From positions 64,001 to 128,000 of the forward strand of contig RDNZ01000002.1 in assembly GCA_011364905.1 (NCBI GenBank): 64,000 nt of DNA, in the 5' to 3' direction. Origin of the DNA: Candidatus Thorarchaeota archaeon. Its GTDB lineage: Archaea; Asgardarchaeota; Thorarchaeia; Thorarchaeales; Thorarchaeaceae. The notes below the pieces were generated by a model, which worked only from the letters and a program-made list of their open reading frames with translations, was not told where the DNA came from and did no database searches. How positions within the stretch are numbered: position 1 is the stretch's first letter; each line of letters opens with the position of its first letter. The position numbers and the translations under genes were made by a program. Positions 1-64,000 of the stretch are shown in pieces.

Positions 1-600
1 GAATCTTGGTGAATATTTGAAATTGAATAAAGGATCCTCTTTACCTATAATGCCCTCCCGTTTATATTCCATGACTGGGCGGTTGTAAGCAAAAATCATT
101 TTTCCTATTGTCTTCAATTTCTCGCCTGTTGACATTTGGGGGAATGCGCCAGGCTTAATTTCTCGCCCAATACTCAGAAGAATAAGTCCAGAGATATGTT
201 CTGCACAATGATTCAGCCCTTCTTCAAGTACAACCAGGTTTCCCAGACTGCTGCCAACCAGAATAACTCCTGAAAATTCCTGGTTTTTTACAAACATGAT
301 AGTTTCACAAACATCATTCACGAGTCTTTCCTTACTCGGATAATCACCCCTAACACCATCAGAAAGACCATGACCACGCAGATCGAGACCAAATACGGAA
401 AATCCAGCATCTGAGAGTGGACTTCCTAGCGAATCGTAGGGCTCACTATATGCGGTTATTCCGTGAAAAATGATAATTGCCGTCTTTGACGGAACTGAGG
501 GTTTCCATTCACGCAGGAACAGAACTTTACCATCTGTTGTATGAATTAGGTGATGGGGTTTATCAAATTCTGCTCTAAGCTTCACAACATCAATATCCAT
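1..600 (-). CDS. alpha/beta hydrolase (lysophospholipase/monoglyceride lipase-like), 3'-truncated by window edge
   Basis: Not in the ORF track. Manual translation from ATG at 600 gives MDIDVVKLRAEFDKPHHLIHTTDGKVLFLREWKP...IIFHGITAYS...GLDLRGHGLSDG...LVGSSLG, with the oxyanion HG, DLRGHG and GxSxG motifs. Confidence 0.85.
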   Translation of the reverse strand, partial: MDIDVVKLRAEFDKPHHLIHTTDGKVLFLREWKPSVPSKTAIIIFHGITAYSEPYDSLGSPLSDAGFSVFGLDLRGHGLSDGVRGDYPSKERLVNDVCETIMFVKNQEFSGVILVGSSLGNLVVLEEGLNHCAEHISGLILLSIGREIKPGAFPQMSTGEKLKTIGKMIFAYNRPVMEYKREGIIGKEDPLFNFKYSPRF

Positions 601-765
601 ACAAATACCACGCAACCTACTCCGCCAGACCGGCTCTGCTGAATGGCATCTCAAATTCGAGATTTAAGGATGCCGGCAAAAGGGGCGTGTACCTATCAAA
701 ATTTAGTTGGATAACTTGTGTGAAAGACTGAAATAAGCTAAACTGAATGAAGGAGATGATATAAT

Positions 766-1638
766 ATGCAAATAGGTCTACAAATTCCTAGCTTTACATG
801 GCCTGGTGAAATAAGAGCAACATTGAGCGAAATCGCAAGGACTGCTGAAAAGGCAGGATTTTCCAGTATTTGGGTCATGGACCACTTCTTTCAGTTAGAA
901 ATGTTTGGTGATGCTACTCAGCCAATGTTAGAAGCGTATAGCACCCTGAACTATATAGCTGCACAAACTAGCAAAGTAAAGTTAGGTACATTAGTAACAG
1001 GAGTTGTTTATCGTCATCCAGGTGCATTAATTAAAACTGTTACTACATTGGATGTTTTATCAGGTGGAAGGGCATATTTTGGTGTGGGAGCTGCCTGGTA
1101 TGAAAGAGAGGCACGAGGATTGGGACTGCCTTTTCCGAAAATTCAGCACCGATTTGAAATGTTAGAAGAAACCTTGCAAATAGCAAAGCAAATGTTCTCA
1201 GGAAAACGAGACCCATACAATGGAAAACATCATCAATTAGCTGAACCAATAAACAGTCCGCAGCCGCTCTCAAAACCACATCCTAAGATATTGATAGGAG
1301 GAATGGGTGAGAAAAAGACTCTACGGCTCGTAGCTCTATATGCTGATGCATGCAATTTATTCGCTTATGCGGGTCTTGATGCAATCAATCACAAACTTAA
1401 GGTCTTGAAAAAGCATTGTGAAACCATTGGAAGACCATACGATGAAATAGAACGCACCGCATTGAGTACAGTGGATTTGTCTGCGGGAAATATGTCAACT
1501 AAGGACGTTATAGGAATGTGCAAAGGACTGGCAAATGAGAGTATTGAACATGTTATTCTCAACATGCCAAATGTACATGAGATAACCCCACTCGAGAAGT
1601 TTGGAGAAGAAATCATTCCCGCTGTCGCAGACTTTTGA
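766..1638 (+). CDS. LLM-class F420-dependent oxidoreductase
   Basis: SIWVMDHFFQ, LDVLSGGR, GAAWYERE and ILIGGMGEKKTLRLVA are typical of the luciferase-like F420 family. RBS AAGGAG upstream. Confidence 0.9.
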   Translation: MQIGLQIPSFTWPGEIRATLSEIARTAEKAGFSSIWVMDHFFQLEMFGDATQPMLEAYSTLNYIAAQTSKVKLGTLVTGVVYRHPGALIKTVTTLDVLSGGRAYFGVGAAWYEREARGLGLPFPKIQHRFEMLEETLQIAKQMFSGKRDPYNGKHHQLAEPINSPQPLSKPHPKILIGGMGEKKTLRLVALYADACNLFAYAGLDAINHKLKVLKKHCETIGRPYDEIERTALSTVDLSAGNMSTKDVIGMCKGLANESIEHVILNMPNVHEITPLEKFGEEIIPAVADF

Positions 1639-1763
1639 GATCATAAAAGGTGAGAGAATCTTTCACATGGATTTTAACTCAGCTGAGTGAAGACACTTTA
1701 GACTGGATTTGAGGAAGTCGGCAAAGTGGCAAGCAGTATGGATGAAAGTTTGTTACATTCATT

Positions 1764-2609
1764 TCATTTCTCTTGAAGTCCGAATCCACTTTCCATAAGT
1801 TCCAAGAGTTTGGCGACGAATCGTGTAGCAGGAGCACCATAAGAAACCTCCTCATCAAACATCACAGTTAGATTGAGGAATTCGCCGATATTATCTTGAT
1901 TCATTGGGTTTCTTGGTTTCTTAGAGATGCCACCTAATGCAAACACAACTGGGTGTAAACCAACAGGAATCGCCCAGCCTCCACCTTTTCCGAACATTCC
2001 TATAGCTGTTACCCCAATTGTACCCATCATTTTTTTCCTCAAGAATGGATCTGATCTGAATTTTCGCCAGAAGAGTTTTCTAAATGGGCCCGGGAGACGA
2101 CGAAGGCTACTATCTGAGGAAGATTTCCTTTTTCCAGAAACAATGCTATCACCAGAGTCAGCCTTTTGAGCTTGGCGAATCTCATCATGAATTTGTCTGA
2201 AACTCTTTTCACTTGCCTTCCGGACACAATATTGAGTTGGAATCTTCCCCGCTTTCGTTTCTTTTTCAACAATCATTCCAACATCAACATCATCGAATAT
2301 GACAAGCTTCTTTTTCCCTTTTCTGAGAGCTTGAACCTCTATATGTTCGCTGACTGCTTGACTAACACATTTTATCACCCAAGCTGTGAAAGACATCTTC
2401 TCCCCTGTTCTTTCTTCTATCTCAGAAATAAACGTCCGAGCTTGTGTTACATCAACTTCTACTAATCCGTAGATACGATGTTTTGGTGCTAAGTTGTTAA
2501 GTAACTCTATGGGCAACGTGAATCTGTGTGTTATTTCCCTAAATGAAATGTCATTCCTTTCTTTAGCTGCTTCATCTAATTCTTGACTTCTTAAATTCAT
2601 GAAGAACAA
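1764..2609 (-). CDS. stand-alone 2-oxoacid dehydrogenase E2 (acyltransferase) catalytic-domain-like protein, catalytic His absent
   Basis: EVDVT, SFTAWVIKCVSQA, GTIGVTAIGMFG and GAPATRF match the fold. The DHxxxDG motif reads DEEVSYG. Confidence 0.8.
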   Translation of the reverse strand: MFFMNLRSQELDEAAKERNDISFREITHRFTLPIELLNNLAPKHRIYGLVEVDVTQARTFISEIEERTGEKMSFTAWVIKCVSQAVSEHIEVQALRKGKKKLVIFDDVDVGMIVEKETKAGKIPTQYCVRKASEKSFRQIHDEIRQAQKADSGDSIVSGKRKSSSDSSLRRLPGPFRKLFWRKFRSDPFLRKKMMGTIGVTAIGMFGKGGGWAIPVGLHPVVFALGGISKKPRNPMNQDNIGEFLNLTVMFDEEVSYGAPATRFVAKLLELMESGFGLQEK

Positions 2610-2742
2610 TCCTCTCAGTTGAAACCAAATTAATGCATGATATCATCAGACACTTTTTTCGCAGGTTCGAGGTCATTGGTGAAGGGGATATTAAAATATG
2701 TCATCGTACTCTAATGGAAACAAAAAACGTTGGCTATATTCA

Positions 2743-3951
2743 ATGACAGAAGATAGTATGATTTCAGGTTTTGTCAAACCACAGTTCGAATCTGTTAAAG
2801 ACGTTTTTATCGAAAACTTCGAACAACGGAATGAGTTGGGTGCAGCATGTTGTATCTATTACAAAGGAGAGAAAGTGGTTGACCTGTGGGGTGGAATCAA
2901 GAATGAAGGCACTGGGGAACCTTGGGAAGAGGACACTATGGTACTTGTTTGGTCAACAACAAAGGGGCTATCAGCTCTCGCAATGGCTCTTGCAAACTCT
3001 CAAGGATTGTTTGAATATGACGAACCAGTTTCGAAATATTGGCCAGAATTTGCTCAGAATGGGAAAGAAAGAATCACTGTCAGACAACTTATGGCGCATC
3101 AAGCTGGTTTGTACGCTTTTGATGAACTAGGTGATAGGGATATCATTGCAGACCTGGATCGTCTTGCTGTAGTATTAGCTGAGCAGAAACCTGCTTATGA
3201 ACCAGGAACACAACACACGTACCATGCGTTGACACTAGGTTTCTACCAGAGCGAACTCCTCCGAAGGGTTGATCCAAAGGGGCGTAGCTTAGGGCAATAC
3301 TTCCGTGATGAGATTGCTACTCCTTTAGGTATCGACTTCTACATTGGTTTACCAGAAGATATTCCAAACTCAAGACTCTCTCCGCTTAGAGAAGTCAAAT
3401 TTTCTTTTTCAGCCATGAAGTCTGCAGGTCTAGGAATGATTCTTGCCGCAATGAATCCCCGATCTGCACTCAGACGAGCTTTGGTTGGGACAGAGTTTTG
3501 CTTGGATGAAGATCACATCTATACTCGAAATTATGAAGTTCCATCTGGGGGAGGTGTAGGCACAGCTCGGGCAATCGCTTGTGCTTACAGTGTTTTTGCA
3601 ACTGGTGGAAAAGAACTTGGAATTCGTGAAGAAACGCTTCAACAACTAATGGCTCCAGCTATTCCTCCCACACGTGGTTTCAAAGATGGAGCCTTTAAGA
3701 TGAATACAAGTTATTCACTTGGATTTGCTAGAGGTCTTCCAGAGAGCCCATTTGGATCTCCTAGCTCTTTTGGGATGCCGGGCACAGGTGGATCGTTTGG
3801 ATATGCGGACCCTGAAGTCGGGGTAGGTTACGGATATGTACTCAATGGACTTGGAACTTCATTTCCACACGATCCACGAGATATCGCTTTGCGTACTGCT
3901 TTCTACGAATCCATTGGCAAGTCAGATTTGCTAAGTAGCAAAAGGGTGTAG
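2743..3951 (+). CDS. serine hydrolase, beta-lactamase/EstA family
   Basis: SxxK (WSTTK), LMAHQAGL, Y-H-A and GMPGTGGS. The likely start is MTEDS (2743); the ORF track starts at 2698. Confidence 0.88.
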   Translation: MTEDSMISGFVKPQFESVKDVFIENFEQRNELGAACCIYYKGEKVVDLWGGIKNEGTGEPWEEDTMVLVWSTTKGLSALAMALANSQGLFEYDEPVSKYWPEFAQNGKERITVRQLMAHQAGLYAFDELGDRDIIADLDRLAVVLAEQKPAYEPGTQHTYHALTLGFYQSELLRRVDPKGRSLGQYFRDEIATPLGIDFYIGLPEDIPNSRLSPLREVKFSFSAMKSAGLGMILAAMNPRSALRRALVGTEFCLDEDHIYTRNYEVPSGGGVGTARAIACAYSVFATGGKELGIREETLQQLMAPAIPPTRGFKDGAFKMNTSYSLGFARGLPESPFGSPSSFGMPGTGGSFGYADPEVGVGYGYVLNGLGTSFPHDPRDIALRTAFYESIGKSDLLSSKRV

Positions 3952-3997
3952 GAACGACAATAATCACCTTTCAGCAAATGTATAAAAGTATTGAAAC

Positions 3998-4444
3998 TTG
4001 CCCAACCATATGTCACCTACTCGCGCGGAAGAAGCAAAGAAGATAATGGATGAACAGAGAGGTTCTTGTTCACAAGCGATATTCGCTACCTATGGTGTAC
4101 ACCTCAGTTCTGGAAAACTTGACTATAATACTTGCATGAATATAGCATCTGGGTTTGGTGGGGGTATAGCCAGTAATGGAAATGTATGTGGAGCTCTGAC
4201 TGGTGCAATCATGGCTCTAGGACTGAAGTACGGAGGGTCAAGGATGGAGGAGAAAGTCTTTCAAGCCGCAAACACGCTTCTCGAAAATTTCACCAAGCTT
4301 CATGGTTCGACGCTTTGCAGAGAATTAATCAAATATGACTTAGCCGCTGCTGAAGATGTGAGAGAAGCCTTCGAAAAGGGTGCATTTGACAACTGTCCAA
4401 AATATGTGGAAGATGTGGCTGAGATTCTTGAAACACTAATCTAG
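3998..4444 (+). CDS. C-GCAxxG-C-C family putative redox protein
   Basis: CSQA...GFGGG...CGALTG...CREL...CPKYV cysteine pattern. Confidence 0.85.
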   Translation: MPNHMSPTRAEEAKKIMDEQRGSCSQAIFATYGVHLSSGKLDYNTCMNIASGFGGGIASNGNVCGALTGAIMALGLKYGGSRMEEKVFQAANTLLENFTKLHGSTLCRELIKYDLAAAEDVREAFEKGAFDNCPKYVEDVAEILETLI

Positions 4445-4580
4445 TTTGTTTGATATTTGATTTTCTAAACAACTGCCTCCAGATCAGCACTAAAGTCCCA
4501 ATGTGTTCTGACTGCGAATTGCTTAACGGCGTGCATCAGTTTTTTAACCTCAGGAATAGACATGTAGCGGAGGTTCTCTA

Positions 4581-5033
4581 ATGGAGAGAGTAAATGAGAA
4601 GTATGGTTGGGTAGTGTACCTAGCTCTGAGTCTGTTGTGGTTGGTGGTTGGTCTGTACCAGATCTTCCTTCCCCGCGAACTGGCCGTAGATGATGTTCAG
4701 CTTATCTTGAACTTGCCACTGGGTGATCTCGAGGCATCGAGTCCGCTGGCCATGGACTTTGCGTTCTGGCTATATGGGAGTCTGGGTCTCCTGAAGGTCA
4801 GTTGGTCCTTCTTTGTCTTAGCGATAACCCTAACGGGCTTCAAGAAAGGAGAAAAGTGGGCATGGTATACTCTGTGGTCAGTACCTGCTCTCTTGGTGAG
4901 TACTGGACTTTTCAACACTATCTACATTGGTGATGTTTCCCAGATGTTGCAATGGGTACCGATTCTAAGCCTATCGCTATTGGGACTCCTCCTTCCGTAT
5001 AGGAAGTTCTTCCCCAAACAACCACGCGTGTGA
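4581..5033 (+). CDS. hypothetical membrane protein (about 4 TM)
   Basis: Hydrophobic helices, KKGEKWAW loop, RBS GGAGG upstream. Confidence 0.7.
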   Translation: MERVNEKYGWVVYLALSLLWLVVGLYQIFLPRELAVDDVQLILNLPLGDLEASSPLAMDFAFWLYGSLGLLKVSWSFFVLAITLTGFKKGEKWAWYTLWSVPALLVSTGLFNTIYIGDVSQMLQWVPILSLSLLGLLLPYRKFFPKQPRV

Positions 5034-5186
5034 GCTGAAAGAAAACACCTCGGACTGCAGTTAGGGACATCAGCGAAGGTCGCTTGTATACTTCCGGATA
5101 CGCTTCTGTTACCGTTAAAGTAGCAGAATGACAAAAGCTTTAACACGGAACTGGGTCTGCCACTTACATTCTCAGGCGAACCAGAT

Positions 5187-6317
5187 ATGAGTCCAGAATA
5201 TCCTTCGACTAAGCATTTTATGAAAGGGCTAGACCTTAGCCAGATCTTCTACGAGGAAGCTGTTAAACCCCTCTTAGAATCAGATTTTCCTGCTCTTACA
5301 TACTCAGTAGGTCATCTAGGAGCTGGATCAGATGTACTGGGTTTTGACACGGAGCAGTCTATGGACCACGATTGGGGACCGAAGCTGTTAATCTTTCTTG
5401 GAGAGAAGGACCATGAGAAATACCACGAATCTCTAGACACTTTTCTCGGTCACAATTTGCCTACTGAAATTCGTAGCTTACCAGTAAACTTTGGATACCA
5501 TGATGATGGTACTATTGTTATGCAACTGTCAGGCGAAAGACCACTCAATCATGGAGTCAAGATTGTTACGATCAGCGATTACTTTGAGAGATATCTTACT
5601 GTAAATCCACTTGAGAAGATGAATCCGATAGATTGGGTAGTGCTTCCTGAACAACGATTACGAAGTATTACAAGTGGTCGAATATTCCATGATGGGCTTG
5701 GGAAGCTACAACCCATTATGGAGAAACTGTCTTACTATCCTAATGATGTGTGGCTGTACCTCTTGTCGACCCAATGGCGGCGCATTGCTCAAGACGAAGC
5801 CTTCATGGGACGTTGCGGACAGGTAGGAGACGAGTTAGGCTCTCGTGTTGTGGGTTCAAGACTGGTTTACGACATAATGAAGCTCTGTTTCTTGATGGAG
5901 AAGCAGTATGCCCCATATATCAAATGGTTCGGAACAGCTTTTTCGATGCTCAAGAGCGCAGGTACTTTGACAACAATCCTCAAGCGAGTGTTTGAAGCAA
6001 CTTCATGGGAAAATCGACAAGAACACCTTGTGAGAGCATATGAGATAGTGGCGGGTATGCATAATGACCTCGACATTACCGAACCGATGAGAACCAATGT
6101 GTTAAACTTTCACAACCGACCGTTCCGGGTCATTGGAGCGGATGATTTCGCTGAAGCAATCTACGCATCAATCCAAGATGAGGAAGTCTTGTCGCTTTCG
6201 AAGTTTCTCGGGGGTGTAGATCAGTTTGTCAACTCTACTGATGTACTATCCAAACCGGAACGATATCCTAAACTACGGAGTATGTTCGATTCATTATCAT
6301 TAGAGTATAGAATGTAA
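5187..6317 (+). CDS. DUF4037-family protein (nucleotidyltransferase-like N-terminus)
   Basis: GAGSDVLGFD...SMDHDWGP, G-x-IFHD, YYPxDVW and YAPYxKW motifs. Confidence 0.8.
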   Translation: MSPEYPSTKHFMKGLDLSQIFYEEAVKPLLESDFPALTYSVGHLGAGSDVLGFDTEQSMDHDWGPKLLIFLGEKDHEKYHESLDTFLGHNLPTEIRSLPVNFGYHDDGTIVMQLSGERPLNHGVKIVTISDYFERYLTVNPLEKMNPIDWVVLPEQRLRSITSGRIFHDGLGKLQPIMEKLSYYPNDVWLYLLSTQWRRIAQDEAFMGRCGQVGDELGSRVVGSRLVYDIMKLCFLMEKQYAPYIKWFGTAFSMLKSAGTLTTILKRVFEATSWENRQEHLVRAYEIVAGMHNDLDITEPMRTNVLNFHNRPFRVIGADDFAEAIYASIQDEEVLSLSKFLGGVDQFVNSTDVLSKPERYPKLRSMFDSLSLEYRM

Positions 6318-6427
6318 GAGCCTTCTTCAGTTCCTCTTTCTTTTCTTACTCCAGAATTGTGCAATTCATGCATCTATAGCCGCTCACCAAAGTTTTCAAA
6401 TATCCTCCTCCTCAGCTTTATGACGAA

Positions 6428-6934
6428 ATGAAACGAGTGCTTGTCTTAGGCAATTCTGGTTCAGGAAAGTCGAGCTTCGCAAAAAAACTAGCTGATAAGT
6501 TGGGAATTCCATGTATCCACCTCGACTCCTACTACTGGAGACCAAACTGGGTTCCTACTCCGGAAGAGGAATGGCCTTCCATAGTTCGTCGACTCATTGA
6601 TGAGGACGAATGGGTGATGGATGGAAACTACTCGACTACACTAGAGGAGAGAATACAGCGAGCCGACACAGCAATTTATCTTCGAGTAGCGCGTCCGATT
6701 GCATTCTGGAGAGTAATAAGAAGAAGGATTGTGCACCGTGGGAAGGTCCGTGCCGAACTTGCAGAAGGCTGCTATGAGAAGATTGACTTAGATTTTCTGA
6801 AATGGATCTGGAATCATCCGAAGAGGGCGAAGACTAGAACATTTCCTATTCTAGAGAAGTACTCTAACTCAGAGAAGACTATTCTCTATTTAGACGCGAA
6901 AGAAGCACAAGAGTTTCTTGACTCTGTGATCTAG
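6428..6934 (+). CDS. adenylate-kinase-like P-loop protein (topology modulation/FlaR family)
   Basis: GNSGSGKS, IHLDSYYW, WVMDGNY, DFLKWIW. Confidence 0.85.
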   Translation: MKRVLVLGNSGSGKSSFAKKLADKLGIPCIHLDSYYWRPNWVPTPEEEWPSIVRRLIDEDEWVMDGNYSTTLEERIQRADTAIYLRVARPIAFWRVIRRRIVHRGKVRAELAEGCYEKIDLDFLKWIWNHPKRAKTRTFPILEKYSNSEKTILYLDAKEAQEFLDSVI

Positions 6935-7110
6935 CATTCCAAGTCACTTGGTCTATTACTGCTCGGATACAGAAATCCCGCGTGAGTATAATAATACTAA
7001 ACTCTTGCAAGAATCCGGAAGTGCGTTTCTCCAGCTTGTTTCTTCCTGGGACAATACAGGTGATCGTGACTCAAAAACACATGATTTCCTTTGGTGTTCG
7101 CATCAATGAA

Positions 7111-7740
7111 TTACTGACGAACAATTGCTCGTATCATACCTACTAGATTCTCAACGAATTCATTATCGTCACCGAAATACCCTGGGAACATTATCTGATA
7201 TGTCATCAAAGTCCCAATCATCCGTTCAATCACAGTTTCGTGTCCCTTGATGTCAAAGGACTTCTTTGGGAACATTTTGGACAAATCATCAATGAAATCC
7301 ACAAACATTTTCCAACCCTGATTCATTGATTCAAGAGACTCGAGTGACTCAACGACATTTTCATACTTGTCAACATCTGCAAGCATCTCTATTTGAACTG
7401 CCGCAAGGAAGTGTCGATCTTTCCGTCGTAAATCTAAAACAGCTTGCAAGAGCTTACCTAATACCTCATCGAATGTTTTTCCGTGCAATAGCTCTTCAGA
7501 TTTCAATAGTGACCCGCTTGTTTCGAATGCTTTCTGTTGCATCTTAGACAACAGTTCAGCAAGAATGGAAGTCTTTCCATCAGGAAAGTGGTAGTATAGA
7601 GTACCTATACTGACCTTTGAAAGATAAGCGATATCGTTTACATTGAGATTTGTGTATCCCTTTTTGCGGATTGATTTTTCGGCGATACGTAAAATCCGTT
7701 CTTTGGCTTCTGACTTTCTCATAGCAGTTGATATCTTCAC
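7111..7740 (-). CDS. TetR/AcrR family transcriptional regulator
   Basis: N-terminal HTH: KGYTNLNVNDIA...VSIGTLYYHFPDGK. Confidence 0.9.
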   Translation of the reverse strand: MKISTAMRKSEAKERILRIAEKSIRKKGYTNLNVNDIAYLSKVSIGTLYYHFPDGKTSILAELLSKMQQKAFETSGSLLKSEELLHGKTFDEVLGKLLQAVLDLRRKDRHFLAAVQIEMLADVDKYENVVESLESLESMNQGWKMFVDFIDDLSKMFPKKSFDIKGHETVIERMIGTLMTYQIMFPGYFGDDNEFVENLVGMIRAIVRQ

Positions 7741-7761
7741 GCATCATCATATAAATATTTG

Positions 7762-7782
7762 AATTCGAGTCGGAATCGAATT
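7762..7782. promoter_or_regulatory. inverted-repeat operator (candidate TetR site), copy 1
   Basis: AATTCGAGTCGGAATCGAATT lies immediately upstream of tetR. Related copies are at 8652-8672 and 8699-8719. Confidence 0.65.
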
Positions 7783-7796
7783 ACGAAGGTTATAGA

Positions 7797-7886
7797 ATGA
7801 AAAAACTGAGCAGACTAGAAGTTGCGAACCTTGGAAGAAAACGAATGATGAAGTTAATGCATCTAGGCGGATACATGATTGAATGA
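7797..7886 (+). pseudogene. internally deleted relic of the 8734-9546 methyltransferase gene
   Basis: Reads MKKLSRLEVANLG-RKRMMKLMHL..., joining the N-terminus (MRKLSRQEVAELG) and a near-C-terminal segment (RKRMMKLMRL) of 8734-9546. The upstream leader is also homologous. Confidence 0.8.
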
Positions 7887-7912
7887 GCGATTGTTTCATT
7901 GAACTGAGTGTT

Positions 7913-8524
7913 CTAGATAAGTTTCCAAAGTATGTACTTCTGATCTTCTATCTGAAGAAGGAATGTCTGACTTAGTTTAAATCTGGAAATGGTTTCAATC
8001 TCCCTTTCTGATGGTCCTATTCCCAACATATACCAATTTTCATAGGGCCATTCTCTCTTAAACCATTTAGGCAATTCCTCTAGCAATTTCTCATATAGAT
8101 TTAGCTTTCGAGCTGTCGGTGTTATCCAAAAAGAAAAACCAGGATCATTTTCTTGTATTTGCAAATCTTCAAAGATTCTGTCATTAAAGAATGCAAACTT
8201 CAAAAATGGAATTACTGGTTTAATGTAAATGCACCCATAGCATTCCGTTTCATCGACATCAAGAATTGTAAAAGCAAATTCCTTTTTCATATCATGATCT
8301 TTCTCGTGAGCTGTTAATTCCTTGAGATTCGTTTCTTTGGGGAATCCTTCTGGTCTGAATCCGCTTTCAATTACAGCCTTATAGTCAAGTTCATTGTCGC
8401 TTGCTCTCAGTGGGCGAATCTTTACTTTTCCAAAAATCAGTTCTTCAGGAATGGATTGATTTGGCGGGAAGAATTCATTCATGTGCTGATTGCAATTTCC
8501 AAGACATATCAGCATTGCTTTCAT
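7913..8524 (-). CDS. GNAT/RimJ-like N-acetyltransferase-fold protein
   Basis: IRPLRASDNELDY, EFAFTIL...CYGCIYIKP, FSFWIT, WFKREWP. The true start may be downstream (MNEFF). Confidence 0.65.
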   Translation of the reverse strand: MKAMLICLGNCNQHMNEFFPPNQSIPEELIFGKVKIRPLRASDNELDYKAVIESGFRPEGFPKETNLKELTAHEKDHDMKKEFAFTILDVDETECYGCIYIKPVIPFLKFAFFNDRIFEDLQIQENDPGFSFWITPTARKLNLYEKLLEELPKWFKREWPYENWYMLGIGPSEREIETISRFKLSQTFLLQIEDQKYILWKLI

Positions 8525-8651
8525 AGCAAGAGAAATTCTGAAATAGAAATGAAGAAGGATTTTGTAAATCCTTCAAAATCATAGGTTTTTCAATTCCGTG
8601 TTCAAATACTGAACGATAATCAACTTGTGATCATACGTACCATTATATTTG

Positions 8652-8719
8652 AGTTCGAGTCGAAATCGAAAATCCTAAAAGGGAATAAGAGGTAATAGAA
8701 TTCGAGTCGAACTCGAATT
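8652..8719. promoter_or_regulatory. two operator palindromes upstream of the methyltransferase
   Basis: AGTTCGAGTCGAAATCGAAAA (8652-8672) and a perfect AATTCGAGT-CGA-ACTCGAATT (8699-8719), the latter ending 14 nt before the ATG at 8734. Confidence 0.7.
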
Positions 8720-8733
8720 ATGAAGGTAATAGA

Positions 8734-9546
8734 ATGAGGAAACTGAGTAGACAAGAAGTTGCTGAGCTCGGACTCTATGATTTCCTTGGATATATTGATG
8801 CATTTGATTCTCCTTATATCGGAGGGCTTGCCGGAACTCGCAGGTTAATTGAGCGTTTAGATATACCAAAAGATGAGAATTTTCATGTGCTTGAGGTCGG
8901 ATGCGCATCTGGATTTACTAGCTGTATGATTGCTAAAGAATATGGTTGTCAGGTGACAGGGATTGATATCTCTGAGGTCCTAATCTCAAAGGCTAAAGAC
9001 AGATCCAACAGAATGGGATTGAACAATGTTCGTTTTCAGGTAGCGGATGCGACACAACTTCCGTTTGACGACAATTCATTTGATGCTGTATTCGGAGTGG
9101 CATTAGTAGCACTTATCCCAATGAAAGAAAAAGTACTGCAAGAATTGAAGAGAATCACAAAACCAGGAGGAGTAATTGGGACACTGGATCTCTTTGCAAA
9201 GACTGGAGCAGACAAAGAGATTGTAGATTCATTTAGCAGTTCTATGAAAACACTCCTCGAATATGATGTGGCAATCTTGGATATTCAAAACTGGAGAAGT
9301 ATCTTTGAAAAAACAGGACTTAATGACATCAGTGTTGAAGAGAACTATCATGATGTTCTACTACTTACAAGAAAACGTTCCGGCACAATAAAAGCCACAA
9401 TGAAGATGCTCTACCACATGTTGATCAATGGTGCTGTAAGAAAACGGATGATGAAGTTGATGCGTTTAAGGAAGACGGCTACTATGAAGGATGAGGAAGG
9501 ATTCGAGCATTTGGGATATCTAATATTCACTGGTCGAAAAGCGTGA
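8734..9546 (+). CDS. class I SAM-dependent methyltransferase (UbiE/sterol MTase-like)
   Basis: VLEVGCASG, VTGIDIS, ADATQLPFDDNSFDAV, KPGG. Confidence 0.9.
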   Translation: MRKLSRQEVAELGLYDFLGYIDAFDSPYIGGLAGTRRLIERLDIPKDENFHVLEVGCASGFTSCMIAKEYGCQVTGIDISEVLISKAKDRSNRMGLNNVRFQVADATQLPFDDNSFDAVFGVALVALIPMKEKVLQELKRITKPGGVIGTLDLFAKTGADKEIVDSFSSSMKTLLEYDVAILDIQNWRSIFEKTGLNDISVEENYHDVLLLTRKRSGTIKATMKMLYHMLINGAVRKRMMKLMRLRKTATMKDEEGFEHLGYLIFTGRKA

Positions 9547-9612
9547 CCATTCATAAAGACCTAGGTACCAAAGTACATCGGAATTAGTATCGATGCTTTG
9601 TTCCAATGAGTA

Positions 9613-10338
9613 TTAGTTAAACACCAACAGGACTGGCAGAATAGAATATCCACTCAGTGCTATCGCTGTGACATTGATTAGGAGATGGATAATTCCTAAT
9701 GGCCACATACTCTTTGATTTTCTATATAGGAAGATGTAACCTACTGCTATCAGTGTCTGAATGGGAACAAAAAATTCACTGATTGGGAATACGTATTGAC
9801 CCTCAGGGAGGACCAATATCCAGAATACTAGATGAATCAGGCTAATGAGAGCAATATACAACAGACCACCTATTGCAATCATCACTTTCCTCTTTGGGCC
9901 CTCTTTGAAGAACTCTGCATAGGAGTCGAAAGTATAGATCCAGATGAGCTGTTCAGAAAATGCATTCAAGGGAGCCCAAATCACAAGTGTGACTATCCAA
10001 CCTAGAATATTGAAGTCTGATACTCGTTGAAAAGTGATGAATTCGAATCCGACTAGAATTAGCTGAAGTATCAGTATGAACACGAAGATTGAACTTACAT
10101 AGCTCGCAAACTGTTTTCGGATTTCTCCCCGTCTTATTTCATACCCAACTGCACCCCGTCTCCATCTTACGATTAGCCAACAGAACACTCCATAGTAGAG
10201 TATCAGTGGAATCAGTGCTCCAGTTGCGTTGAAAAGATATCCCGCAGCAAATGGCAATCCAATTGCAGCCAAAAGAGCTAAGATAAGGTCCAAGTATGTT
10301 GGCTGGAAATTATCTGGAACATCATGGAGGATTGTCAT
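9613..10338 (-). CDS. CPBP/Abi (CAAX-protease-like) intramembrane protein
   Basis: Multi-TM protein with NAFSEQ, SLIHL and GIIHLLIN, matching the CPBP E/H/HxxxN motifs in divergent form. Confidence 0.6.
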   Translation of the reverse strand: MTILHDVPDNFQPTYLDLILALLAAIGLPFAAGYLFNATGALIPLILYYGVFCWLIVRWRRGAVGYEIRRGEIRKQFASYVSSIFVFILILQLILVGFEFITFQRVSDFNILGWIVTLVIWAPLNAFSEQLIWIYTFDSYAEFFKEGPKRKVMIAIGGLLYIALISLIHLVFWILVLPEGQYVFPISEFFVPIQTLIAVGYIFLYRKSKSMWPLGIIHLLINVTAIALSGYSILPVLLVFN

Positions 10339-10447
10339 TTTGAGTCGAACGTTATGAAACAATTAGGCTATATCTTTTTTTGGAAAAGGTGTGGCCCGTG
10401 TTAAGAGTCCATGAAACTAATCAAAGAACTCGGCAATTCTTATCTCC

Positions 10448-11116
10448 CTAGGTTGATTTAAGAAACTCTAAGGTTCGCTTCCAAGCCAAACGTGCTGCTT
10501 CCTCATCATATGCATCCTCGCGATCTGGTTCAAAGAACCAATGTCCTGTGCCTTCGTAAGTATAGATGGTTACTGGACGACCTGCCTTCTTAAGCTCTTT
10601 TTCCAGCTCCTCTACATTTTCCCTTGGTTCGTAGGGATCATTCTCAGCAAAATGACCAAGATAGCTCGCCTGCGATGTACTATGGTCTACAGGTCCAGAA
10701 CCATAAAACAATACCACAGATCGAATGTACTCAGGACTGGATGCTGCCAAGTCCAAGGCATAATACGCCCCCAAAGAGAAACTGACAATGGCAACATCCC
10801 GACCTGTGACTCCTGCCTTTTCACACAGATATTTGACGGCGTAAGCAATCTCATCCTTTGCTTGCAGGTAGTTTTCGTCCAGGGTGGAACCCAGTGCTTC
10901 AGCTTCAGTAATAGTGTCTGCCACCTTGCCATGATAGAGGTCTGGAGCAAAAACCAAGAATCCCTCATTAGCTAGCCTATCACAGATGTTTCTGATAGTG
11001 TCATTGAGTCCCCACCAAGCATGTAGAACCAATACAGGAGAGCCAGAATCCATCGAGGGAGTGGCAAGATAACCATCAGGTTGAGTGAGTGACATTTTAC
11101 AGTCGTTGCTACTCAT
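10448..11116 (-). CDS. dienelactone hydrolase family protein
   Basis: VLHAWWGLN, APDLYHG, nucleophile elbow SFSLGA, END, GHWF, AWKRTLEFL. Confidence 0.88.
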   Translation of the reverse strand: MSSNDCKMSLTQPDGYLATPSMDSGSPVLVLHAWWGLNDTIRNICDRLANEGFLVFAPDLYHGKVADTITEAEALGSTLDENYLQAKDEIAYAVKYLCEKAGVTGRDVAIVSFSLGAYYALDLAASSPEYIRSVVLFYGSGPVDHSTSQASYLGHFAENDPYEPRENVEELEKELKKAGRPVTIYTYEGTGHWFFEPDREDAYDEEAARLAWKRTLEFLKST

Positions 11117-11273
11117 TTTATTTAAGCATGCTCCTTCACGAGCCAAAAATCAGAAGTCCAAAGAGAATAATTCCTTAGTTCCATACATCAAGTTGTCTTT
11201 GTGTTCATATGGAAACGTAAGACACAAAGAATATCTTATTCCTAGGTGCAAGGATTTGGCAAGGCGCTACACA

Positions 11274-11702
11274 ATGTTTAGCATAAATGAGAAAATCAGA
11301 GCGAATAGGTCTTTGTACTGGGCAGGAATAATACAGACATTGTATGGTTTTTTCGAACTATCTGACGTTGTTGCTGCAGTTATGATAGCGATTGGCTTAA
11401 TCCCAAACATCTACGGACAGTTTATTCCAGCGACCACTGAAGTTGGAAAGTTCATGGAAACAACGCCTGCAATCTTCATCGCCATTTTCTTCTTCTTTGC
11501 TAGCTTGCGAGTCTTGTCGGGCTATTGGATTCTACTAAATCGAGCAAAGGGATTCTGGATGGCTGTACTTGTTTCAGGAGTATCGCTAGTTGCAGTTTGG
11601 TTCCTTCTGCCCTTAAGTGCTCTTGATCTCTGTATCATTCTTCCAGTCCTTATTCTTCTCTTCAAAGGATACTTCCGGGATTCGCCAATTGTTCCAGATT
11701 AA
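11274..11702 (+). CDS. hypothetical membrane protein (about 4 TM)
   Basis: Hydrophobic helices from MFSINEK onward. The upstream extension in the ORF track overlaps the divergent gene and is unlikely. Confidence 0.7.
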   Translation: MFSINEKIRANRSLYWAGIIQTLYGFFELSDVVAAVMIAIGLIPNIYGQFIPATTEVGKFMETTPAIFIAIFFFFASLRVLSGYWILLNRAKGFWMAVLVSGVSLVAVWFLLPLSALDLCIILPVLILLFKGYFRDSPIVPD

Positions 11703-11877
11703 CAGACTCTCAATCGTTGGTTAATAGTCTGTCAAATGGCGGGGCATTAAAACTAACGCTCATCAATTTCCTCACGAGAAATCAGTTGCATTTTCCCATT
11801 CGCAACACTGAAGACTCAAAAAACGCAAATGGATTATATCAGAGCTCTTAGAAGATTGCTACTTAGAGGTGAGATAG

Positions 11878-12054
11878 ATGAAACTTGAATTGAAATACAT
11901 GAAAGCAGCTACTATTTCATGGATAATTACATCATTGTATCTATTGATTGGCATGCTTCGTGAGTTTCTAGTAGGGGGCGGCTTGGGGATATTGGGTATT
12001 TTACTTTTGACATCCTTAGCAGTGTTTCTTGTCGCATTGTTGTATTTCAGCTAG
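11878..12054 (+). CDS. small 58-aa two-helix membrane protein
   Basis: Not in the ORF track. GAGGTGA RBS then MKLELKYMKAATISWIITSLYLLIGMLREFLVGGGLGILGILLLTSLAVFLVALLYFS. Confidence 0.6.
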   Translation: MKLELKYMKAATISWIITSLYLLIGMLREFLVGGGLGILGILLLTSLAVFLVALLYFS

Positions 12055-12073
12055 TAGGAATATGTTGAGTTGG

Positions 12074-13012
12074 TCAAATATGCATTCTTCTATACATAAC
12101 AGAAACGACTAGCACAACCGTTAGAATCCCTGCTGAAAGAATAGCTATCGAAGGCATATCGAGAGTTGTCGCTATGTCAGTGGGGGTGGTTGTTGTGAGA
12201 TCATTTGAATCTTCAGGAGAAGCTTCGATAAGCCACTTTGAAACTCTGAAGAGGAGTGGCCATTCTGAATCAGGGTCGACAAGGTTAGCACCAAATGTAG
12301 TGTCGTCTCGGTCACTATTTTCCTCGTATTCGGGATGAGGACTTGAAAGGAAGACCGTTCCGTTGCCATATTCAAAAGCGACCATACCAGCTTTGTCATT
12401 ATAATCGTAAGTGGCAATAATGTGCACGGCAGTTCCCCATTGTGGAGTAAGATATTGAGAGCCATAATACATGGTTGTGAAATTCTCCGAGAGGTCGGAT
12501 AGATCCGGCCCAGTTGAAGATTGGTTAACATGCATGGTTGTCATATGTATTATCGAGCCCGGCTCGTTCACTGGGCTAATGAAACCGTTGAATAAATGCA
12601 GGTATGTCACACCAAAGGTCGCACCACCACAAATTCCGAAGTAAGAACCACCTTGAGCAACGAAGTCCTTGACCTTCTGTTTACCTTCTTGACCAAGTTC
12701 GCTACTGCATATGGTTTCAGATCCACCGGGAATAACAAGAATATCATATTCATCAAGGGAATCAATGAGAATTAGAGAAGCAGTGATAGTTGAAACCGAT
12801 GCGTTCATCCACTCGAACATCTTTGTAAGGGCAGTGTGACTAGAACCCATCACACCTCCTCCACTGTAGACAGCAACCTTGACTCCTGTCAAGTCATCAT
12901 GTTCAACTTGTGCAGTGGATTGGACTGGCGAAAGAATCACCAGACATAGAATTGACAATGCGCATAGACCAAGGAGCTTTCGACTATGAAATCCTCTATT
13001 TCTTCGCTCCAT
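12074..13012 (-). CDS. secreted, C-terminally anchored BPL-N / class I glutamine amidotransferase-like protein
   Basis: Signal peptide, VAVYSGGG, PGG, YFGICGGA (nucleophile Cys), SPHPE, Thr-rich linker, C-terminal TM plus basic tail. Confidence 0.78.
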   Translation of the reverse strand: MERRNRGFHSRKLLGLCALSILCLVILSPVQSTAQVEHDDLTGVKVAVYSGGGVMGSSHTALTKMFEWMNASVSTITASLILIDSLDEYDILVIPGGSETICSSELGQEGKQKVKDFVAQGGSYFGICGGATFGVTYLHLFNGFISPVNEPGSIIHMTTMHVNQSSTGPDLSDLSENFTTMYYGSQYLTPQWGTAVHIIATYDYNDKAGMVAFEYGNGTVFLSSPHPEYEENSDRDDTTFGANLVDPDSEWPLLFRVSKWLIEASPEDSNDLTTTTPTDIATTLDMPSIAILSAGILTVVLVVSVMYRRMHI

Positions 13013-13209
13013 CCGGAATCACCTAATTGGTGAAAAAACAACATTCAGGGCGTAATTTAATGGTACACATTAACGCAGGATTATGGAAAAACCGCCATGG
13101 GGATTTACAAAGGAAAAGGTTACAGTTGATTTTTATCACCGATTTCTGTACAGATAGGTCGCATTTCGCGAATAATTTCAATAATCACGAGAATGGTTGA
13201 AAATCCACG

Positions 13210-14700
13210 ATGACAGAAACGCAAGATACTCTTAGCGAGAAAGCCTCTGCTAGTTTTGATGAACGTCTGCCCTTCAAGTCAAAACTAGCCTTTGGTCTGT
13301 CACAGGCATCCATCAACCTTCTTCAGGTCATAGCACTCAGTTCGGCAATCACTTTCTATTACAATATCAAACTCGGCCTAAGCGAGGAGTTGGCTTCACT
13401 TGCTTGGCTCCTGTTTGCCATTTGGAATGCCATCAACGACCCCTTGTTCGGAATTCTACAAGAAAGAATCGATACCGATATGGGAAGACGTATTCCAGTT
13501 CTGCGGTACGGGGCACTCTTCTATACACTCACGTTCATTATTTGCTGGTTCCCGTTTTTGGGAAACTCACAAGTGGCATTATTCTGGAACCTACTACTAG
13601 TACTCTTCTTGTTCGATACGATGTTCACAATGGTTGGATTGGTGCAAACAGCTTTGCCAGCCGAGATGTGCATAACTCAAGAGGCGAGGTCAAACCTTAG
13701 TCTGTACAACGTGATTGTTGGGTCCGTAGGCGCCTTGGTGGCGATGGTCCTTCCTTTAGTCCTTCTCACTGATGAATCAACAACTGATCTTAGTCCCCTC
13801 TTCAAGCCCGTGATGTTGTTAGTCGGAATAATAGCTGGAACAGTCCTGTTCATTTCAAGTTACGCGCTGACCGAAAACGAATATGCAAGAATTGAAGAGC
13901 CGCTTGGTTTTATTGAATCAATGGTCGCGACACTCAAGAATAGAGAGTTTCTGGCTTTCGAGGCAATGAACTTCTTTCATGAAGCGGCATTCACAATAGT
14001 GACTGGGTCTATGATTTACTTTGTGCAGTACGTGTTGAGATTGCAGGGAGTTTTAGCATCCATCCCCTTGTTTGTTGTATTCATACTCATGCTGCTGCTG
14101 AGCGTTGTTGCAGATAAAATGGTGAAACGGAGGGGTTTGAAACAAGTTTACGTCAGCGGGTTGGTAATAGCAGGTGCGGGTCTAGTGTTCCTGTTTTTCT
14201 CAGGGAGTCTGCTGATCGCAGTCATTCTGAGTCTTGTAGTGGTCGGAATAGGTTTGGCTCCTGTCACTCTGATATGGTCCCCATTACTGGCGGATGTGAT
14301 CGATTATGATGAGATACGAACAGGAAAGAGGCGTGAAACGACTTACGCTGGTATGAATGCATTGATCACGAAACCGGCCATCTCTATAGCTACTGCAGTG
14401 TTTCTGCTTCTCATCAATGGATTTGGATTTGATAATGCTCAGGTGGTACAATCAGACTCAGCCATTCTTGGAATACGACTGGGCTATGCAGTCTTTCCAG
14501 CAGCTTGTTTCATTATAGGTGCAATCGCATTGTGGAGATGGTACACACTCGATGGTAAGGAATGGATAGCCAAAAAGTCCGAATTGGGCAAAATACACAT
14601 GCAGAAGGAGAAGGAGTACATCGCTCGACTCCAGAGAGAGGGAAAAATATCTAAGGTGTACCAGATTCTTTATGGCAAGTCGCACGAAGATATGGAATGA
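13210..14700 (+). CDS. MFS transporter, glycoside-pentoside-hexuronide (MelB-like) family
   Basis: WNAINDPLFG, MGRRIP, LADVIDYDEIRTGKRRE. Confidence 0.9.
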   Translation: MTETQDTLSEKASASFDERLPFKSKLAFGLSQASINLLQVIALSSAITFYYNIKLGLSEELASLAWLLFAIWNAINDPLFGILQERIDTDMGRRIPVLRYGALFYTLTFIICWFPFLGNSQVALFWNLLLVLFLFDTMFTMVGLVQTALPAEMCITQEARSNLSLYNVIVGSVGALVAMVLPLVLLTDESTTDLSPLFKPVMLLVGIIAGTVLFISSYALTENEYARIEEPLGFIESMVATLKNREFLAFEAMNFFHEAAFTIVTGSMIYFVQYVLRLQGVLASIPLFVVFILMLLLSVVADKMVKRRGLKQVYVSGLVIAGAGLVFLFFSGSLLIAVILSLVVVGIGLAPVTLIWSPLLADVIDYDEIRTGKRRETTYAGMNALITKPAISIATAVFLLLINGFGFDNAQVVQSDSAILGIRLGYAVFPAACFIIGAIALWRWYTLDGKEWIAKKSELGKIHMQKEKEYIARLQREGKISKVYQILYGKSHEDME

Positions 14701-14912
14701 GAAAACCCAAATCCACTATTCGACAACAGCAGAAGCGATTATGTCTTTGTTTTCTGGACTATTCACAATGGGACCACAACGAGTTGGCCTGCTCTACTCA
14801 TCATTTCTCTGAGAACAAGACTACTGCATTTGTCATATCAAAACAGCATCTTATCGTCGATTCTTATTACGCCTTTAAGCAATCAATCCAAATACATTCC
14901 CTCTTCTGACTC

Positions 14913-16208
14913 TTACATATGGCTGATTCTTCGAGAGTATCTATAGGAAATCAAAAGCACAACAATTCCTACGGCTATAAGAACAAGAGCCGCAATGAAG
15001 CTACCTCTGTAGGCATCAGCATTTGATAAACCATGAGCTATTAGCAGATCTGCAATAGGTCCTGCAATAAGCGTTGCAGCAATACCCCAGCTAAGGAAAA
15101 AGGTCGCGTTGTAATAAGCGAACAACCTGCCTCTAAACTCCTCTGGTGCCAATCTGGCAACGATGGAGTAGCTCGATGATTGGATGACCACCTGTGATGA
15201 ACCCATGAGAAATGACGCAAACAGGGCCAGGGCAAAACTTGGAGTCACAATGAGCCAAGATATGCCAATCATTGATAGTATGATTCCGGTCATCATAACC
15301 TTGTTGTCATCAGCTTTTGCCACAAGAGATCCGATTACAAGACCAGCTAGCATAGAGGCAATATTCCCGACATTGCTGTATAGACCAATTGCCTCTCCAG
15401 TGGCGTTGAAGCCTGTCGGGTCTGCTAGAAAAAGAGAGGTGATGATTGCTATTGAGTTTCTGCCGAAGTTAATGAAGATCAACGCAACTATGAAGATCAA
15501 ATATGAAACACGTATTTTTGAAGGGATCTCAGAGAGCGAGTGCTTCTCAGATGGCTTGATGTCTTCAGTGCTCTGTATTGACTCTTCTTTGCTCAGACGT
15601 ATTGAAAAATAGACGATGACGCTCGAGAAGACCATGACGAATGCCGCAATATAGAAAATGATTCCGCTACTAAATCCGATTCCACCTTCGAATAGGAATC
15701 CCCCAACAAAAGCGCCACCAATTCCGCCAAACCCTCCAATGATTGAGAGTTGTCCCATGATTCTCTTTCGCTCATCTATTACCGTCAACTCTGAGATCAA
15801 TGCAGACCAACCAACATTGGACATGCTCCAAAAGACCTCAATCCCGCCAAGACAGAATATTATCACGTAACCAGCTACAATTGGCTGATTCATCCTCAGG
15901 AAGAACATGTACACGAAAACCATTAGGAAGTGTCCAAAACCAGCAAACATCTCTCCAATAACTACAAACTGATTTGGCTTTCGGTACTTGTCAAGTAGAT
16001 TACCCCAGAGGAACGATTGAGTGGATGCATTCGCAATCATACCAACAGTAGCCATCAGGGTCACTTCAGTGGTTGAGAGACCGAGTGATCTGAGATAAAT
16101 CGACAAGAAGGAATACACTATTGCTCTTCGAAAATAAATGAGAATCTGAAATGTGGAGAGTCCCGTAAATTCTCGCCCTTTGAGTTGGGAGTAGTTTAGC
16201 AGTTTCAA
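14913..16208 (-). CDS. MFS transporter
   Basis: About 12 TM, WGNLLDKY, APEEFRGRLFAYY. Confidence 0.85.
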   Translation of the reverse strand: MKLLNYSQLKGREFTGLSTFQILIYFRRAIVYSFLSIYLRSLGLSTTEVTLMATVGMIANASTQSFLWGNLLDKYRKPNQFVVIGEMFAGFGHFLMVFVYMFFLRMNQPIVAGYVIIFCLGGIEVFWSMSNVGWSALISELTVIDERKRIMGQLSIIGGFGGIGGAFVGGFLFEGGIGFSSGIIFYIAAFVMVFSSVIVYFSIRLSKEESIQSTEDIKPSEKHSLSEIPSKIRVSYLIFIVALIFINFGRNSIAIITSLFLADPTGFNATGEAIGLYSNVGNIASMLAGLVIGSLVAKADDNKVMMTGIILSMIGISWLIVTPSFALALFASFLMGSSQVVIQSSSYSIVARLAPEEFRGRLFAYYNATFFLSWGIAATLIAGPIADLLIAHGLSNADAYRGSFIAALVLIAVGIVVLLISYRYSRRISHM

Positions 16209-16346
16209 GTTGAGTCTTCAGAGTCATTGTCAATCTTAAATACCATTTTCTACTGGCTAGTGTTTCTGCAGCGCTGGAGACAATTGATAGATTCTTGATT
16301 TGAGTGGAGAGCGAGAACTCATAAACCAAAACGACTTGTAAACGAG

Positions 16347-17462
16347 ATGAATACAATGACAACGAATCTGATTCATCATGAGGATTTACGAATATTCGCG
16401 CAACAAGTAATAGTAAAGATGGGAGCTTCAGAGGAAGACGCATACTATGTTGCCGATAACCTTGTGACATCGAATCTCCGCGGGATAGATTCCCATGGTG
16501 TTGGTAGACTGAAGAGATACGTGGATGGTATCAAAACAGGGTACATACTTCCGAAAGTATCCAGAGTTGTAAAGAGAGATAGCGCAGTCATCGCGAACAT
16601 TGATGCGATGAACGGGTTAGGGCAACCAGCTGGCGTCTTCGGAATGGAGTTAGCCATTGAAAAAGCACAGAGTACAGGAGTTGGTGTTGTCACTGTATTC
16701 AACTCAAATCACTTTGGTTTCGCTGGATACTACGCAATGATGGCATTGAAACATGACTTGATTGGAATTACAATGACAAACTCAGAGCCGCTTGTTGTCC
16801 CAACTTTCAGTAGGAATGCCATGATAGGAACGAATCCCATTGCCTTTGTTGCACCAACTAACACAGAACGATCTTGGGTGATGGACCTAGCAACGAGCGT
16901 GGTGCCAAGTGGAAAGCTCGAAGTCTATGATAGAGCAGGAAAGGAGATACCCACAGGATGGGCAACCGATGAAACAGGTTCAAGTACGAACGATCCAGCA
17001 CAGGTCCTGAAGAATTTGTATCGAGGTCTCGGCGAAGGTGGTATCTTTCCACTTGGGGGCGAAGGCGAAATTCATGGGGGCCACAAGGGATATGGACTTG
17101 CGACAATGGTAGAAATCCTGTGCGGCGTGATGTCAGGAGGAAATATCCTCCGCGATTTGAAATTCTACGAAAACGAGAAATACAAACACCCAGGAATAGG
17201 TCATTTCTTTATGGCTTTGGACCCATCGTATTTCATTGACATCGATTCATTCAAGGCAAAGATGGATGAGATGATTACTCGTCTGAAAGGCGCAGAGAAA
17301 GCTGAAGGGCAAGACAGGATATTTGTGCATGGCGAGAAGGAGTTCGAAGAGTGTGAACGTCGCACTGCGAATGGAATACCTCTTGATGAAAGAACTGCTG
17401 AGAGTCTATTGGGATTGTCGGAGGAGTTCTCAATTGACATTCATTTCATTGATTCAAAGTAG
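16347..17462 (+). CDS. type 2 malate/L-lactate dehydrogenase family oxidoreductase (Ldh_2)
   Basis: RGIDSHG, NSNHFG, GTNPIAF, DLATS, HKGYGL. Confidence 0.92.
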   Translation: MNTMTTNLIHHEDLRIFAQQVIVKMGASEEDAYYVADNLVTSNLRGIDSHGVGRLKRYVDGIKTGYILPKVSRVVKRDSAVIANIDAMNGLGQPAGVFGMELAIEKAQSTGVGVVTVFNSNHFGFAGYYAMMALKHDLIGITMTNSEPLVVPTFSRNAMIGTNPIAFVAPTNTERSWVMDLATSVVPSGKLEVYDRAGKEIPTGWATDETGSSTNDPAQVLKNLYRGLGEGGIFPLGGEGEIHGGHKGYGLATMVEILCGVMSGGNILRDLKFYENEKYKHPGIGHFFMALDPSYFIDIDSFKAKMDEMITRLKGAEKAEGQDRIFVHGEKEFEECERRTANGIPLDERTAESLLGLSEEFSIDIHFIDSK

Positions 17463-17575
17463 GTTGAGAGAACGATAATTATACAATGTTTGACGTTTGA
17501 TAAATGTCAAACTTTATTAATCCATAGTGCTTTTTAGAAACATCCAAGAACTTCAGAATGTCGGAGTTTTAAGCA

Positions 17576-18121
17576 ATGAATACTGATGATGAAATGATGG
17601 AAACCGTAGGGAGGAATTTCCTACGGAAATACTGGAAGATGAATCTTGTTTTCGTTGTACTGATTGTTGCAGCTCTAGCAGAAGCACTACTTGTCTTCCT
17701 GTGGGTACTTACGGATCTGCAGACGCTAGGTGTGATCCAAACAACACTTGGACTATTGTCAGTGGGACAGATAATCACACTCATTCTGCATCTTCTGTTC
17801 TGGGAGATAATTCTAGTGGGAATCTGGGTGATTGTTGTTGCTGCATTGGTTTATACAAAATGGTACAACAACCTACCTGACGAGGACAAGTTTCCAAAGA
17901 GAGAGCGAGGTAGACGTGATGAGGGTGACGCTTTTGGATTCCTCATTGGAATCACATGGTTGATAATCATCTGGTTTACAGACCGATGGGATGTTACCTT
18001 CAATGCATGGACAGTCAATGATTGGGTATACTCATGGTTATGGGCGGTGTTTTGGGACCTGTTGATCATTGGCATTCCCGTGTTGTTGTTCTTCATCTAT
18101 TGGATAAGGAAAAAGCCCTGA
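17576..18121 (+). CDS. hypothetical membrane protein
   Basis: Four hydrophobic, Trp-rich helices. Confidence 0.7.
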   Translation: MNTDDEMMETVGRNFLRKYWKMNLVFVVLIVAALAEALLVFLWVLTDLQTLGVIQTTLGLLSVGQIITLILHLLFWEIILVGIWVIVVAALVYTKWYNNLPDEDKFPKRERGRRDEGDAFGFLIGITWLIIIWFTDRWDVTFNAWTVNDWVYSWLWAVFWDLLIIGIPVLLFFIYWIRKKP

Positions 18122-18142
18122 TTATTTAGTGAAGTACCTGTC

Positions 18143-18178
18143 AACAACCTCTTGAATCATCAAGGTTCAGGGGTTGTT
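18143..18178 (+). terminator. possible hairpin downstream of 17576-18121
   Basis: Imperfect inverted repeat AACAACCTCTTGAA...TTCAGGGGTTGTT. Confidence 0.35.
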
Positions 18179-18319
18179 CGACACACTTCCATTGTTCAAT
18201 GGACGCTCTCTGTTTCGTTAGTCGGTGGAGTCGTATTATACCAACTAGGTCTTCAAAGATTCTATAAGCTTGGATGGAATATAGTTTCCAAATCATGTTG
18301 AAGCATTAGAGGTTGTCAA

Positions 18320-19147
18320 ATGAATCAGGAACTGGGTCTTTCCCCCCGATCATGTGCGAGGAATGCTGGAACTTTCTTATTGATCAGACTATCATTTGGT
18401 TCAATCATCTACCTTGCTTTGAACAGCGTATTCCCGGTTCCGAGTTATGAGATGGTCGGAGCAATCTCCAATATCAAGACAAATTCGTTACTTTTCACCG
18501 GTCTTCTTGCTGCTCTGTTCTTTATGGGGCTATTCAGTTTGATCGTTGCGTTCCCTCTGAACAATGTCCTGACTTCAATCGACGAAGATGGTTCAAAACG
18601 TGCTCAAAAGGCAAGGTTGGCTGAACTCTTCTTCTTCATAGTTGGCATGGGATTATTGATATTCGAGAATCCAAACTCTATTCAGATACTGTTTGTTAGC
18701 TTTGTCTTTTATGTCATCTATATGATTCTGAATGGGTACCTAGTTTTCGTGTCAGGATACCTTAGCAAAGTCCTTGGGATTTCAATGATACTAGGCGGAA
18801 TAACGGGATTTCTAACAATCACAATCACGCTCTATCAAATGCCTGGTTTAATCTGGCTATCAACAATAGGCGGCCTCTGTGTCGTGATTCCAGAAGTTGC
18901 CATGGCATTTACATTCTTAATAAAAGCACTCAGAATTGAAATCACTGACCCCAAAGAAACAATAACAATGATCTTGAAGGAATTTGGCGAAGCAACAACA
19001 GCAGAAATCATGGACCAATCGTCAAAGGTGTCTGCCGAGTGTAAAGACCGTATTCCTGAAGCCTTGGTATTCTTGGAATCTGAAGGCAAGGTCGCCAAGA
19101 AGCTATCAAAAGAGAAGAGAGGTTATGTTTGGTCACTAGTAAGCTAG
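18320..19147 (+). CDS. DUF4386-like membrane protein fused to a C-terminal winged-helix domain
   Basis: About 6 TM with a SGYLSKVLG motif, then a soluble GEATTAEI...IPEALVFLESEGKV...GYVWSL wHTH-like tail. Confidence 0.6.
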   Translation: MNQELGLSPRSCARNAGTFLLIRLSFGSIIYLALNSVFPVPSYEMVGAISNIKTNSLLFTGLLAALFFMGLFSLIVAFPLNNVLTSIDEDGSKRAQKARLAELFFFIVGMGLLIFENPNSIQILFVSFVFYVIYMILNGYLVFVSGYLSKVLGISMILGGITGFLTITITLYQMPGLIWLSTIGGLCVVIPEVAMAFTFLIKALRIEITDPKETITMILKEFGEATTAEIMDQSSKVSAECKDRIPEALVFLESEGKVAKKLSKEKRGYVWSLVS

Positions 19148-19190
19148 AGAAAAGGTGTGAGAGAATTGTCGCATCCAGCTGTGAGGGTAG

Positions 19191-19727
19191 TCAAACTATG
19201 TACAGGTAAATCTTAGAATCTTCAACTGCTTTAATTGGTGACCATCCCTCAAAGAGATGAATATACGATACTATACGGGTGCCTGGATTTAACTCGCTGG
19301 TTAACTTCGCTTTCAACCGATTGTTTGTACCTATCCGCTGAAACACGGTCACCACTGTAGCTCCCGAGAGGTCTAGATCGAAGAAATTCCCCTTGACTAC
19401 CTGCACTTTTTCTTGCATCCCATTTCGTTGAACATTCCATCGCGACCACATGATACGAAATGGATCCACCTCGATTCCGATGGCTTTGGCTCCGAACTCC
19501 TTAGCTGCCATTATGATGATACGTCCATCTCCTGAACCTAAATCCACTACTGTGTCATCTTGGGTAACATTAGCCAATTTTAGCATCTTTCGAACTGTTT
19601 CTCGTGGGGTTGGTGTCCATGGTGCTCCTTTTACAATTACAGGCCACAACAATGAAAGACCAAAGATGATGATGCAAATGCAAATGAATAGGAAAGTAAT
19701 TCTAATTAGCATCAAGGTATCAATCAA
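19191..19727 (-). CDS. FAM173/aKMT-like SAM-dependent (protein-lysine) methyltransferase with N-terminal TM
   Basis: GAPWTPTP, VDLGSGDGRII, GIEVDP, PGTRIVS. Confidence 0.8.
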   Translation of the reverse strand: MIDTLMLIRITFLFICICIIIFGLSLLWPVIVKGAPWTPTPRETVRKMLKLANVTQDDTVVDLGSGDGRIIIMAAKEFGAKAIGIEVDPFRIMWSRWNVQRNGMQEKVQVVKGNFFDLDLSGATVVTVFQRIGTNNRLKAKLTSELNPGTRIVSYIHLFEGWSPIKAVEDSKIYLYIV

Positions 19728-19762
19728 ATGAGCACCACATCTCTACTTCGATTTGTTACGGT

Positions 19763-19781
19763 TTCTAATGTGACATTAGAA
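19763..19781. promoter_or_regulatory. perfect inverted repeat in divergent intergenic region
   Basis: TTCTAATGT-G-ACATTAGAA, between the divergent 19191-19727 and 19880-20671 genes. Confidence 0.45.
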
Positions 19782-19879
19782 CGGAGATGGACTATTCAAA
19801 TTAAACTATATCATTTCTCGGTTTTTGCGAGAGAATCTAACTTAACACGCGCATGTTGATAACATACTGGGTCATTTGG

Positions 19880-20671
19880 ATGAGTAGGTATTCGGTGGAA
19901 ATTCAACCTGCAACAATTGAAGATGCAGGCACTCTTACAGAAACTTGTAAGAGAGCATTTGAATCTGATTCAGAATTTGGAGCACCCGGGCTAGGTGGAC
20001 CTCCGGGGTACGACTCAGTTGAATGGAATGCTGACAAGATCAGGAATCGCTATCTAAACTTCTACAAAATCCTCGAAGGAAAGGAAATCGTTGGCGGATT
20101 CATTGTCGGTGACAGAGGCCCAGACTACATGGTGTGTGAACGAATCTGGGTAAATCCTGACCATATGCGAAAGAGCATAGGAACGAAAACCTTCAAGCTG
20201 GTCTGGAACCTCTACCCCTCAGCGGACCTGTGGGTCTTGGGAACTCCAGAGTGGAACACGAGAACAAATCCGTTTTATCAAAGCGTAGGTTTTGTTCAGA
20301 TTGGTAAAACACACGATTATTCATGGGACGGCATATACTACGAGAAGAGAATGAAAGAAGGATTCCCAAAGGCAATGTCGAGGATTGAAGAAATTCGGGA
20401 CAGGCAACAGAGAGTGATTGTCGAAGGAAGAGTTGAGAGAATCGTAGGACCTCGTTCAGTAAAATCCCGCAGGACTGGGGAAGACCTAACGGTGGCTGAT
20501 GTGACTCTCTCAGATGACACAGGCTCAATCAAGCTAGTCCTATGGAACAATCAGATACCTCAAGTGAAGATTGACACAAGCATTCGGATTGAAGAAGGGC
20601 ATGTAAAGACCTATCGAGAGGAACTGCAAATGACGGTGGGGCAATGGGGAATGATAATAACTCTGACATGA
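19880..20671 (+). CDS. GNAT acetyltransferase fused to an SSB/RPA-type OB-fold
   Basis: N-terminal GNAT (IWVNPDHMRKSIG, FYQSVGF). C-terminal OB-fold (VEGRV...ADVTLSDDTGSIKLVLW...YREELQMTVGQWG). Confidence 0.82.
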   Translation: MSRYSVEIQPATIEDAGTLTETCKRAFESDSEFGAPGLGGPPGYDSVEWNADKIRNRYLNFYKILEGKEIVGGFIVGDRGPDYMVCERIWVNPDHMRKSIGTKTFKLVWNLYPSADLWVLGTPEWNTRTNPFYQSVGFVQIGKTHDYSWDGIYYEKRMKEGFPKAMSRIEEIRDRQQRVIVEGRVERIVGPRSVKSRRTGEDLTVADVTLSDDTGSIKLVLWNNQIPQVKIDTSIRIEEGHVKTYREELQMTVGQWGMIITLT

Positions 20672-20701
20672 GAATCTCTCACACTTTCTCACGAAACATG
20701 A

Positions 20702-21682
20702 TTAGTAGTCGTAGTATCCTGATCCTTCCGAATAGTAGTCCATGGGTTGTTCAGATCGGCCACGACGGGATCTAATTACCACTAGGCCTACAACTGCAAT
20801 CGCGATAGCGCCGCCGCCAGCAATGACAAGCCTGAGATCAATATCACCTCCAAATAGAGGAGGCGGTGTACTAGGTTCCTCCAAGGATAGTAAATTGATT
20901 TCAGCTACAATTTCATTATTCTCATCGTACTGCCATTGCTGAACCAAAACTCCATTGTCAATATCAACCCAGACAATCGGTCCTCCTTGATAATAGTCCC
21001 AATCATCTGGATTGCCAAAATCAGTATAAAGTCCCTCAAAGACGTAGGTATCAAGAACATAACATTCATACCCTCCGACCTCTTCTGTATAGATGTTAGT
21101 GTCATCTTCCATCAAGAGGAATGTGTATTCATGGTAATCCACTGATTCTACGTAGATGCCATCTTCATAGTAGACCTCTGTATATGTTTCCTCGAATAGT
21201 GTTTCATTGTCAGTTATCGTGTGGTAATATCCATATTCATACATTGTTGTGACTGTGACTTGCTGATACCCTTCCAAGTGAAAGGAATATGTTGTTTCTG
21301 ACTTGACCAATTTACCATTGATATTCGTATAGCTGTATTGATCTATAATATCGATATATCCCGAGTCTTGTGACTGTAGCCGATAGTCTGGTCGATGCAT
21401 GATATAGTGCGTATTGTATGTGTCAAAAAACGTCTGTAGTGATTCGTTGGAGTATGTCTCATAGAGAGTAAACTCACCTTCAAGTTCTATCCCTTCAAGG
21501 GTGAGATTATAGCTATACTTGCCCATGAATCCTCTTCCTTGAGCACTCACTGGTGTAACAAAAAGAAGTGAGAAACACAGTATGCCAATTAACAATGAGG
21601 TTAGTGTAGGTAGTAGGATTCGATATCTTAAACTGAACAACATGGCCTCATTCCTCCACATTTCCATAAACATCACCCCCAT
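20702..21682 (-). CDS. type-I anchored extracellular protein, Tyr/Asp/Glu-rich
   Basis: Signal peptide (…PVSA|QG), beta-rich acidic ectodomain, PSTPPP linker, TM, basic stop-transfer segment, Tyr-rich tail. Confidence 0.7.
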   Translation of the reverse strand: MGVMFMEMWRNEAMLFSLRYRILLPTLTSLLIGILCFSLLFVTPVSAQGRGFMGKYSYNLTLEGIELEGEFTLYETYSNESLQTFFDTYNTHYIMHRPDYRLQSQDSGYIDIIDQYSYTNINGKLVKSETTYSFHLEGYQQVTVTTMYEYGYYHTITDNETLFEETYTEVYYEDGIYVESVDYHEYTFLLMEDDTNIYTEEVGGYECYVLDTYVFEGLYTDFGNPDDWDYYQGGPIVWVDIDNGVLVQQWQYDENNEIVAEINLLSLEEPSTPPPLFGGDIDLRLVIAGGGAIAIAVVGLVVIRSRRGRSEQPMDYYSEGSGYYDY

Positions 21683-21931
21683 AAAAAAAGTCTGGTGGAA
21701 GTATTCCGTTGATTATTGACTCATGAGTTCTTCTTTTTGGATGAGGAAACAAGAAACTGACTTTGACGTCAAGCAAGAAGAGTTCATCAATTTCTCATGA
21801 GTTTGGGGCTGATCGCAATTTCATTTTCCATAGTGAATGGAGGACCTTATCTGGAAACCAATTAGAGGTGGGACCTTCCGAAGCACACCATGGAGAAGAG
21901 ATGGTTGAAGTTGTTAATGAAGTTCACTTAT

Positions 21932-22897
21932 TCATAACTCAAGTGAGATGGAAGAAATGGCTTCCTTTTGCTCTGATGTCAGTTGTATCCTCATAGCCTT
22001 AGCGTTTTGTTCTGCTTGATAGGTCTTGCTAGCCCCTGGTATTGCCACAATTGTGTCCCCATGATATGTTGTCGTCCAAGACAACGCAATCTGCGCGGCT
22101 TTAGCCTCATGTTCGCATGCTATGGATTCCAACGTTTCAATTAAGGCATGTGTCTTCTCTAACTGTCTGCTAAGACGAGACCTTCTAAGTCTGGGCATAT
22201 AGTGAAGAAGCGTTGGACTGTGGTGGAGATTTCCCGTAAGCACCCCTTGTCCTAAGGGAGTGTAAGCAATGATGGTGACTCCTAAGTCCTTTGCAGCTTC
22301 CAAGACACCATTAGTTTCAATGTTTCGATGGAGAAGAGAGAATTGCATCTGGTTGGCCGCGAGGGGAATACCCCATTCCTCAAGAGCCTCGTGAGCCTTT
22401 ATCATCCGACTCTTTGAAAAATTGCTGACGCCTATTGCCCGAATTAATCCAGATTCAAATAAATTTGCCATCTCTTTCATTTGAGTCTTTACAGATGAAA
22501 CTGAGTAAGGCATATGGATAATGTAGAGACCAATTGGATATGGTGCTAACCGTTCGATGCTTTTCCTCGCCGATTTCCTCATTGATTTGGCTCGTTTAAG
22601 TATGGGAAACCATTTTGTGGAAATGACTACATCTTCAGGTTTCACACCTGCAGCTTTCAGCCCCTTTGCAACTGATATCTCTGAATAACCAGAGCCGTAT
22701 AACTCAGCAGTGTCAATCCAGTTCGTTCCGTTTTCTATAGCGGTGCAGATGACCTCATCTTGAGTATCTGGCGGAACAGGTGCCAATAGATACTTTATCA
22801 TCCCTTTTCCACCGGAAAACTCCATGGCTCCAAGACCAATAGGGGTTATTCTTATGTCAGTTTTTCCTAGAGAACGTTTCTGAATAGCCTGGATCAT
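21932..22897 (-). CDS. aldo/keto reductase
   Basis: IGLG, IDTAELYG, STK, IGVSNF, AYTPLGQG, IPGAS. Confidence 0.92.
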   Translation of the reverse strand: MIQAIQKRSLGKTDIRITPIGLGAMEFSGGKGMIKYLLAPVPPDTQDEVICTAIENGTNWIDTAELYGSGYSEISVAKGLKAAGVKPEDVVISTKWFPILKRAKSMRKSARKSIERLAPYPIGLYIIHMPYSVSSVKTQMKEMANLFESGLIRAIGVSNFSKSRMIKAHEALEEWGIPLAANQMQFSLLHRNIETNGVLEAAKDLGVTIIAYTPLGQGVLTGNLHHSPTLLHYMPRLRRSRLSRQLEKTHALIETLESIACEHEAKAAQIALSWTTTYHGDTIVAIPGASKTYQAEQNAKAMRIQLTSEQKEAISSISLEL

Positions 22898-23169
22898 ATT
22901 ATCATCCCTTCATCTTACAAAGAGAGTGGAATAAACTTTGACTCAGGTGCAAAACGAACTAGATTTCCATTTTGTGCAAAGGGAGTATGCTACCACAAAA
23001 AAAGTACATTAGAAATCTCACTAGTTCTGACTCGGTTGAACGAGAGTTACGATGGCGCCTTCCAACGATGTAGACTCGTGGTTCTCTGTATGCGCTTTGA
23101 GGAGAACTGTCAGAGTCATAAACAAGTAGAGAAATAACGATGATATGTAACTGAAATTTCGTGGTCTGC

Positions 23170-25995
23170 ATGAAACCGAAAATCGTCATCGTTCCTCACA
23201 CTCACTGGGACCGAGAATGGTACCTGCCTTTTCAGAGGTTTAGAATGAAACTAGTACATCTTATCGATGAACTCCTAGAGATTCTGGACCATCATAAGTA
23301 TACATTCATGCTTGATGGGCAGACGATTCTAATTGAGGACTATCTTGAGATACACCCGGAGAAGAAGGATGAGTTTTTGAAGAGAATTCGAGAGGGAAAA
23401 ATAGTCGTAGGACCTTGGTACCTTCTTCCAGACGAATGGTTGGTTGGTGGGGAGAGTCTAATCCGAAATCTTGAGTATAGTCAGTCGCTAGCAAAGAGGA
23501 TGAAGATACCCCTCATGGATCTAGCCTATCTTCCAGATCAGTTTGGTCATTCATCAGGAATCCCTCAACTTCTTCATGATCTCACAAGTTTACGAACTAC
23601 TGTTCTTTGGCGAGGAGTGCCATCCAAGATGACAACTGTCCCATTCGCATGGACCTCCCACTCATCGTCAAATGCTGTAATTCGTGGAATATATCTCCCC
23701 AGCGGCTATGGTAACTTTGCCATTCTTCCCGATGACTACGAGGCGTTTGTCAACCTTGTTAGTGACAATGTCACAGAGCTTGAACAATTCTCTCCAGTTC
23801 CAGTCTATCTATTGATGAACGGTTCGGATCACAGATACCCACAAGCCTACGCAATTGACTACGTGAATAAAATGAGAACGGAGGGGCACGACATTTCCAT
23901 TGGATCTCTTCGCGAGTATGCAGACTTGTTGGATCAGAGAATGACAGAAGCAAACCATGTCCCTACACAATATGTAGGAGAGTTTCGTTCACCTGCAAGA
24001 GCTCCCCTCCTCCAAGACACCTATTCCGCACGAATGTGGATCAAGATTTGGAACCAACGAGTTGAGGACAGTTTGACAATGAGAGTAGAGCCTATGAGCT
24101 CATACCTGTGGTTCCATTTAGGCAGACCGTATCCGTATGGTTTCATGGAAACAGCTTGGAAGTGGCTTTTGAAGAACCAACCGCATGACTCAATCTGTGG
24201 CTGTTCAGTTGACCAAACACATAATGAGATGAAGTCCAGATTCTCTTGGGCAGAGTCTATTGGCGAGAGCGTGATTGATGACACTTGTGGAGCCATTCAG
24301 AAAGCAGCTGTTCCATCCGACACATCAAGCCTTCTCGTCTTTAATTCTTCAGGCAGTGTGGCCAGTCCTGTCTATTTCGAGTTTTCTTATCCCAAAGAAA
24401 AGAAAGTCAAAGGAATTCAAGGTCCTGATGGTATTGTCTATGATGTTCAGCCTCTAACCTCGCGACAGGATATCTTCATGGAAACCACAGTTGGACTTAC
24501 AATGGCAAAGATGGGGATGCGGCTTCTTCCAGGAAGGAAACTAATGGACTTCTATATCAACGGCGTGGAGTATTTCGAGGGGGATGAGCCAGGTCTCCTT
24601 GAACTGAGATTCATCTCTGACAGACATCCGGTCGGAGATTTCGATATTGAGGAATTCAAGCGTGAAGCAAGAAGTATGATTGAAAGTAAGCGGTTCAAGA
24701 AAGTCCATTTGGTTGCTGCTCGTCCCACTCAGAGTGTTTACGCATCTATGGTCCCATTGCAACCATGGTCATTTACTCAGCTTATTCCTATCCCTGAAAC
24801 CCCTAGCACCAAAGAGGAGTTAGAATGGACTGCAGAAGGCAACAAGGTTGAGAACAAGTTCTACTCCGTTTCATTCAACAGGGATGGTTCTCTGAATCTT
24901 TTAGACAAGGAAACGGAAACTGTGTATAGTAGGGTCCATGTGTTCGAAGATATGGGTGATAGAGGAGACGAGTATACGTTTGGTAGAGTGGAGCCAGAGA
25001 AAGAAAAGGTAAAGAGTATTAAAAGAACCCTAATCACAACCGGACCGATCTTTGCTGAGATACATCAGACCATGCTGCTTGAAGTGTTTGAGAGCATCGA
25101 TGTAAAGCGGGAGAAGAGAGTTGGAGCTACAACAATTCCAGTTGAATCCACATTCAGATTTTACCGCGACAGTCCAAGGATAGAAGTAACAACGAGGATA
25201 GTCAATAAAGCGAAAGATCATAGATTGAGGGTTTGCTTTGAACTCCCCTTTGTGTCCGAGGAAACCATCACCTCGACTCACTTCGGATGTATTCTTCGAA
25301 ACGGTTCTGCGGAAACAATCCCGCTTGAGAATGAACTTGAGAGAACAAAATCCACTTTTCCTGAAAAGCCCTCTGGAATACAACCACAGAAGCAGTTCAT
25401 TCGTGTTGAGAGTGACACAGGAGAAGACGCCATTACGATATTGAACAGAGGCCTTCCGGAAGTCGAACTTATTGAGGGGAATCGAGTGGCGGTAACTCTC
25501 ATAAGATCCATTGGATGGTTGTCAAGATCCGACAATCCAGCAAGACCTATCCATGCAGGACCTTCAGAAGAAACGCCAGGAGCTCAAGAATTTAACTCTG
25601 AATACGAGTTCAACTATGCCTTTTTGGCTCATACGAAAGACGTACCAATCCATGAGAGCGCAGAACATGCTGACACTTTCTCGGACAAACCGATGGTGAT
25701 TTCTTTCAATGAAGCAGAGCCACCAAACGCACTAACAGAGTCAATCATTCGACTCGATAACCCATATGTGAGAATATCATCCCTAAGAGTCAAAGATGAG
25801 GCCCTTCTTATGACACTATACAACATAAACAACTCAGAAACCTCGGTACTCGTTGATATATCTGAGAGAATCGATAAGGCATCTGAGGTTCGACTTGACG
25901 GATCAGAAAAGGAGGAGATCCGGATCACGGACCATACACTGAAGCTAGTCTTCAAACCGCGAGAGATTAAAATGTGCAAGCTTGAAACGAACTGA
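23170..25995 (+). CDS. glycoside hydrolase family 38 alpha-mannosidase-like
   Basis: HTHWDREWY, LDGQ, LPDQFGH (nucleophile), NGSDH, QPHDSICGCS. Confidence 0.9.
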   Translation: MKPKIVIVPHTHWDREWYLPFQRFRMKLVHLIDELLEILDHHKYTFMLDGQTILIEDYLEIHPEKKDEFLKRIREGKIVVGPWYLLPDEWLVGGESLIRNLEYSQSLAKRMKIPLMDLAYLPDQFGHSSGIPQLLHDLTSLRTTVLWRGVPSKMTTVPFAWTSHSSSNAVIRGIYLPSGYGNFAILPDDYEAFVNLVSDNVTELEQFSPVPVYLLMNGSDHRYPQAYAIDYVNKMRTEGHDISIGSLREYADLLDQRMTEANHVPTQYVGEFRSPARAPLLQDTYSARMWIKIWNQRVEDSLTMRVEPMSSYLWFHLGRPYPYGFMETAWKWLLKNQPHDSICGCSVDQTHNEMKSRFSWAESIGESVIDDTCGAIQKAAVPSDTSSLLVFNSSGSVASPVYFEFSYPKEKKVKGIQGPDGIVYDVQPLTSRQDIFMETTVGLTMAKMGMRLLPGRKLMDFYINGVEYFEGDEPGLLELRFISDRHPVGDFDIEEFKREARSMIESKRFKKVHLVAARPTQSVYASMVPLQPWSFTQLIPIPETPSTKEELEWTAEGNKVENKFYSVSFNRDGSLNLLDKETETVYSRVHVFEDMGDRGDEYTFGRVEPEKEKVKSIKRTLITTGPIFAEIHQTMLLEVFESIDVKREKRVGATTIPVESTFRFYRDSPRIEVTTRIVNKAKDHRLRVCFELPFVSEETITSTHFGCILRNGSAETIPLENELERTKSTFPEKPSGIQPQKQFIRVESDTGEDAITILNRGLPEVELIEGNRVAVTLIRSIGWLSRSDNPARPIHAGPSEETPGAQEFNSEYEFNYAFLAHTKDVPIHESAEHADTFSDKPMVISFNEAEPPNALTESIIRLDNPYVRISSLRVKDEALLMTLYNINNSETSVLVDISERIDKASEVRLDGSEKEEIRITDHTLKLVFKPREIKMCKLETN

Positions 25996-26008
25996 GACAA
26001 ATCCAAAA

Positions 26009-26308
26009 CTAGTGATTTCCTTCAACATCAGATTTGGTCCAGTTTGGTTCGGGAGCCTCCAGAAACACCCACATGACAAAGCCTCGTTTGTTTCGAGATA
26101 GAGCAGGGATGAAACTTGGACTAAAACCATGTTCAACTGTGAACTTCTGTTCCCATGCTTGTATCAAATCGCCGAATGGAAAAGTATCATCATTGATCAT
26201 CTCTCGTCCTTGGGCTTCATCTATACCAAGATTCAATAAAATCCAACGACGCCACTTCTCAGGAGTTTGGGGATACTTTATTCGACTATTCAAATCATAG
26301 GGAGTCAT
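26009..26308 (-). CDS. hypothetical protein
   Basis: A 99-aa ORF filling the gap downstream of GH38. No motif recognised. Confidence 0.45.
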   Translation of the reverse strand: MTPYDLNSRIKYPQTPEKWRRWILLNLGIDEAQGREMINDDTFPFGDLIQAWEQKFTVEHGFSPSFIPALSRNKRGFVMWVFLEAPEPNWTKSDVEGNH

Positions 26309-26644
26309 AATCTAATGCAGTTGATTTCATGATATGAAACCTTCCTTTGAAATTTCAAGAAGTCAATGATCTGGAGGGGCAATCTTTTTGGAATTCCAGA
26401 AGTAAAAAGCCATAGCAACAGCCAATATGAAAAGACTTACATCTACGACAGAAATCCATCGACTACTAATCATAGAACCATTTGGAGAGGTTGGATCATG
26501 TGGGGAGGCAGATCGTCTTGTTGTAGTAGGTGTGGAGAACGACCTATCCAAACACCAACTCGAAAGTCCTTCATCGTCTCATAAATCCATTTGTTCTGGA
26601 TTACGAAAGATAATAATGAAGGTTAGATTTCGGTTTGTCCTGCA

Positions 26645-28690
26645 ATGACCGCTAATCCCCCCTATCTGGACGAAAAAACCGAGATTGAGAACAGAGTAAG
26701 TGATTTATTATCCAGACTTACACTGAAAGAGAAGTTCATGCTTCTCACCAGTCATGGAAGATTACGACTGTATACGACCAAACCAATCAAGAGGTTGAGG
26801 ATACCCTCATTAAAAATGACCGATGGACCTCTGGGTGTGGCAATGCATTCAAGCGGTTTCAAGAAGAATTCTAGATTTCCTGCTACCGTGTCACTGGCAG
26901 CGACGTGGAATAGATCTCTTATGCATGATATTGGAATAGCTATGGCGAAGGAGGTGAGAGCAGTCGGAAGACATATTCTCCTCGCGCCAGGCATAAACAT
27001 ATGCAGAACACCTCTGAATGGGAGAACGTTCGAGTATTTCAGCGAGGACCCCTACCTGACCAAGGAGTTGGCAATCGTCCTCGTAAAGGGCATCCAGAGC
27101 CAACGGGTTGCAGCCTGCCTCAAGCATTACGCAGCTAATAATCAAGAAACAGATCGGAGAATTTGCAGTTCTGAAGTAGACGAACGTACGCTGAATGAAA
27201 TCTATCTTCGTGCGTTCAAGGGAGTTGTCGAGAATGCAGACCCATGGGCAGTCATGACCTGCTATAACATGGTCAATAGTGTCTACGGTTGTGAGAACAA
27301 GTATCTCCTTCAAGATACATTACTGGACAAGTGGAACTACGATGGGGTTGTTGTGACGGATTGGTTTGCCTCAAGGGGCGTCGCAACGACAGAAGGGTGT
27401 ATGAACGCAGGACTAACCCTGGAAATGCCTTGGCCTAGTAAGTATAAGCAGAAAGCACTACGAAAGGCTTACGATGAGCACAAATTCTCGGAAGATACTC
27501 TAAATGACCGGGTAGAGAGAAACCTTCGTGTGATGATGCTGACTGGGCTATTTGATAGCCCTGAAAACCTGCCAACAGGCCAACGAAATACTTTGGAACA
27601 TCAGAAACTCGTCAGTCGTGCAGCTGAGGAGGGAATGGTGTTGTTGAAGAACAAAGACAACTTACTTCCTCTTGACATTAATAGCCTCAAGAGAATAAGC
27701 CTGCATGGTCCAAATCTACGCAAGAGATTCGGCAGGCTACTCAGTGGCGGCTCGTCAGCAGTAAGTCCGCCTTATGAAGTGACTCCACTTGAAGGTATTT
27801 CCGAAAAAGTTGATGGCAGGATAGAGCTAGCAATAAATGACAGATTGAAACAGGTTTTTTCTGATGTCGCTATTGTATTCGCGGGGTTGAATCATGGAAA
27901 AGGAGGAGACACCGAATCCAAGGATAGGAGCTCTTTAGACCTCGACAAAAAGCAGGTCGAGGAAATCAAAAGAGTTGCAAATGAACATCAGAATACGGTT
28001 GTGTGTGTGATTGCAGGGAGCCCAATTGCCATGGATGAGTGGATTGATGAGGTGGAAGCAGTTCTCATTTGCTGGTATGGCGGAATGGAAGCAGGCCATG
28101 CGATTGCCAATATCCTCTTTGGAGATGTGAACCCTTCAGGAAAACTTCCTTTGACATTTCCACGAAGGTTGGAAGACTCTCCTGCTCATAGCACTGGTGA
28201 AAGAAGAAACTATCCGGGTGATGAGGAGAAGAGAGTCTATTATGATGAGGGTGTTTTTGTGGGATACCGTTGGTTCGACCAAAAGAAGATTGAACCACTC
28301 TTTCCATTTGGATTCGGGCTCTCTTACACACAATTCGAGTTCAGTTCTATCAATGTGAACAGACAGCGGATATCAAAGGAAAAAGATGCAATACTTCTTG
28401 GAGTTGATGTGACCAACGTAGGAGAACGGGCAGGGTCTGAGGTCATTCAAATCTATTCCAGGGATATGAAGGCATCTGTCAAGCGACCACCACGAGAGTT
28501 GGCGGGTTTTGAAAAAATCCACCTAGGACCGGAGGAAACGAAGACAGCAGCCATCACGGTGAAAGCTCAGGACCTTGCATTCTTTGATCCTAAGAAACAT
28601 GATTGGAGTATAGAACCTGGAGATTTCAAACTGTTCGTAGGCAGGTCATCAAGAGACCTACTTGGAGATGTTGATATCTCATACGGATAG
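26645..28690 (+). CDS. glycoside hydrolase family 3 beta-glucosidase
   Basis: TDGPLG, LAPGINICR, EYFSEDP, KHYAANN, VTDW (nucleophile), PFGFGLSYT, C-terminal Fn3-like domain. Confidence 0.93.
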   Translation: MTANPPYLDEKTEIENRVSDLLSRLTLKEKFMLLTSHGRLRLYTTKPIKRLRIPSLKMTDGPLGVAMHSSGFKKNSRFPATVSLAATWNRSLMHDIGIAMAKEVRAVGRHILLAPGINICRTPLNGRTFEYFSEDPYLTKELAIVLVKGIQSQRVAACLKHYAANNQETDRRICSSEVDERTLNEIYLRAFKGVVENADPWAVMTCYNMVNSVYGCENKYLLQDTLLDKWNYDGVVVTDWFASRGVATTEGCMNAGLTLEMPWPSKYKQKALRKAYDEHKFSEDTLNDRVERNLRVMMLTGLFDSPENLPTGQRNTLEHQKLVSRAAEEGMVLLKNKDNLLPLDINSLKRISLHGPNLRKRFGRLLSGGSSAVSPPYEVTPLEGISEKVDGRIELAINDRLKQVFSDVAIVFAGLNHGKGGDTESKDRSSLDLDKKQVEEIKRVANEHQNTVVCVIAGSPIAMDEWIDEVEAVLICWYGGMEAGHAIANILFGDVNPSGKLPLTFPRRLEDSPAHSTGERRNYPGDEEKRVYYDEGVFVGYRWFDQKKIEPLFPFGFGLSYTQFEFSSINVNRQRISKEKDAILLGVDVTNVGERAGSEVIQIYSRDMKASVKRPPRELAGFEKIHLGPEETKTAAITVKAQDLAFFDPKKHDWSIEPGDFKLFVGRSSRDLLGDVDISYG

Positions 28691-28733
28691 AATTGTATAA
28701 GGAGATAATATAAGTGGCCAAAACCCTGCTTGA

Positions 28734-30167
28734 GTGAAGGCTGCTTCTATGGGTAGGATAACAGCATTCTTTGGTCTTGAAGATGCAAGACCAGCTGTAG
28801 TCAGGCTGGCTTCCAAGTATGCATCACTCTCGATCCTGATGCAAGCTACCCTTACGATATCTTCTACGTTCTATCTCATCTTTGTGGCGACAGCAATTGG
28901 CGATGGAAACTTCATCACTGGGATGACATTCATTGGTATTCTTGTTGTATTTGAGATGGCAGTCCAGACTCTCTTCGACTACCCGACAGGTGTGATAGGA
29001 GATTGGATCGGTCAACACTATATCTTGGCGACATCGTTTTTCACATATGCTTTAGCCTTCTACCTTGTTTCTCTCGTCACATATCAAAGCCCCTTCATCA
29101 ACCTGATTATTATCTATTCACTGATGGGTTTCGCCGGTTCACAGCAGAGCGGAGCCCTAGGTAGCTGGTTTGACAACAACTGGCGTGTTGCTATGGTCGA
29201 GGACGAGGGACGCAAGCAATATGGTGTGTTTATAGGAAAAATGGAAATGCTGTCATGGCTAACCAATGTTCTATTTCTGATTCCAGGCAGTATTCTTGCA
29301 GCAATCTTCAGACGAGCATGGGTGTTTCAACTTCAAGCAGTCCTTTGCGCAGTAATAGCAGTCCTTGCGGCTATACTTGTACGGAATCTTCCTGAAACTG
29401 AGGAGAATAGGCAGACTAGACCTACATTAGATGAGTATTTCTCCCTTCTCAGAGAGGGAATACAATATTTGTTCAGTAGCAGGTATGTCACGTATTTACT
29501 CCTCGGCTCGATGCTGATGAATAGCTGTCTTTCTGTCTGGGCCAACCTGATTCTCTTTCCGATGTACTATAGCTATATGTTGACTGATGTTGCAGTGGCA
29601 AGTTTTCGAACACTCGTGATGATTCCTTTGGTCGTGTATTCGGAGCGATCTGGCGTCTGGGCCAAGAGATTCAAGCCTGAAAATTGGATCTCAAGATTTC
29701 GTTTCATCGGAACAGGAGGGGCTGTATTCTTCTGGATTTTTGCCACCATAATGCTGGTATTCCCAGTCCCCCCTCCCAACTCTCCGATGATTGAGTATTT
29801 TCTCCCTGGAACTGATATCCTACTGCTTAGTGTTCCAGTCGATTCACTGCTTCCTGTGTTAATGATGATCATAGTATTCTACACATTGGGGATATTCTTT
29901 CAGATTGCCAATGTTCTTACATCACGGGTATTTGTTGATGCAATCCCCAATCGAGTTCGCAATGGAGTCTACTCGCTCTTCCCAACGGTCGTTTTGCTTC
30001 TCAGTATCCCACAGATTGCCGCTTTTGGCTGGTTGATATCGGTAGCGCCTATCTCATTGACCCTTCTACTCACAGGTTTGATCTCAACTGTAGGCGTGAT
30101 TATGATCCGCCTCGCTTTTCAACAACCAAGACCGGGGGAAGAACCCATTGATGAGATACTAATCTAA
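28734..30167 (+). CDS. MFS transporter
   Basis: DYPTGVIGDWIG, SGALGSWF, IPNRVRNG, many TMs. Confidence 0.82.
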   Translation: MKAASMGRITAFFGLEDARPAVVRLASKYASLSILMQATLTISSTFYLIFVATAIGDGNFITGMTFIGILVVFEMAVQTLFDYPTGVIGDWIGQHYILATSFFTYALAFYLVSLVTYQSPFINLIIIYSLMGFAGSQQSGALGSWFDNNWRVAMVEDEGRKQYGVFIGKMEMLSWLTNVLFLIPGSILAAIFRRAWVFQLQAVLCAVIAVLAAILVRNLPETEENRQTRPTLDEYFSLLREGIQYLFSSRYVTYLLLGSMLMNSCLSVWANLILFPMYYSYMLTDVAVASFRTLVMIPLVVYSERSGVWAKRFKPENWISRFRFIGTGGAVFFWIFATIMLVFPVPPPNSPMIEYFLPGTDILLLSVPVDSLLPVLMMIIVFYTLGIFFQIANVLTSRVFVDAIPNRVRNGVYSLFPTVVLLLSIPQIAAFGWLISVAPISLTLLLTGLISTVGVIMIRLAFQQPRPGEEPIDEILI

Positions 30168-30177
30168 CGAACAAGTA

Positions 30178-30666
30178 TCAATCATTACTCATGAAAGCAG
30201 TCGCCTGTCGATAGCGAGTGTCTTTCACATAGTCGTACGATGCAATCTTCTTTGGAGTCACAATAACTGTGACCCATTTTGTTAGTTTGAAGAGACCGTC
30301 ACGATAGTCGACTGCTCGCTGACTACTCATTCGACGATTGAAGACTTTCAAAGCGGTTTCCTCAATACCTTCATCGGTGAGTGTCGCCTCTCCATAGATT
30401 ATCACTCCACGGGTCGGAGGGCCTTCATCATCAACAAGAACTGTCACTCGATTGTCACGTTGAATGTTCTTTGCCTTCACACTATTATAGGGAGTACCAA
30501 AGAACAGTTGCCCGCCCTCGTAATAGTACCATACTGGAGTAGCATGAATGGTTCCATCTTTGTTATGTGTGCAAACTCGTGCAACAGTCATGTAGTTCAA
30601 AAATTCAAGTACTTCATCCGGTGAAAGAGAGGGAGATTGAGTATATGACACGGTTCTCACACACAT
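30178..30666 (-). CDS. pyridoxamine 5'-phosphate oxidase (PPOX) family protein
   Basis: ARVCTHNKDGTIHATPVWY, KAKNIQRDNRVTVLVD. Confidence 0.85.
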   Translation of the reverse strand: MCVRTVSYTQSPSLSPDEVLEFLNYMTVARVCTHNKDGTIHATPVWYYYEGGQLFFGTPYNSVKAKNIQRDNRVTVLVDDEGPPTRGVIIYGEATLTDEGIEETALKVFNRRMSSQRAVDYRDGLFKLTKWVTVIVTPKKIASYDYVKDTRYRQATAFMSND

Positions 30667-30735
30667 TGTGTTTTGAAGGGTGCATTCCTCATCAACACCG
30701 TGGAGTATATGCGTTTTGGATTTGAAGAGTTAAGG

Positions 30736-31740
30736 TTACAGTTCCCGTTCTAGGTTAACAAGTCTACAATTCAAATTGAAACCAGCTTTCTCATACAAGC
30801 GTATCGCACTTGTGTTGGCGGCAGGAGTCCCAACTGCGGCAAATTTGCAGCCGTAGTCCTTCAGAGTGTGTAGAGTCATTTCAATGAGATGTAGTGCAAT
30901 CCCTCGCCTTCGATAGTCAGGCAGTACTGCCATGGGTCCAAGAACACCTGTTAGTGGTTTGTACTTTGATTCCACTATGAATGCACCAAGATAACCGGCT
31001 GAAACACCATCAACAACAGCAACTTTCCTGAGTTCATCAGGAGATTCACCATAGAAACCGTCTGCCATCCTCTGAAGCAGTGCAGTTGCTTGGATGTGTT
31101 CGGTTACTGTCTTGTCAAATCCATGTATCTTCCTTTCTTCTGGAGTTGAGGTGAATGACTTTACAACGATGCTTGCTAAGTCTTCAAAGGTGTAGTTGTC
31201 ACCCGTTTCAACCTGAATTTCGGAAGTGCGTACAGAACTGTGAGGAATACTGCTCAATGGCATTACTAGATCGACCGAGTCTTGCAGTCTTTTCTTAAAA
31301 CCTGCATTCGAATACAAATCTAAGTGATTGGCAACTAATTCAGGGGAGTCAACTGGATACTTAGAGTGAGAGCTTACTCTCTTGACACCTAATGAAGCCA
31401 GAGCATCAATTGCGTATTCGAGTAAAACCTTCGCCACGTTTGTCTTCCTAAAAGCAGGAAGTGCAGCAGGCTCCCATCTTCGTATACGTGCCATGAGATT
31501 GTTGTGACGGAGACCAAGAATGCCTACCACATCAACAGGAGTATCCGCGTAGGCGAAGAAAAACATATTCTCGCGATTCTCGAAATCTGATCGCATTTCC
31601 TCGAGTTCCTCATTCTTGTTGAAATCGAAAGCGGGATTCTCCTGATACCAGTAGTAATGTTCCATCGCCATGTTCCATGCCTGAGAGTAGACGGACCAAT
31701 CACTAGCTGGCTCTATGACTACTTTACGATCCTTTTCCAT
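30736..31740 (-). CDS. tandem GNAT family N-acetyltransferase
   Basis: Two GNAT halves. The C-terminal half has AVLPDYRRRGIA and NTSAIRLYEKAGF. Confidence 0.85.
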   Translation of the reverse strand: MEKDRKVVIEPASDWSVYSQAWNMAMEHYYWYQENPAFDFNKNEELEEMRSDFENRENMFFFAYADTPVDVVGILGLRHNNLMARIRRWEPAALPAFRKTNVAKVLLEYAIDALASLGVKRVSSHSKYPVDSPELVANHLDLYSNAGFKKRLQDSVDLVMPLSSIPHSSVRTSEIQVETGDNYTFEDLASIVVKSFTSTPEERKIHGFDKTVTEHIQATALLQRMADGFYGESPDELRKVAVVDGVSAGYLGAFIVESKYKPLTGVLGPMAVLPDYRRRGIALHLIEMTLHTLKDYGCKFAAVGTPAANTSAIRLYEKAGFNLNCRLVNLEREL

Positions 31741-31838
31741 GCTAACTCCAATGTGGGTTGCTGCGATGACAAATAGATATTGTGCACCCCAAAGGACATG
31801 CTTATTTCGTACTCATCGCAAATTTGAGATGGCTCAAA

Positions 31839-32117
31839 ATGAGAATCAAGGCAGTTTTTCGCGATGCAGAGATTTTGAAAATGGAAGAGGGATCAAAGGA
31901 GAGAGTTATGGCTGTTGCACAGAAGAACCTAGACCGGGTTGTGAACCTGCCAAAACTCCTCAAGGTGATGGGTCTTGAGTTTGATAAGCGATGCCTCATG
32001 CTTGATGTATTGAAGGACTCGAAGTTTCATATATGGCTGCTCAACGATTCGGAGCAACATCTGATTTACATGAATGAGGAAAAGGAAGCCACTCCCGGTG
32101 GGTACATGTGGCAATAG
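31839..32117 (+). CDS. hypothetical protein
   Basis: Globular-looking 92-aa ORF starting MRIKAVF. Confidence 0.6.
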   Translation: MRIKAVFRDAEILKMEEGSKERVMAVAQKNLDRVVNLPKLLKVMGLEFDKRCLMLDVLKDSKFHIWLLNDSEQHLIYMNEEKEATPGGYMWQ

Positions 32118-32124
32118 AATAACT

Positions 32125-32832
32125 CTAAGTATGAGGGACCAGTTCTTTACATCTCCGATCCAGACACATCGCACAAGCATCATCGCAGTTAGGCTGAGTT
32201 CCGTGTCTAGTGTGTTGCGCCATACAAACCAGTTCCGCAAGTTCACTTCGTAGCTCAGGAATCCCAGTTCCAGTAATATTAGAAACGTAGGTCTGTTCTA
32301 CACATCCACGATAGTCAGGAATCGTGTTTTCGATATTAGATCTAACAAAACCAACTGCTTGCTGCACTTGCTCTGGTTTTACATCAAAAGGAGTAATGTC
32401 AAGGTGAGTTCCAACAAGAACAACGTTTGTGAAGTTCTTGATTAGGTCATTCATGATTGCTGTTTCCAGCCAAGACTCTAGAACCGCAAGAGTGCGGAAT
32501 TCGCTGAGCTTGTAAACAAGCAACACAACTGAGATGTTCTGCATATTGGGCATGAAGGAATAGGTTTCCATTATCTTCTCAAAAGTTCCCAGCTCTTCGG
32601 CTTGATCGACGCTTCTTTGCCCTGGCGGAACATACATCTGGAGCAGAATGGCTTCGTCAGAGGTCGTGCATTTACAGTTCACAAACTCGAACTCCATGTT
32701 GACTGTCTTTTTGAGACCATCAATGCATTCGATTCTAGTTGTTCCATCAGTGAATTCAGCCATAGCTTTTGAGAGAGCGGTCTTTCCAACACCACCATCC
32801 CCTATGGGGAATATTGAACCGGTGACAGTCAT
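32125..32832 (-). CDS. atypical Ras/Rab-like small GTPase with Cys-rich C-terminus
   Basis: G1 GDGGVGKT, G2 Thr (KTV), G3 variant VPPGQ, G4 THLD, G5 VSN. Tail CDDACAMCLDRRC. Start ATG at 32832 follows GAGGT. Confidence 0.82.
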   Translation of the reverse strand: MTVTGSIFPIGDGGVGKTALSKAMAEFTDGTTRIECIDGLKKTVNMEFEFVNCKCTTSDEAILLQMYVPPGQRSVDQAEELGTFEKIMETYSFMPNMQNISVVLLVYKLSEFRTLAVLESWLETAIMNDLIKNFTNVVLVGTHLDITPFDVKPEQVQQAVGFVRSNIENTIPDYRGCVEQTYVSNITGTGIPELRSELAELVCMAQHTRHGTQPNCDDACAMCLDRRCKELVPHT

Positions 32833-32842
32833 GCTATAACCT

Positions 32843-33472
32843 CTAGACTGGACGAGACTCTCCATGCGACCGGTATTTGTATGCATCATCAAGCTTTACC
32901 GGTATTTCACGCAGTCCGTCTTTGCATACATGGCGGGGATAAACAACCACCATCTTTAGTCCCATGCCAGCTTGAACATCAATACCTCGTTCAATGCTAT
33001 CAGCATGCGAACTGACAACATCAGCAAGACCGAACCTGAGATTCTCTTCACAGATGTTACACCTTATGCTATACGCCTTCGCACGAAATTGCTCCAAAGG
33101 AGGAGCATTCCCAACATACTTGGCAAACATCTCCCTCGCTTCCTCATCCGTCAGGGGTTTACCAGCAACGTTTCTCCAGAGTCCGAGACTGATAACTGAT
33201 ACTAGAACTACATAGATAGCCCCGCCAAAATAGACGAAGGAAACCATCAAATCAAGAGATACCGGAAGAACGACATATCCCAAGAATGTTAGGAGTTGAA
33301 ACAGATACATCATCAAGAAGAAACAGATGAAAGCAACTAGAATCCAGTATCTTCCTTGCAGTCCAAGTGGCCGCAAAACGCCAACTGTCTTCAGCGTAAG
33401 AATCAGTCCATAGACAATGCCAATGATACCTGCGAGGGTGATGACTACCTCAGGCGAAAACACTAGCTGCAT
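32843..33472 (-). CDS. 3-TM membrane protein with C-terminal putative Zn-binding domain
   Basis: Three TM helices, then CNIC...HVC. Lies immediately upstream of the GTPase. Confidence 0.7.
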   Translation of the reverse strand: MQLVFSPEVVITLAGIIGIVYGLILTLKTVGVLRPLGLQGRYWILVAFICFFLMMYLFQLLTFLGYVVLPVSLDLMVSFVYFGGAIYVVLVSVISLGLWRNVAGKPLTDEEAREMFAKYVGNAPPLEQFRAKAYSIRCNICEENLRFGLADVVSSHADSIERGIDVQAGMGLKMVVVYPRHVCKDGLREIPVKLDDAYKYRSHGESRPV

Positions 33473-33578
33473 GAATTCTTCCAGAAATTGTCGTATTATT
33501 AAGATTCCTCGTGTAACTTAGAACTGTGCTTTTGTTACATGATGCAAAAAGCCACAATTCTACCAGCAAGTTGACTTG

Positions 33579-34301
33579 CTAATTGTAATTTGATAATCGC
33601 TTTTGGTAATCATCTGGGACAGAAATACCATGACCTAAAGCACTCTGAAGCAACTCAACGATATCACCCTGCAACCGGACTCTGTCATCTGCCAGATCTG
33701 ATAATAGAACCTCTGGAGTTTCAACGTTTTCTTCGATTTTCGAAACAACATCAAGCTGTTCAAACAAAGTGTCTAGTAGAGAAAAGAAGACTAGTTCACT
33801 CTCGGGGTTATCATCAAGTTCCGATTTGATTTGGTCTTCCAGAATTAGTAAAACGTAACGGATTCCATCAAATGCATGAAGCTGATCACCATATAGTTTG
33901 GCATGTTTTCTTCCAAGAGTCAAGGCTTCATCAGCTCTGCCCTCTGACAGTAGCAATCGGCAGAGGTCTTCAAATGCGCAATGACCCGGAGGATTGTTGT
34001 TGAGGAAATCCCGATACAGCTTCTCAGCTTCTTCAGTTCTAAGGGATTGGTCCAACAGCCTGCCAAGTCCGCACACAGCATCTTCAGAGGAGGAGTCTCT
34101 CGATATGACAAACCGGAAGGTAGTTTCAGCCTCAGAATCTCTGCATAGTCGCGACTGTATGTATGCAAGTTTTGTAAGAAGCTCAAGATTCTCTGAATCA
34201 TGCTCTAATTGCTTCTTGACGAGAACTTCAGCCTCAAGGTCACGGTCACTTTCACAGAGACTATTTGCCTCGTCAAGTACATCTTCAGATTTCTTCTTCA
34301 A
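33579..34301 (-). CDS. tetratricopeptide repeat protein
   Basis: Repeated helical units (LAYIQ...EAETTF; LGRLL...EEAEKLY; LCRLL...DEAL). The likely start is TTG at 34301, which avoids overlap with cysS. Confidence 0.7.
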   Translation of the reverse strand: MKKKSEDVLDEANSLCESDRDLEAEVLVKKQLEHDSENLELLTKLAYIQSRLCRDSEAETTFRFVISRDSSSEDAVCGLGRLLDQSLRTEEAEKLYRDFLNNNPPGHCAFEDLCRLLLSEGRADEALTLGRKHAKLYGDQLHAFDGIRYVLLILEDQIKSELDDNPESELVFFSLLDTLFEQLDVVSKIEENVETPEVLLSDLADDRVRLQGDIVELLQSALGHGISVPDDYQKRLSNYN

Positions 34302-34393
34302 GCACGTGACCTTCTTCGCCGAATATATGATATAGGCAATATTTGCAGAGTCCTTTTTAAAGAGAATCTCCAAGACGCAATTGGGTAGTGAAG

Positions 34394-35833
34394 ATGCTAA
34401 AAGTATACAACACAAGGACCCGGTCGAAGGAAGAGTTTGTGCCAATTGAAGGAAACACGGTCCGTATGTATGTCTGTGGTCCTACTGTGTACGATTATCC
34501 CCATATCGGAAATGCAAGGTCATTTGCTGTCTTTGATAGCATTCGAAGATACCTTGAGTACAGAGGTTACCGAGTCACGTACATAACCAACTTCACTGAC
34601 ATCGATGACAAGATGATCAATCGTGCTAATGAGGAAGGGATTGAGGTGTCTGAACTTGCGGCGAAGTTCATCAGTGAGTATCGCAAAATCGAGAAACAAC
34701 TCAATCTGAAACCTGCTACAGTGAATCCTCGTGCAACAGAACATATCGATGACATAGTCGAAATGGTTGATCTCATCATCAAGAATGGATATGGCTATGA
34801 TGTGCATGGCGATGTCTACTTCAGTGTTCCAGCGTTTGATGCCTACGGAAGCCTCTCACGAATCCCGATGGATGAACTCACATCTGGTGCAAGGGTCGAG
34901 GTGGATGAGAACAAAAAAGACCCACGCGATTTTGCATTGTGGAAAGCTGAAAAGCCTGGTGAGCCTTCATGGGATAGTCCATGGGGCAAAGGACGCCCTG
35001 GTTGGCATGCTGAATGTTCAGTCATGGGCAGGCATTATCTGGGGCTACCGTTCGATATTCATGGTGGGGGGCAGGACCTGATATTCCCACATCATGAGAA
35101 TGAGATAGCTCAATCAGCAGCAGCTTATGGGATAGAAGTTCCTGTCAAGTATTGGTTCCACAATGGCTTTCTGACAATGGATAGTGAGAAGATGTCAAAA
35201 TCCGAAGGTAACTTCTCAACAGCTCGTGAGGTGCTTGACAACTACGACCATCAGGCAGTTCGCCTATATCTGGTCACTGGACAATACAGACAACCTCTCG
35301 ATTATAACGCAAAAGCTGTGACTCAGGCAATCCAGTCCCTTGAGCGCATCAAGAACGCTGCTGATTCTATCAGAGGCAGAATCTCAATCCTGGAAAGAAT
35401 TGGCAGTCGCGAATCAGAGGATGATAAGAAGCTCGCAGAAGCAGCGAAAAAAGTGCGTGAGGGATTTGAGCGAGAAATGGATGACGATTTCAATACTCCA
35501 GGAGCCCTCGCAGAAATCTTCGCCTTTGTCAGAGAGATCAACACACTCGTTGGTGATGTCGGAGGAGCAGCAGTGCTTCGAGAAGCCCTTGCAGTACTAA
35601 CTGAATTGGTGGGAATTCTAGGAGTCAATCTCACGGATGCTAGCGCAACAGATGAAGGAGCTGCACTCACATCTGACACTCTAAAAGGAGTGATCGAGTT
35701 TCTCCTTGAGCTTCGGGAAGAAGCCAGAAAGTCAAAGGACTTTGGGAAAGCGGATCAAATACGAGACCGCCTTAAGCAGATTGGTGTTGAGGTCAGCGAC
35801 ACTAAAGATGGACCAACGTGGAAACTGAGTTAG
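34394..35833 (+). CDS. cysS: cysteine--tRNA ligase
   Basis: YVCGPTVY, HIGN, GRPGWHAEC, DLIFPHHENE, KMSKS, DDFNT, ADQIRD. Confidence 0.97.
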   Translation: MLKVYNTRTRSKEEFVPIEGNTVRMYVCGPTVYDYPHIGNARSFAVFDSIRRYLEYRGYRVTYITNFTDIDDKMINRANEEGIEVSELAAKFISEYRKIEKQLNLKPATVNPRATEHIDDIVEMVDLIIKNGYGYDVHGDVYFSVPAFDAYGSLSRIPMDELTSGARVEVDENKKDPRDFALWKAEKPGEPSWDSPWGKGRPGWHAECSVMGRHYLGLPFDIHGGGQDLIFPHHENEIAQSAAAYGIEVPVKYWFHNGFLTMDSEKMSKSEGNFSTAREVLDNYDHQAVRLYLVTGQYRQPLDYNAKAVTQAIQSLERIKNAADSIRGRISILERIGSRESEDDKKLAEAAKKVREGFEREMDDDFNTPGALAEIFAFVREINTLVGDVGGAAVLREALAVLTELVGILGVNLTDASATDEGAALTSDTLKGVIEFLLELREEARKSKDFGKADQIRDRLKQIGVEVSDTKDGPTWKLS

Positions 35834-35864
35834 CCAGACCAAACCACGGAAAAAAATATGCGAA

Positions 35865-35886
35865 ACTGGAGGGTATTCCCTCCAGT
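35865..35886. terminator. perfect hairpin between convergent cysS and larA-like genes
   Basis: ACTGGAGGG-TATT-CCCTCCAGT, followed on the minus strand by a T-run. Confidence 0.6.
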
Positions 35887-35902
35887 ACTAAACCTCATAG
35901 AA

Positions 35903-37312
35903 TCAGTTGATTTGATTCTTGACATTAATCAACAGACCGGGATCATCAAGGACATAGACTCTTGGATTAGGATGCTCTTTCAAGAACCTGCTTACAAGAC
36001 CTCGTAGAGTCTTTTGAACCTCGGTCGAGTCTGTTACCTTGCATCCTTCCATTCGGTAGACGGTCTTTATCTCCTCAGGATCCAAGCCACTAATGAGTTT
36101 GATATTGCCCTCTGCAACATCCAAGAGGATTCGGAAGAGATCAACTGGTTTTTGGTTTCCAATTTTGAAGGTCTGTTCTGAACCATATTCTTCGATGACA
36201 TATCGAAGTGCATCACGAACCTCCAAGTCTTTGACCGCATGTATCGATTCCTCATATCCCGCGCTTCCAATTCCATCTTCACATGGAGCAAGAAGGACTA
36301 TCCATCCCTTTCGGTCATGTCGAATTGCATTCCAAGCCGCGTGAATTCCCTTTCCTGCTTGATAGAGATTTATTCCTAGCTCGCCAACAGATACAAAGAC
36401 AATATCTCCAGGTTCATCAACATCGACCACTCTGAGTCTTCTCAAAGGAGAAGACGCTGCGTTGTGGCATTCGATTATGTCCCCCGCTTGTAAATAGACT
36501 ATCTCACCATGATGTACAATCGTATCTATACAAAATATCGGTATTTTCTTCTTCATTACGGTAGTAATCTCAATCATATCTTCGATTACTGGATTGCCGT
36601 TGCAGTTTCCCAATCGGCAGCCATCAACGAATCCTTTCTTAATATCAAACATCCTTGGGTGATTAACCCGAATGGTCTCTCGACCAGCCACTCCTGGACA
36701 AAACAACTTCACAGTACCGGCTTGACCAGCAAAATAATGATACTCACTGTCGCTTAAAGGAATCAGCATGCTCGAGTCTAAGACGTTTTGGTCGATGAGG
36801 ATGGGAGTCCCCCTTGAGGTCTTTCCTACGTTTGTATTTCCCTTATCACAGTCATGACTTAGAACATTCTCCCCCCAATCCTTGAATATCTCTGGACCTA
36901 GGATTCTTGTTTCTACATCTTTGAGAGTCGATGGGGTGTGAGAACCATTTGAAATCATAATCCAGATGTCCGCCTTACGGACTCCAAGACCAATGAGACG
37001 GTCTGCAACAAGGGGAAGAAGAACCTTTGTGTGAATATTTGGACGCGTCTTATCGTCAACCATGAAGAGGATTCTCTTACCTTCTTCATAGTGGGTCTTA
37101 ACAAACTCATCGAAAGGAGTGGAACCAAGCGGCGATCTGAGCACATCATCGAGTTTTTTCTTGATGTCAGTGAAATCAGGAGTGTATTCATCTACTTGAA
37201 GAACTGTAACATCTTCAACACTCTTTGGAATGAATTCATCAATTGCGTCGCTGCCATAGTTCAACGGTGTATTGTAATAGGACATGTGATGCACCATTTG
37301 CTCAGAGGTCAA
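35903..37312 (-). CDS. larA: LarA-family (nickel-pincer) lactate racemase/epimerase
   Basis: DDKTRP, GSH, HDCD, HYFAGQAGTVKLFCPG, NLYQAGK, CEDGIG. Confidence 0.82.
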   Translation of the reverse strand: MTSEQMVHHMSYYNTPLNYGSDAIDEFIPKSVEDVTVLQVDEYTPDFTDIKKKLDDVLRSPLGSTPFDEFVKTHYEEGKRILFMVDDKTRPNIHTKVLLPLVADRLIGLGVRKADIWIMISNGSHTPSTLKDVETRILGPEIFKDWGENVLSHDCDKGNTNVGKTSRGTPILIDQNVLDSSMLIPLSDSEYHYFAGQAGTVKLFCPGVAGRETIRVNHPRMFDIKKGFVDGCRLGNCNGNPVIEDMIEITTVMKKKIPIFCIDTIVHHGEIVYLQAGDIIECHNAASSPLRRLRVVDVDEPGDIVFVSVGELGINLYQAGKGIHAAWNAIRHDRKGWIVLLAPCEDGIGSAGYEESIHAVKDLEVRDALRYVIEEYGSEQTFKIGNQKPVDLFRILLDVAEGNIKLISGLDPEEIKTVYRMEGCKVTDSTEVQKTLRGLVSRFLKEHPNPRVYVLDDPGLLINVKNQIN

Positions 37313-37355
37313 TAAGATATGTAATGATTGCGGTTTGTCCGTTTGGGAATACTTA

Positions 37356-37407
37356 TTAGACGGGCCTAACTTTTTTAGGCTTGTCTAAGTTTCTTAGTCT
37401 GGTCTAA
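37356..37407. promoter_or_regulatory. three tandem DtxR/MntR-type operator boxes (TTAG-N6-CTAA)
   Basis: TTAGACGGGCCTAA (37356), TTAGGCTTGTCTAA (37375) and TTAGTCTGGTCTAA (37394), at an exact 19-bp period upstream of the feo operon, which ends with a DtxR gene. Confidence 0.8.
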
Positions 37408-37457
37408 GAATTATCTACTGGCATCTGTCACATGCCGGTCCGACTGTCAAAGGAGCC

Positions 37458-37862
37458 TTGACGATGGACGAGAAAGGGACTCACACCGAATCCAAGAACC
37501 ACACCCGATTGATTTCTGTAAGCCCTGGAAAGACATGTAGGCTCGTTGGAATTTCTAACTCAGGTAGGGGAGCGCGCGGTAGGCACAGGCGACACGAGCA
37601 TCCTGAGCGAAGGCATATGTTTGGTAGATTCTTCAAGCATCGTGGTCAATGGGATGAAAGGAAGAAGCAATGGCGCAAAAGAGGCGAACGGGAGATAGTA
37701 AAACGTCTGTTGGATCTCGGATTGACAAAGGGGTGCACATTCAAGGTCATTCATGGACAAGGCGCAGGACCTGTTCTTGTCGAAGTAAGAGGAACTAGAA
37801 TTGCACTTGGACACGGACTCGCCTCAAAAGTCCTCGTCGAGGTCTTGGAGGATACAGCATGA
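37458..37862 (+). CDS. feoA: ferrous iron transport protein A with His/Arg-rich insertion
   Basis: KRLLDLGL, GPVLVEVRGTRIALGHGLASKVLV. Confidence 0.88.
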   Translation: MTMDEKGTHTESKNHTRLISVSPGKTCRLVGISNSGRGARGRHRRHEHPERRHMFGRFFKHRGQWDERKKQWRKRGEREIVKRLLDLGLTKGCTFKVIHGQGAGPVLVEVRGTRIALGHGLASKVLVEVLEDTA

Positions 37863-38674
37863 AAATCACAGTCGCGCTCATTGGCAATCCCAACGTAGGC
37901 AAGTCTGTAGTTTTCAACAGCTTGACTGGATTGAGACAGCACACTGGTAATTGGCCCGGAAAGACTGTGGAAATGAAACAAGGTTACTTCAAACACCATG
38001 GTGTGGAATTCGAGGTCGTCGACCTGCCAGGAGTCTACAGTCTGAGCGCAGTTTCTGAAGATGAAAAAATTGCACGTGCATATATTGTTGATCATCGTCC
38101 AGACGTGGTCGTGGATATAGTAAACGCCTCGCAATTGGAAAGAAATCTCTACCTCACTCTTCTTCTCATTGAACTACAAGTCAACTTGGTCATAGCACTC
38201 AATATGTACGATCTTGTCAAAGCGCGTGGAGACCAGATTGATATTGAGGGCCTTTCGAAACGTTTGGGTGCACAGATAGTCGCAACAACCGCTACTCGTA
38301 AGGAAGGAATTGAAGACCTAAAAGACGCAATCCTTGCCGCGATACCTCAGCACTACTGGGACCATGCGGAAGACCGCAGAATTGTTCCTATGCACACTGC
38401 AGGAGGCGTTGATGGTGGAGACCATCTTCACTATCACCCAAGATTTCATCATCATGGCGAGTTTGAGAGGTTAAATCCACCAGCAATAAAGTACAGTCCA
38501 AGAATAGAGTTGAAGCTCAAGCAACTAGTTTCGATACTCCAAACGGATAAAGATCTTCTTGACAGATATCCTCCAAGATGGCTAGCCCTCAAAGTCTTGG
38601 AACGGGATCCAGAGATACTTCGCTTATTTGACAATTCAGAATTGAGAGCGCGGCTCTTGGAGGTGACATTATGA
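37859..38674 (+). CDS. feoB: FeoB N-terminal GTPase/GDI part (split FeoB)
   Basis: GNPNVGKS, GNWPGKTVE, DLPG, ERNLYL, NMYD. Confidence 0.92.
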   Translation: MKITVALIGNPNVGKSVVFNSLTGLRQHTGNWPGKTVEMKQGYFKHHGVEFEVVDLPGVYSLSAVSEDEKIARAYIVDHRPDVVVDIVNASQLERNLYLTLLLIELQVNLVIALNMYDLVKARGDQIDIEGLSKRLGAQIVATTATRKEGIEDLKDAILAAIPQHYWDHAEDRRIVPMHTAGGVDGGDHLHYHPRFHHHGEFERLNPPAIKYSPRIELKLKQLVSILQTDKDLLDRYPPRWLALKVLERDPEILRLFDNSELRARLLEVTL

Positions 38675-39996
38675 AGCCACCCAATGAGCTGGACACAGAA
38701 CTGGATGTTGCTGAAGAGGAAGAAGAGTCCATAGACCCTCAGATCATCCTGGCCGATGAGAGATACGAAGTGATTGGTCAGATTCTTTGCGAAACATACC
38801 AGCCAGGCAAAGGGAAATGGATTCTTAGCGATATGCTTGACCGAGTCCTACTTCACCGCTACCTCGGATTACCAATATTCTTAGTCATCATGTGGGCTAT
38901 GTTCCATTTCACATTTGAGCTATCGCTAGTTTTCATGCAGATGATCACTCAGTTCTTTGTATGGGTCGGAACCTTAACCTCCCAGATTCCAAACCCCCTA
39001 GTTGCTTCCCTGTTGACCAACGGGATACTTGGAGGGGTGGGATTCATCCTCACTTTCGTTCCACCAATATTCTTTCTATACCTAGCAATATCGGTCCTCG
39101 AGGATACAGGATATCTCTCCAGAGCAGCGTTTGTCATGGACCGATTTATGATGAAAATGGGGCTTCATGGTAGGTCCTTCATTCCATTACTCCTGGGTTT
39201 TGGCTGCAGTGTGGCTGCAGTAATGGCCAGTAGGACCGTTGATGGAAAGTCAAATAGACTTGCAACGATTCTAGTTAGTCCTCTTATGTCATGTGCTGGG
39301 AGACTCCCAATCTACATTCTAATCGCCGGTGTCTTCTTTCCAGCCTATGCCGGGACTGTGGTTTTTCTCATGTACATGCTGGGGATTGTTATGGCAATCA
39401 TTGTTGCCATTATCTTCAAGAAGACAATCCTGAGAGAGGAATCTTCTTCGATGCTCATGGAGCTCTCCCAGTATCAGATACCTACTGCCCATGGCTCATT
39501 TAGACACATGTGGGACAGAGGAGTCTTGTTCATACGCACAGCAGGAACCTACCTCTTAGCTGGCAGTGTAGTAATGTGGGGACTATCTGCATTTGGGCCA
39601 ACTGGATTCGGAGTACCAGTTGACGATTCATTTGCAGCAATGCTCGGACGCGTCGTTGCACCAGTGTTTCTGCCACTTGGATTTAGCTGGCAAATTGTGA
39701 TGGGATTGATTTTCGGATTCTTGGCGAAAGAGGCAGTAATTCAAACGTTGGCTATTGTGTATTCAGTTGGAGGGATATCCCTTCAAACCGCGCTCATTTC
39801 AAGTGTTAGTCCATTGACTGCTGTCGCTTTGATGGTCTTTGTCTTGCTATACATCCCTTGTCTTGCAACAGTAGGCGCAATTAGGAAAGAAACAGGCTCA
39901 TGGAGATGGACTAGCTTTTCAGTAGTCTATCAACTTATTCTTGGATACACCATTGCTCTCCTGGTTGTCATTATAGGAGGTCTGTTCTTTGTTTAG
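38671..39996 (+). CDS. feoB: FeoB membrane part (split FeoB)
   Basis: LEDTGYLSRAAFVMD, LGFGC, MSCAGRLP, AKE, YIPCLAT. Has its own RBS (GGAGGTG) and an ATGA overlap. Confidence 0.92.
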   Translation: MKPPNELDTELDVAEEEEESIDPQIILADERYEVIGQILCETYQPGKGKWILSDMLDRVLLHRYLGLPIFLVIMWAMFHFTFELSLVFMQMITQFFVWVGTLTSQIPNPLVASLLTNGILGGVGFILTFVPPIFFLYLAISVLEDTGYLSRAAFVMDRFMMKMGLHGRSFIPLLLGFGCSVAAVMASRTVDGKSNRLATILVSPLMSCAGRLPIYILIAGVFFPAYAGTVVFLMYMLGIVMAIIVAIIFKKTILREESSSMLMELSQYQIPTAHGSFRHMWDRGVLFIRTAGTYLLAGSVVMWGLSAFGPTGFGVPVDDSFAAMLGRVVAPVFLPLGFSWQIVMGLIFGFLAKEAVIQTLAIVYSVGGISLQTALISSVSPLTAVALMVFVLLYIPCLATVGAIRKETGSWRWTSFSVVYQLILGYTIALLVVIIGGLFFV

Positions 39997-40465
39997 ACCA
40001 GAATTAGCCGTTCCCAAAGAGAGCAGGCTGCCAGCCATCCTAACCTTACTAATTGGGCTTGCTTATCTTATCGTTGGAGGCTTCGAAGTTCTCTCGAGCC
40101 TGCATTTGATACCTCCAATTGTAGGATTCACGGACCTCCTGGGAGGTATTCTACTCATGATAATTTCAAGTGTCTTCTTAACAGGAGTAAAACCGCTACT
40201 GAAGAACGATCAAGAGGGGTATGCCTTCGTCGCTGTCGGATATATATTGGCTGCACTCTTGTTTGGACTACAAATACTGGTGATCTTGACGAATGCTCTC
40301 GGATGGTTCCTCCATTTCGAGAACTGGGTCTCTTGGAATATATGGACTGACTTTACGCCTTCGCTCTGGATGTTTATCATCTTGATGACAGGAACAGGGT
40401 CCGTATGGGCTATTGGAAACATGAGAGACAAGATCATGGGTGTGAAAAAGGAGGACTCTCAATGA
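39989..40465 (+). CDS. hypothetical membrane protein in feo operon
   Basis: About 4 TM, overlapping both neighbouring genes. Confidence 0.7.
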   Translation: MFRPELAVPKESRLPAILTLLIGLAYLIVGGFEVLSSLHLIPPIVGFTDLLGGILLMIISSVFLTGVKPLLKNDQEGYAFVAVGYILAALLFGLQILVILTNALGWFLHFENWVSWNIWTDFTPSLWMFIILMTGTGSVWAIGNMRDKIMGVKKEDSQ

Positions 40466-40749
40466 TGATCAGGAAAATCCTGAAGATAATAATATCTAGA
40501 GGAATGCTTGACAAAAATCAAATTGCGCGCGAAGTGGGGATTCAAGTTGAAACTCTGGATGATATCATTCGACTGCTTGTGGAAAGAGGCTATCTCCGGA
40601 GGGAAATAAATGGATGTGAAATGGCATCTTCCTGTTCTGGATGCCACAATGCTTCAGGTTGCAACATGGTGACTCAGACAGGGCAAGTACTCTATGTAAC
40701 AGAGAAAGGCAAAACATACGCTTCGAAAAATGGAGGTGAAGATGAGTGA
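40462..40749 (+). CDS. FeoC-like winged-helix protein with Cys cluster
   Basis: wHTH (IAREVG...LVERGYL) with CxxxxxCxxCxxxxxC in the wing. RBS GGAGG and ATGA overlap. Confidence 0.78.
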   Translation: MMIRKILKIIISRGMLDKNQIAREVGIQVETLDDIIRLLVERGYLRREINGCEMASSCSGCHNASGCNMVTQTGQVLYVTEKGKTYASKNGGEDE

Positions 40750-41144
40750 ACTCACCAGAAACTGATGAAATTGAACTCACAAAAGCTCTTGAAATGTATG
40801 TCAAGGTGGCCTATGAGCTGGAAGAAGAGTTTGGAACTGCAACGGTTTCAGACATGGCTGAACGTCTTGGGGTCAAAGCTCCAAGTGTTACAGCAGCTCT
40901 TCAGAAATTGGACACAATTGGCATGGTCAAATATCGACGCTATCAAAACGTTAAGCTCACGAAGCTGGGAAAAACTGTTGCGAAAAAACTTCTCAACCGA
41001 AATAAAACACTGATGGACTTTCTTCTCATGATAGGGGTGGACAAAGAGATAGCAACAACTGATGCGTGTGAGATTGAGCATGTGGTGAATCCGCAAACAG
41101 TAGAGAAGCTTACTGAGTATTTAGAAAAACTTTCAAAGAATTGA
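40746..41144 (+). CDS. DtxR/MntR family metal-dependent repressor
   Basis: EMYVK, SDMAERLGVKAPSVT, LTKLG, DACEIEH. Confidence 0.9.
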   Translation: MNSPETDEIELTKALEMYVKVAYELEEEFGTATVSDMAERLGVKAPSVTAALQKLDTIGMVKYRRYQNVKLTKLGKTVAKKLLNRNKTLMDFLLMIGVDKEIATTDACEIEHVVNPQTVEKLTEYLEKLSKN

Positions 41145-41246
41145 AGATTCGATGTAGTCAAATGTTAAATGGGAATAGATTGTATATCTGAAATATAGTA
41201 CGCTATTGATATCCAAGGTCCCTAGGAATCGTGGGAGGCGACGCCT

Positions 41247-41816
41247 GTGAGTTCGCGACAAGAAGTGTATAGAATTCTTATAGCTGGTGATGAGGAGCTT
41301 GGATTCAGTTTCTGTGCAAAATCACTGGATAGAGATCTCATTGACCCAAGAACTGTAGCAAGAGAGTCATTAGAATCAGAATGGCCGAAGGATGAATGGA
41401 CCAAACACATTACTGTTTCTCATTATGGGCTGATTGCTACTCTTGAACTTGACCTAGAGCTGCATGGACCCTGGGTTTGGGAACTATATGAAACATTGGA
41501 ACCTCGAGATTATTTCAGAAGATTTGCAGGACTGGTGCTGTGTGCAAATCCTATGCGCGAAACTTTACCTTCAGAGCTATCGAATCTAATGGAAATGATT
41601 AATCTTCATGTCGGACAGCCCTTGCCCACAGCTATGGTGGTTGACCGTTCTAAGAAGCTTCTGAAGGGACAAACAGAAGCTCTTCGCAATATTGCCGAAA
41701 CCCTCAATGTACCAATTTTTTTCATACATCTAAAGACGGGAGAAAACATTGACAAGGCGCTCAAGAATGTGGCGACTCGCATTTTTGTAAAGGAACACTT
41801 CGTTCAGAGTGAGTGA
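41247..41816 (+). CDS. degenerate small GTPase-like protein (pseudo-GTPase)
   Basis: RILIAGDEELGFS at the G1 position, YFRRFAGLVL, and FIHLKTGENIDKAL (G5 plus last helix). Lacks GKT, DxxG and NKxD. Confidence 0.65.
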   Translation: MSSRQEVYRILIAGDEELGFSFCAKSLDRDLIDPRTVARESLESEWPKDEWTKHITVSHYGLIATLELDLELHGPWVWELYETLEPRDYFRRFAGLVLCANPMRETLPSELSNLMEMINLHVGQPLPTAMVVDRSKKLLKGQTEALRNIAETLNVPIFFIHLKTGENIDKALKNVATRIFVKEHFVQSE

Positions 41817-41835
41817 GAAGAACTCTTCTATGAAA

Positions 41836-44800
41836 CTAACCACCCCATTCTGTTGGTAATCCATCAATGGTTCCGCGAATTCGTCTACGCAGAGCAAAGC
41901 CGATTAAACCCAGGATTGGGACACCAGCCACGACCGGAGTTGTTCCAGCATCAAGAGGTATTTTGAGGGGAACTTGTGTTGACATGAACTGAAGCTCACT
42001 CTCAGCCATCATCGTTATTGGAAGACCGAGAATCCTTACTCTGATGGTGTATTGTCCTTCCATCTCCAATACGGTGTGTAACATCAAATCAACATTGGCA
42101 CCAATACTACTTGTCTTGTTCAGCAGTAAACTACCCTGCGGGTCATACAAGGCAATAGTCAAAGTCCCAGTCCAATCGGTATTCACACCTTGGATTGTAC
42201 TAAACAACTTCAGTGTACAGTTAGAATTCACATATGGCTCTGTTTGCAGATCAAGAGCGAAGCTTACCAAAGGTCTTACTTTCAGGTGTAAGTCTACTGC
42301 ACATGGGGCTAATGATTCAGTCCCCGCATAGTAGATTCTGACTACATACTCTCCTGCGAGTAATCCATCCAGTGTAGTGGATGCTATGCCCCTACTGTTT
42401 GTGACTACTATGCGTTCTAATACCACATCTTGTTTCAGAATGACAATTATCGAAACATCGGTCCCGCCAAGAGTCGACAAACTACTGGTAAGTGCCGCCT
42501 CAATCTGTACTGGGACTCCATAGTCCACAGGTTCTAAGGCATCTGTTGTAAACGTTGTCGGCCGTCGAGTGAGAATGGCCAACTCCCAAACTGTAGGCAA
42601 ACGCCATTCATCCCCAATGTATCTCACAACAAGGGTGTAGTTTCCCGTCCATGATGGTGTCCATGAGATTGTGGCAAGCCCATCAACCAATCCCACCGGT
42701 GTCATGTCGCCTAGGATTCCATAAATCTCGGTCCCATCAGGACGGTACAGACTAACCCAAAGAGTCATATCAGCCATGGTGTCATTCAGAGAGTCCGCAA
42801 GCCGGAATGTGACACTATGTTTCTGATTGATGATGCCAGATAGAATAGCTGTGACAGACTCAATCTTGCTTTGCGTGGTGACTTTGAGTGGGATTATCAA
42901 GACTGATCCTGTTCGGGAAGTCGATTCTATGATTGTTATGTTCAGTGTATAGTCTCCAACCTCAAGACCATAGAGACTGAGGTTCATTTCATCTTCAACA
43001 AACCATGATACTATGTCTACAAGACCACTGGAATTCGTCAGTGTGATTTCCACATTCAACTTTGCAGTGTCGAGTGTTGTCCCAAGCTCATCTATTACAC
43101 AGACTGTAAGATTATCCTCGCTCGCTCTATCTATCGACGCCGGTCCGTCAAGCACAATGGTGCTAGTTCCTTTCACTGATATTTCCAATGCAGCATTAGA
43201 TGAGTGATAGTGGTCAGATCCAGCAAAGGAAAAGATGACAGTGTAATTTCCTCCCCGCAAGAGTAGTATTACAACTACCTCTGGCTCTACACCCGGTTGA
43301 ATGAAACTGCCACTCACCACTAGTCCCTGTAGGTTGTGGTGTGCTTCCCATTGGATTGTCCTTCCTTCAAGTGGAGTACCTCCTGAGTCTACAAGCAACA
43401 CTGTAACATTCAGCGGCACTAGACCAGCGATTATGTCCGCATCATTCTGAAGTTCAAGGATGACCGATGTTCCGTAGGTGGAGTGCGCCACCATAGAGTC
43501 ACTGTCTGGAAGATAGGTCGCAAGCCCAAAGAAGTCAGCTCGGACTGTCCAGTAACCTTGTTCATCTATCACGATATTCCATGATATGTATCCAGACTCA
43601 TTGGTCACCTGACTGACTGATCCAAGGTTGCGAGCTCCATCCACAGACAAATTAACACTCATCCCTACCAACGGATTGCCATAGACATTGTCCAGTCGAG
43701 CTGCAACAGTCAGTGTGTCGCCCACCTCAATGTTTGCATTCTCGATGCTCAGTATGAGAGTTGTTGGGCAGTAGACTGTATGGGTGTCAGGTCCAGTCTC
43801 AGTGAAACCATGTACAGATGTTGCTCCTGTGGAAGACACGCCTACCCGGTACGCGCCCCACTGGGTAGGAGTGAACTCTACATGTGCATAGCCATCAATT
43901 GTATCGCGGTTCAACGAGAAGAGTAGATTGAGGTAGATATCATAGACATAGATTCTCACGCGCAGTCCATCAATAGCAAGACCTAGATCATCTGTGACCG
44001 ACACTGTGACGCTAGTCTGCTGCCCGACACATGGCGGCTCGGGAGATAGATCAGTCACCACATGAGCATAAGTCATGACTGTGAGGTCAATTTGTCTGTC
44101 CCCACCTAGCATGAACTGGTCCTCTGCAGGGGCTGCAGTGACTATAAGCAGCCCATGCGCATCATCAGCAAGATAAACTACACTGGCTATCCCTGATCCA
44201 TCAGTGAGAATGTGTTCTGTCCAAATAGGTACGAGATCCATGCCTAGCACTTGGAAAACAATGTCTACTCCGGATACCACCGAAGTGGATGAGAGGGTGT
44301 AAGTCAGAGTGACAGAACCAAACAGGTCTATCTGAGAAGTATTCAGTCCCAGTATCCCATTCACGACTTCCATGACTGACATAGAGGATTCAGTGGAGTT
44401 ACCCTGATAGTAGGTGTCCGCAACATGCGTCAGTGAAATCATTGCAAGTCCACGATTTACTGGGCTCCAATAAATAGCAACGAGACCGTTCACAGAACTG
44501 ACTTGTGTCTGGAGAATAGTGTTTCCATCCATTTCGATGAGAAATGAAAGCAGCTTCCCTCCAATGTAATGCCCAAAATTGTCTTGGATCCCGACTAGGA
44601 ATTCTGCAGAATCTCCGACATTGACGGTAGGACCATGGGTGAGTATCATTGTGGGAGTGACGACGACTCGCTGTATCACTGAGTCACTGACAGATGCGTT
44701 CAAACCAAAGCCCGTATAGAGTGCTCTCACCCAGAAATCTCCAATGAGGACGAACTGGTGAGATGTCGAACATGTGCCATCTAGACCAGTATAGACTATA

Positions 44801-47800
44801 GTGGAACTTATCTCAGTCCCATTGTACCATGAAACATCTATCTCCACTGGCGTTCCTCTTAGTGGTGCGCCTGTCCAGTCCAACACAAGCGCATTAATGC
44901 CCAGTGTTGTTCCCTGACTCACTGGTTGTCCAGGGAGGCTGAGAAGTAGAGTGGTTCTACCTAGAGCCAACGTCTGTGACTGATTGTTGATTCCAAGTAG
45001 CCATCCCTGTGCGGGGACAGACACTATTACTATGAGGTTTCCTGGCGAGTCGATGCTCAGCACAAAGTCAACCAAACCTTCCCCTGTTGTAGTATTCATC
45101 GAATCAAGAATTGTGATTCCATCCAGTGTAACAAGAGTGTTTATAGAAGCACCTGAGATAGCCTGGGAGTTGGAATCCTCAATTGAGACCGTTAGTGTTG
45201 TTGAGCCTGGGGCAATTGGATCTTGTCCCATCTGGATTAGGACAGTTGGTTTCTCGTATACATCCACAGTCCCATTGGAGTCACTCGCCACGAGGACTCC
45301 ATTCCTCTCGAAATGAAGATTGAAGGTGTACTGACCTCTGCTGATTGGAGTCCAGCTGAAGTAACTAAGACCATCAACAGACATCATCGTATCTGTGTGA
45401 ATGATGCTCATCCCCTCATCCCAGATGGTAAGGATGACCGCCTGTCCTGCGATGGCTGATCCATTGGACTTCAAAAGAAGTGAAAAGGGAATCAAGCTCT
45501 CATTCCCGACTCCTCCAACCAGTGTAGAAGTTGATGAGATTTGAGTATCAACTGGTTGTGCGATGGATACCGTCTGCCAGACTACGAGATTGTCGAAACC
45601 ACTCTTGTGCATAGTGACGATGAGGTTGTAGGGGCCAGCACCCAAATCATCGGTTGGTAGTGAGAAGTCATAAGGGCTTTCAGCAGTGGAGGCCAAGTCA
45701 TTGAACCAAGAGCCATTAGACAAACGGATGTTAATATCAGTGGCTCCTACTAATCCTCCTCCAGACAAAGTCCATGACACAGTTCCAGAGATGAGGTCGC
45801 CCCTGACAACATTCGGAGTTTGCAGTATGAGATCACCTTCTATAGAACCGTGCACATCAATCGAACCCCCATCAAAAGCCCGTATGGCACCCAGATCCCA
45901 GACCATAACGGAAACATCCTGAATCCCTATTGCATTCACATCTGACAGAATAACAATGGACAACATATCTGAATTTGCAATGTCTTCGAACAGGATCCAT
46001 GAGTCAAAGGCTCGAACATAAACAGAGTGTGTTGTTCGTTCCGAGTTGATTGAAACAGCGATATCTAGTGAGTCCCCGAGCTGCGCAGTGGAGGGTATCG
46101 AGATGGTGAGAGAGCAACCTTCTACCGGGACCATTTGAGGCCGAAGACCAAGAACGGACACCATGTCCAGTACTCCTGCTGTGTAGACGGGTTGCCAAAT
46201 GGTTGACGAGTTGAACCAACCTTCTGTAAAATGAGTTCCAAGTGCTCCAAGGACCGAGCTCCGATTAACTGCATGCAAGCCTACAGGAAATGTGGTATTC
46301 AAGAGAGCAAGTGTCTTGATATCCCAGCTAAGGGCCCAAAGATCAGTATACTGCAAACGTGAGTTGATTGCGTTGGCAATCTCATTTGCCATAACAGGCG
46401 TAACGAGATCAAGTCTCAAAGCTGCACGGGTGCACAAGAAATCTATGGCGGATTGTACTCCTGCAAAAGGTGCAAGGTCCCAACCTGCCGCGTTCCATCT
46501 TCCTGAGGAGTAGAGAGAGAGTACCGAAGACTCCAACGCAGACCGATACCACATCGTATCAAGCTCATCTAACTGGTATAATGCTTCCACCGCTGCCACT
46601 GTGTATTGCATGTGTTGTGTGCCCATGACAGAGGGACGATACTGACCTCCAGTGTCCTGTCTGAGTGAAAGATATAGGGTGATATATGAAACCTGACTCG
46701 GGGAGAGAACTATCTCATTATCGCCTGCAAGACAGGATCCAAAGTACTGTGCCCACACACCAGTGAGATAATACTGTTGATTATCATACTCGGGAGCACC
46801 CAGAACTGTGAGGTTTGATTGACCGGGATATTGAGTCAATGCGGTTCCTGTGAATCTACTAAGATAGTCGTCCAGTAAATAGTAATCCGGTTTACCAGAA
46901 TGAGCCAAACGATTTACCTCGGCTAACCAATAGGACCACATGAGTGAAGGTATTTCTTCCATAGCCTCAAAACCAGCATGACTCTGGATTCCGTTAATGT
47001 AAGCGAGGACTCCACTTGCCAATGGACTTGTTGTTTCTCCTAGCTCTTTCAGACTCGTAGCTACTTCGGTTGCAGCCCAGGTTTTACCGACAATGTCTTG
47101 TGAGGATTCACCCATGCCGAAACCTCCAGAGGGTAGTTGATTTGCAGTGAGCCAGTTCAGCCCTCCAGTTTTGTTTGATGCTGTTAGAGTCCCTAGGATT
47201 GACATGGTCGTAAGGGCAGAGGAAGTCCCTCTAGTGACATACATGTCAGCACTGACTGTATCTCTAAAAGAACCATCGCCGTTAGATGTGTCCTGAATCC
47301 ACTCGGTTAGCTTAAGTGGATCAGTGTGGGCTTTCCCCAACATCCAGAGAGATTGAACATATTGAGAAGAATAGATGTTTCGTGCCTCTCCAGTTGTAGG
47401 ATTTTTGGCTACTCCCCCCCAGTTATCAGGCGTTCCTGTACTTCCATCCACGACGCAAGACCTGAGCCAAGACTCCAGGGAGACCCTATTGATTTGATTG
47501 AGGCCTCCGCTCTCATAAAGGGATTCGGTCACGTGATAGGTCACTGTCATATGATTTGAAAATCCACCTTCAGAATCTTGCTGTGAACTTAGCCAAGCAG
47601 AGAGCTTGGTAACACTGAACTGTGATTCCAGACTCATCACTGAGGTGAGCCAGAGACCCATTGCAGTGGAGTCCTCAGAAATTACTCCGTCGTAGATTGA
47701 CTCGGTAAAACCGGCCTCTGATCCTGAATCCACATAGAGGTTCTGGAGAACAGACTGAACGAGTAATTGATTGTCATACTGCCAACCGCTAAAAGTTCCA

Positions 47801-48699
47801 GTATCCAGCAAGTCGCGGACTGCGTGTACTGCCAGATATGTGCTTGATATGCTCGGAGTATGAGAATAGTGCAGCCCTCCAGCCAGCGTCAGTCCCTGCT
47901 TAGACTGTTTTGCCTGCAAGAGACTTGCAAGAGAGGTTTCTCGCAATGCGGTACAGTATGCAAGTGTGTTCACAAGGAGACCCTTCCCATCCCCTGTCCA
48001 CTGAGCAGGGTCTTCTGGGCCAAATAGGAACACATCGAGAGGCCAAGAATCATAACGCAATGGAGAGAGAGCTGCGGGTGTGGTGGTTCCCGTGAGATCT
48101 ATCAACCGAGACCGTTCAGCCTGCACTTCATCCACGGGCAGATTCAAGCCGCTCTCCATGGTGAGGAGCGAACCAGGGGTGAGGCTTATCGGTTGAGAGA
48201 GGAAGACTGCTTCTTCGTACTCGGGTGTAGTCTGCAGATGAGTACTAAGGCTTGCAGTCGATTCGGGTGGACTGGTCTGTCTTAGTCTATAAATGAGCCA
48301 TGCGGCTCGACCGACCAATATAGTGGGAAGGTCCAGTCGGACCAGAAGAGTGATGAACTCATCGCTCACTGCGGCTCCATCGTTGGACCCGCAACTGGCA
48401 TCTACTATGAGAGCTTGTGCCTCATCGAGAAGAGAGGAGTTAGCCAGGATCTCGCTTACATTGTACTTTGCATGTGGAACATTATTATCACTGAGCAACG
48501 ATGAGAGAGAAGAACCTCGTGGAACAATAGATGCTCCAGTGAGTTCAATGATGATATACAAACCCAGAGAAGTCGGAGTTCCCGCACTTGAAGAAGGCAT
48601 CATTGGTTTATTCAAAGTGACATCGTCATTCGTCACATCTGACACCCCAGAGATTGCCGGACTGCACATGACCCAGATCATGATAATGATAACAAACAA
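41836..48699 (-). CDS. 2287-aa surface protein: prenyltransferase/squalene-oxidase-like repeats plus multiple Ig-like repeats plus C-terminal TM anchor
   Basis: Signal peptide; repeats WLSSQQDSEGGF, WIQDTSNGDGSF, WLTANQLPSGGFG, LRQDTGGQY; then about 100-aa beta units (DxxGxPxxG...TDxxG...GxYxxxxxYxG); terminal TM plus RRR. Confidence 0.8.
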   Translation of the reverse strand: MFVIIIMIWVMCSPAISGVSDVTNDDVTLNKPMMPSSSAGTPTSLGLYIIIELTGASIVPRGSSLSSLLSDNNVPHAKYNVSEILANSSLLDEAQALIVDASCGSNDGAAVSDEFITLLVRLDLPTILVGRAAWLIYRLRQTSPPESTASLSTHLQTTPEYEEAVFLSQPISLTPGSLLTMESGLNLPVDEVQAERSRLIDLTGTTTPAALSPLRYDSWPLDVFLFGPEDPAQWTGDGKGLLVNTLAYCTALRETSLASLLQAKQSKQGLTLAGGLHYSHTPSISSTYLAVHAVRDLLDTGTFSGWQYDNQLLVQSVLQNLYVDSGSEAGFTESIYDGVISEDSTAMGLWLTSVMSLESQFSVTKLSAWLSSQQDSEGGFSNHMTVTYHVTESLYESGGLNQINRVSLESWLRSCVVDGSTGTPDNWGGVAKNPTTGEARNIYSSQYVQSLWMLGKAHTDPLKLTEWIQDTSNGDGSFRDTVSADMYVTRGTSSALTTMSILGTLTASNKTGGLNWLTANQLPSGGFGMGESSQDIVGKTWAATEVATSLKELGETTSPLASGVLAYINGIQSHAGFEAMEEIPSLMWSYWLAEVNRLAHSGKPDYYLLDDYLSRFTGTALTQYPGQSNLTVLGAPEYDNQQYYLTGVWAQYFGSCLAGDNEIVLSPSQVSYITLYLSLRQDTGGQYRPSVMGTQHMQYTVAAVEALYQLDELDTMWYRSALESSVLSLYSSGRWNAAGWDLAPFAGVQSAIDFLCTRAALRLDLVTPVMANEIANAINSRLQYTDLWALSWDIKTLALLNTTFPVGLHAVNRSSVLGALGTHFTEGWFNSSTIWQPVYTAGVLDMVSVLGLRPQMVPVEGCSLTISIPSTAQLGDSLDIAVSINSERTTHSVYVRAFDSWILFEDIANSDMLSIVILSDVNAIGIQDVSVMVWDLGAIRAFDGGSIDVHGSIEGDLILQTPNVVRGDLISGTVSWTLSGGGLVGATDINIRLSNGSWFNDLASTAESPYDFSLPTDDLGAGPYNLIVTMHKSGFDNLVVWQTVSIAQPVDTQISSTSTLVGGVGNESLIPFSLLLKSNGSAIAGQAVILTIWDEGMSIIHTDTMMSVDGLSYFSWTPISRGQYTFNLHFERNGVLVASDSNGTVDVYEKPTVLIQMGQDPIAPGSTTLTVSIEDSNSQAISGASINTLVTLDGITILDSMNTTTGEGLVDFVLSIDSPGNLIVIVSVPAQGWLLGINNQSQTLALGRTTLLLSLPGQPVSQGTTLGINALVLDWTGAPLRGTPVEIDVSWYNGTEISSTIVYTGLDGTCSTSHQFVLIGDFWVRALYTGFGLNASVSDSVIQRVVVTPTMILTHGPTVNVGDSAEFLVGIQDNFGHYIGGKLLSFLIEMDGNTILQTQVSSVNGLVAIYWSPVNRGLAMISLTHVADTYYQGNSTESSMSVMEVVNGILGLNTSQIDLFGSVTLTYTLSSTSVVSGVDIVFQVLGMDLVPIWTEHILTDGSGIASVVYLADDAHGLLIVTAAPAEDQFMLGGDRQIDLTVMTYAHVVTDLSPEPPCVGQQTSVTVSVTDDLGLAIDGLRVRIYVYDIYLNLLFSLNRDTIDGYAHVEFTPTQWGAYRVGVSSTGATSVHGFTETGPDTHTVYCPTTLILSIENANIEVGDTLTVAARLDNVYGNPLVGMSVNLSVDGARNLGSVSQVTNESGYISWNIVIDEQGYWTVRADFFGLATYLPDSDSMVAHSTYGTSVILELQNDADIIAGLVPLNVTVLLVDSGGTPLEGRTIQWEAHHNLQGLVVSGSFIQPGVEPEVVVILLLRGGNYTVIFSFAGSDHYHSSNAALEISVKGTSTIVLDGPASIDRASEDNLTVCVIDELGTTLDTAKLNVEITLTNSSGLVDIVSWFVEDEMNLSLYGLEVGDYTLNITIIESTSRTGSVLIIPLKVTTQSKIESVTAILSGIINQKHSVTFRLADSLNDTMADMTLWVSLYRPDGTEIYGILGDMTPVGLVDGLATISWTPSWTGNYTLVVRYIGDEWRLPTVWELAILTRRPTTFTTDALEPVDYGVPVQIEAALTSSLSTLGGTDVSIIVILKQDVVLERIVVTNSRGIASTTLDGLLAGEYVVRIYYAGTESLAPCAVDLHLKVRPLVSFALDLQTEPYVNSNCTLKLFSTIQGVNTDWTGTLTIALYDPQGSLLLNKTSSIGANVDLMLHTVLEMEGQYTIRVRILGLPITMMAESELQFMSTQVPLKIPLDAGTTPVVAGVPILGLIGFALRRRIRGTIDGLPTEWGG

Positions 48700-48710
48700 T
48701 CCTTTGGTCC

Positions 48711-48950
48711 TCAGCTCAAATCCCTCCAGTGGTTTTTACGGGATGTAAGGAGCATCTTCGATGTCACGTTCGAGTCCAATGGTTCATAGACCAATTCCTC
48801 AGCAGGGTGCTCAGGCTCGGACTTAATATGAGTAGAGAGGGATAGATGACTCTGAGAAGAGAGATTGGATTTGAGGGTGGGAGAAAGAAGAGCCACGCAA
48901 TCTATCCGAGCCTGAACCTGATTCTCCTTTTCACTATTATACAAATTCAT
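48711..48950 (-). CDS. small hypothetical protein
   Basis: ATGA overlap with the upstream gene and it fills the gap to the giant gene. No motif. Confidence 0.35.
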   Translation of the reverse strand: MNLYNSEKENQVQARIDCVALLSPTLKSNLSSQSHLSLSTHIKSEPEHPAEELVYEPLDSNVTSKMLLTSRKNHWRDLS

Positions 48951-49546
48951 GCACCTCCACCCGCATACATAGTATAGTAAATGAAACCAAGAATCATAAT
49001 GAATCCAATGAACTCAATAGCGCCGCTTCGAGGCTTATTCTTCAAGGCAGCCACTACAAGAGAGAGGTCTCCGGACCGCAAGGAGCAGTTGAAAAGAATC
49101 CCGAGAGCCACCCACCAGAATACGAAAATCCAGAGTGGTTCCACATAGATCATTACGGGTAAGACTATCAAAGCAAATGCTGCAAAGACTGCAGCCACAA
49201 CGTTCAGAAACAGGACAATGAGTACAATGCCTACTCTAGGTGGTCTGTCGACCTTGAGGAATACATTGATCTCGCCATAGGTTGATGAACTTCCAACATC
49301 TTCGACATCAACCCTGAATCCCTTGGCAATAAGAAATCGTATCCCCATATAAGCGAGGGTTCCCGGAAGGAAGACAATAGTAAGAAACGTCATGAGCTTG
49401 TTTCTTGTCCAGTCCTCGAACTCGCGTTTCTGCCCAGACAACAACAGTAGGCCTCTCAGGATTGTGGCTCCAATGATTACATAGGGAGTCACACTGAATG
49501 AGAAGAACAGATTGGCAAGCATCAACGTTCCAATGTCAGATTGCAC
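48947..49546 (-). CDS. membrane protein, possible inactive M50/DUF3267-like metallopeptidase
   Basis: About 5 TM. FLPGTLAYMGIR occupies the usual PGxxxHExxH position, and there is a later S-x-D (LRSGDL). Confidence 0.55.
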   Translation of the reverse strand: MQSDIGTLMLANLFFSFSVTPYVIIGATILRGLLLLSGQKREFEDWTRNKLMTFLTIVFLPGTLAYMGIRFLIAKGFRVDVEDVGSSSTYGEINVFLKVDRPPRVGIVLIVLFLNVVAAVFAAFALIVLPVMIYVEPLWIFVFWWVALGILFNCSLRSGDLSLVVAALKNKPRSGAIEFIGFIMILGFIYYTMYAGGGA

Positions 49547-49896
49547 TCTTCGAGATCCTTCCTCCCATTATGACTGTTGCCTATTCCATCGTGGCAGTTT
49601 GAGTCTTTCATGGTAGGTATGTAAATGCACAGAGTATTCCTAAGCTTTCAGGACAGGCTATTTGAAGAACGATAAATAAGAAAGTAGGAAAATCTAAACA
49701 ATAATATTCTCCCGTCTTTTTTAGAAGTTTTTGATTTCTATTTTTCGCGAATAAAGCACCCATATCGCTTATCTACTATAGGCTTGGGTCCAAAAGTGCA
49801 ACAAAGACGTGCTCCTTTGGCTCAATTCTTCTTTGGATATGAATACAGGTTCGCAAACCTTCGATGTGTCTATAGGTAACCAAACGTCACTCTTCA

Positions 49897-50892
49897 TTAC
49901 ACAAAGCTTTCCAGTGTTGTCTGTGTGTTACCAAACATTTTCCATATATGCACCAGCTCACGGGTTTTGGCTTCTGCCCTATCCTTCCCCATTGCAGGTT
50001 GGAGAAGTCTGACAAGTCTCGGAGTTATGAGCGGCTTTAAGGTTAGGTCCACGCCCTTTGCACTCATAAATGAGGCTTCGTCAAAAACCTCTCTGGCCTC
50101 GATGTAGTCCTCTCTTTCAGACAGTTTCAGACCTCTTGCTTTCAGCAAATATCTCAGACCGCCATATCGTTTCAATTCAATTGCACCTTTCCGTGGTCCG
50201 AGACCCTTGATGCCTTTCTTATGAAAGTCACATCCGCAAACTATTGCTAGGTCTCGAAGCAGTTCAAGATCAAGGTCCAAAACTCGCTCCAGCTCACTAA
50301 GGGTTGTGTACTCCATGGTCCCCTTGGACAACTGAAGACTCTTGATGACGTGAGGACTGCCGAATAACAGGGCATCAGCGTCATTGGAAACCACAGAACC
50401 TACTAGACCCTCTCGACACAGGACTGCACCAAACATCTCTGCCTCGGATGGCGATGTAATTGCGGGTATCCCTGCTGCACGACAAAGGTCTTTGACGTGA
50501 TTGACTGCGAAGTACATCCTAACAGCAGGACTCTCTCTTAGTGACTCTACAATCTTAATGTCGTGTGTGTCCTGCTTGATGAGAAACCGTTCATATAGCA
50601 TGTGAGCTGTAGTTATGAGTTCAGGATTCGGTTTACGTTTCAGGGATTCAGGCGGTCCATCGAAAAATAGCGCTGGAAGAATATGGCGTTTAAGCGCTTG
50701 ACGAATCAGTCCAAAGGTTATGTGAATATGTGCCATGGGTATCTTGTTCGATGAGATCGGTCGAATGGTGGACAACCTGCGCATCAAATAGTTGGGAGCA
50801 TCGACTGCAATTTTGGGAGTGAACAGCTCTGAAACATTGGCCCACTTCCATGGCACCAGGTTCTGCCAGTTTTTCACTCCCATTCCAATCAA
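49897..50892 (-). CDS. FEN1/XPG-family 5' nuclease with C-terminal PIP box
   Basis: MGV start, AVDA, FFDG, SEAE, SNDADALLFG, GCDF, H3TH GIKGLGP, C-terminal QTTLESFV. Confidence 0.88.
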   Translation of the reverse strand: MIGMGVKNWQNLVPWKWANVSELFTPKIAVDAPNYLMRRLSTIRPISSNKIPMAHIHITFGLIRQALKRHILPALFFDGPPESLKRKPNPELITTAHMLYERFLIKQDTHDIKIVESLRESPAVRMYFAVNHVKDLCRAAGIPAITSPSEAEMFGAVLCREGLVGSVVSNDADALLFGSPHVIKSLQLSKGTMEYTTLSELERVLDLDLELLRDLAIVCGCDFHKKGIKGLGPRKGAIELKRYGGLRYLLKARGLKLSEREDYIEAREVFDEASFMSAKGVDLTLKPLITPRLVRLLQPAMGKDRAEAKTRELVHIWKMFGNTQTTLESFV

Positions 50893-51608
50893 CCCGTTCC
50901 TTTGAGAGTCCTCGCTCCCTTGAGTCCCAGCCGCACCACCACTGGATCTGGTAGTGGATGAACAGGACTTCGTTCCACTTGTACTCTGAGACCATCAGCT
51001 GCCATATTCATGCTTGCTATATGGACTGTTGTGTCCACGCCATGAGCAATCACATTCCCGCCAACTGGCTTCAGAGCGCCAGTGTCCCAGTCCCTGCTTG
51101 AGTGATCAGTCAAGGCAACATGAAGATCATTGTCATTCACTAGTATACGAAGAATCTCCAATGTGTGCTGAAGCGCACGCTGCCTACCCTTAGATCCGAT
51201 TCTACCACTCAGGTTAAGGATGCCTGTGAGACTATCCACTGCGACTACTCGAACGTCCCTCATGCAGCCTATCCCCTGTGCTAGTTCCTGCAGGTCCGAA
51301 AGCTCAAGCACCTGTCCCACTATCACATTTCTCAGCAGCTCAGCTTCCTTTCCAAGCAAGGCACGGGTGAGAGGTGAGCTAAAGTTATTCCCAGAATCGA
51401 TGAATACACTCCGTCCTCCATTGAGAACACCACCAACAACAATTGCATGAGCTACAGTGGTCAGAGGTTTTCTCTCTGAGCTATGTATCAGACTGATTTG
51501 GTTTGGTAGTATCACTTGTCCCAGAGTCTCATCCAATGGTCGTGGTCGTAACCGAACCAGTGATTCCTCATGAACTGGTATGTTATCAAGCGGTAGACTC
51601 TCCGGCAA
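50889..51608 (-). CDS. RadA/RadB-family paralogue with degenerate Walker A
   Basis: LDETLG, SLIHSSERKPLT (dead P-loop), VFIDSGN, VAVDSL, PVGGNVIAH. Confidence 0.75.
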   Translation of the reverse strand: MPESLPLDNIPVHEESLVRLRPRPLDETLGQVILPNQISLIHSSERKPLTTVAHAIVVGGVLNGGRSVFIDSGNNFSSPLTRALLGKEAELLRNVIVGQVLELSDLQELAQGIGCMRDVRVVAVDSLTGILNLSGRIGSKGRQRALQHTLEILRILVNDNDLHVALTDHSSRDWDTGALKPVGGNVIAHGVDTTVHIASMNMAADGLRVQVERSPVHPLPDPVVVRLGLKGARTLKGTG

Positions 51609-52575
51609 CCTCTACACCTCCCATCGATAATTGCGCAATATCACGACCAAGTAGAACGTGAGCCTCTCGACCATGTGGTAGCTGTTCGAGGTCGAATCCC
51701 GGTGCGGTATCACTTTTGATGACTACTCGTAACCCCGTTCTGTTTGGAAACACGGTGATACGATTAGGCCACATCTCAATAAGTTTCTTCACGGTGCTTT
51801 CCTCAACAGCCACCTTATACTCATTCAATGTCATGCCTATATCATCCTCCATTAGTGGAAGACTGAGTATCGCATTGGTCATGAAAAGTGAGAGAACCTG
51901 CAAGCTTTCAGCTCCCTTCTCAGCTAGTGCTTGCTGGACTTGTTTCAAGACCTTCTCTTCTCCTTCAGTTCGTACAATCAAGATGTCGCATTCTTCGTAT
52001 CTTGTGATTGACACCGGAAGGAGTGGTCGTTCACGAAGAAGATCTAGGACTACTGCCCTCATACTATTCGGAAGGATTATTGCCTTCATGTTGAGCTTGT
52101 CAATGGACGTCCAAAATCTGCTATGTGAAACTGAACTCCGTCCTAGTATTGGAATCGAATGTCCAAAGGACGCCATTGGCTCCAGAAGGGCAGAAAATCG
52201 CTCCGTGATGCTACCAGGCTCTTTTATTCTGCTACAACCGATAATAGTTCCACCCATTGCGAGAAAAGCAGCAATCAATCCAAATGGTAATACAACAAAG
52301 AGCATCACGACTCCTGTATAGACGATGCAAGCCCATGAAACCACATTGAGTAAAAGGGACAGTGGTTCCTTGGTTTCCCTGCGGGCGATAAAGAGCATAA
52401 TGATGGTTCCTCCCCAAACAATGACAAGAGGCTGAATATTTCCTAGCCGCCATGCTAGGACCACAGAAGCAACAGAACTCAGTAGCTGCCCACCCAGAAA
52501 AAGAGCAACCGCTCCCGCCAGAGCATATACCATTAAGCGGAAAATTGACTTTCCGAACATTCGCTTCTCCTCCAT
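51586..52575 (-). CDS. hypothetical protein, N-terminal about 4 TM plus soluble domain
   Basis: Hydrophobic first ~115 aa. Overlaps both neighbours. Confidence 0.75.
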   Translation of the reverse strand: MEEKRMFGKSIFRLMVYALAGAVALFLGGQLLSSVASVVLAWRLGNIQPLVIVWGGTIIMLFIARRETKEPLSLLLNVVSWACIVYTGVVMLFVVLPFGLIAAFLAMGGTIIGCSRIKEPGSITERFSALLEPMASFGHSIPILGRSSVSHSRFWTSIDKLNMKAIILPNSMRAVVLDLLRERPLLPVSITRYEECDILIVRTEGEEKVLKQVQQALAEKGAESLQVLSLFMTNAILSLPLMEDDIGMTLNEYKVAVEESTVKKLIEMWPNRITVFPNRTGLRVVIKSDTAPGFDLEQLPHGREAHVLLGRDIAQLSMGGVEVAGESTA

Positions 52576-53189
52576 TCTTGAGTTGGTACTGATAGTCGGA
52601 CAACTCCTTTGATATCGATCATCATTCTTGCCAATGGGTTCCCATCAATCAACAATCTGGAGTCCCTCTCCAGGCTTCTCACTACCCGAATGTCCACTGG
52701 TTTCCAAATCAGAATTGATTCGTGCATCACTGGTGTAACTCGTTCTTCCAGACTGCGAACTTCACTCACAAGGACAACCTTTACTCCTCGCTCCGTTAGA
52801 GCAACCAATGATGGTAGAGCATTCTCGATCAAATCCCGACCCCACATTATCTCTTCGCGTCGAGTCATGTCAAGCACCCGTGTTATGGGGTCTACTACAA
52901 TTAACGATGTGTCATCTGGAAGCATCTCACAGACTGAGAGTATGCCCTCTTGTACCTCTTTATGTCCATTGAAAATGTTCACAGTGATTTTGCTGCTGTT
53001 TTTTGTATTGGATTTCAAAGCTCTCACAAAGGAGCGTTTTCCATCAGCACAGATCCATCTCACAATACCGTCTCTTGCAGCTTCTGCAGCAAGGGAGCAG
53101 GCTAGTAGGGTCTTCCCAGATCCAGCCTCACCCCAGATATGGAAAAGGTCGCCCATCCTCAACAAAACTTTAGCCCCCAGTACTACCAC
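52533..53189 (-). CDS. RadB/Rad51-paralogue-like RecA-fold ATPase
   Basis: HIWGEAGSGKT, WICADG, IVVDPI, VVLVSEV. No N-terminal HhH domain. Confidence 0.8.
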   Translation of the reverse strand: MVVLGAKVLLRMGDLFHIWGEAGSGKTLLACSLAAEAARDGIVRWICADGKRSFVRALKSNTKNSSKITVNIFNGHKEVQEGILSVCEMLPDDTSLIVVDPITRVLDMTRREEIMWGRDLIENALPSLVALTERGVKVVLVSEVRSLEERVTPVMHESILIWKPVDIRVVRSLERDSRLLIDGNPLARMMIDIKGVVRLSVPTQEWRRSECSESQFSA

Positions 53190-54852
53190 GCTCCTTCTTT
53201 CGGGTGGGAAAGTGAGTCCGTGATGATGAGCTTGTCACACTGTGACGCTGGAGTTTGCTTCGTTTAACAACCTGCTCACTGGTCTCATCCTCTGCAGCAA
53301 GGAGAACTTGGACCGACTCCGCTGGTTCTTCATCGACTGTCTTGGCAACGACCATAGGTGGGTCTGCAAACTCCTTTCTCGTCCGATCTGGTTCTTTTAT
53401 GACCCTATCATTTGCTCCAGGGACTTCCTCTGTGTTTCCCATCACCTGCAAAAAACTGTCGAGTTCATCTTCACTCTCTGCACTAGCCGGAGCCATTTCC
53501 TCTCTTACAGGAGGTTCCTCCGGTTCAGCAAGATCCTTGTCAATCTCCATGACAATCTTTTTACTGGCATGAAGGTTGAGGATATCATCAATCCTGTTTT
53601 TCACTTCGGGACTCAGAGCACCAACATCAAAGAGAGCGTTGTTAAGAACTCCAAGGTGTCCGATAATCTCATGTTCCTTCAAAGGTGTGCTGCTATGTCC
53701 GGTAAGGCCAACATACGCTAGACCGAGAGCTTCTTCCTCACCCTCCCCGAATTCTAACCCGATGTTCTTGAATAAGCTCAAGAATTTTTCAAGACCAGGA
53801 TCACCAGAGAGATTAGGCATTTCGACAGTGCTAGTAGGAGTAAGCCTTACGCATTCATCTAATATTGTAAACAGGGAGCCCACTGATTTGTTGAAATCGC
53901 CAGTTTCTATAGATTCGGCAGCACTATCCATCAGCGGGGTCACTATGAAGTTTAGTGTGCCAACGAGTTCAAGTCGGTTAGCATTCTCCATTATTGAAGA
54001 TGTGACCCGGTTAGAATCTCCAACCTCAGACAAAGCAGAAACCTCTTCATTTAGAGCACTACGAAAGCTGCCTATTGCAGTGTTTGCTCCCTGGAGCATC
54101 CATGAACCAAGCAGAAATGATATGCAGAAAACGACAAGCGGGAAGATTAGTGTTCCATTATTCAATAACGCGCCTGCAATGCCGAACCCAGCCATCACCC
54201 CCATGACAATACAGAGTATACCGAGCCAAGACCTCCTCAGACCTGTTTCTAAATCATCCCACTTAGTGGAGCTCACATTCTTCTGAACATCATGCAAGTG
54301 AGATCGAGAGTCACTACTTAGCAGGAGTCCAAGTTCATTATCAGGTAAGATACGGGATGAATCAGTAAGCCACGATAAGTCTCTACGAGAGCTGCCCTCC
54401 TTGTATACAGCGTAGATAGTACGAGTTTCATGAATTAGGGATGATGATTTCGAATCAATGGACCTCATAACAGAGAACTCCACTCGCCCAAATGACGATA
54501 GGAGAGACCTCGCCTCGAACGCGTCCAGTAGTCCTACATCTTTGAGGATGCTCTTCAAGGACCCATTGACACTTTCGAGTATTGCGGCTTGCATAGCCAG
54601 AGTGGAGCGACCAAACCTGGCCTTCTTCAGGTCAAGTACATAAGCAACATCTACATAGACGCCCCTGGTTCCTGGAATGCCAACCAGTCGCACTCCCAAG
54701 ACCAACCCATTGGGATATTCTGCTGTTCTATGACCCGCTCCTTCTAGCACTCGAACAACGTCCGTGGTGGCCCGCTCCAAACTTGTGCCAATGGACGACT
54801 CACTCTCTTCTTCCTCAGTGATTTTTTCATCATCAACTGCTGTCATTAACAT
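53170..54852 (-). CDS. hypothetical protein with central 2-TM hairpin and acidic disordered C-terminus
   Basis: TM pair around residues 210-255, helical domain, acidic tail. Overlaps both neighbours. Confidence 0.75.
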   Translation of the reverse strand: MLMTAVDDEKITEEEESESSIGTSLERATTDVVRVLEGAGHRTAEYPNGLVLGVRLVGIPGTRGVYVDVAYVLDLKKARFGRSTLAMQAAILESVNGSLKSILKDVGLLDAFEARSLLSSFGRVEFSVMRSIDSKSSSLIHETRTIYAVYKEGSSRRDLSWLTDSSRILPDNELGLLLSSDSRSHLHDVQKNVSSTKWDDLETGLRRSWLGILCIVMGVMAGFGIAGALLNNGTLIFPLVVFCISFLLGSWMLQGANTAIGSFRSALNEEVSALSEVGDSNRVTSSIMENANRLELVGTLNFIVTPLMDSAAESIETGDFNKSVGSLFTILDECVRLTPTSTVEMPNLSGDPGLEKFLSLFKNIGLEFGEGEEEALGLAYVGLTGHSSTPLKEHEIIGHLGVLNNALFDVGALSPEVKNRIDDILNLHASKKIVMEIDKDLAEPEEPPVREEMAPASAESEDELDSFLQVMGNTEEVPGANDRVIKEPDRTRKEFADPPMVVAKTVDEEPAESVQVLLAAEDETSEQVVKRSKLQRHSVTSSSSRTHFPTRKKERGSTGG

Positions 54853-57013
54853 TCCTCCCTAATCGCTCTTCTATTCCCCCAAGGAGCCCACTGCTCAGTT
54901 CCACGAGTCTTGAGAGACCCCCTAATCCTGCAAGCACAACAATGCTGGCTAGCAACCATCGTGACCTCTCCAGTAGACTATATGCATCCCCCACTGGAAT
55001 ACCAACGTTCTCTGAAATGTCTCTTATGGACATAGAAGTGGTAGCGGCGGCACCAATCAGGTTTTCAAACGACTCATCAAGCTCGGAAACAGACTCCATC
55101 GACACAAGATGCCTTACGAGAGAGAGAAGCGAAACAGCATCCTCTGTGAATGGCATCATGGCCATTAGCTCTCGTATCGTCCTCATGCGGAGATACAGCC
55201 TATTCACTGTCCTTCCGAGTCTTGTGATCTTGAAAGCGCCTTCCTTGCTTCCCTCAATGAGCCCCAATCGTGATAATGCACCTGTGGGACTAGACTCTTC
55301 CATGGCGATGGGCACGATGTAGTTCGCTAGAGGTCGTATCTTTTCATTGCGTGATGCCTTGAGTCCGAGAGAAACCAGATGCATACAAAGGATACCAGTT
55401 TCATCCAATGGATTACCACATGAACAACTTGCACCTTCTACAGTGCCACTGGTCTGGAGTCGGGTGGAGAACCGACAGGTGAAGCTCCCACCTTGAAAAC
55501 CTGAAACTATTCCTCCGAGGACATCCTCGCTGGTTTCCCTGATGCTGACGGAGCCTAGTGCGTCTTTTCTTGCAGCCTGAACTGTGTCAGGCAGGGCATG
55601 TTTCTCAATAACCGATTCCGCTGAGATCTCTCCGAGATGTAGGGGCCTCATGGGACTTCTAACATCTCTCACCGCGCAGAACACGAGATAAGACTCGCTC
55701 ATTATGTCCTCCATCTGTTTCACTGTGCTCTCATTCATGGTGTCAAGAAGGACAAGAATTTGCTCGGTAAGCGATGCCGCTGAACCGAGCCTACTCCTCA
55801 CTCTTTCATATCGAGGAATCAGGGTTTCACCAACCTCATCAAAGTATCTGCGCTTCACAAGCTCGCACTCACCTCTACTACTAGTGAGGATGACACCAAA
55901 GCCCATAACATCATGTCCAGGTCTCCCCGCACGTCCAAGCATTTGATGGACTGTGTTAGCAGAGAGCATCTCTCTATGATCCTCCGGCGAACGACAACTG
56001 GTGAGCACAACGGTACGAGCTGGGAGATCCATTCCTGCAGCTAGGGTAGATGTTGCACAGATTACACGTAACATGCCTTTTCTGAACAAGCGCTCCACCA
56101 AAGCTCTGACACTCGAGCTGAGTCCAGCATGGTGGAATCCTACGCCATTATGCAAGACTTTCCGTAGGGGCGCCGGAACTGTCATGAAGGATGTTTCTAC
56201 AGAGTTAATTTCATCGTCCAGGGCTTTTCGCTCAATGGAACCAAGTTGCCTAATCACATTTTCAGACAATCGTTCAGCCTCAAGTTCAGCAAACCTTCGG
56301 GTTCTGTGAAAGGTGATGACTTGACCGTTTGCCTGCACTACCGTCATCACTGTTTTTTGGACTGCTCGGGCCTTATCGGGTGTGTGGACTACCTTACAGA
56401 CAAGCGGAACAGGACGCTCATCAGATGCAACAAGTCCGCAACCAAGCCATTCCGCTAGTTCATCTGGGTCCTTAACTGTGGCTGAGAGTGCTACTATCTG
56501 CAGGTCGTCAATGCTTCGTTTCAAACGAAGGATAGTGCTTTCTAGTCTTGCTCCTCGTGTCGAGTCCGAAAGGTTTTGGACCTCATCTATGACCACTGTT
56601 CCGACCTCTGGAAGCCACTCCACCTGGTGTCTCAACAGAGAGTCTGCTCGTTCATAGGTGGTCACAATGATGTCGTATTCTGCCATATCCTCTCCTGAAA
56701 GATGCAGGTCACCGGTAGTCACTCCAATTCTGATGGCATTTTCTTGGTACCGCTCTCTCAGAACTCGTGTTATCTGATATGCCAGAGCTCTTAGGGGTAC
56801 CAAAAACAAGCCTCTTCGACCATTGAAAATCGATCTAAGCAGGCCCATCTCCCCCACCAATGTTTTTCCCGATCCTGTTGGAGCACTCACCAATATACTG
56901 GCCCCATCAAGAAGACCCTTGTCAATTGCCTCAGTCTGAACACCCCTTGGTGTGACACCAACTTGCTCTAGCATCCGAGTGACACTTGCAGGGATATCAG
57001 TGACAGACATCAT
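54833..57013 (-). CDS. Ski2-like (Hel308/HELQ/Mer3-type) DExH helicase with inserted SWIM zinc finger
   Basis: APTGSGKT, VPLRALA, DEVQ, SAT, FHHAGL, TSTLAAGMDLPA, QMLGRAGR, plus CSC-x10-CMH. Confidence 0.88.
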   Translation of the reverse strand: MMSVTDIPASVTRMLEQVGVTPRGVQTEAIDKGLLDGASILVSAPTGSGKTLVGEMGLLRSIFNGRRGLFLVPLRALAYQITRVLRERYQENAIRIGVTTGDLHLSGEDMAEYDIIVTTYERADSLLRHQVEWLPEVGTVVIDEVQNLSDSTRGARLESTILRLKRSIDDLQIVALSATVKDPDELAEWLGCGLVASDERPVPLVCKVVHTPDKARAVQKTVMTVVQANGQVITFHRTRRFAELEAERLSENVIRQLGSIERKALDDEINSVETSFMTVPAPLRKVLHNGVGFHHAGLSSSVRALVERLFRKGMLRVICATSTLAAGMDLPARTVVLTSCRSPEDHREMLSANTVHQMLGRAGRPGHDVMGFGVILTSSRGECELVKRRYFDEVGETLIPRYERVRSRLGSAASLTEQILVLLDTMNESTVKQMEDIMSESYLVFCAVRDVRSPMRPLHLGEISAESVIEKHALPDTVQAARKDALGSVSIRETSEDVLGGIVSGFQGGSFTCRFSTRLQTSGTVEGASCSCGNPLDETGILCMHLVSLGLKASRNEKIRPLANYIVPIAMEESSPTGALSRLGLIEGSKEGAFKITRLGRTVNRLYLRMRTIRELMAMMPFTEDAVSLLSLVRHLVSMESVSELDESFENLIGAAATTSMSIRDISENVGIPVGDAYSLLERSRWLLASIVVLAGLGGLSRLVELSSGLLGGIEERLGRNVNDSS

Positions 57014-59361
57014 ACCTCGGACCCAACCTCCTCTGATTGACGCAGAGCCATGCTACCCTTCATGGTTATCCGATAATTCTTGTAGGAAACTCCTGCATGG
57101 GACTCGCTACCACGAAGAATCAGACTCGCATTCTCCAACCGTGCAAGAATAGCCTCGATGTCAACCTCCGTATGGCCCTTTGCGTTGAGAAAACGTCTGA
57201 CAGACTCCTCAGTGAGAGGCTCGTAGCGGGTAAGGAGCTTAAGAATCTCTTTCACAGATGCTCTGTCTCGTCCTCCAACCACAGCAAGTAGTGTTTTTGG
57301 TTTCCCTGCTTCGGGCCCGTCATCCGTTTTAGTTAGACTAGGCCTCGGAAGCATGTCAACTCCCTCATTGGATAGTGTTCTAAGCCCTGGTTCAGGTGCA
57401 ATCTTGAATGGCATACAAGTCTTTGCCTGTTCGTGCGACATGAGAGCATAGCCTCGCTCCATTACTCTCAGGAACGAACCTTCTCGCGATGATTGACGCG
57501 CCTTGCTATGAATTCCTGTCCCAACAACATCTAATGACAAGAGGTCAGATACATAAGCAATATCAGCGGACTCCCGCAACCTTAGAGCGATACATGAACC
57601 AAAGGCGTCCGCCGCATCCCACATTAAGGCTGATGGGTTGTTTACACTGAGTATAAGAGGTCCTCTCTTGAGGAGCCTCCGAACGATTCTCTCAGCCATT
57701 ACCCCCCGTTTGGTATACCTGAAAGTGCTTTTATTTGTGACAAGATGTTCAGGCATATCAATGACAGTGACCAAATCAGATTCTTTTGCAAGTCCTGACA
57801 ATTTGAGGCTCATAAGATCCAGTGCAAACATATCGAGATCAAGAGCTCCAATCGCGAGGTTCACAACTACAAGCTCATGAGAGGCGATCCTACTAAGAGA
57901 AATCGTCTGAGTACCATAGAATGCTTTTGCTCCTGACCCCTGATAGAGCCTCTTGATGGCATCGAGCGCAAGTGCTGAAGACTTGGATAATCTAACATTC
58001 TGTGGAGGGACTGCACCCTCCTGAAGGGATTCATGCTCAGGATCAATAACTACATCGGCGAGTGTTCCATTCCCGAGAGCAACCACTCTGCTCAATGCAA
58101 CCTCAAAGTCAGCGGCTGGGCTGAGATTAGTCCCAGCAAGAGTTTCCAATAGCAGTAGCAACTCCGAAACATACTGTGTTCTGGGAATTCCCTCAGAGTC
58201 CACAGGATTCAGTACAAAGTCCTTCCCGAGACTAACGGCGAGACCGCTGGAGCTGACACCAGCCAGACTTTGGCAATCATCGTTTATTGTGAGCACTAGA
58301 ACCTTCTTTCCCTTGGCTAAAATCTGGTCAATAAGAACACTGAGAACTTGCTTTCGATCCCGCCAATCTCCTCCGCATAATAAGAGACCACGTTCAAGGT
58401 CAGAATGCATCAACCCCACTGAGGGACCTGTCTTTAGGGTTTCGGGATTCACAACAACGCCCAGAGGGTAGTCATCAGACCTGCTTCTTATTGGCGCAAT
58501 GAACTCCCCCGGAACGTTACTTCCCACCTCAGGACCTAGTTCGCTTGGCAGTTGTACTAGCCACTCTGCCAACTCCTTTCCTGTGGCAAAGAAAGTGGGC
58601 GAACTGCTACAGAGGTCCCACTCTTCAAGTCTTTGGCCAAGGTCTTTCTCCTTCAACCTCCTAAAGCCGCTGTCAGGAACACTCCCTTTCACTTGCCCCT
58701 CAACTAGTCGGACGTCAGATTCCGTATGAGAATGTCCAACAAAATACAGCTGTGAACGCCAGAGCCCCCCCCGTGCATGAAAGTAGGTCTTCCTCTGTGA
58801 TGAGGAAATATGATTGAGATATCTCTCGATTATGGAAGTGACAACACCATCTCTTGCAACCTGTTTTGAGTCAGATGGAAACAGATCTGCAACCATCAAG
58901 AAACCATGTGAACTGTCTAGACCTCGAAGAAGTTTGCTTAGATTTCCTTGTAGGATTGGCCGAGCTTTCTTCATGTTGAGTGCAATGAGATGGCTTTCCT
59001 TTCCAAGACCCCTACAATGTAGCGATTTTTTCTCTTCACTGTAACTCACATCTGGGTCGGGTACCCTATACCAACTAGTATCATCGAGCGACCGAGTTTC
59101 AAGGTAGTTTTGAATCAAGGGCAGAACAAGCATCAGCATTAGGATTATTCCAGTAATGAATATCGTGACATAAGGCAGCTGAATCACTGTAATCATAATA
59201 ACCAATGAGAGTCCAAGAGCATAATCCCATGGAAGCTTGACTGACCTGTCATCCCATCGTATCTCTGTGTCTGTCGTTATGGTCATGCCAGACGCCTCAA
59301 GCTGGTCCATAGGATCCTGCGCAGGCTCTGAGCCCATGATGTTCCCTCGTTTCTTAGTCAA
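57010..59361 (-). CDS. membrane-anchored HerA/VirB4/FtsK-like ATPase-fold protein with degenerate Walker motifs and C-terminal wHTH
   Basis: Two N-terminal TMs, then DLERGLLLCGGDWRDRK, KKVLVL, VLNP, TVIDMPEH, SVNNPSAL, CIALRL...D and MERGYAL in HerA/VirB4 motif order. C-terminal LARLENASLI...YRITMKG. Confidence 0.68.
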   Translation of the reverse strand: MTKKRGNIMGSEPAQDPMDQLEASGMTITTDTEIRWDDRSVKLPWDYALGLSLVIMITVIQLPYVTIFITGIILMLMLVLPLIQNYLETRSLDDTSWYRVPDPDVSYSEEKKSLHCRGLGKESHLIALNMKKARPILQGNLSKLLRGLDSSHGFLMVADLFPSDSKQVARDGVVTSIIERYLNHISSSQRKTYFHARGGLWRSQLYFVGHSHTESDVRLVEGQVKGSVPDSGFRRLKEKDLGQRLEEWDLCSSSPTFFATGKELAEWLVQLPSELGPEVGSNVPGEFIAPIRSRSDDYPLGVVVNPETLKTGPSVGLMHSDLERGLLLCGGDWRDRKQVLSVLIDQILAKGKKVLVLTINDDCQSLAGVSSSGLAVSLGKDFVLNPVDSEGIPRTQYVSELLLLLETLAGTNLSPAADFEVALSRVVALGNGTLADVVIDPEHESLQEGAVPPQNVRLSKSSALALDAIKRLYQGSGAKAFYGTQTISLSRIASHELVVVNLAIGALDLDMFALDLMSLKLSGLAKESDLVTVIDMPEHLVTNKSTFRYTKRGVMAERIVRRLLKRGPLILSVNNPSALMWDAADAFGSCIALRLRESADIAYVSDLLSLDVVGTGIHSKARQSSREGSFLRVMERGYALMSHEQAKTCMPFKIAPEPGLRTLSNEGVDMLPRPSLTKTDDGPEAGKPKTLLAVVGGRDRASVKEILKLLTRYEPLTEESVRRFLNAKGHTEVDIEAILARLENASLILRGSESHAGVSYKNYRITMKGSMALRQSEEVGSEV

Positions 59362-59631
59362 CTAGGTCCTTCCCCCTTGTCTTGCCAAGACTTTCAACAT
59401 CATCTTAATGCGAATCAGCATTTTCTGATCTGAAGAGTTCACCACTAGTGAATCGTTCATAATGACCAGCTCAGGATGCTCATGCTTCGAAGGATGCCCG
59501 AGTACCATTAGAACTGGCTCCTTGGATACAGTTGTCCAAGTGTATCCATGGCCCCGTTTCAGGAAGTCCATCACCGCGTCAGCCTCCACACCTGATGGAA
59601 TGTTTAGTGATACATCCTCACCCACTGACAA
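59362..59631 (-). CDS. small hypothetical protein
   Basis: 89 aa, coupled to both neighbours, RBS GGAGG. Confidence 0.7.
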   Translation of the reverse strand: MSVGEDVSLNIPSGVEADAVMDFLKRGHGYTWTTVSKEPVLMVLGHPSKHEHPELVIMNDSLVVNSSDQKMLIRIKMMLKVLARQGGRT

Positions 59632-60211
59632 CGCCTCCTGTGTTCACCAGTTGCATCTCGTAGAGTCCTGCACGCTCCACAGGTGTATGAGGATAGGATG
59701 AACGCATGGCACTCTCTAACGTTGTCACATCATCAAACACCTTCTCAGCCAACATCCTGATTATGCGTGCCCCATTCCAAAATCGGAGAGACCGTCTGAC
59801 AACCTGCATACCAACCAGCGTTGAGTTGTCATCCAAAGGGCGACACACGAAGAACCGAACCTCACATTGACTCTCTTTCTTGAACTGCTCACTCATAGCT
59901 CTCAGTACCTGTTTGGCTGCGTGCGAAACATCAATCCCCAAGGGTACGCTAGCCAGTAAGCAACCTGCTTGAACCTCTACAGTCCAATTGCGACGAATGG
60001 CCATGGTGCCGGTTGCCTCATCCCAGAATACAACGACGGGTCGTTTCCATAAAACGAAGAGAGCGATTACTAGAGACGCTAAACCAATCCCAACCAAGGT
60101 CTCGAAAGCAAATCTTCCTTTGGGGTCCATGATGATTCTAGTTGACCATGCCGCCAGAACAGCAGCTGGAACAGTCCATTTCACCCACTCATAATCCTGG
60201 TAATTCCTCAT
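59618..60211 (-). CDS. hypothetical protein, 2 N-terminal TM plus soluble alpha/beta domain
   Basis: RBS GAGGAGGGTG, 3 nt after the XPD stop codon. Confidence 0.75.
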   Translation of the reverse strand: MRNYQDYEWVKWTVPAAVLAAWSTRIIMDPKGRFAFETLVGIGLASLVIALFVLWKRPVVVFWDEATGTMAIRRNWTVEVQAGCLLASVPLGIDVSHAAKQVLRAMSEQFKKESQCEVRFFVCRPLDDNSTLVGMQVVRRSLRFWNGARIIRMLAEKVFDDVTTLESAMRSSYPHTPVERAGLYEMQLVNTGGVVSG

Positions 60212-60214
60212 TCA

Positions 60215-62152
60215 TCACACCCTCCTCACAAACATCCCGATGGCGTCTCGCAGCTCATCCTCTCCTCTGTATGGCCAGAGATCTGCGGCTGTGTCCTCTC
60301 CGAATACGTCAATGTGTTTCAAGAACCGCTTGTCTAATAGCACAACTATGCCTTGATCCTCCGGTGACCTCCTGAGTCTTCCTGCCATTTGTGCAACTTT
60401 TCGTATTGATGGTACAACCACAGCATAATAGTACCCTGAGCCAGCTCCGTATCTTCGATCATAGAAGTCCTGCAACGCTTTTTGATGACTTGTCGGAGGA
60501 CTGAATGGTATCCCCACACCAATAATGAGGTCCACCATGCTAGACCCCGCCTCCACCAAGTCTACTCCTTCGCTCACCTTTCCACCATAAACACAGAACA
60601 AGGCATGGGGCTGCGAGGCGAGAGCTTCCTTCACATCATCAATTCTACTGCGTCTATCCTCAATAAGACGCTCTCGAAATCCTGCGTTTACTCCAAAACT
60701 CAAGACATCTCGCATGATTGCATAGCTCGGGAAAGCAATCATGGCGCTCTTGTTGGCGGGAACTGCCTCGAGTACGGTTTCGATCCTCTCACTCAAAGTA
60801 CGCCAAAGGTCAGGTCCTCTGGACTTGTAGCTTGTTGATACTTCTCTGTCCACTAGAATGAGCCTTGTTCCTCGTGGATAGGGACTGGAAAGTTCCTCAC
60901 CTTTTGCACTACCAATTCCAAGTATTCGTTTGTAGTGAGAGAGTGGTCTCAGAGTTCCAGACATAAGGAGCGAGGAGCGTGCCATCCTGAGTATCGGAGC
61001 AATTAGTCCAGCAGCATTCAGTGGACGAATCTTCAGGATAACGCGCATGATGTCTTGGTGCTCCTCCCAGCCGGTTGACTTCTCAATGGTGACCAACCAG
61101 TCATCACTCTCGGTAGCTTTTCTTCCAGCATAGAGGAAAGACACTAGTCGATCCACTGGTGTGTCAACAGGGACAGTCTCATCCGCACCTTCAAGCAGAG
61201 TACTATACTCGATGAGCTGTTCCAAATCGCCTTGTGCAGCAAAACGCGGATAAGCGTCCCACTTGTCAAGACATCGTTCGTCCTTCAATGTGTCGAGATT
61301 CACCGAAACGGTCTCCCAAAGAAAATCGACTGTTTCCTCCAACCAACGCACACCAGTTTCTTTGACGATGTCGCGCTTGTGCTCTCTGAGCCATAGCAAG
61401 TCAGCCCCACGCAGCTCCGCAGCCTCAGCCTCTAGAACATGAGATGAGAGGTTATGAGCCTCATCCACAAGGATGTCAATCTCGTACAAGCCAATTCCTA
61501 GCGATGAAAGAAGGGCCATTTGGACACGGCTTCTAAACAGGTAGTCATAGGGACCAACAATGACTCTACTTTTCTTAGCGCACCATCTAAGCACCTCGTA
61601 GGGACACATACCATTGTCACGGCCAACATCCTCAGCTACCGACTGACTCACGACATTGTCTTTGAGGAGCTCATCTATAGTTTCTAGGAATGCCTGACGA
61701 GGTTGATGTCGTCCATCAGCATTTCTTCTGTAGCAATTCCAATAATAGGTGCAGTTGCCCGTTTTGACAAGGGCTGCGCACTCACGCATGAAACCCAACG
61801 AAGAAATATGCCTCATCTGACCCTTCATGGGACACACGTGTTTCCTAGAAACCATGCTGGTAGCTGTAAGCAGTGTATCCTGGGTGTAGATGCGTAATTG
61901 TGTGAGTTCTTCCTCGAACACCTTTGATTGCGAGTGAGTTCGGGTAAGCACGAGTAATCGTGACTCAGGATCATTCACACGTGCAGCCAAGTAACCGGAC
62001 AGAGCCGCAATGGTCTTTCCGATTCCGCAGTCGGCAGAGAGTAGACCCACCGTTCCCTCAGAGAATACTTCCTCTGCATATCGTAATGCGCGTTCTTGGT
62101 GCGGTCGTGGCTCATAGGGGAACCAGTCCATTGGGTCAGGTAGAGTTGCCAT
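60215..62152 (-). CDS. XPD/Rad3/DinG-family Fe-S DNA helicase
   Basis: Q motif RPHQ, ADCGIGKT, four Cys (HVCP, ECAA, NCTY, MCPYE), DEAH, SGTL, EGVD, QMAGRLRR. Confidence 0.92.
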   Translation of the reverse strand: MATLPDPMDWFPYEPRPHQERALRYAEEVFSEGTVGLLSADCGIGKTIAALSGYLAARVNDPESRLLVLTRTHSQSKVFEEELTQLRIYTQDTLLTATSMVSRKHVCPMKGQMRHISSLGFMRECAALVKTGNCTYYWNCYRRNADGRHQPRQAFLETIDELLKDNVVSQSVAEDVGRDNGMCPYEVLRWCAKKSRVIVGPYDYLFRSRVQMALLSSLGIGLYEIDILVDEAHNLSSHVLEAEAAELRGADLLWLREHKRDIVKETGVRWLEETVDFLWETVSVNLDTLKDERCLDKWDAYPRFAAQGDLEQLIEYSTLLEGADETVPVDTPVDRLVSFLYAGRKATESDDWLVTIEKSTGWEEHQDIMRVILKIRPLNAAGLIAPILRMARSSLLMSGTLRPLSHYKRILGIGSAKGEELSSPYPRGTRLILVDREVSTSYKSRGPDLWRTLSERIETVLEAVPANKSAMIAFPSYAIMRDVLSFGVNAGFRERLIEDRRSRIDDVKEALASQPHALFCVYGGKVSEGVDLVEAGSSMVDLIIGVGIPFSPPTSHQKALQDFYDRRYGAGSGYYYAVVVPSIRKVAQMAGRLRRSPEDQGIVVLLDKRFLKHIDVFGEDTAADLWPYRGEDELRDAIGMFVRRV

Positions 62153-62154
62153 CC

Positions 62155-62742
62155 TTATTCCCCCAGGTACAGACAGTTCTCGGCATTATGTATTCTGAAC
62201 TTTAGAGAAAAGTAGGAGCGAAGCAACAGATGGAATGTCTTTGCCGCTGCTGGCGAGTTGAAACCGTTCTTTTTGCCCACCATGCTTTCCAGTATCTGAG
62301 GGCTGAAACCTCTTCTGCGAGCTTGTCTCCAGAAGGTTCTCTCCACCTCCTCTACTGTGGCTTTATAGAAGTCAAGTGTCTGCTTCACTACTCGTTGGAG
62401 ATACTGCACAGCCTCCTTGGCCCTATGAGGGATCTCTGATACCTTCGTTTCAGTGGGGAGATAGACCGCCATACCTTCCCTGCTTTCAAGGTACACCTCC
62501 GAAGGTACACCTCTGGTACCACGTAGAACCTCAAGATGAGACAGAAGTCGCGGCAGCTGCGAGAGGGTAGGTCTTGCTCTATCTCGCCAATCCACCGTCG
62601 TGACCACATATAATTCTGGGTCAGGTTCGTGGTAAGCAACTGGAACGGTGGTCAGTCTGTGGGATGTATCACGCATTAAGAGGTTGGTCATGTTTATGAC
62701 AGATGCATGGGATTGATACGCAGGAGGCAGAACCACTGCCAT
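62155..62742 (-). CDS. hypothetical protein
   Basis: 195-aa soluble ORF coupled by a TGATG overlap. Confidence 0.75.
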   Translation of the reverse strand: MAVVLPPAYQSHASVINMTNLLMRDTSHRLTTVPVAYHEPDPELYVVTTVDWRDRARPTLSQLPRLLSHLEVLRGTRGVPSEVYLESREGMAVYLPTETKVSEIPHRAKEAVQYLQRVVKQTLDFYKATVEEVERTFWRQARRRGFSPQILESMVGKKNGFNSPAAAKTFHLLLRSYFSLKFRIHNAENCLYLGE

Positions 62743-63182
62743 CAGTATTCGTCCCCCACTGCTTTCAGAATCCCATCCATGTTCACAATTAAGTCCTCGT
62801 CCTCCAGCTGGTCTAAGAACCTAACAGCCTTGTCGATTTCGATGCCTGCTTCCTCGCACTCTTGAAGGACCCTATCACGACTCACTCCTGTTCCACGATT
62901 CAAGTCACTGAGGTCAGACACTATATTCAGCACGCGCTTCTTGACACCAAGACCATGTCTCGACTTGGACCTATGCGTAGTTGGTTTCCTCCAGACAATC
63001 CTCTGTATCTCTAGAAGAGCTCCCTCAACTGAATCGACATACTTCCAATCAGGACTAGGCTCGATTCTTCTGGAACAGAGATTGCACTTTGATTCCTCAT
63101 CCTCACTGTACACAGTAGCGTATCCGGTATAGCCGCAATGAGGACACATGAAGATTCTGTACATCTGTTCCTTTGAGGTCAC
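62742..63182 (-). CDS. Zn-ribbon plus winged-helix protein
   Basis: CPHC...CNLC, and a C-terminal GVSRDRVLQECEEAGIEIDKAVRFLDQLEDEDLI wHTH. Confidence 0.78.
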   Translation of the reverse strand: MTSKEQMYRIFMCPHCGYTGYATVYSEDEESKCNLCSRRIEPSPDWKYVDSVEGALLEIQRIVWRKPTTHRSKSRHGLGVKKRVLNIVSDLSDLNRGTGVSRDRVLQECEEAGIEIDKAVRFLDQLEDEDLIVNMDGILKAVGDEY

Positions 63183-64000
63183 TCCTCTTGCTCCTCCTCC
63201 TCAGTCTTCTTTCCCTTCTTCTGTTTCTTCTCGTCCTCGTCATCATCCGGCGAACCTAGAGACCCAAGTTTCTCAGAGATCATCTTTTCGGCGTTTTTCT
63301 TCTCTGTTGCATCGTTGTATAGACCGCCCCAGCCAATATGTACCTCAACATCAAACTCCGGAACTCCCGAGTTGTCCTTGAGTGAAATCTTCCGCTTCTT
63401 CTGCGCTCCGACCCTTGTGAAGAACCGATAGTCAGATGCGTGACTCAGAACATGACCACCAACAGGTGCAGATGGGTTTCCAGACCCATAGGTAGAGATT
63501 TGAGTCGTCACCTGATTTGTATACACAAAGATGGCATCGGTTGCAAGACCAAGACGACGCATCCAGTTCATCAGGGAGTTGATACTATACTGACGAGATG
63601 CCAAAGTACCGATGCCAGTGTACTCCTGCCGAAACAGACCGGTAAAGGAGTCTATCACCAGCATGCTGTACTCGCCTTCAGCCAGCATGAGTTGAATCTG
63701 CTCGGCATACTCCTCCATCTGACTGCTGAGCGCAATAGTTGCCACACTAATGTTACCAAGCACAACCTCTGGATCCAAGCCCCACCGTATCGCATTTGCA
63801 CGGATATGCTTGGTTTTGAAAGATGACTCCGTGTCCAACCACAAGATCCTTCCTTCTAAGCCGCCTTGTTCAAGGGGCAACTGGCACCTCACTGCAAGAT
63901 GGTGACAGAGGAAAGTCTTCCCTCCTCGCGCATTACCGTATATCTCAACTATTGATCCTGCTTCCAAACCGCCGAAAAGCTTGCTATCCAAGCTTTCAAT
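63179..64000 (-). CDS. radA: RadA/Rad51-like recombinase (5'-truncated by window edge)
   Basis: GNARGGKT, CQLPLEQGGLEG, WLDTESSF, VIDS...FRQEYTG...LASRQ, TNQV, PVGGHVLSH. Divergent from canonical RadA, so probably a paralogue. Confidence 0.85.
   Translation of the reverse strand: MESLDSKLFGGLEAGSIVEIYGNARGGKTFLCHHLAVRCQLPLEQGGLEGRILWLDTESSFKTKHIRANAIRWGLDPEVVLGNISVATIALSSQMEEYAEQIQLMLAEGEYSMLVIDSFTGLFRQEYTGIGTLASRQYSINSLMNWMRRLGLATDAIFVYTNQVTTQISTYGSGNPSAPVGGHVLSHASDYRFFTRVGAQKKRKISLKDNSGVPEFDVEVHIGWGGLYNDATEKKNAEKMISEKLGSLGSPDDDEDEKKQKKGKKTEEEEQEE

Follow-up and report, generated by a model that had tools for sequence, protein, structure and literature searches.

A conserved Thorarchaeota operon of divergent recombination enzymes and membrane proteins with a possible role in DNA handling or uptake at the cell membrane

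Why are a RadA-like recombinase, helicases and a FEN1-like nuclease encoded in one close array with membrane proteins on the chromosome of a Thorarchaeota (Asgard archaea) genome? The original prediction, made on a window of 64,000 nt (the whole stretch of DNA that was analysed), had described 13 minus-strand open reading frames, g01 to g13, with coupled junctions, and had read them as a dedicated, duplicated toolkit linked to the membrane. All 13 were found at the coordinates given below, and the spacings were confirmed by reading every junction from g01 to g13 directly from the DNA letters. The g01/g02 junction is a GTGA overlap (63179-63182), g02/g03 is TGATG (62740-62744), g07/g08 is ATGA (57010-57013) and g12/g13 is TTGA (50889-50892). 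The remaining pairs are spaced by 2 nt (g03/g04), 3 nt (g04/g05) and 0 nt (g06/g07), or overlap by 14 nt (g05/g06), 20 nt (g08/g09 and g09/g10), 43 nt (g10/g11) and 23 nt (g11/g12). The prediction had also suggested extending the sequence past position 64000, where the operon indeed continues in the flanking sequence: the RadA-like g01 is completed to 356 aa and is preceded by a 14th gene, g00 (146 aa, L002:2247-2687, outside the window), which overlaps its start. Relatives have a 15th gene, gm1, placed first in the array.

g01, 63179..64000, minus strand, cut by the window end (full gene L002:1180-2250, 356 aa): RadA/Rad51-family recombinase paralogue (Pfam Rad51, motifs, tree)
g02, 62742..63182, minus strand: four-Cys zinc ribbon with a probable winged helix (invariant Cys, weak profile match)
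g03, 62155..62742, minus strand: conserved 195-aa protein, fold not recognised (synteny, dN/dS)
g04, 60215..62152, minus strand: XPD/Rad3-family Fe-S helicase paralogue (Pfam domains, motifs, PDB matches)
g05, 59618..60211, minus strand: single-TM protein with a conserved soluble domain (hydropathy)
g06, 59362..59631, minus strand: conserved 89-aa protein (synteny, dN/dS)
g07, 57010..59361, minus strand: VirB4/HerA-fold protein anchored in the membrane, P-loop deviant, winged helix at the C-terminus (AlphaFold2 model, structure comparison)
g08, 54833..57013, minus strand: SF2 helicase, Hel308-like, that carries a SWIM zinc-finger insertion (NCBIfam, motif)
g09, 53170..54852, minus strand: N-terminal beta domain, 2-TM hydrophobic helical hairpin, helical bundle and disordered tail (AlphaFold2 model)
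g10, 52533..53189, minus strand: RadB-like small RecA-family ATPase, Walker A intact (NCBIfam radB, motif)
g11, 51586..52575, minus strand: about four TM segments near the N-terminus, plus a soluble domain (hydropathy)
g12, 50889..51608, minus strand: Rad51/RadB-like paralogue without Walker A (Pfam Rad51, motifs)
g13, 49897..50892, minus strand: FEN1/XPG-family nuclease paralogue with a PIP-like C-terminus (XPG_I and XPG_N, motifs)

Judged by their sequences, the RadA-, XPD-, Hel308-SWIM-, RadB- and FEN1-like genes of the operon are divergent paralogues with intact catalytic motifs, which were read in g01, g04, g10 and g13. By profile and tree, g01 is a member of the RadA/Rad51 family and not the housekeeping orthologue. 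It matches Pfam Rad51 over the full-length protein (193.8 bits), carries an HHH_5 N-domain and keeps the Walker A, Walker B and L2 motifs in the orthologue alignment, but scores 242.8 against the NCBIfam RadA model, under the cut-off of 259. In the tree it forms its own clade apart from housekeeping RadA, and the path between G000 and G001 is about nine times longer for the operon RadA than for the housekeeping RadA. The g04 helicase has DEAD_2, HBB and Helicase_C_2 domains and retains four Cys as well as the GKT and DEAH-box motifs; its score against the rad3 model (170.8) falls under the cut-off of 246.95, so it is a divergent XPD paralogue. The g13 protein, with XPG_N and XPG_I and all catalytic acidic positions conserved in the orthologue alignment, is likewise a divergent FEN1 paralogue because it scores 104.8 against fen_arch, under the cut-off of 351.95; its PIP-like C-terminus QTTLESFV is conserved and fits the motif QxxLxxF[VF].

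The helicase domains of g08 score highly, at 344 bits, against the NCBIfam Hel308-type model (cut-offs 887-1216). The match is confined to the N-terminal part (residues 6-444), and g08 does not show the complete Hel308 architecture of five domains with an HhH domain at the C-terminus. The C-terminal part holds a SWIM insertion, CxC-x10-CxH (C530, C532, C543 and H545), which is invariant in 11 orthologues and also occurs in the cluster helicases of four other families. In other Asgard families, Hel308-SWIM genes are adjoined by homologues of g10, a weak RadB-like match (NCBIfam radB, E 4e-8) whose Walker A, GEAGSGKT, is intact and conserved. Walker A is lost in g12 (Pfam Rad51, E 9e-8), which retains the Walker B region and a PVGGN motif. 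The best PDB matches of g01, g04, g08 and g13 are archaeal enzymes, those of g04 being archaeal XPD. Profiles and motifs therefore upheld the predicted families, namely RadA, Fe-S XPD, Hel308-SWIM, RadB, a Walker-dead RadA paralogue and FEN1 with a PIP box. The predicted separate housekeeping copies were also found: canonical RadA (476.8 bits), XPD (292.2) and FEN1 (407.6) are encoded elsewhere in the genome, as is a RadB-like gene, and a canonical full-length Hel308 (~835 bits) was found in relatives only.

Among the Rad51-paralogue mediator modules of eukaryotes are HELQ with BCDX2 and the Shu complex, to which the SWIM protein Shu2/SWS1 belongs. The operon resembles them in encoding, together with a recombinase, a helicase of the Hel308/HELQ family, a SWIM finger and a pair of short Rad51-family paralogues, of which one has no working Walker A. 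Its SWIM finger, unlike that of Shu, sits inside the helicase itself, and the best PDB matches of g01, g04, g08 and g13 are, as noted, archaeal enzymes. An enzyme set that spans unwinding, strand exchange and flap removal with motifs intact would also suit an internal pathway of repair or chromosome maintenance, in which the cell's own DNA is held at the membrane, nothing crosses the envelope and g07 serves as an FtsK-like tether. Such a pathway could restart forks, repair crosslinks or breaks, bring about gene conversion between copies of the genome or resolve DNA at division, and the PIP-like motif of the FEN1 paralogue points to replication-coupled action. We consider this explanation unlikely; canonical repair genes already exist in the genome, and further evidence on it comes from g07 and from the distribution and neighbours of the operon.

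The g07 protein (783 aa) was predicted to be an HerA/VirB4-like TM protein. Hydropathy and the AlphaFold2 model (mean pLDDT 74) confirmed the membrane anchor, as two N-terminal TM helices, and the fold, and added a C-terminal winged helix, but a canonical Walker A is missing. In VIA-align comparisons, the model matched the ATPase domain of VirB4 (4ag5) with Z 28.4 (rmsd 2.8 A over 327 residues), HerA 4d2i with Z 25.7 and FtsK motor domains with Z about 15; Foldseek matched TrwK/VirB4 with E 9e-13. The modelled fold of g07 is thus closest to VirB4, slightly ahead of HerA. Its P-loop reads hhhhGGxxx[ED]R, and GK[ST] is absent from every homologue aligned. The Walker A of the family is GGxxx[ED]R in 23 Thorarchaeota sequences; of about 20 Asgard homologues that are more distant, nearly all share it and two lack even the Arg. 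The acidic pair of Walker B is variable. As no canonical Walker A occurs in the homologues examined, DNA pumping by g07 cannot be assumed, which speaks for internal repair. FtsK/SpoIIIE and Streptomyces TraB, which are active ATPases, have a membrane anchor, then an FtsK-HerA-superfamily domain with the RecA fold and, at the C-terminus, a winged helix. The domain order of g07 (TM, ATPase fold, winged helix) is the same, a parallel that also favours the internal pathway, although the fold match to the FtsK motor is weaker than that to VirB4.

Five membrane proteins are interleaved with or linked to the operon. The 197-aa g05 had been predicted to have two TM segments; hydropathy gave one clear segment, at residues 36-54. 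It had no family match in Pfam, further profile searches or PHROGs. Split g07N genes of other Asgard lineages, in which g07 is divided into separate N- and C-terminal genes, weakly matched the g05 HMM (E 5e-5), and hhalign between g05 and g07 itself was not significant. By hydropathy, g09 has two TM segments, g11 about four and the downstream g15 about five; none of the three has a Pfam match, g09 and g11 are also without a PDB-profile match, and g11 has no match in families, PDB or Atlas. The AlphaFold2 model of g09 (mean pLDDT 74) gave no specific fold match, its hairpin resembling generic helical hairpins only, and all named matches in the sequence search were from Thorarchaeota or Promethearchaeota. 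Among the small proteins, g02 has four Cys (C13, C16, C33 and C36) invariant across 10 orthologues, a weak match to the MCM7 C-terminal region profile (E 0.005) and one marginal PHROGs match (E 0.0026). No match was found for g03 in Pfam, PDB or PHROG and no family match for g06; they are syntenic in 11 and 10 genomes, with dN/dS of 0.04 and 0.05, respectively.

The original prediction held that no system of this composition had been described, and none was found in the literature searched. The nearest comparisons are Ced of Sulfolobales and Ted of Thermoproteales, DNA-import systems that are domesticated type IV secretion systems (PMC9905601, PMC11868833). Like them, the operon is archaeal and chromosomal and encodes a membrane-associated VirB4/HerA-superfamily protein with small membrane proteins. 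Recombination-related genes also occur in Ted loci of Thermoproteales, which carry Rad50 and HerA-like helicase genes beside VirB4/VirB6/VirB2 homologues (PMC9905601). The VirB4-type N-domain is shared out between the paralogues CedB and CedD in Sulfolobales (PMC9905601, PMC11868833), which recalls the split of g07 into N- and C-terminal genes in other Asgards. Unlike Ced and Ted, the operon comprises a full complement of recombinase, mediators, helicases and nuclease, and its g07 lacks GK[ST] family-wide and carries a winged helix at its C-terminus. No VirB6/CedA/TedA-like channel was recognised in the cluster by Pfam searches or by the PDB-profile searches of g09 and g11, no sequence match to a VirB2/CedA1/TedC-like pilin was found there, and no pilus or competence genes were seen in it. 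The archaeal Mre11-Rad50-HerA-NurA end-resection operon similarly joins a HerA-superfamily ring protein and a nuclease for homologous recombination. However, Pfam detected no Mre11, Rad50 or NurA domain among the 17 genes scanned, and g07 differs in its membrane anchor, its deviant P-loop and a fold slightly nearer VirB4 than HerA.

The same 14-gene order was found in eight other genomes of five genera, counting those in which the sequence retrieved spans the complete array. Another four loci are truncated at the edge of a contig or of the retrieved sequence, or are short of one or two genes. The order is conserved across six genera. Recurrence across genera puts the array far beyond chance. 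Conserved order had been set as a test of the original prediction, as had the co-occurrence of the membrane genes with the DNA enzymes: two genomes without g07 are also without the Hel308-SWIM gene. Together with the separate housekeeping copies, these outcomes support the dedicated, duplicated, membrane-linked toolkit. A core of Hel308-SWIM, VirB4-like and RadB-like genes recurs in other Asgard families, often next to large surface proteins. Within Thorarchaeaceae the distribution is patchy, with g07 in 41 of 59 genomes. Six genomes with listed completeness of at least 90% lack the operon, which is therefore dispensable, and this argues against internal repair.

Patchy distribution, evolution that is fast relative to the housekeeping paralogues and the swapping of one version for another within a genus would also fit an anti-virus or anti-plasmid defence, with a membrane platform that senses or intercepts entering DNA and with helicases and a nuclease that destroy or neutralise it. 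Known defence systems include proteins of the HerA and Hel308 types, and g08 and g04 match HamB and type IV DinG models, respectively. We nevertheless find such a role quite improbable. The PADLOC 2.0 matches are to generic helicase cores (DinG, HamB) and a marginal mad8, and none of the eight uncharacterised proteins matches PADLOC or PHROGs apart from the marginal g02 hit. No known defence system combines a complete recombinase and its mediators with a FEN1 that bears a PIP motif, and the position beside GH3 is stable across genera. The operon genes are under purifying selection, with dN/dS of 0.04-0.12 for all 13 comparable genes between two species and no diversifying selection.

The source genome has lost the operon version of its congeners, two intact genes of which are left at the ancestral site. 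It now holds a divergent version closer to that of another genus; in the trees, the version of G000 and G005 groups with the other genus's. Such replacement by another lineage's version is a further point against internal repair. Combined with the remnant at the ancestral site and the VirB4-like g07, it might suggest a domesticated remnant of an integrated conjugative or other self-spreading mobile element of Thorarchaeota. This origin seems very improbable to us: the fetched loci showed neither an integrase, a relaxase or a replication gene nor terminal repeats, a search of a viral contig collection gave no relative, the flanking GH3, 693-aa and 196-aa genes are syntenic across species, and the cluster is present in most genomes of Thorarchaeaceae.

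Downstream of the FEN1-like gene, two further genes and a short repeated sequence were linked to the operon.

g15, 48947..49546, minus strand: membrane protein with about five TM segments, linked to the operon (recurrent position downstream)
g17, 41836..48699, minus strand: 2287-aa surface protein (Pfam Prenyltrans, Big_1, Big_3_5)
Second copy of the 13-mer TTTTGGACCYAAG, 49783..49795, minus strand, upstream of g15 (genome-wide count)

The g15 gene lies about 0.3-3.5 kb downstream of the FEN1-like gene in G000, G001, G014, G016, G100 and G052; G025 has no FEN1-like gene, and g15 there comes directly after g09. In G000, G052 and G025 it is followed by g17, whose N-terminus is a signal or TM segment and whose C-terminus is a TM anchor; the protein also has Ig-like repeats and an alpha/alpha toroid of prenyltransferase-like type. 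In family f8, too, the cluster has a toroid surface protein beside it. The first copy of the 13-mer lies about 300 nt upstream of g00 (L002:2990-3002). These are its only two occurrences in the 3.08-Mb genome, where about 0.2 would be expected by chance; both are on the operon strand, one upstream of the operon and the other upstream of g15-g17. At about 300 nt upstream of g00, G005 has a one-base variant, TTTTGGACCTATG (final A to T). A conserved linkage to exposed proteins, a giant surface protein among them, is hard to explain by internal repair alone.

The explanation that we favour, tentatively and short of an even chance, is that the operon encodes a dedicated machine for homologous recombination, which assembles at the cell membrane and most likely acts on incoming DNA. 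DNA import or cell-to-cell exchange is suggested by gene context and by the VirB4-like fold of one protein, g07. Against this reading count the missing canonical Walker A of g07, the failure to recognise a channel or pilin component, the absence of pilus or competence genes from the cluster and the dispensability of the operon. We infer a membrane complex, the source and direction of its DNA and all contacts between its proteins as follows. With its TM helices, VirB4-type N-domain, ATPase-fold domain and DNA-binding winged helix, g07 would serve as a platform, regulatory or without motor function, probably derived from a conduit for DNA of the type IV secretion or Ced type, and would work together with the membrane proteins g05, g09, g11 and g15. 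The DNA at this platform would most likely originate outside the cell or in a neighbouring one, and the linked g17 would make the contact. The XPD-like (5'-3' by family) and Hel308-SWIM (3'-5' by family) helicases would unwind it. Loading of the RadA paralogue would be helped by a pair of RadB-like mediators, of which one is ATPase-competent and the other lacks Walker A, the SWIM finger plausibly docking these mediators, and the PIP-bearing FEN1 paralogue would trim flaps at PCNA.

The operon may therefore be one that handles or takes up DNA at the cell membrane of these archaea. What is new is that this genome has lost the operon version of its congeners and carries instead a divergent version nearer to that of another genus.

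All 13 minus-strand open reading frames predicted at window 49897-64000, g01 to g13 in order from the first gene, were found in place. Read one by one, their tight junctions proved to be 4-nt overlaps (GTGA, ATGA and TTGA), a 1-nt overlap (TGATG) and gaps of 0-3 nt, with some longer overlaps of 14-43 nt. The contig runs on beyond the window end, where the RadA-like gene g01 is complete (356 aa) and a further gene, g00 (146 aa), overlaps its start, so that the operon in the genome under study (G000; 3.08 Mb, 81% complete; window at G000:C25:64001-128000) consists of 14 genes, g00 to g13. By the names its close homologues bear, G000 belongs to Thorarchaeota, an Asgard lineage. Beyond g00 lie about 800 nt of non-coding DNA and then a divergent GH3 gene. 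The dN/dS values of all 13 genes comparable between two species were 0.04-0.12 (approximate ratios, as dS is about 1-2 and near saturation), which indicates that these genes are real and under purifying selection. A bacterial-type promoter and terminator scan, not applicable to archaea, found sites no more often than in shuffled sequence. A tandem pair of TFIIB/TFB genes (322 and 329 aa; L002:5985-8014, on the G000 stretch reaching past the window) lies upstream of the operon at a distance of a few kb, with a gene for a large TPR protein after it.

The enzyme families originally assigned were borne out by profile searches, in which the operon enzymes appeared as divergent paralogues scoring under the curated family cut-offs; g10 and g12 were weakly RadB/Rad51-like.

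Profile scores of the operon enzymes and the corresponding family cut-offs
g01: RadA (HhH N-domain and Rad51 core), score 242.8, cut-off 259
g04: XPD/Rad3, score 170.8, cut-off 246.95
g08: Hel308-type models, residues 6-444 only, score 344, cut-off 887 or more
g13: FEN1, score 104.8, cut-off 351.95

Alignment with orthologues and housekeeping copies showed that g01 keeps Walker A, Walker B and the L2 motif, that g04 keeps the GKT motif, the DEAH box and four cysteines, and that g13 keeps all catalytic acidic positions and carries a C-terminal PIP-like QxxLxxF[VF]. Walker A is present in g10 and lost in g12. The SWIM signature CxC-x10-CxH of g08 (C530, C532, C543 and H545) is invariant in 11 orthologues; SWIM is not mentioned in a study of archaeal Ski2-like helicases. 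The top PDB matches of g01, g04, g08 and g13 were archaeal RadA, XPD, Hel308/Hjm and FEN1, and none was a eukaryote-specific paralogue.

Separate housekeeping copies, for which a check had been proposed, do exist: tblastn of the operon proteins against G000 found other copies, among which NCBIfam identified canonical RadA (476.8 bits), XPD (292.2) and FEN1 (407.6). A RadB-like gene outside the operon adjoins XPD, PolD, RPA and Lhr genes, and one contig (G000:C46, L022:399-16861) groups housekeeping XPD, the RadB-like gene, the PolD large subunit, RPA and an Lhr-type helicase. Full-length Hel308 (about 770-836 bits) was found in four relatives, two of them without the operon; no canonical Hel308 was found in the 81% complete G000 assembly. 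These canonical copies, together with the separate clade formed by the operon RadAs, rule out that the operon genes are the only copies or ordinary orthologues.

The membrane protein g07 (783 aa) had no match in Pfam, NCBIfam, PADLOC or PHROG. Its AlphaFold2 model, built from 23 homologues (mean pLDDT 74), has four parts: two N-terminal helices that coincide with its hydrophobic segment, an alpha/beta N-domain, a RecA-type domain and a C-terminal winged helix. The top Foldseek matches were R388 TrwK/VirB4 (E 9e-13) and Sulfolobus HerA (E 3.5e-12), and VIA-align ranked the VirB4 ATPase domain highest.

VIA-align comparisons of the g07 model
VirB4 ATPase domain 4ag5: Z 28.4, rmsd 2.8 A over 327 residues
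HerA: Z 25.7
DndH C-domain: Z 25.6
TrwB: Z about 21
FtsK: Z about 15

Because full-length TrwK can be aligned from about residue 98 of the model, the likeness to VirB4 extends into part of the N-domain. The Walker A site reads hhhhGGxxx[ED]R, without Gly-Lys-Ser/Thr, in 23/23 Thorarchaeota sequences, and nearly all Asgard homologues further removed, split and 1260-aa forms among them, share the deviant P-loop (two are without the Arg as well). It is thus a family trait of g07, and a recent decay of an ATPase is ruled out.

The remaining proteins gave few leads. No match was obtained for g00, g03, g05, g06 and g11 in family and profile searches; PDB profile searches gave nothing meaningful for g03, g05 and g11, and the ESM Atlas nothing for g11. 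Four invariant cysteines are found in g02, whose weak match to the MCM7 C-terminal region is taken as a putative winged helix. In the g09 model (mean pLDDT 74), a beta-rich N-domain leads into a long hydrophobic hairpin, after which come a helical bundle and a charged, disordered tail; Foldseek against the PDB returned nothing below E 0.2, VIA-align wide returned only generic helical hairpins, and a PDB profile search and the ESM Atlas were both empty. As hhalign of g05, like that of g09 and g11, against g07 was not significant, the possible resemblance of g05 to the N-module of g07 is a weak lead only. PHROGs and PADLOC gave no useful match for the unmatched proteins. A role of the operon in defence is unlikely; beyond helicase cores, it finds no support in these two resources.

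Comparative analyses showed that the gene order, whose conservation the original prediction had left to be checked, is maintained across relatives: g00-g13 is complete in six genomes (G001, G014, G016, G100, G071 and G052), g01-g13 in G002, and the loci of G013, G005 and G247 have the same order as far as they reach. The g07 gene is present in 17/24 genomes of the genus and in 41/59 of the family, covering at least 14 genera, and six genomes of the family with a listed completeness of at least 90% gave no match. In a sister family (G025), the genes for RadA, g02, g03, XPD, g07, Hel308 and g09 are followed directly by g15 and a giant protein. HMMs from the Thorarchaeota orthologues detected smaller clusters in six other Asgard families, in which a Hel308-like helicase gene neighbours a VirB4-like gene that is often divided into separate genes for its N- and C-terminal parts. 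Three of these families also have a RadB-like gene in the cluster, and RadA paralogues and FEN1-like genes each occur in two. Distant g07 relatives of 814-1337 aa exist as well, their gene contexts being taken from the loci that the genome search returned. The Hel308-like gene was within 8 kb of the VirB4-like gene in 6/7 non-Thorarchaeaceae loci inspected, and the cluster helicases of four further families carry the SWIM signature. Large exposed proteins also occur in or beside these clusters (M28-peptidase-like, 888 and 1016 aa; alpha/alpha toroid, 1081 aa). The VirB4-like gene is immediately followed by a gene of the NifH family (Fer4_NifH) in clusters of two different Asgard families (L050:6299-7189 and L019:8800-9729), and in family f7 one of the co-directional cluster genes, upstream of that for the Hel308-like helicase, encodes an Arf/Ras-like small GTPase (L051:2913-3521).

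Two genes downstream of the operon accompany it in several genomes.

Window 48947-49546, minus strand: g15, a protein with about five TM segments
Window 41836-48699, minus strand: g17, a surface protein of 2287 aa that combines a prenyltransferase-like alpha/alpha toroid with Ig-like repeats and has a TM anchor at its C-terminus

The g15 gene is located within about 0.3-3.5 kb of the FEN1-like gene, on its downstream side, in G000, G001, G014, G016, G100 and G052, in some genomes with a convergent gene and a small gene in between, and the giant surface protein follows it in G000, G052 and G025. A CxEQ-type thioester motif was sought in g17 and none was found, so it is not an obvious alpha-2-macroglobulin. 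The 13-mer TTTTGGACCYAAG has exactly two copies in 3.08 Mb (about 0.2 expected), both in the strand orientation of the operon: the first stands some 300 nt upstream of g00, the second between g13 and g15. In G005, the closest relative, a variant differing by one base, TTTTGGACCTATG, is found equally far from g00. The shared 13-mer suggests that the operon and g15-g17 are under common regulation. Two small ORFs between g13, g15 and g17, of 79 aa (window 48711-48950) and 51 aa (window 49608-49763), have no counterpart at the same place in G025 or G052 and therefore are probably not genes.

Gene-context analysis further points to replacement of the operon in G000. In other genomes an additional gene of about 250 aa, gm1, lies immediately before g00; it is absent from the G000 operon, and an intact pair was found elsewhere.

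G000:C25:139409-140626 (L002:13410-14630), outside the window and 11 kb from the operon: intact gm1'-g00' pair

The two genes of this pair are 82% and 76% identical to the first two operon genes of the congeners G016 and G014, whereas the g00 of the G000 operon is only 36-39% identical to theirs. The pair sits alone where the operon of congeners would be, and 61 nt after it lies an orthologue of the gene flanking the operon 3' end in G016 and G014, indicating that the congeneric (type A) RadA-to-FEN1 block was deleted in G000. The operon now present (type B) is common to G000 and G005, is as far from type A as the operons of other genera, and is slightly closer to that of G071. The gm1'-g00' pair may still serve the type-B operon, which itself lacks gm1. 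A gene of about 650-690 aa without Pfam match is convergent to the operon 3' end in type-A genomes (L015:594-2675, L002:14686-16617) and diverges fast (51-55% identity between G000 and congeners).

The two RadA copies of G000 differ in their conservation: identities to G001, G100 and G025 are 86%, 84% and 75% for the housekeeping copy versus 59%, 52% and 40% for the operon copy. A quick maximum-likelihood tree with SH-aLRT supports placed the housekeeping RadAs in one clade that follows taxonomy (98), the Thorarchaeota operon RadAs in their own clade (95), within the tree G000 and G005 joining G071 (91), and the operon RadAs of two other families in a third clade (99), with no resolved order among the three. 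In path length between G000 and G001, the operon copy exceeds the housekeeping copy about ninefold. The tree, the identities and the version comparison together indicate that the paralogues are old, fast-evolving and exchanged between lineages. A domesticated mobile element is a very unlikely origin: the loci show no genes for mobility, their flanks remain stable, and scanning viral contigs with the g07 profile found no relative.

These results support that the operon encodes a dedicated, membrane-linked DNA-recombination system. We tentatively favor DNA uptake or exchange, which the operon proteins would couple to recombination: g07, the platform protein, resembles VirB4, the enzymes are accompanied by five membrane proteins and by exposed giant proteins, and a similar pairing of conduit and recombination genes is found in Ted loci (PMC9905601). 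That housekeeping repair genes already exist also favors uptake or exchange, and internal repair or chromosome maintenance at the membrane appears rather unlikely. What mainly weakens the uptake or exchange reading is that the P-loop is deviant and that nothing resembling VirB6 or VirB2 was recognised.

Discussion of where sex and the recombination mediators of eukaryotes came from usually starts from single genes, such as RadA, and to our knowledge the mode of DNA exchange and recombination in Asgard archaea is not known. A second RadA clade occurs in some Asgard lineages according to a 2025 preprint (10.1101/2025.05.23.655837), the accessible parts of which mention no genomic context or gene cluster for it, and a full-text literature search found no description of a cluster of this composition. 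The operon puts a second recombinase into a conserved unit of 14-15 genes, together with two helicases whose families differ in polarity, a SWIM finger, a pair of Rad51-type paralogues, a flap nuclease directed to PCNA (by its PIP-like motif), a VirB4-like membrane protein and surface proteins. It thereby supplies concrete candidates, open to testing, for a machine that handles DNA at the cell envelope of Asgard archaea and that is gained, lost and swapped between lineages. In a broader and unlikely form, the clusters would represent an Asgard-wide apparatus for the uptake or exchange of chromosomal DNA between cells, built on giant adhesins and on a VirB4-like platform of T4SS origin whose P-loop is deviant, and wired directly to its own recombinase, a Rad51-type paralogue pair and a SWIM-bearing Hel308/HELQ-type helicase. 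If true, the closest relatives of eukaryotes would possess a prokaryotic counterpart of sex, from which the mediator logic of eukaryotic HELQ, Rad51 paralogues and SWIM proteins may have come.

Follow-up and report, generated by a model that had tools for sequence, protein, structure and literature searches.

Descriptions of Hel308/HELQ present an enzyme with an invariable set of five domains. Eukaryotic HELQ cooperates with RAD51 paralogues, and another complex of RAD51 paralogues has a SWIM protein as its adaptor. When the SWIM domain was described in 2002, it was reportedly a terminal module in bacterial SNF2 ATPases, MuDR transposases, and MEKK1. In the structures of archaeal Hel308/Hjm (PDB 2p6r, 2va8, and 2zj2/2zj8) and the helicase domains of HELQ/POLQ, a RecA1-RecA2 motor is followed by a winged helix and then a seven-helix ratchet. 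An accessory domain inserted in the winged helix of a Ski2-like helicase is known from Mtr4/Ski2, in which the arch, a protein/RNA-docking domain, is placed within the winged-helix domain (PMC10946056). In the Shu complex, a SWIM protein is found alongside divergent RecA/Rad51-family paralogues, one of which has no working P-loop (PMC5727457, PMC6316741). Our literature search found no relevant paper in which SWIM, Hel308, and archaea were brought together; SWIM was absent from a 2024 survey of Ski2-like helicases in archaea, and a 2026 review of Hel308/HELQ mentioned neither SWIM nor zinc.

In our study, a helicase gene was analyzed in a window of 64,000 nucleotides from a Candidatus Thorarchaeota archaeon (contig RDNZ01000002.1). 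The features of the gene, its protein domains, and its neighbors are listed in Table 1.

Table 1. Positions in the window of the helicase gene, its domain parts, and the surrounding genes.
Feature	Position	Strand	Remarks
SWIM-Hel308-like helicase gene	54833..57013	-	726 aa ORF
RecA1 domain, ~residues 1-200	56414..57013	-	Pfam DEAD 25-183; Walker A PTGSGKT, DEVQ
RecA2 domain, ~residues 201-405	55799..56413	-	Pfam Helicase_C 290-366; motif VI QMLGRAGRPG
Winged helix part 1, ~residues 406-451	55661..55798	-	Final Hel308-alignable stretch
Inserted SWIM domain, ~residues 452-575, ~125 aa	55289..55660	-	AF2 models, ZSWIM8 match, Asgard alignment
Predicted zinc ligands C530-x-C532-x10-C543-x-H545	55379..55426	-	Alignments; Pfam SWIM columns
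Winged helix part 2 (helix + beta-wing), ~residues 576-610	55184..55288	-	AF2 model, BLASTP
Ratchet domain 4, seven helices, ~residues 611-726	54836..55183	-	AF2 model; protein end
FEN1/XPG-family flap endonuclease, 331 aa	49897..50892	-	
RadA/Rad51-family paralogue without Walker A, 239 aa	50889..51608	-	Best solved relative RAD51D
Membrane protein, 329 aa	51586..52575	-	
RadB-like RecA-family paralogue, 218 aa	52533..53189	-	Conserved Walker A and Walker B
560-aa protein, two predicted membrane helices	53170..54852	-	Downstream
783-aa protein, N-terminal membrane helices, HerA/DUF87/TrwB/CedB-like C-terminal part (lead only)	57010..59361	-	Upstream
XPD/Rad3-type helicase, 645 aa	60215..62152	-	Further upstream, same gene string
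RadA recombinase gene, past window end	63179..64000	-	Pfam Rad51, 190 bits

Hel308-type motor and split winged helix

Residues 1-445 of the window helicase aligned to archaeal Hel308/Hjm, namely 2zj2 (E 7e-69), 2p6r, and 2va8, and the SF2 motifs were intact. The Pfam matches to DEAD and Helicase_C reached 104 and 39 bits, respectively. The NCBIfam model of Hel308 (NF040935) matched with 300 bits over residues 7-443 only, which was below its equivalog cut-off of 1200 bits. Furthermore, the full-length AF2 model had a pLDDT of 86, with Hjm/Hel308 as the best structure matches (TM 0.69-0.71), and the RecA2 domain contained a beta-hairpin at residues 391-400 in the AF2 secondary structure. The Hel308-like SF2 core of the original prediction was thereby borne out.

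The insertion was located by comparison with the canonical Hel308 encoded by a genome of the same genus. BLASTP aligned the two proteins in two segments, 6-445 and 546-695, which indicates that about residues 446-575 had no counterpart in the canonical enzyme. After the insert, the wing (LGLIEG...ITRLGRTVNRLY) continued, in agreement with the winged helix that had been predicted to be interrupted and then resumed. No HHH Pfam match was found in the window helicase, and the AF2 model stopped after the seventh ratchet helix, so the expected absence of domain 5 was also seen. Matches to the domain-4 Pfam families were obtained in 22 of the 25 Thorarchaeota orthologues, every one below the cut-off. 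Accordingly, the gene product was confirmed as a Hel308-like motor with a winged helix that the insert divides in two, a ratchet, and no domain 5. It was different from Hel308/Hjm in the ~125-aa SWIM domain inside the winged helix and in the missing HhH domain 5. It was also different from Mtr4/Ski2, which are eukaryotic RNA helicases and whose arch/KOW fold (PF13234) bears no relation to SWIM; PF13234 had no Pfam match in the window helicase.

Conservation and fold of the inserted domain

The conservation of the insert was studied in an alignment of the 25 Thorarchaeota orthologues and, separately, in one of 18 Asgard sequences sharing 17-61% identity. The motif CSC-x10-CMH lay exactly where it had been predicted, as C530 to H545. 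All three cysteines (C530, C532, and C543) were invariant in 25/25 Thorarchaeota orthologues, and H545 was kept in 24, the remaining one having Gln. Moreover, these four ligands were the sole invariant columns among the 18 Asgard sequences, as the original prediction required. Such conservation in the Thorarchaeota and the wider Asgard archaea indicates that the CxC-x10-CxH motif did not arise by chance. The spacer between CxC and CxH varied from 7 to 19 residues across the family, which falls in the usual SWIM range (PMC5727457).

In the full-length AF2 model, the insert consisted of two helices, a four-stranded sheet, and two further helices. The isolated domain was modeled with a pLDDT of 89.7 and showed a SWIM-like fold, with strands at 487-530 and a helix starting at 544 that carried the CxH. 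One PDB match was outstanding, ZSWIM8 residues 71-289 (Z 7.0, 103 aligned residues, rmsd 5.5), followed by a next match at Z 3.8; a Z of 7.0 lies in the range where common arrangements can also score. Foldseek with the insert model returned nothing under E 0.08, and the ESM Atlas gave no usable match for the insert. The predicted SWIM fold was thus backed by the model and by ZSWIM8, and Foldseek added nothing to it.

The search with Pfam SWIM (PF04434) gave a mixed picture. The window helicase itself had no match, and 5 of the 25 Thorarchaeota orthologues had sub-threshold matches only, whereas the orthologue L027 scored 27.7 bits against a cut-off of 19.6. In addition, a paralogue in the window's own genome scored 20.9 bits in a six-frame search and 16.7 bits with hmmscan. 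The matches of this paralogue and of L027 aligned with the four ligand columns of the window helicase. Like other SWIM proteins such as ZSWIM8, the insert had the pattern CxC-x(7-19)-CxH, with the CxH opening a helix after a beta-sheet. It was different from them in lying within an accessory domain of a helicase and, in the window helicase, in falling below Pfam detection. These results supported a real SWIM-type module within the winged helix, which probably binds zinc through the four ligands.

The original prediction had also likened the module to Shu2/SWS1, and this part was not supported. In Shu2/SWS1, the motif is extended to CxC...CxHxxA, and its alanine is invariant (PMC6316741). At this position, the window helicase had Ser548, and of the 25 Thorarchaeota orthologues, 13 had Ala and 11 had Ser, while the remaining one carried Gln instead of the ligand His; in the wider family, the residue was A, K, T, G, H, Y, or S. 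Furthermore, Shu2/SWS1 are small stand-alone proteins, whereas here the SWIM is part of a helicase. Shu2 was not among the 50 structural matches listed for the insert model, an absence that does not exclude likeness.

Distribution and paralogues

The survey of the architecture that had been proposed for archaea was carried out in the Asgard archaea. The insert profile was found in 258/400 Asgard genomes, including 67 of the 90 high-quality ones, and the architecture was therefore widespread across this group. When the insert alone was used in a phmmer search of the whole library, Thorarchaeota relatives, two repetitive proteins, and nothing else were recovered, and a word-based profile search gave no further named taxa. 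In five relatives, a separate canonical Hel308 was encoded as well, matching NF040935 nearly full-length with 585-639 bits. The one checked, from the same-genus genome, contained HTH_61, domain 4, and HHH_5. The SWIM helicase is therefore a paralogue that exists beside the canonical five-domain Hel308 in close relatives.

Three members of the family had both SWIM and HhH, indicating that SWIM does not merely stand in for the lost tail. In these three, no RadB-like or HerA-like neighbor was present in the available flanks, and the SWIM domain may thus predate the operon association. The paralogue in the window's own genome was a collinear protein of 733 aa with SWIM at the same site and a dead motor, in which the Walker A was destroyed (YDYDEAH), DRLD replaced DEVQ, and motif VI was altered. 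In the motor-domain tree, the canonical Hel308, the dead paralogues, and ASH-Ski2 each formed one clade on an unresolved backbone. A single clade of all SWIM-bearing helicases was not rejected by the AU test (p 0.49), which is no proof of a single origin.

Gene neighborhood and proposed function

At 57010-57013, the start of the helicase gene and the stop of the gene upstream share the letters ATGA, and the final 20 nt of the helicase gene overlapped the downstream gene. Both proteins encoded two and four genes downstream belonged to the RecA/RadA family, as had been predicted. The order HerA-like, helicase, membrane, RadB-like, membrane, P-loop-less RadA paralogue, and FEN1 was found at 21/21 loci of the window's family, with protein identities of only 23-60%. 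In the distant lineages L024, L026, L028, and L031, a RadB-like gene was located up to ~1.5 kb away, and in two other Asgard families a HerA-like gene was on the same contig at 7-10 kb. In a mangrove metatranscriptome, two contigs of ~265 nt (at least 99% identical) fell on the 560-aa and RadB-like genes and none on the helicase; DNA carry-over is possible. A defense system was also considered and rejected: the HamB/PADLOC matches covered the generic motor only, and the gene was near-universal in the family. Among the neighbors, PADLOC matched only the RadB-like protein, weakly and through the P-loop alone, and one weak PHROG match of unknown function fell on a small upstream protein.

The intact motifs and the fold suggest that the product, an apparently Asgard-specific Hel308 paralogue, would be an ATP-driven 3'-to-5' ssDNA translocase/helicase. 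The SWIM domain sits where the helical part of the winged helix meets its beta-wing, and the C-terminal HhH 'brake/annealing' domain has been lost in the window's lineage. The enzyme would be expressed from a tightly coupled operon with RadA, the XPD-type helicase, the membrane-anchored HerA-like protein, two more membrane proteins, the RadB-like protein, the P-loop-less RadA paralogue, and FEN1. The module would most likely act as a protein-docking platform, the way SWIM domains do in other proteins, and tie the motor to an operon partner, for which the RadB-like protein and the dead RadA paralogue are the best candidates as a pair. The helicase might then act on recombination intermediates marked by the docked proteins. 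We tentatively favor this explanation as a whole, a Hel308 paralogue with a zinc-binding SWIM docking platform in a recombination operon, and place it a little under an even chance. Like the Shu complex, the operon combines a SWIM with divergent RecA-family paralogues, and the conserved gene neighborhood was the sole positive evidence linking the SWIM domain to them. Complex prediction of the insert (452-575) with the RadB-like protein and the P-loop-less RadA paralogue gave a score of 0.00 without controls and spoke neither for nor against an interaction. The more specific idea that these three proteins form one Asgard complex, with SWIM docking recombinase paralogues onto the motor, is quite unlikely as it stands.

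The insert might instead contact nucleic acid, tuning substrate choice from the winged helix and perhaps taking over the ssDNA-sensing 'brake' of domain 5. The insertion site lies in the substrate-recognition domain of Hel308, the winged helix, by which the duplex or branch point is recognized (PMC13623763), domain 5 is missing in the window's lineage, and SWIM was first predicted to bind DNA or proteins, according to PMC5727457. Considering that prediction and the recognition of DNA by the winged helix, a DNA role is equally natural. The charge of the insert pointed in both directions. Its median was 0, and several non-Thorarchaeota inserts and dead paralogues were basic (+2 to +7), whereas the Thorarchaeota inserts were neutral to acidic (-1 to -4; -2 in the window). 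The near-neutral charge is unlike a generic DNA-binding surface and favors docking. Moreover, the coexistence of SWIM and HhH in the three orthologues argues against an origin of SWIM as the replacement of domain 5, and the solved SWIM proteins considered here use the domain inside complexes, namely Shu2-Shu1 (PMC5727457) and ZSWIM8-CUL3 (PDB entry title). A nucleic-acid role is possible, though on the unlikely side.

Two other partners can be considered for the module. The dead paralogue could be paired with the active helicase through SWIM, giving a two-cassette enzyme like Brr2 with its active and inactive cassettes. Brr2 was one of the top matches of the window helicase by sequence and by structure, the dead paralogue is collinear with it, and most high-quality genomes of the window's family had two insert-profile matches. 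However, the dead paralogue was encoded elsewhere, next to housekeeping genes in a conserved neighborhood; it was sampled in the window's family only, and several distant lineages had one profile match. Such pairing is distinctly improbable. SWIM could also have the HerA-like protein or another membrane protein, and not the RadA paralogues, as its partner, if the helicase were part of a membrane-anchored, Ced-like machine for DNA transfer or uptake. This is improbable as well, although four membrane proteins were encoded between the DNA enzymes and in translational coupling with them. The language-model neighbors of the 783-aa protein were DUF87/HerA, TrwB, and CedB clusters, and its family co-occurred with and lay near the SWIM helicase across Asgard families. 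However, HerA-like is no more than a provisional label for the 783-aa protein, which had no match in Pfam or other HMM searches, PDB, PADLOC, or PHROG and whose Walker A, read from the sequence, looks degenerate (GGDWRDRK). In addition, none of the genes was recognized as encoding a pilus, a pore, or another part of a transfer machine, and the operon was near-universal in the family and housekeeping-like.

The window helicase provides a Hel308-type motor that naturally lacks the domain-5 brake, and the active and dead SWIM helicases form a natural paralogue pair. An Asgard-wide SWIM helicase that appears to be co-transcribed with RadA paralogues offers an expressible system for studying the origins of the coupling between helicases and recombinase paralogues. 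If the docking of the RadB-like ATPase and the P-loop-less RadA paralogue through SWIM were true, the operon would be a single-operon prokaryotic forerunner of both the HELQ-RAD51 paralogue (BCDX2) and the SWS1/Shu2-RAD51 paralogue arrangements.

The motor and the SWIM-type insert

The window protein contained the Pfam domains DEAD and Helicase_C, and its residues 6-445 scored 250-344 bits against the NCBIfam Hel308 models, far under the equivalog cut-offs. The closest solved relatives were the archaeal Hjm/Hel308 structures 2zj2 (E 7e-69), 2p6r, and 2va8, with the alignment limited to residues ~25-445. Walker A (PTGSGKT), DEVQ, and motif VI (QMLGRAGRPG) were intact. The AlphaFold2 model, with 25 orthologues as input, was confident (pLDDT 86.2, pTM 0.83), and its top PDB matches were Hjm/Hel308 (TM 0.69-0.71), ahead of the POLQ helicase domain and Brr2. 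These results were in agreement with the original prediction of a Hel308-like motor.

In BLASTP against the canonical, five-domain Hel308 of a same-genus genome, the window protein aligned in two collinear pieces, 6-445 and 546-695, and therefore about 125 residues (~446-575) had no counterpart in the canonical enzyme. The beta-wing (LGLIEG...ITRLGRTVNRLY) restarted after this insert, which the full-length model showed as a pair of short helices, a four-stranded stretch (487-530), and two more helices from residue 544 on. The CxC...CxH motif lay at exactly the place first proposed. Among the 25 Thorarchaeota orthologues, C530, C532, and C543 were invariant, and H545 was retained in 24, with Gln in the remaining one. 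In an alignment of 18 sequences sampled across the Asgard lineages, dead paralogues included (17-61% identity), the four predicted ligands were the sole invariant columns. A lack of conservation of these residues in homologues had been named beforehand as a refuting outcome; apart from the one Gln, they were conserved in both sets. The spacer between CxC and CxH varied from 7 to 19 residues across the family, inside the usual SWIM range (PMC5727457).

The proposed search with the SWIM HMM (PF04434) was borne out in relatives, but not in the window protein, which was not matched by sequence alone. Sub-threshold matches were obtained in only 5 of the 25 orthologues. Orthologue L027, from another Asgard family, scored 27.7 bits at the aligned columns, over the cut-off of 19.6, and an own-genome paralogue, whose CxC...CxH aligns with that of the window protein, scored 20.9 bits in a six-frame search and 16.7 bits in hmmscan. 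Folded alone with the 18-sequence alignment as input, the insert reached a pLDDT of 89.7. Of 48,161 representative solved chains, only ZSWIM8 residues 71-289 stood out as a match (Z 7.0, rmsd 5.5, 103 aligned, 19% identity), with the runner-up at Z 3.8. Foldseek gave no match to the insert model and a Z of 7 is within the tool's caution range, so the ZSWIM8 match is supporting rather than proving. Based on the invariant ligands and this predicted fold, the insert is very likely a SWIM-type zinc module.

No relevant paper that links SWIM to Hel308 was found in the literature search. SWIM is not mentioned in a 2024 phylogenomic survey of the Ski2-like helicases of archaea, which included 75 Asgard genomes; in that study, the Hel308 sequences of Asgard archaea group with eukaryotic HELQ/POLQ, and the arch domain of Mtr4/Ski2 is likewise a winged-helix insertion (PMC10946056). 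In a September 2026 review, the Hel308/HELQ enzymes are said to have five domains, with no mention of zinc (PMC13623763).

Features of the SWIM helicase, its gene string, and related loci
Feature	Coordinates	Strand	Remarks
SWIM helicase gene	54833-57013	-	ORF, 726 aa
Motif C530-S-C532-x10-C543-M-H545	55379-55426	-	in insert
String gene 1: RadA		-	Pfam Rad51, 190 bits
String genes 2-3: two small proteins (counted as one), then XPD-type helicase			small proteins of no known family
String genes 4-5: two-helix membrane protein, then 89-aa protein
String gene 6: 783-aa membrane-anchored protein	57010-59361	-	C-terminal part DUF87/HerA/TrwB/CedB-like, language-model features only
String genes 7-8: SWIM helicase, then 560-aa membrane protein
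String gene 9: RadB-like protein			Walker A and Walker B conserved
String gene 10: 329-aa membrane protein
String gene 11: RadA paralogue			Walker A lost; best solved relative RAD51D
String gene 12: FEN1			Pfam
Predicted surface protein	41836-48699	-	2287 aa
Dead SWIM-bearing paralogue	L004:1423-3624	+	own genome, contig C40, 733 aa, collinear with helicase
ASH-Ski2-type helicase	L003:820-3441	+	own genome, contig C47, 873 aa
HhH-keeping SWIM orthologues	L027:7487-9826, L029:8741-11098, L030:3070-5454		HHH_5 31-46 bits

Paralogues, Asgard distribution, and domain 5

Five relatives, one of them a closed genome, each carried a canonical Hel308 that matched almost the entire profile (585-639 bits) as well as the SWIM type, in which the match was confined to the motor (262-314 bits). 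The window's own assembly, 81% complete, yielded no canonical copy, for which incompleteness is the probable reason. The insert profile was matched in 258 of 400 Asgard genomes and in 67 of the 90 high-quality ones. The window's family had it almost throughout (83/85), as did two others (123/135 and 6/6), and it was rare or not found in several other Asgard families in this search.

In the own-genome dead paralogue, Walker A was destroyed (YDYDEAH), DEVQ was replaced by DRLD, and motif VI was altered; the SWIM domain was retained at the same site as in the window protein. Its neighbours were housekeeping genes, and the neighbourhood was conserved. The dead paralogue was kept in other genera of the window's family (53% identity in one locus, L037), and its branch in the tree was very long. 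The active helicase and the dead paralogue form a natural pair reminiscent of the two cassettes of Brr2. In a tree of motor columns, the canonical Hel308, the dead paralogues, and ASH-Ski2 formed clades and the backbone had no resolution; the AU test did not reject the grouping of all SWIM-bearing helicases in one clade (p 0.49). The own-genome ASH-Ski2-type helicase had a Cys-rich extension at the N-terminus and, at the C-terminus, a DUF5814 with CGC-x6-C-x-H, which is a further CxC...CxH-like motif in one of this genome's Ski2-like helicases.

The modelled window protein ended after seven helices C-terminal to the wing, which correspond to the ratchet domain, with weak matches to Helicase_dom4_arc at 662-700. 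Neither Pfam nor the model revealed an HhH domain, as had been predicted. The canonical Hel308 of the same-genus genome possessed HTH_61, a full domain 4, and HHH_5. Moreover, three SWIM-bearing orthologues of other Asgard families (779-794 aa) retained HHH_5; the loss of domain 5, the C-terminal HhH domain, is limited to the window protein's lineage and does not apply to the whole SWIM family. Since SWIM and HHH_5 occur together in these three, the SWIM insertion predates the loss, and the insert is not simply a replacement of domain 5. All six orthologues outside the window's family with RadB-like or HerA-like neighbours were without HhH (a small sample), and no such neighbour was found in the available flanks of the three HhH-keeping orthologues, one of them on a short contig. 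With few, non-independent lineages, this association is a lead and not a result; it suggests two subtypes, HhH-keeping and operon-type. One relative's genome (G007) had one SWIM copy with HhH and another, of the operon type, that lacks it.

Gene neighbourhood

The long co-directional, overlapping gene string at 49897-64000 (-) included the recombination enzymes RadA, XPD, SWIM-Hel308, the RadB-like protein, the dead RadA paralogue, and FEN1, interspersed with four membrane proteins without known family. Gene assignments in this string were checked by alignment and Pfam. The SWIM helicase gene was translationally coupled on both sides, by ATGA at 57010-57013 and by a 20-nt overlap downstream. 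The RadA paralogues expected two and four genes downstream were found there.

The main evidence that the SWIM helicase works with the operon proteins is recurring gene linkage. From the 783-aa gene through FEN1, gene order was identical in 21 of 21 fetched loci of the family, as far as the contigs extend, at protein identities of just 23-60%. In distant Asgard lineages (helicase identity 30-36%), the RadB-like gene lay within ~1.5 kb in four loci and the 783-aa family was nearby in three or four. In two further Asgard families, at least 14 genomes had a gene of the 783-aa family and the helicase gene on one contig, 7-10 kb apart.

No HMM or PDB match was obtained for the 783-aa protein. It had N-terminal membrane helices and an apparently degenerate Walker A (GGDWRDRK), and the language-model neighbours of its C-terminal 530 aa were DUF87/HerA, TrwB, and CedB (DNA import) clusters. 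Across Asgard families, its relatives close to the SWIM helicase were 533-1345 aa long. The predicted surface protein just downstream of the operon had long stretches of repeats and a membrane anchor at the C-terminus. Two short contigs of a mangrove metatranscriptome matched 52902-53168 (RadB-like gene) and 54072-54336 (560-aa gene) at ≥99%; they are the sole hint of expression, and DNA carry-over is possible.

Possible role of the SWIM domain

In Shu2, the SWIM domain contributes to the contact surface with Shu1, a Rad51 paralogue (PMC5727457), SWS1 binds the RAD51 paralogue SWSAP1 (PMC6316741), and the ZSWIM8 structure was solved within a CUL3 complex, according to its PDB entry title. Because of these cases, the near-neutral charge of the insert, and the plausible partners in the operon, we favour a protein-docking role, in which the RadA paralogues would be the first candidates. 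Nearly as likely, the SWIM domain would contact DNA, on the substrate-recognition domain. It may also pair the helicase with the retained dead paralogue or with the membrane proteins of the operon.

The original prediction was thus confirmed in its observation, and its interpretation, a Shu-like module joined to a HELQ-like motor, was supported in part only: the signature alanine of Shu2/SWS1 was not conserved in the SWIM helicase family. Shu2 was not among the listed structural matches of the insert model. Docking, with the RadA paralogues as first candidates, is still the favoured role.
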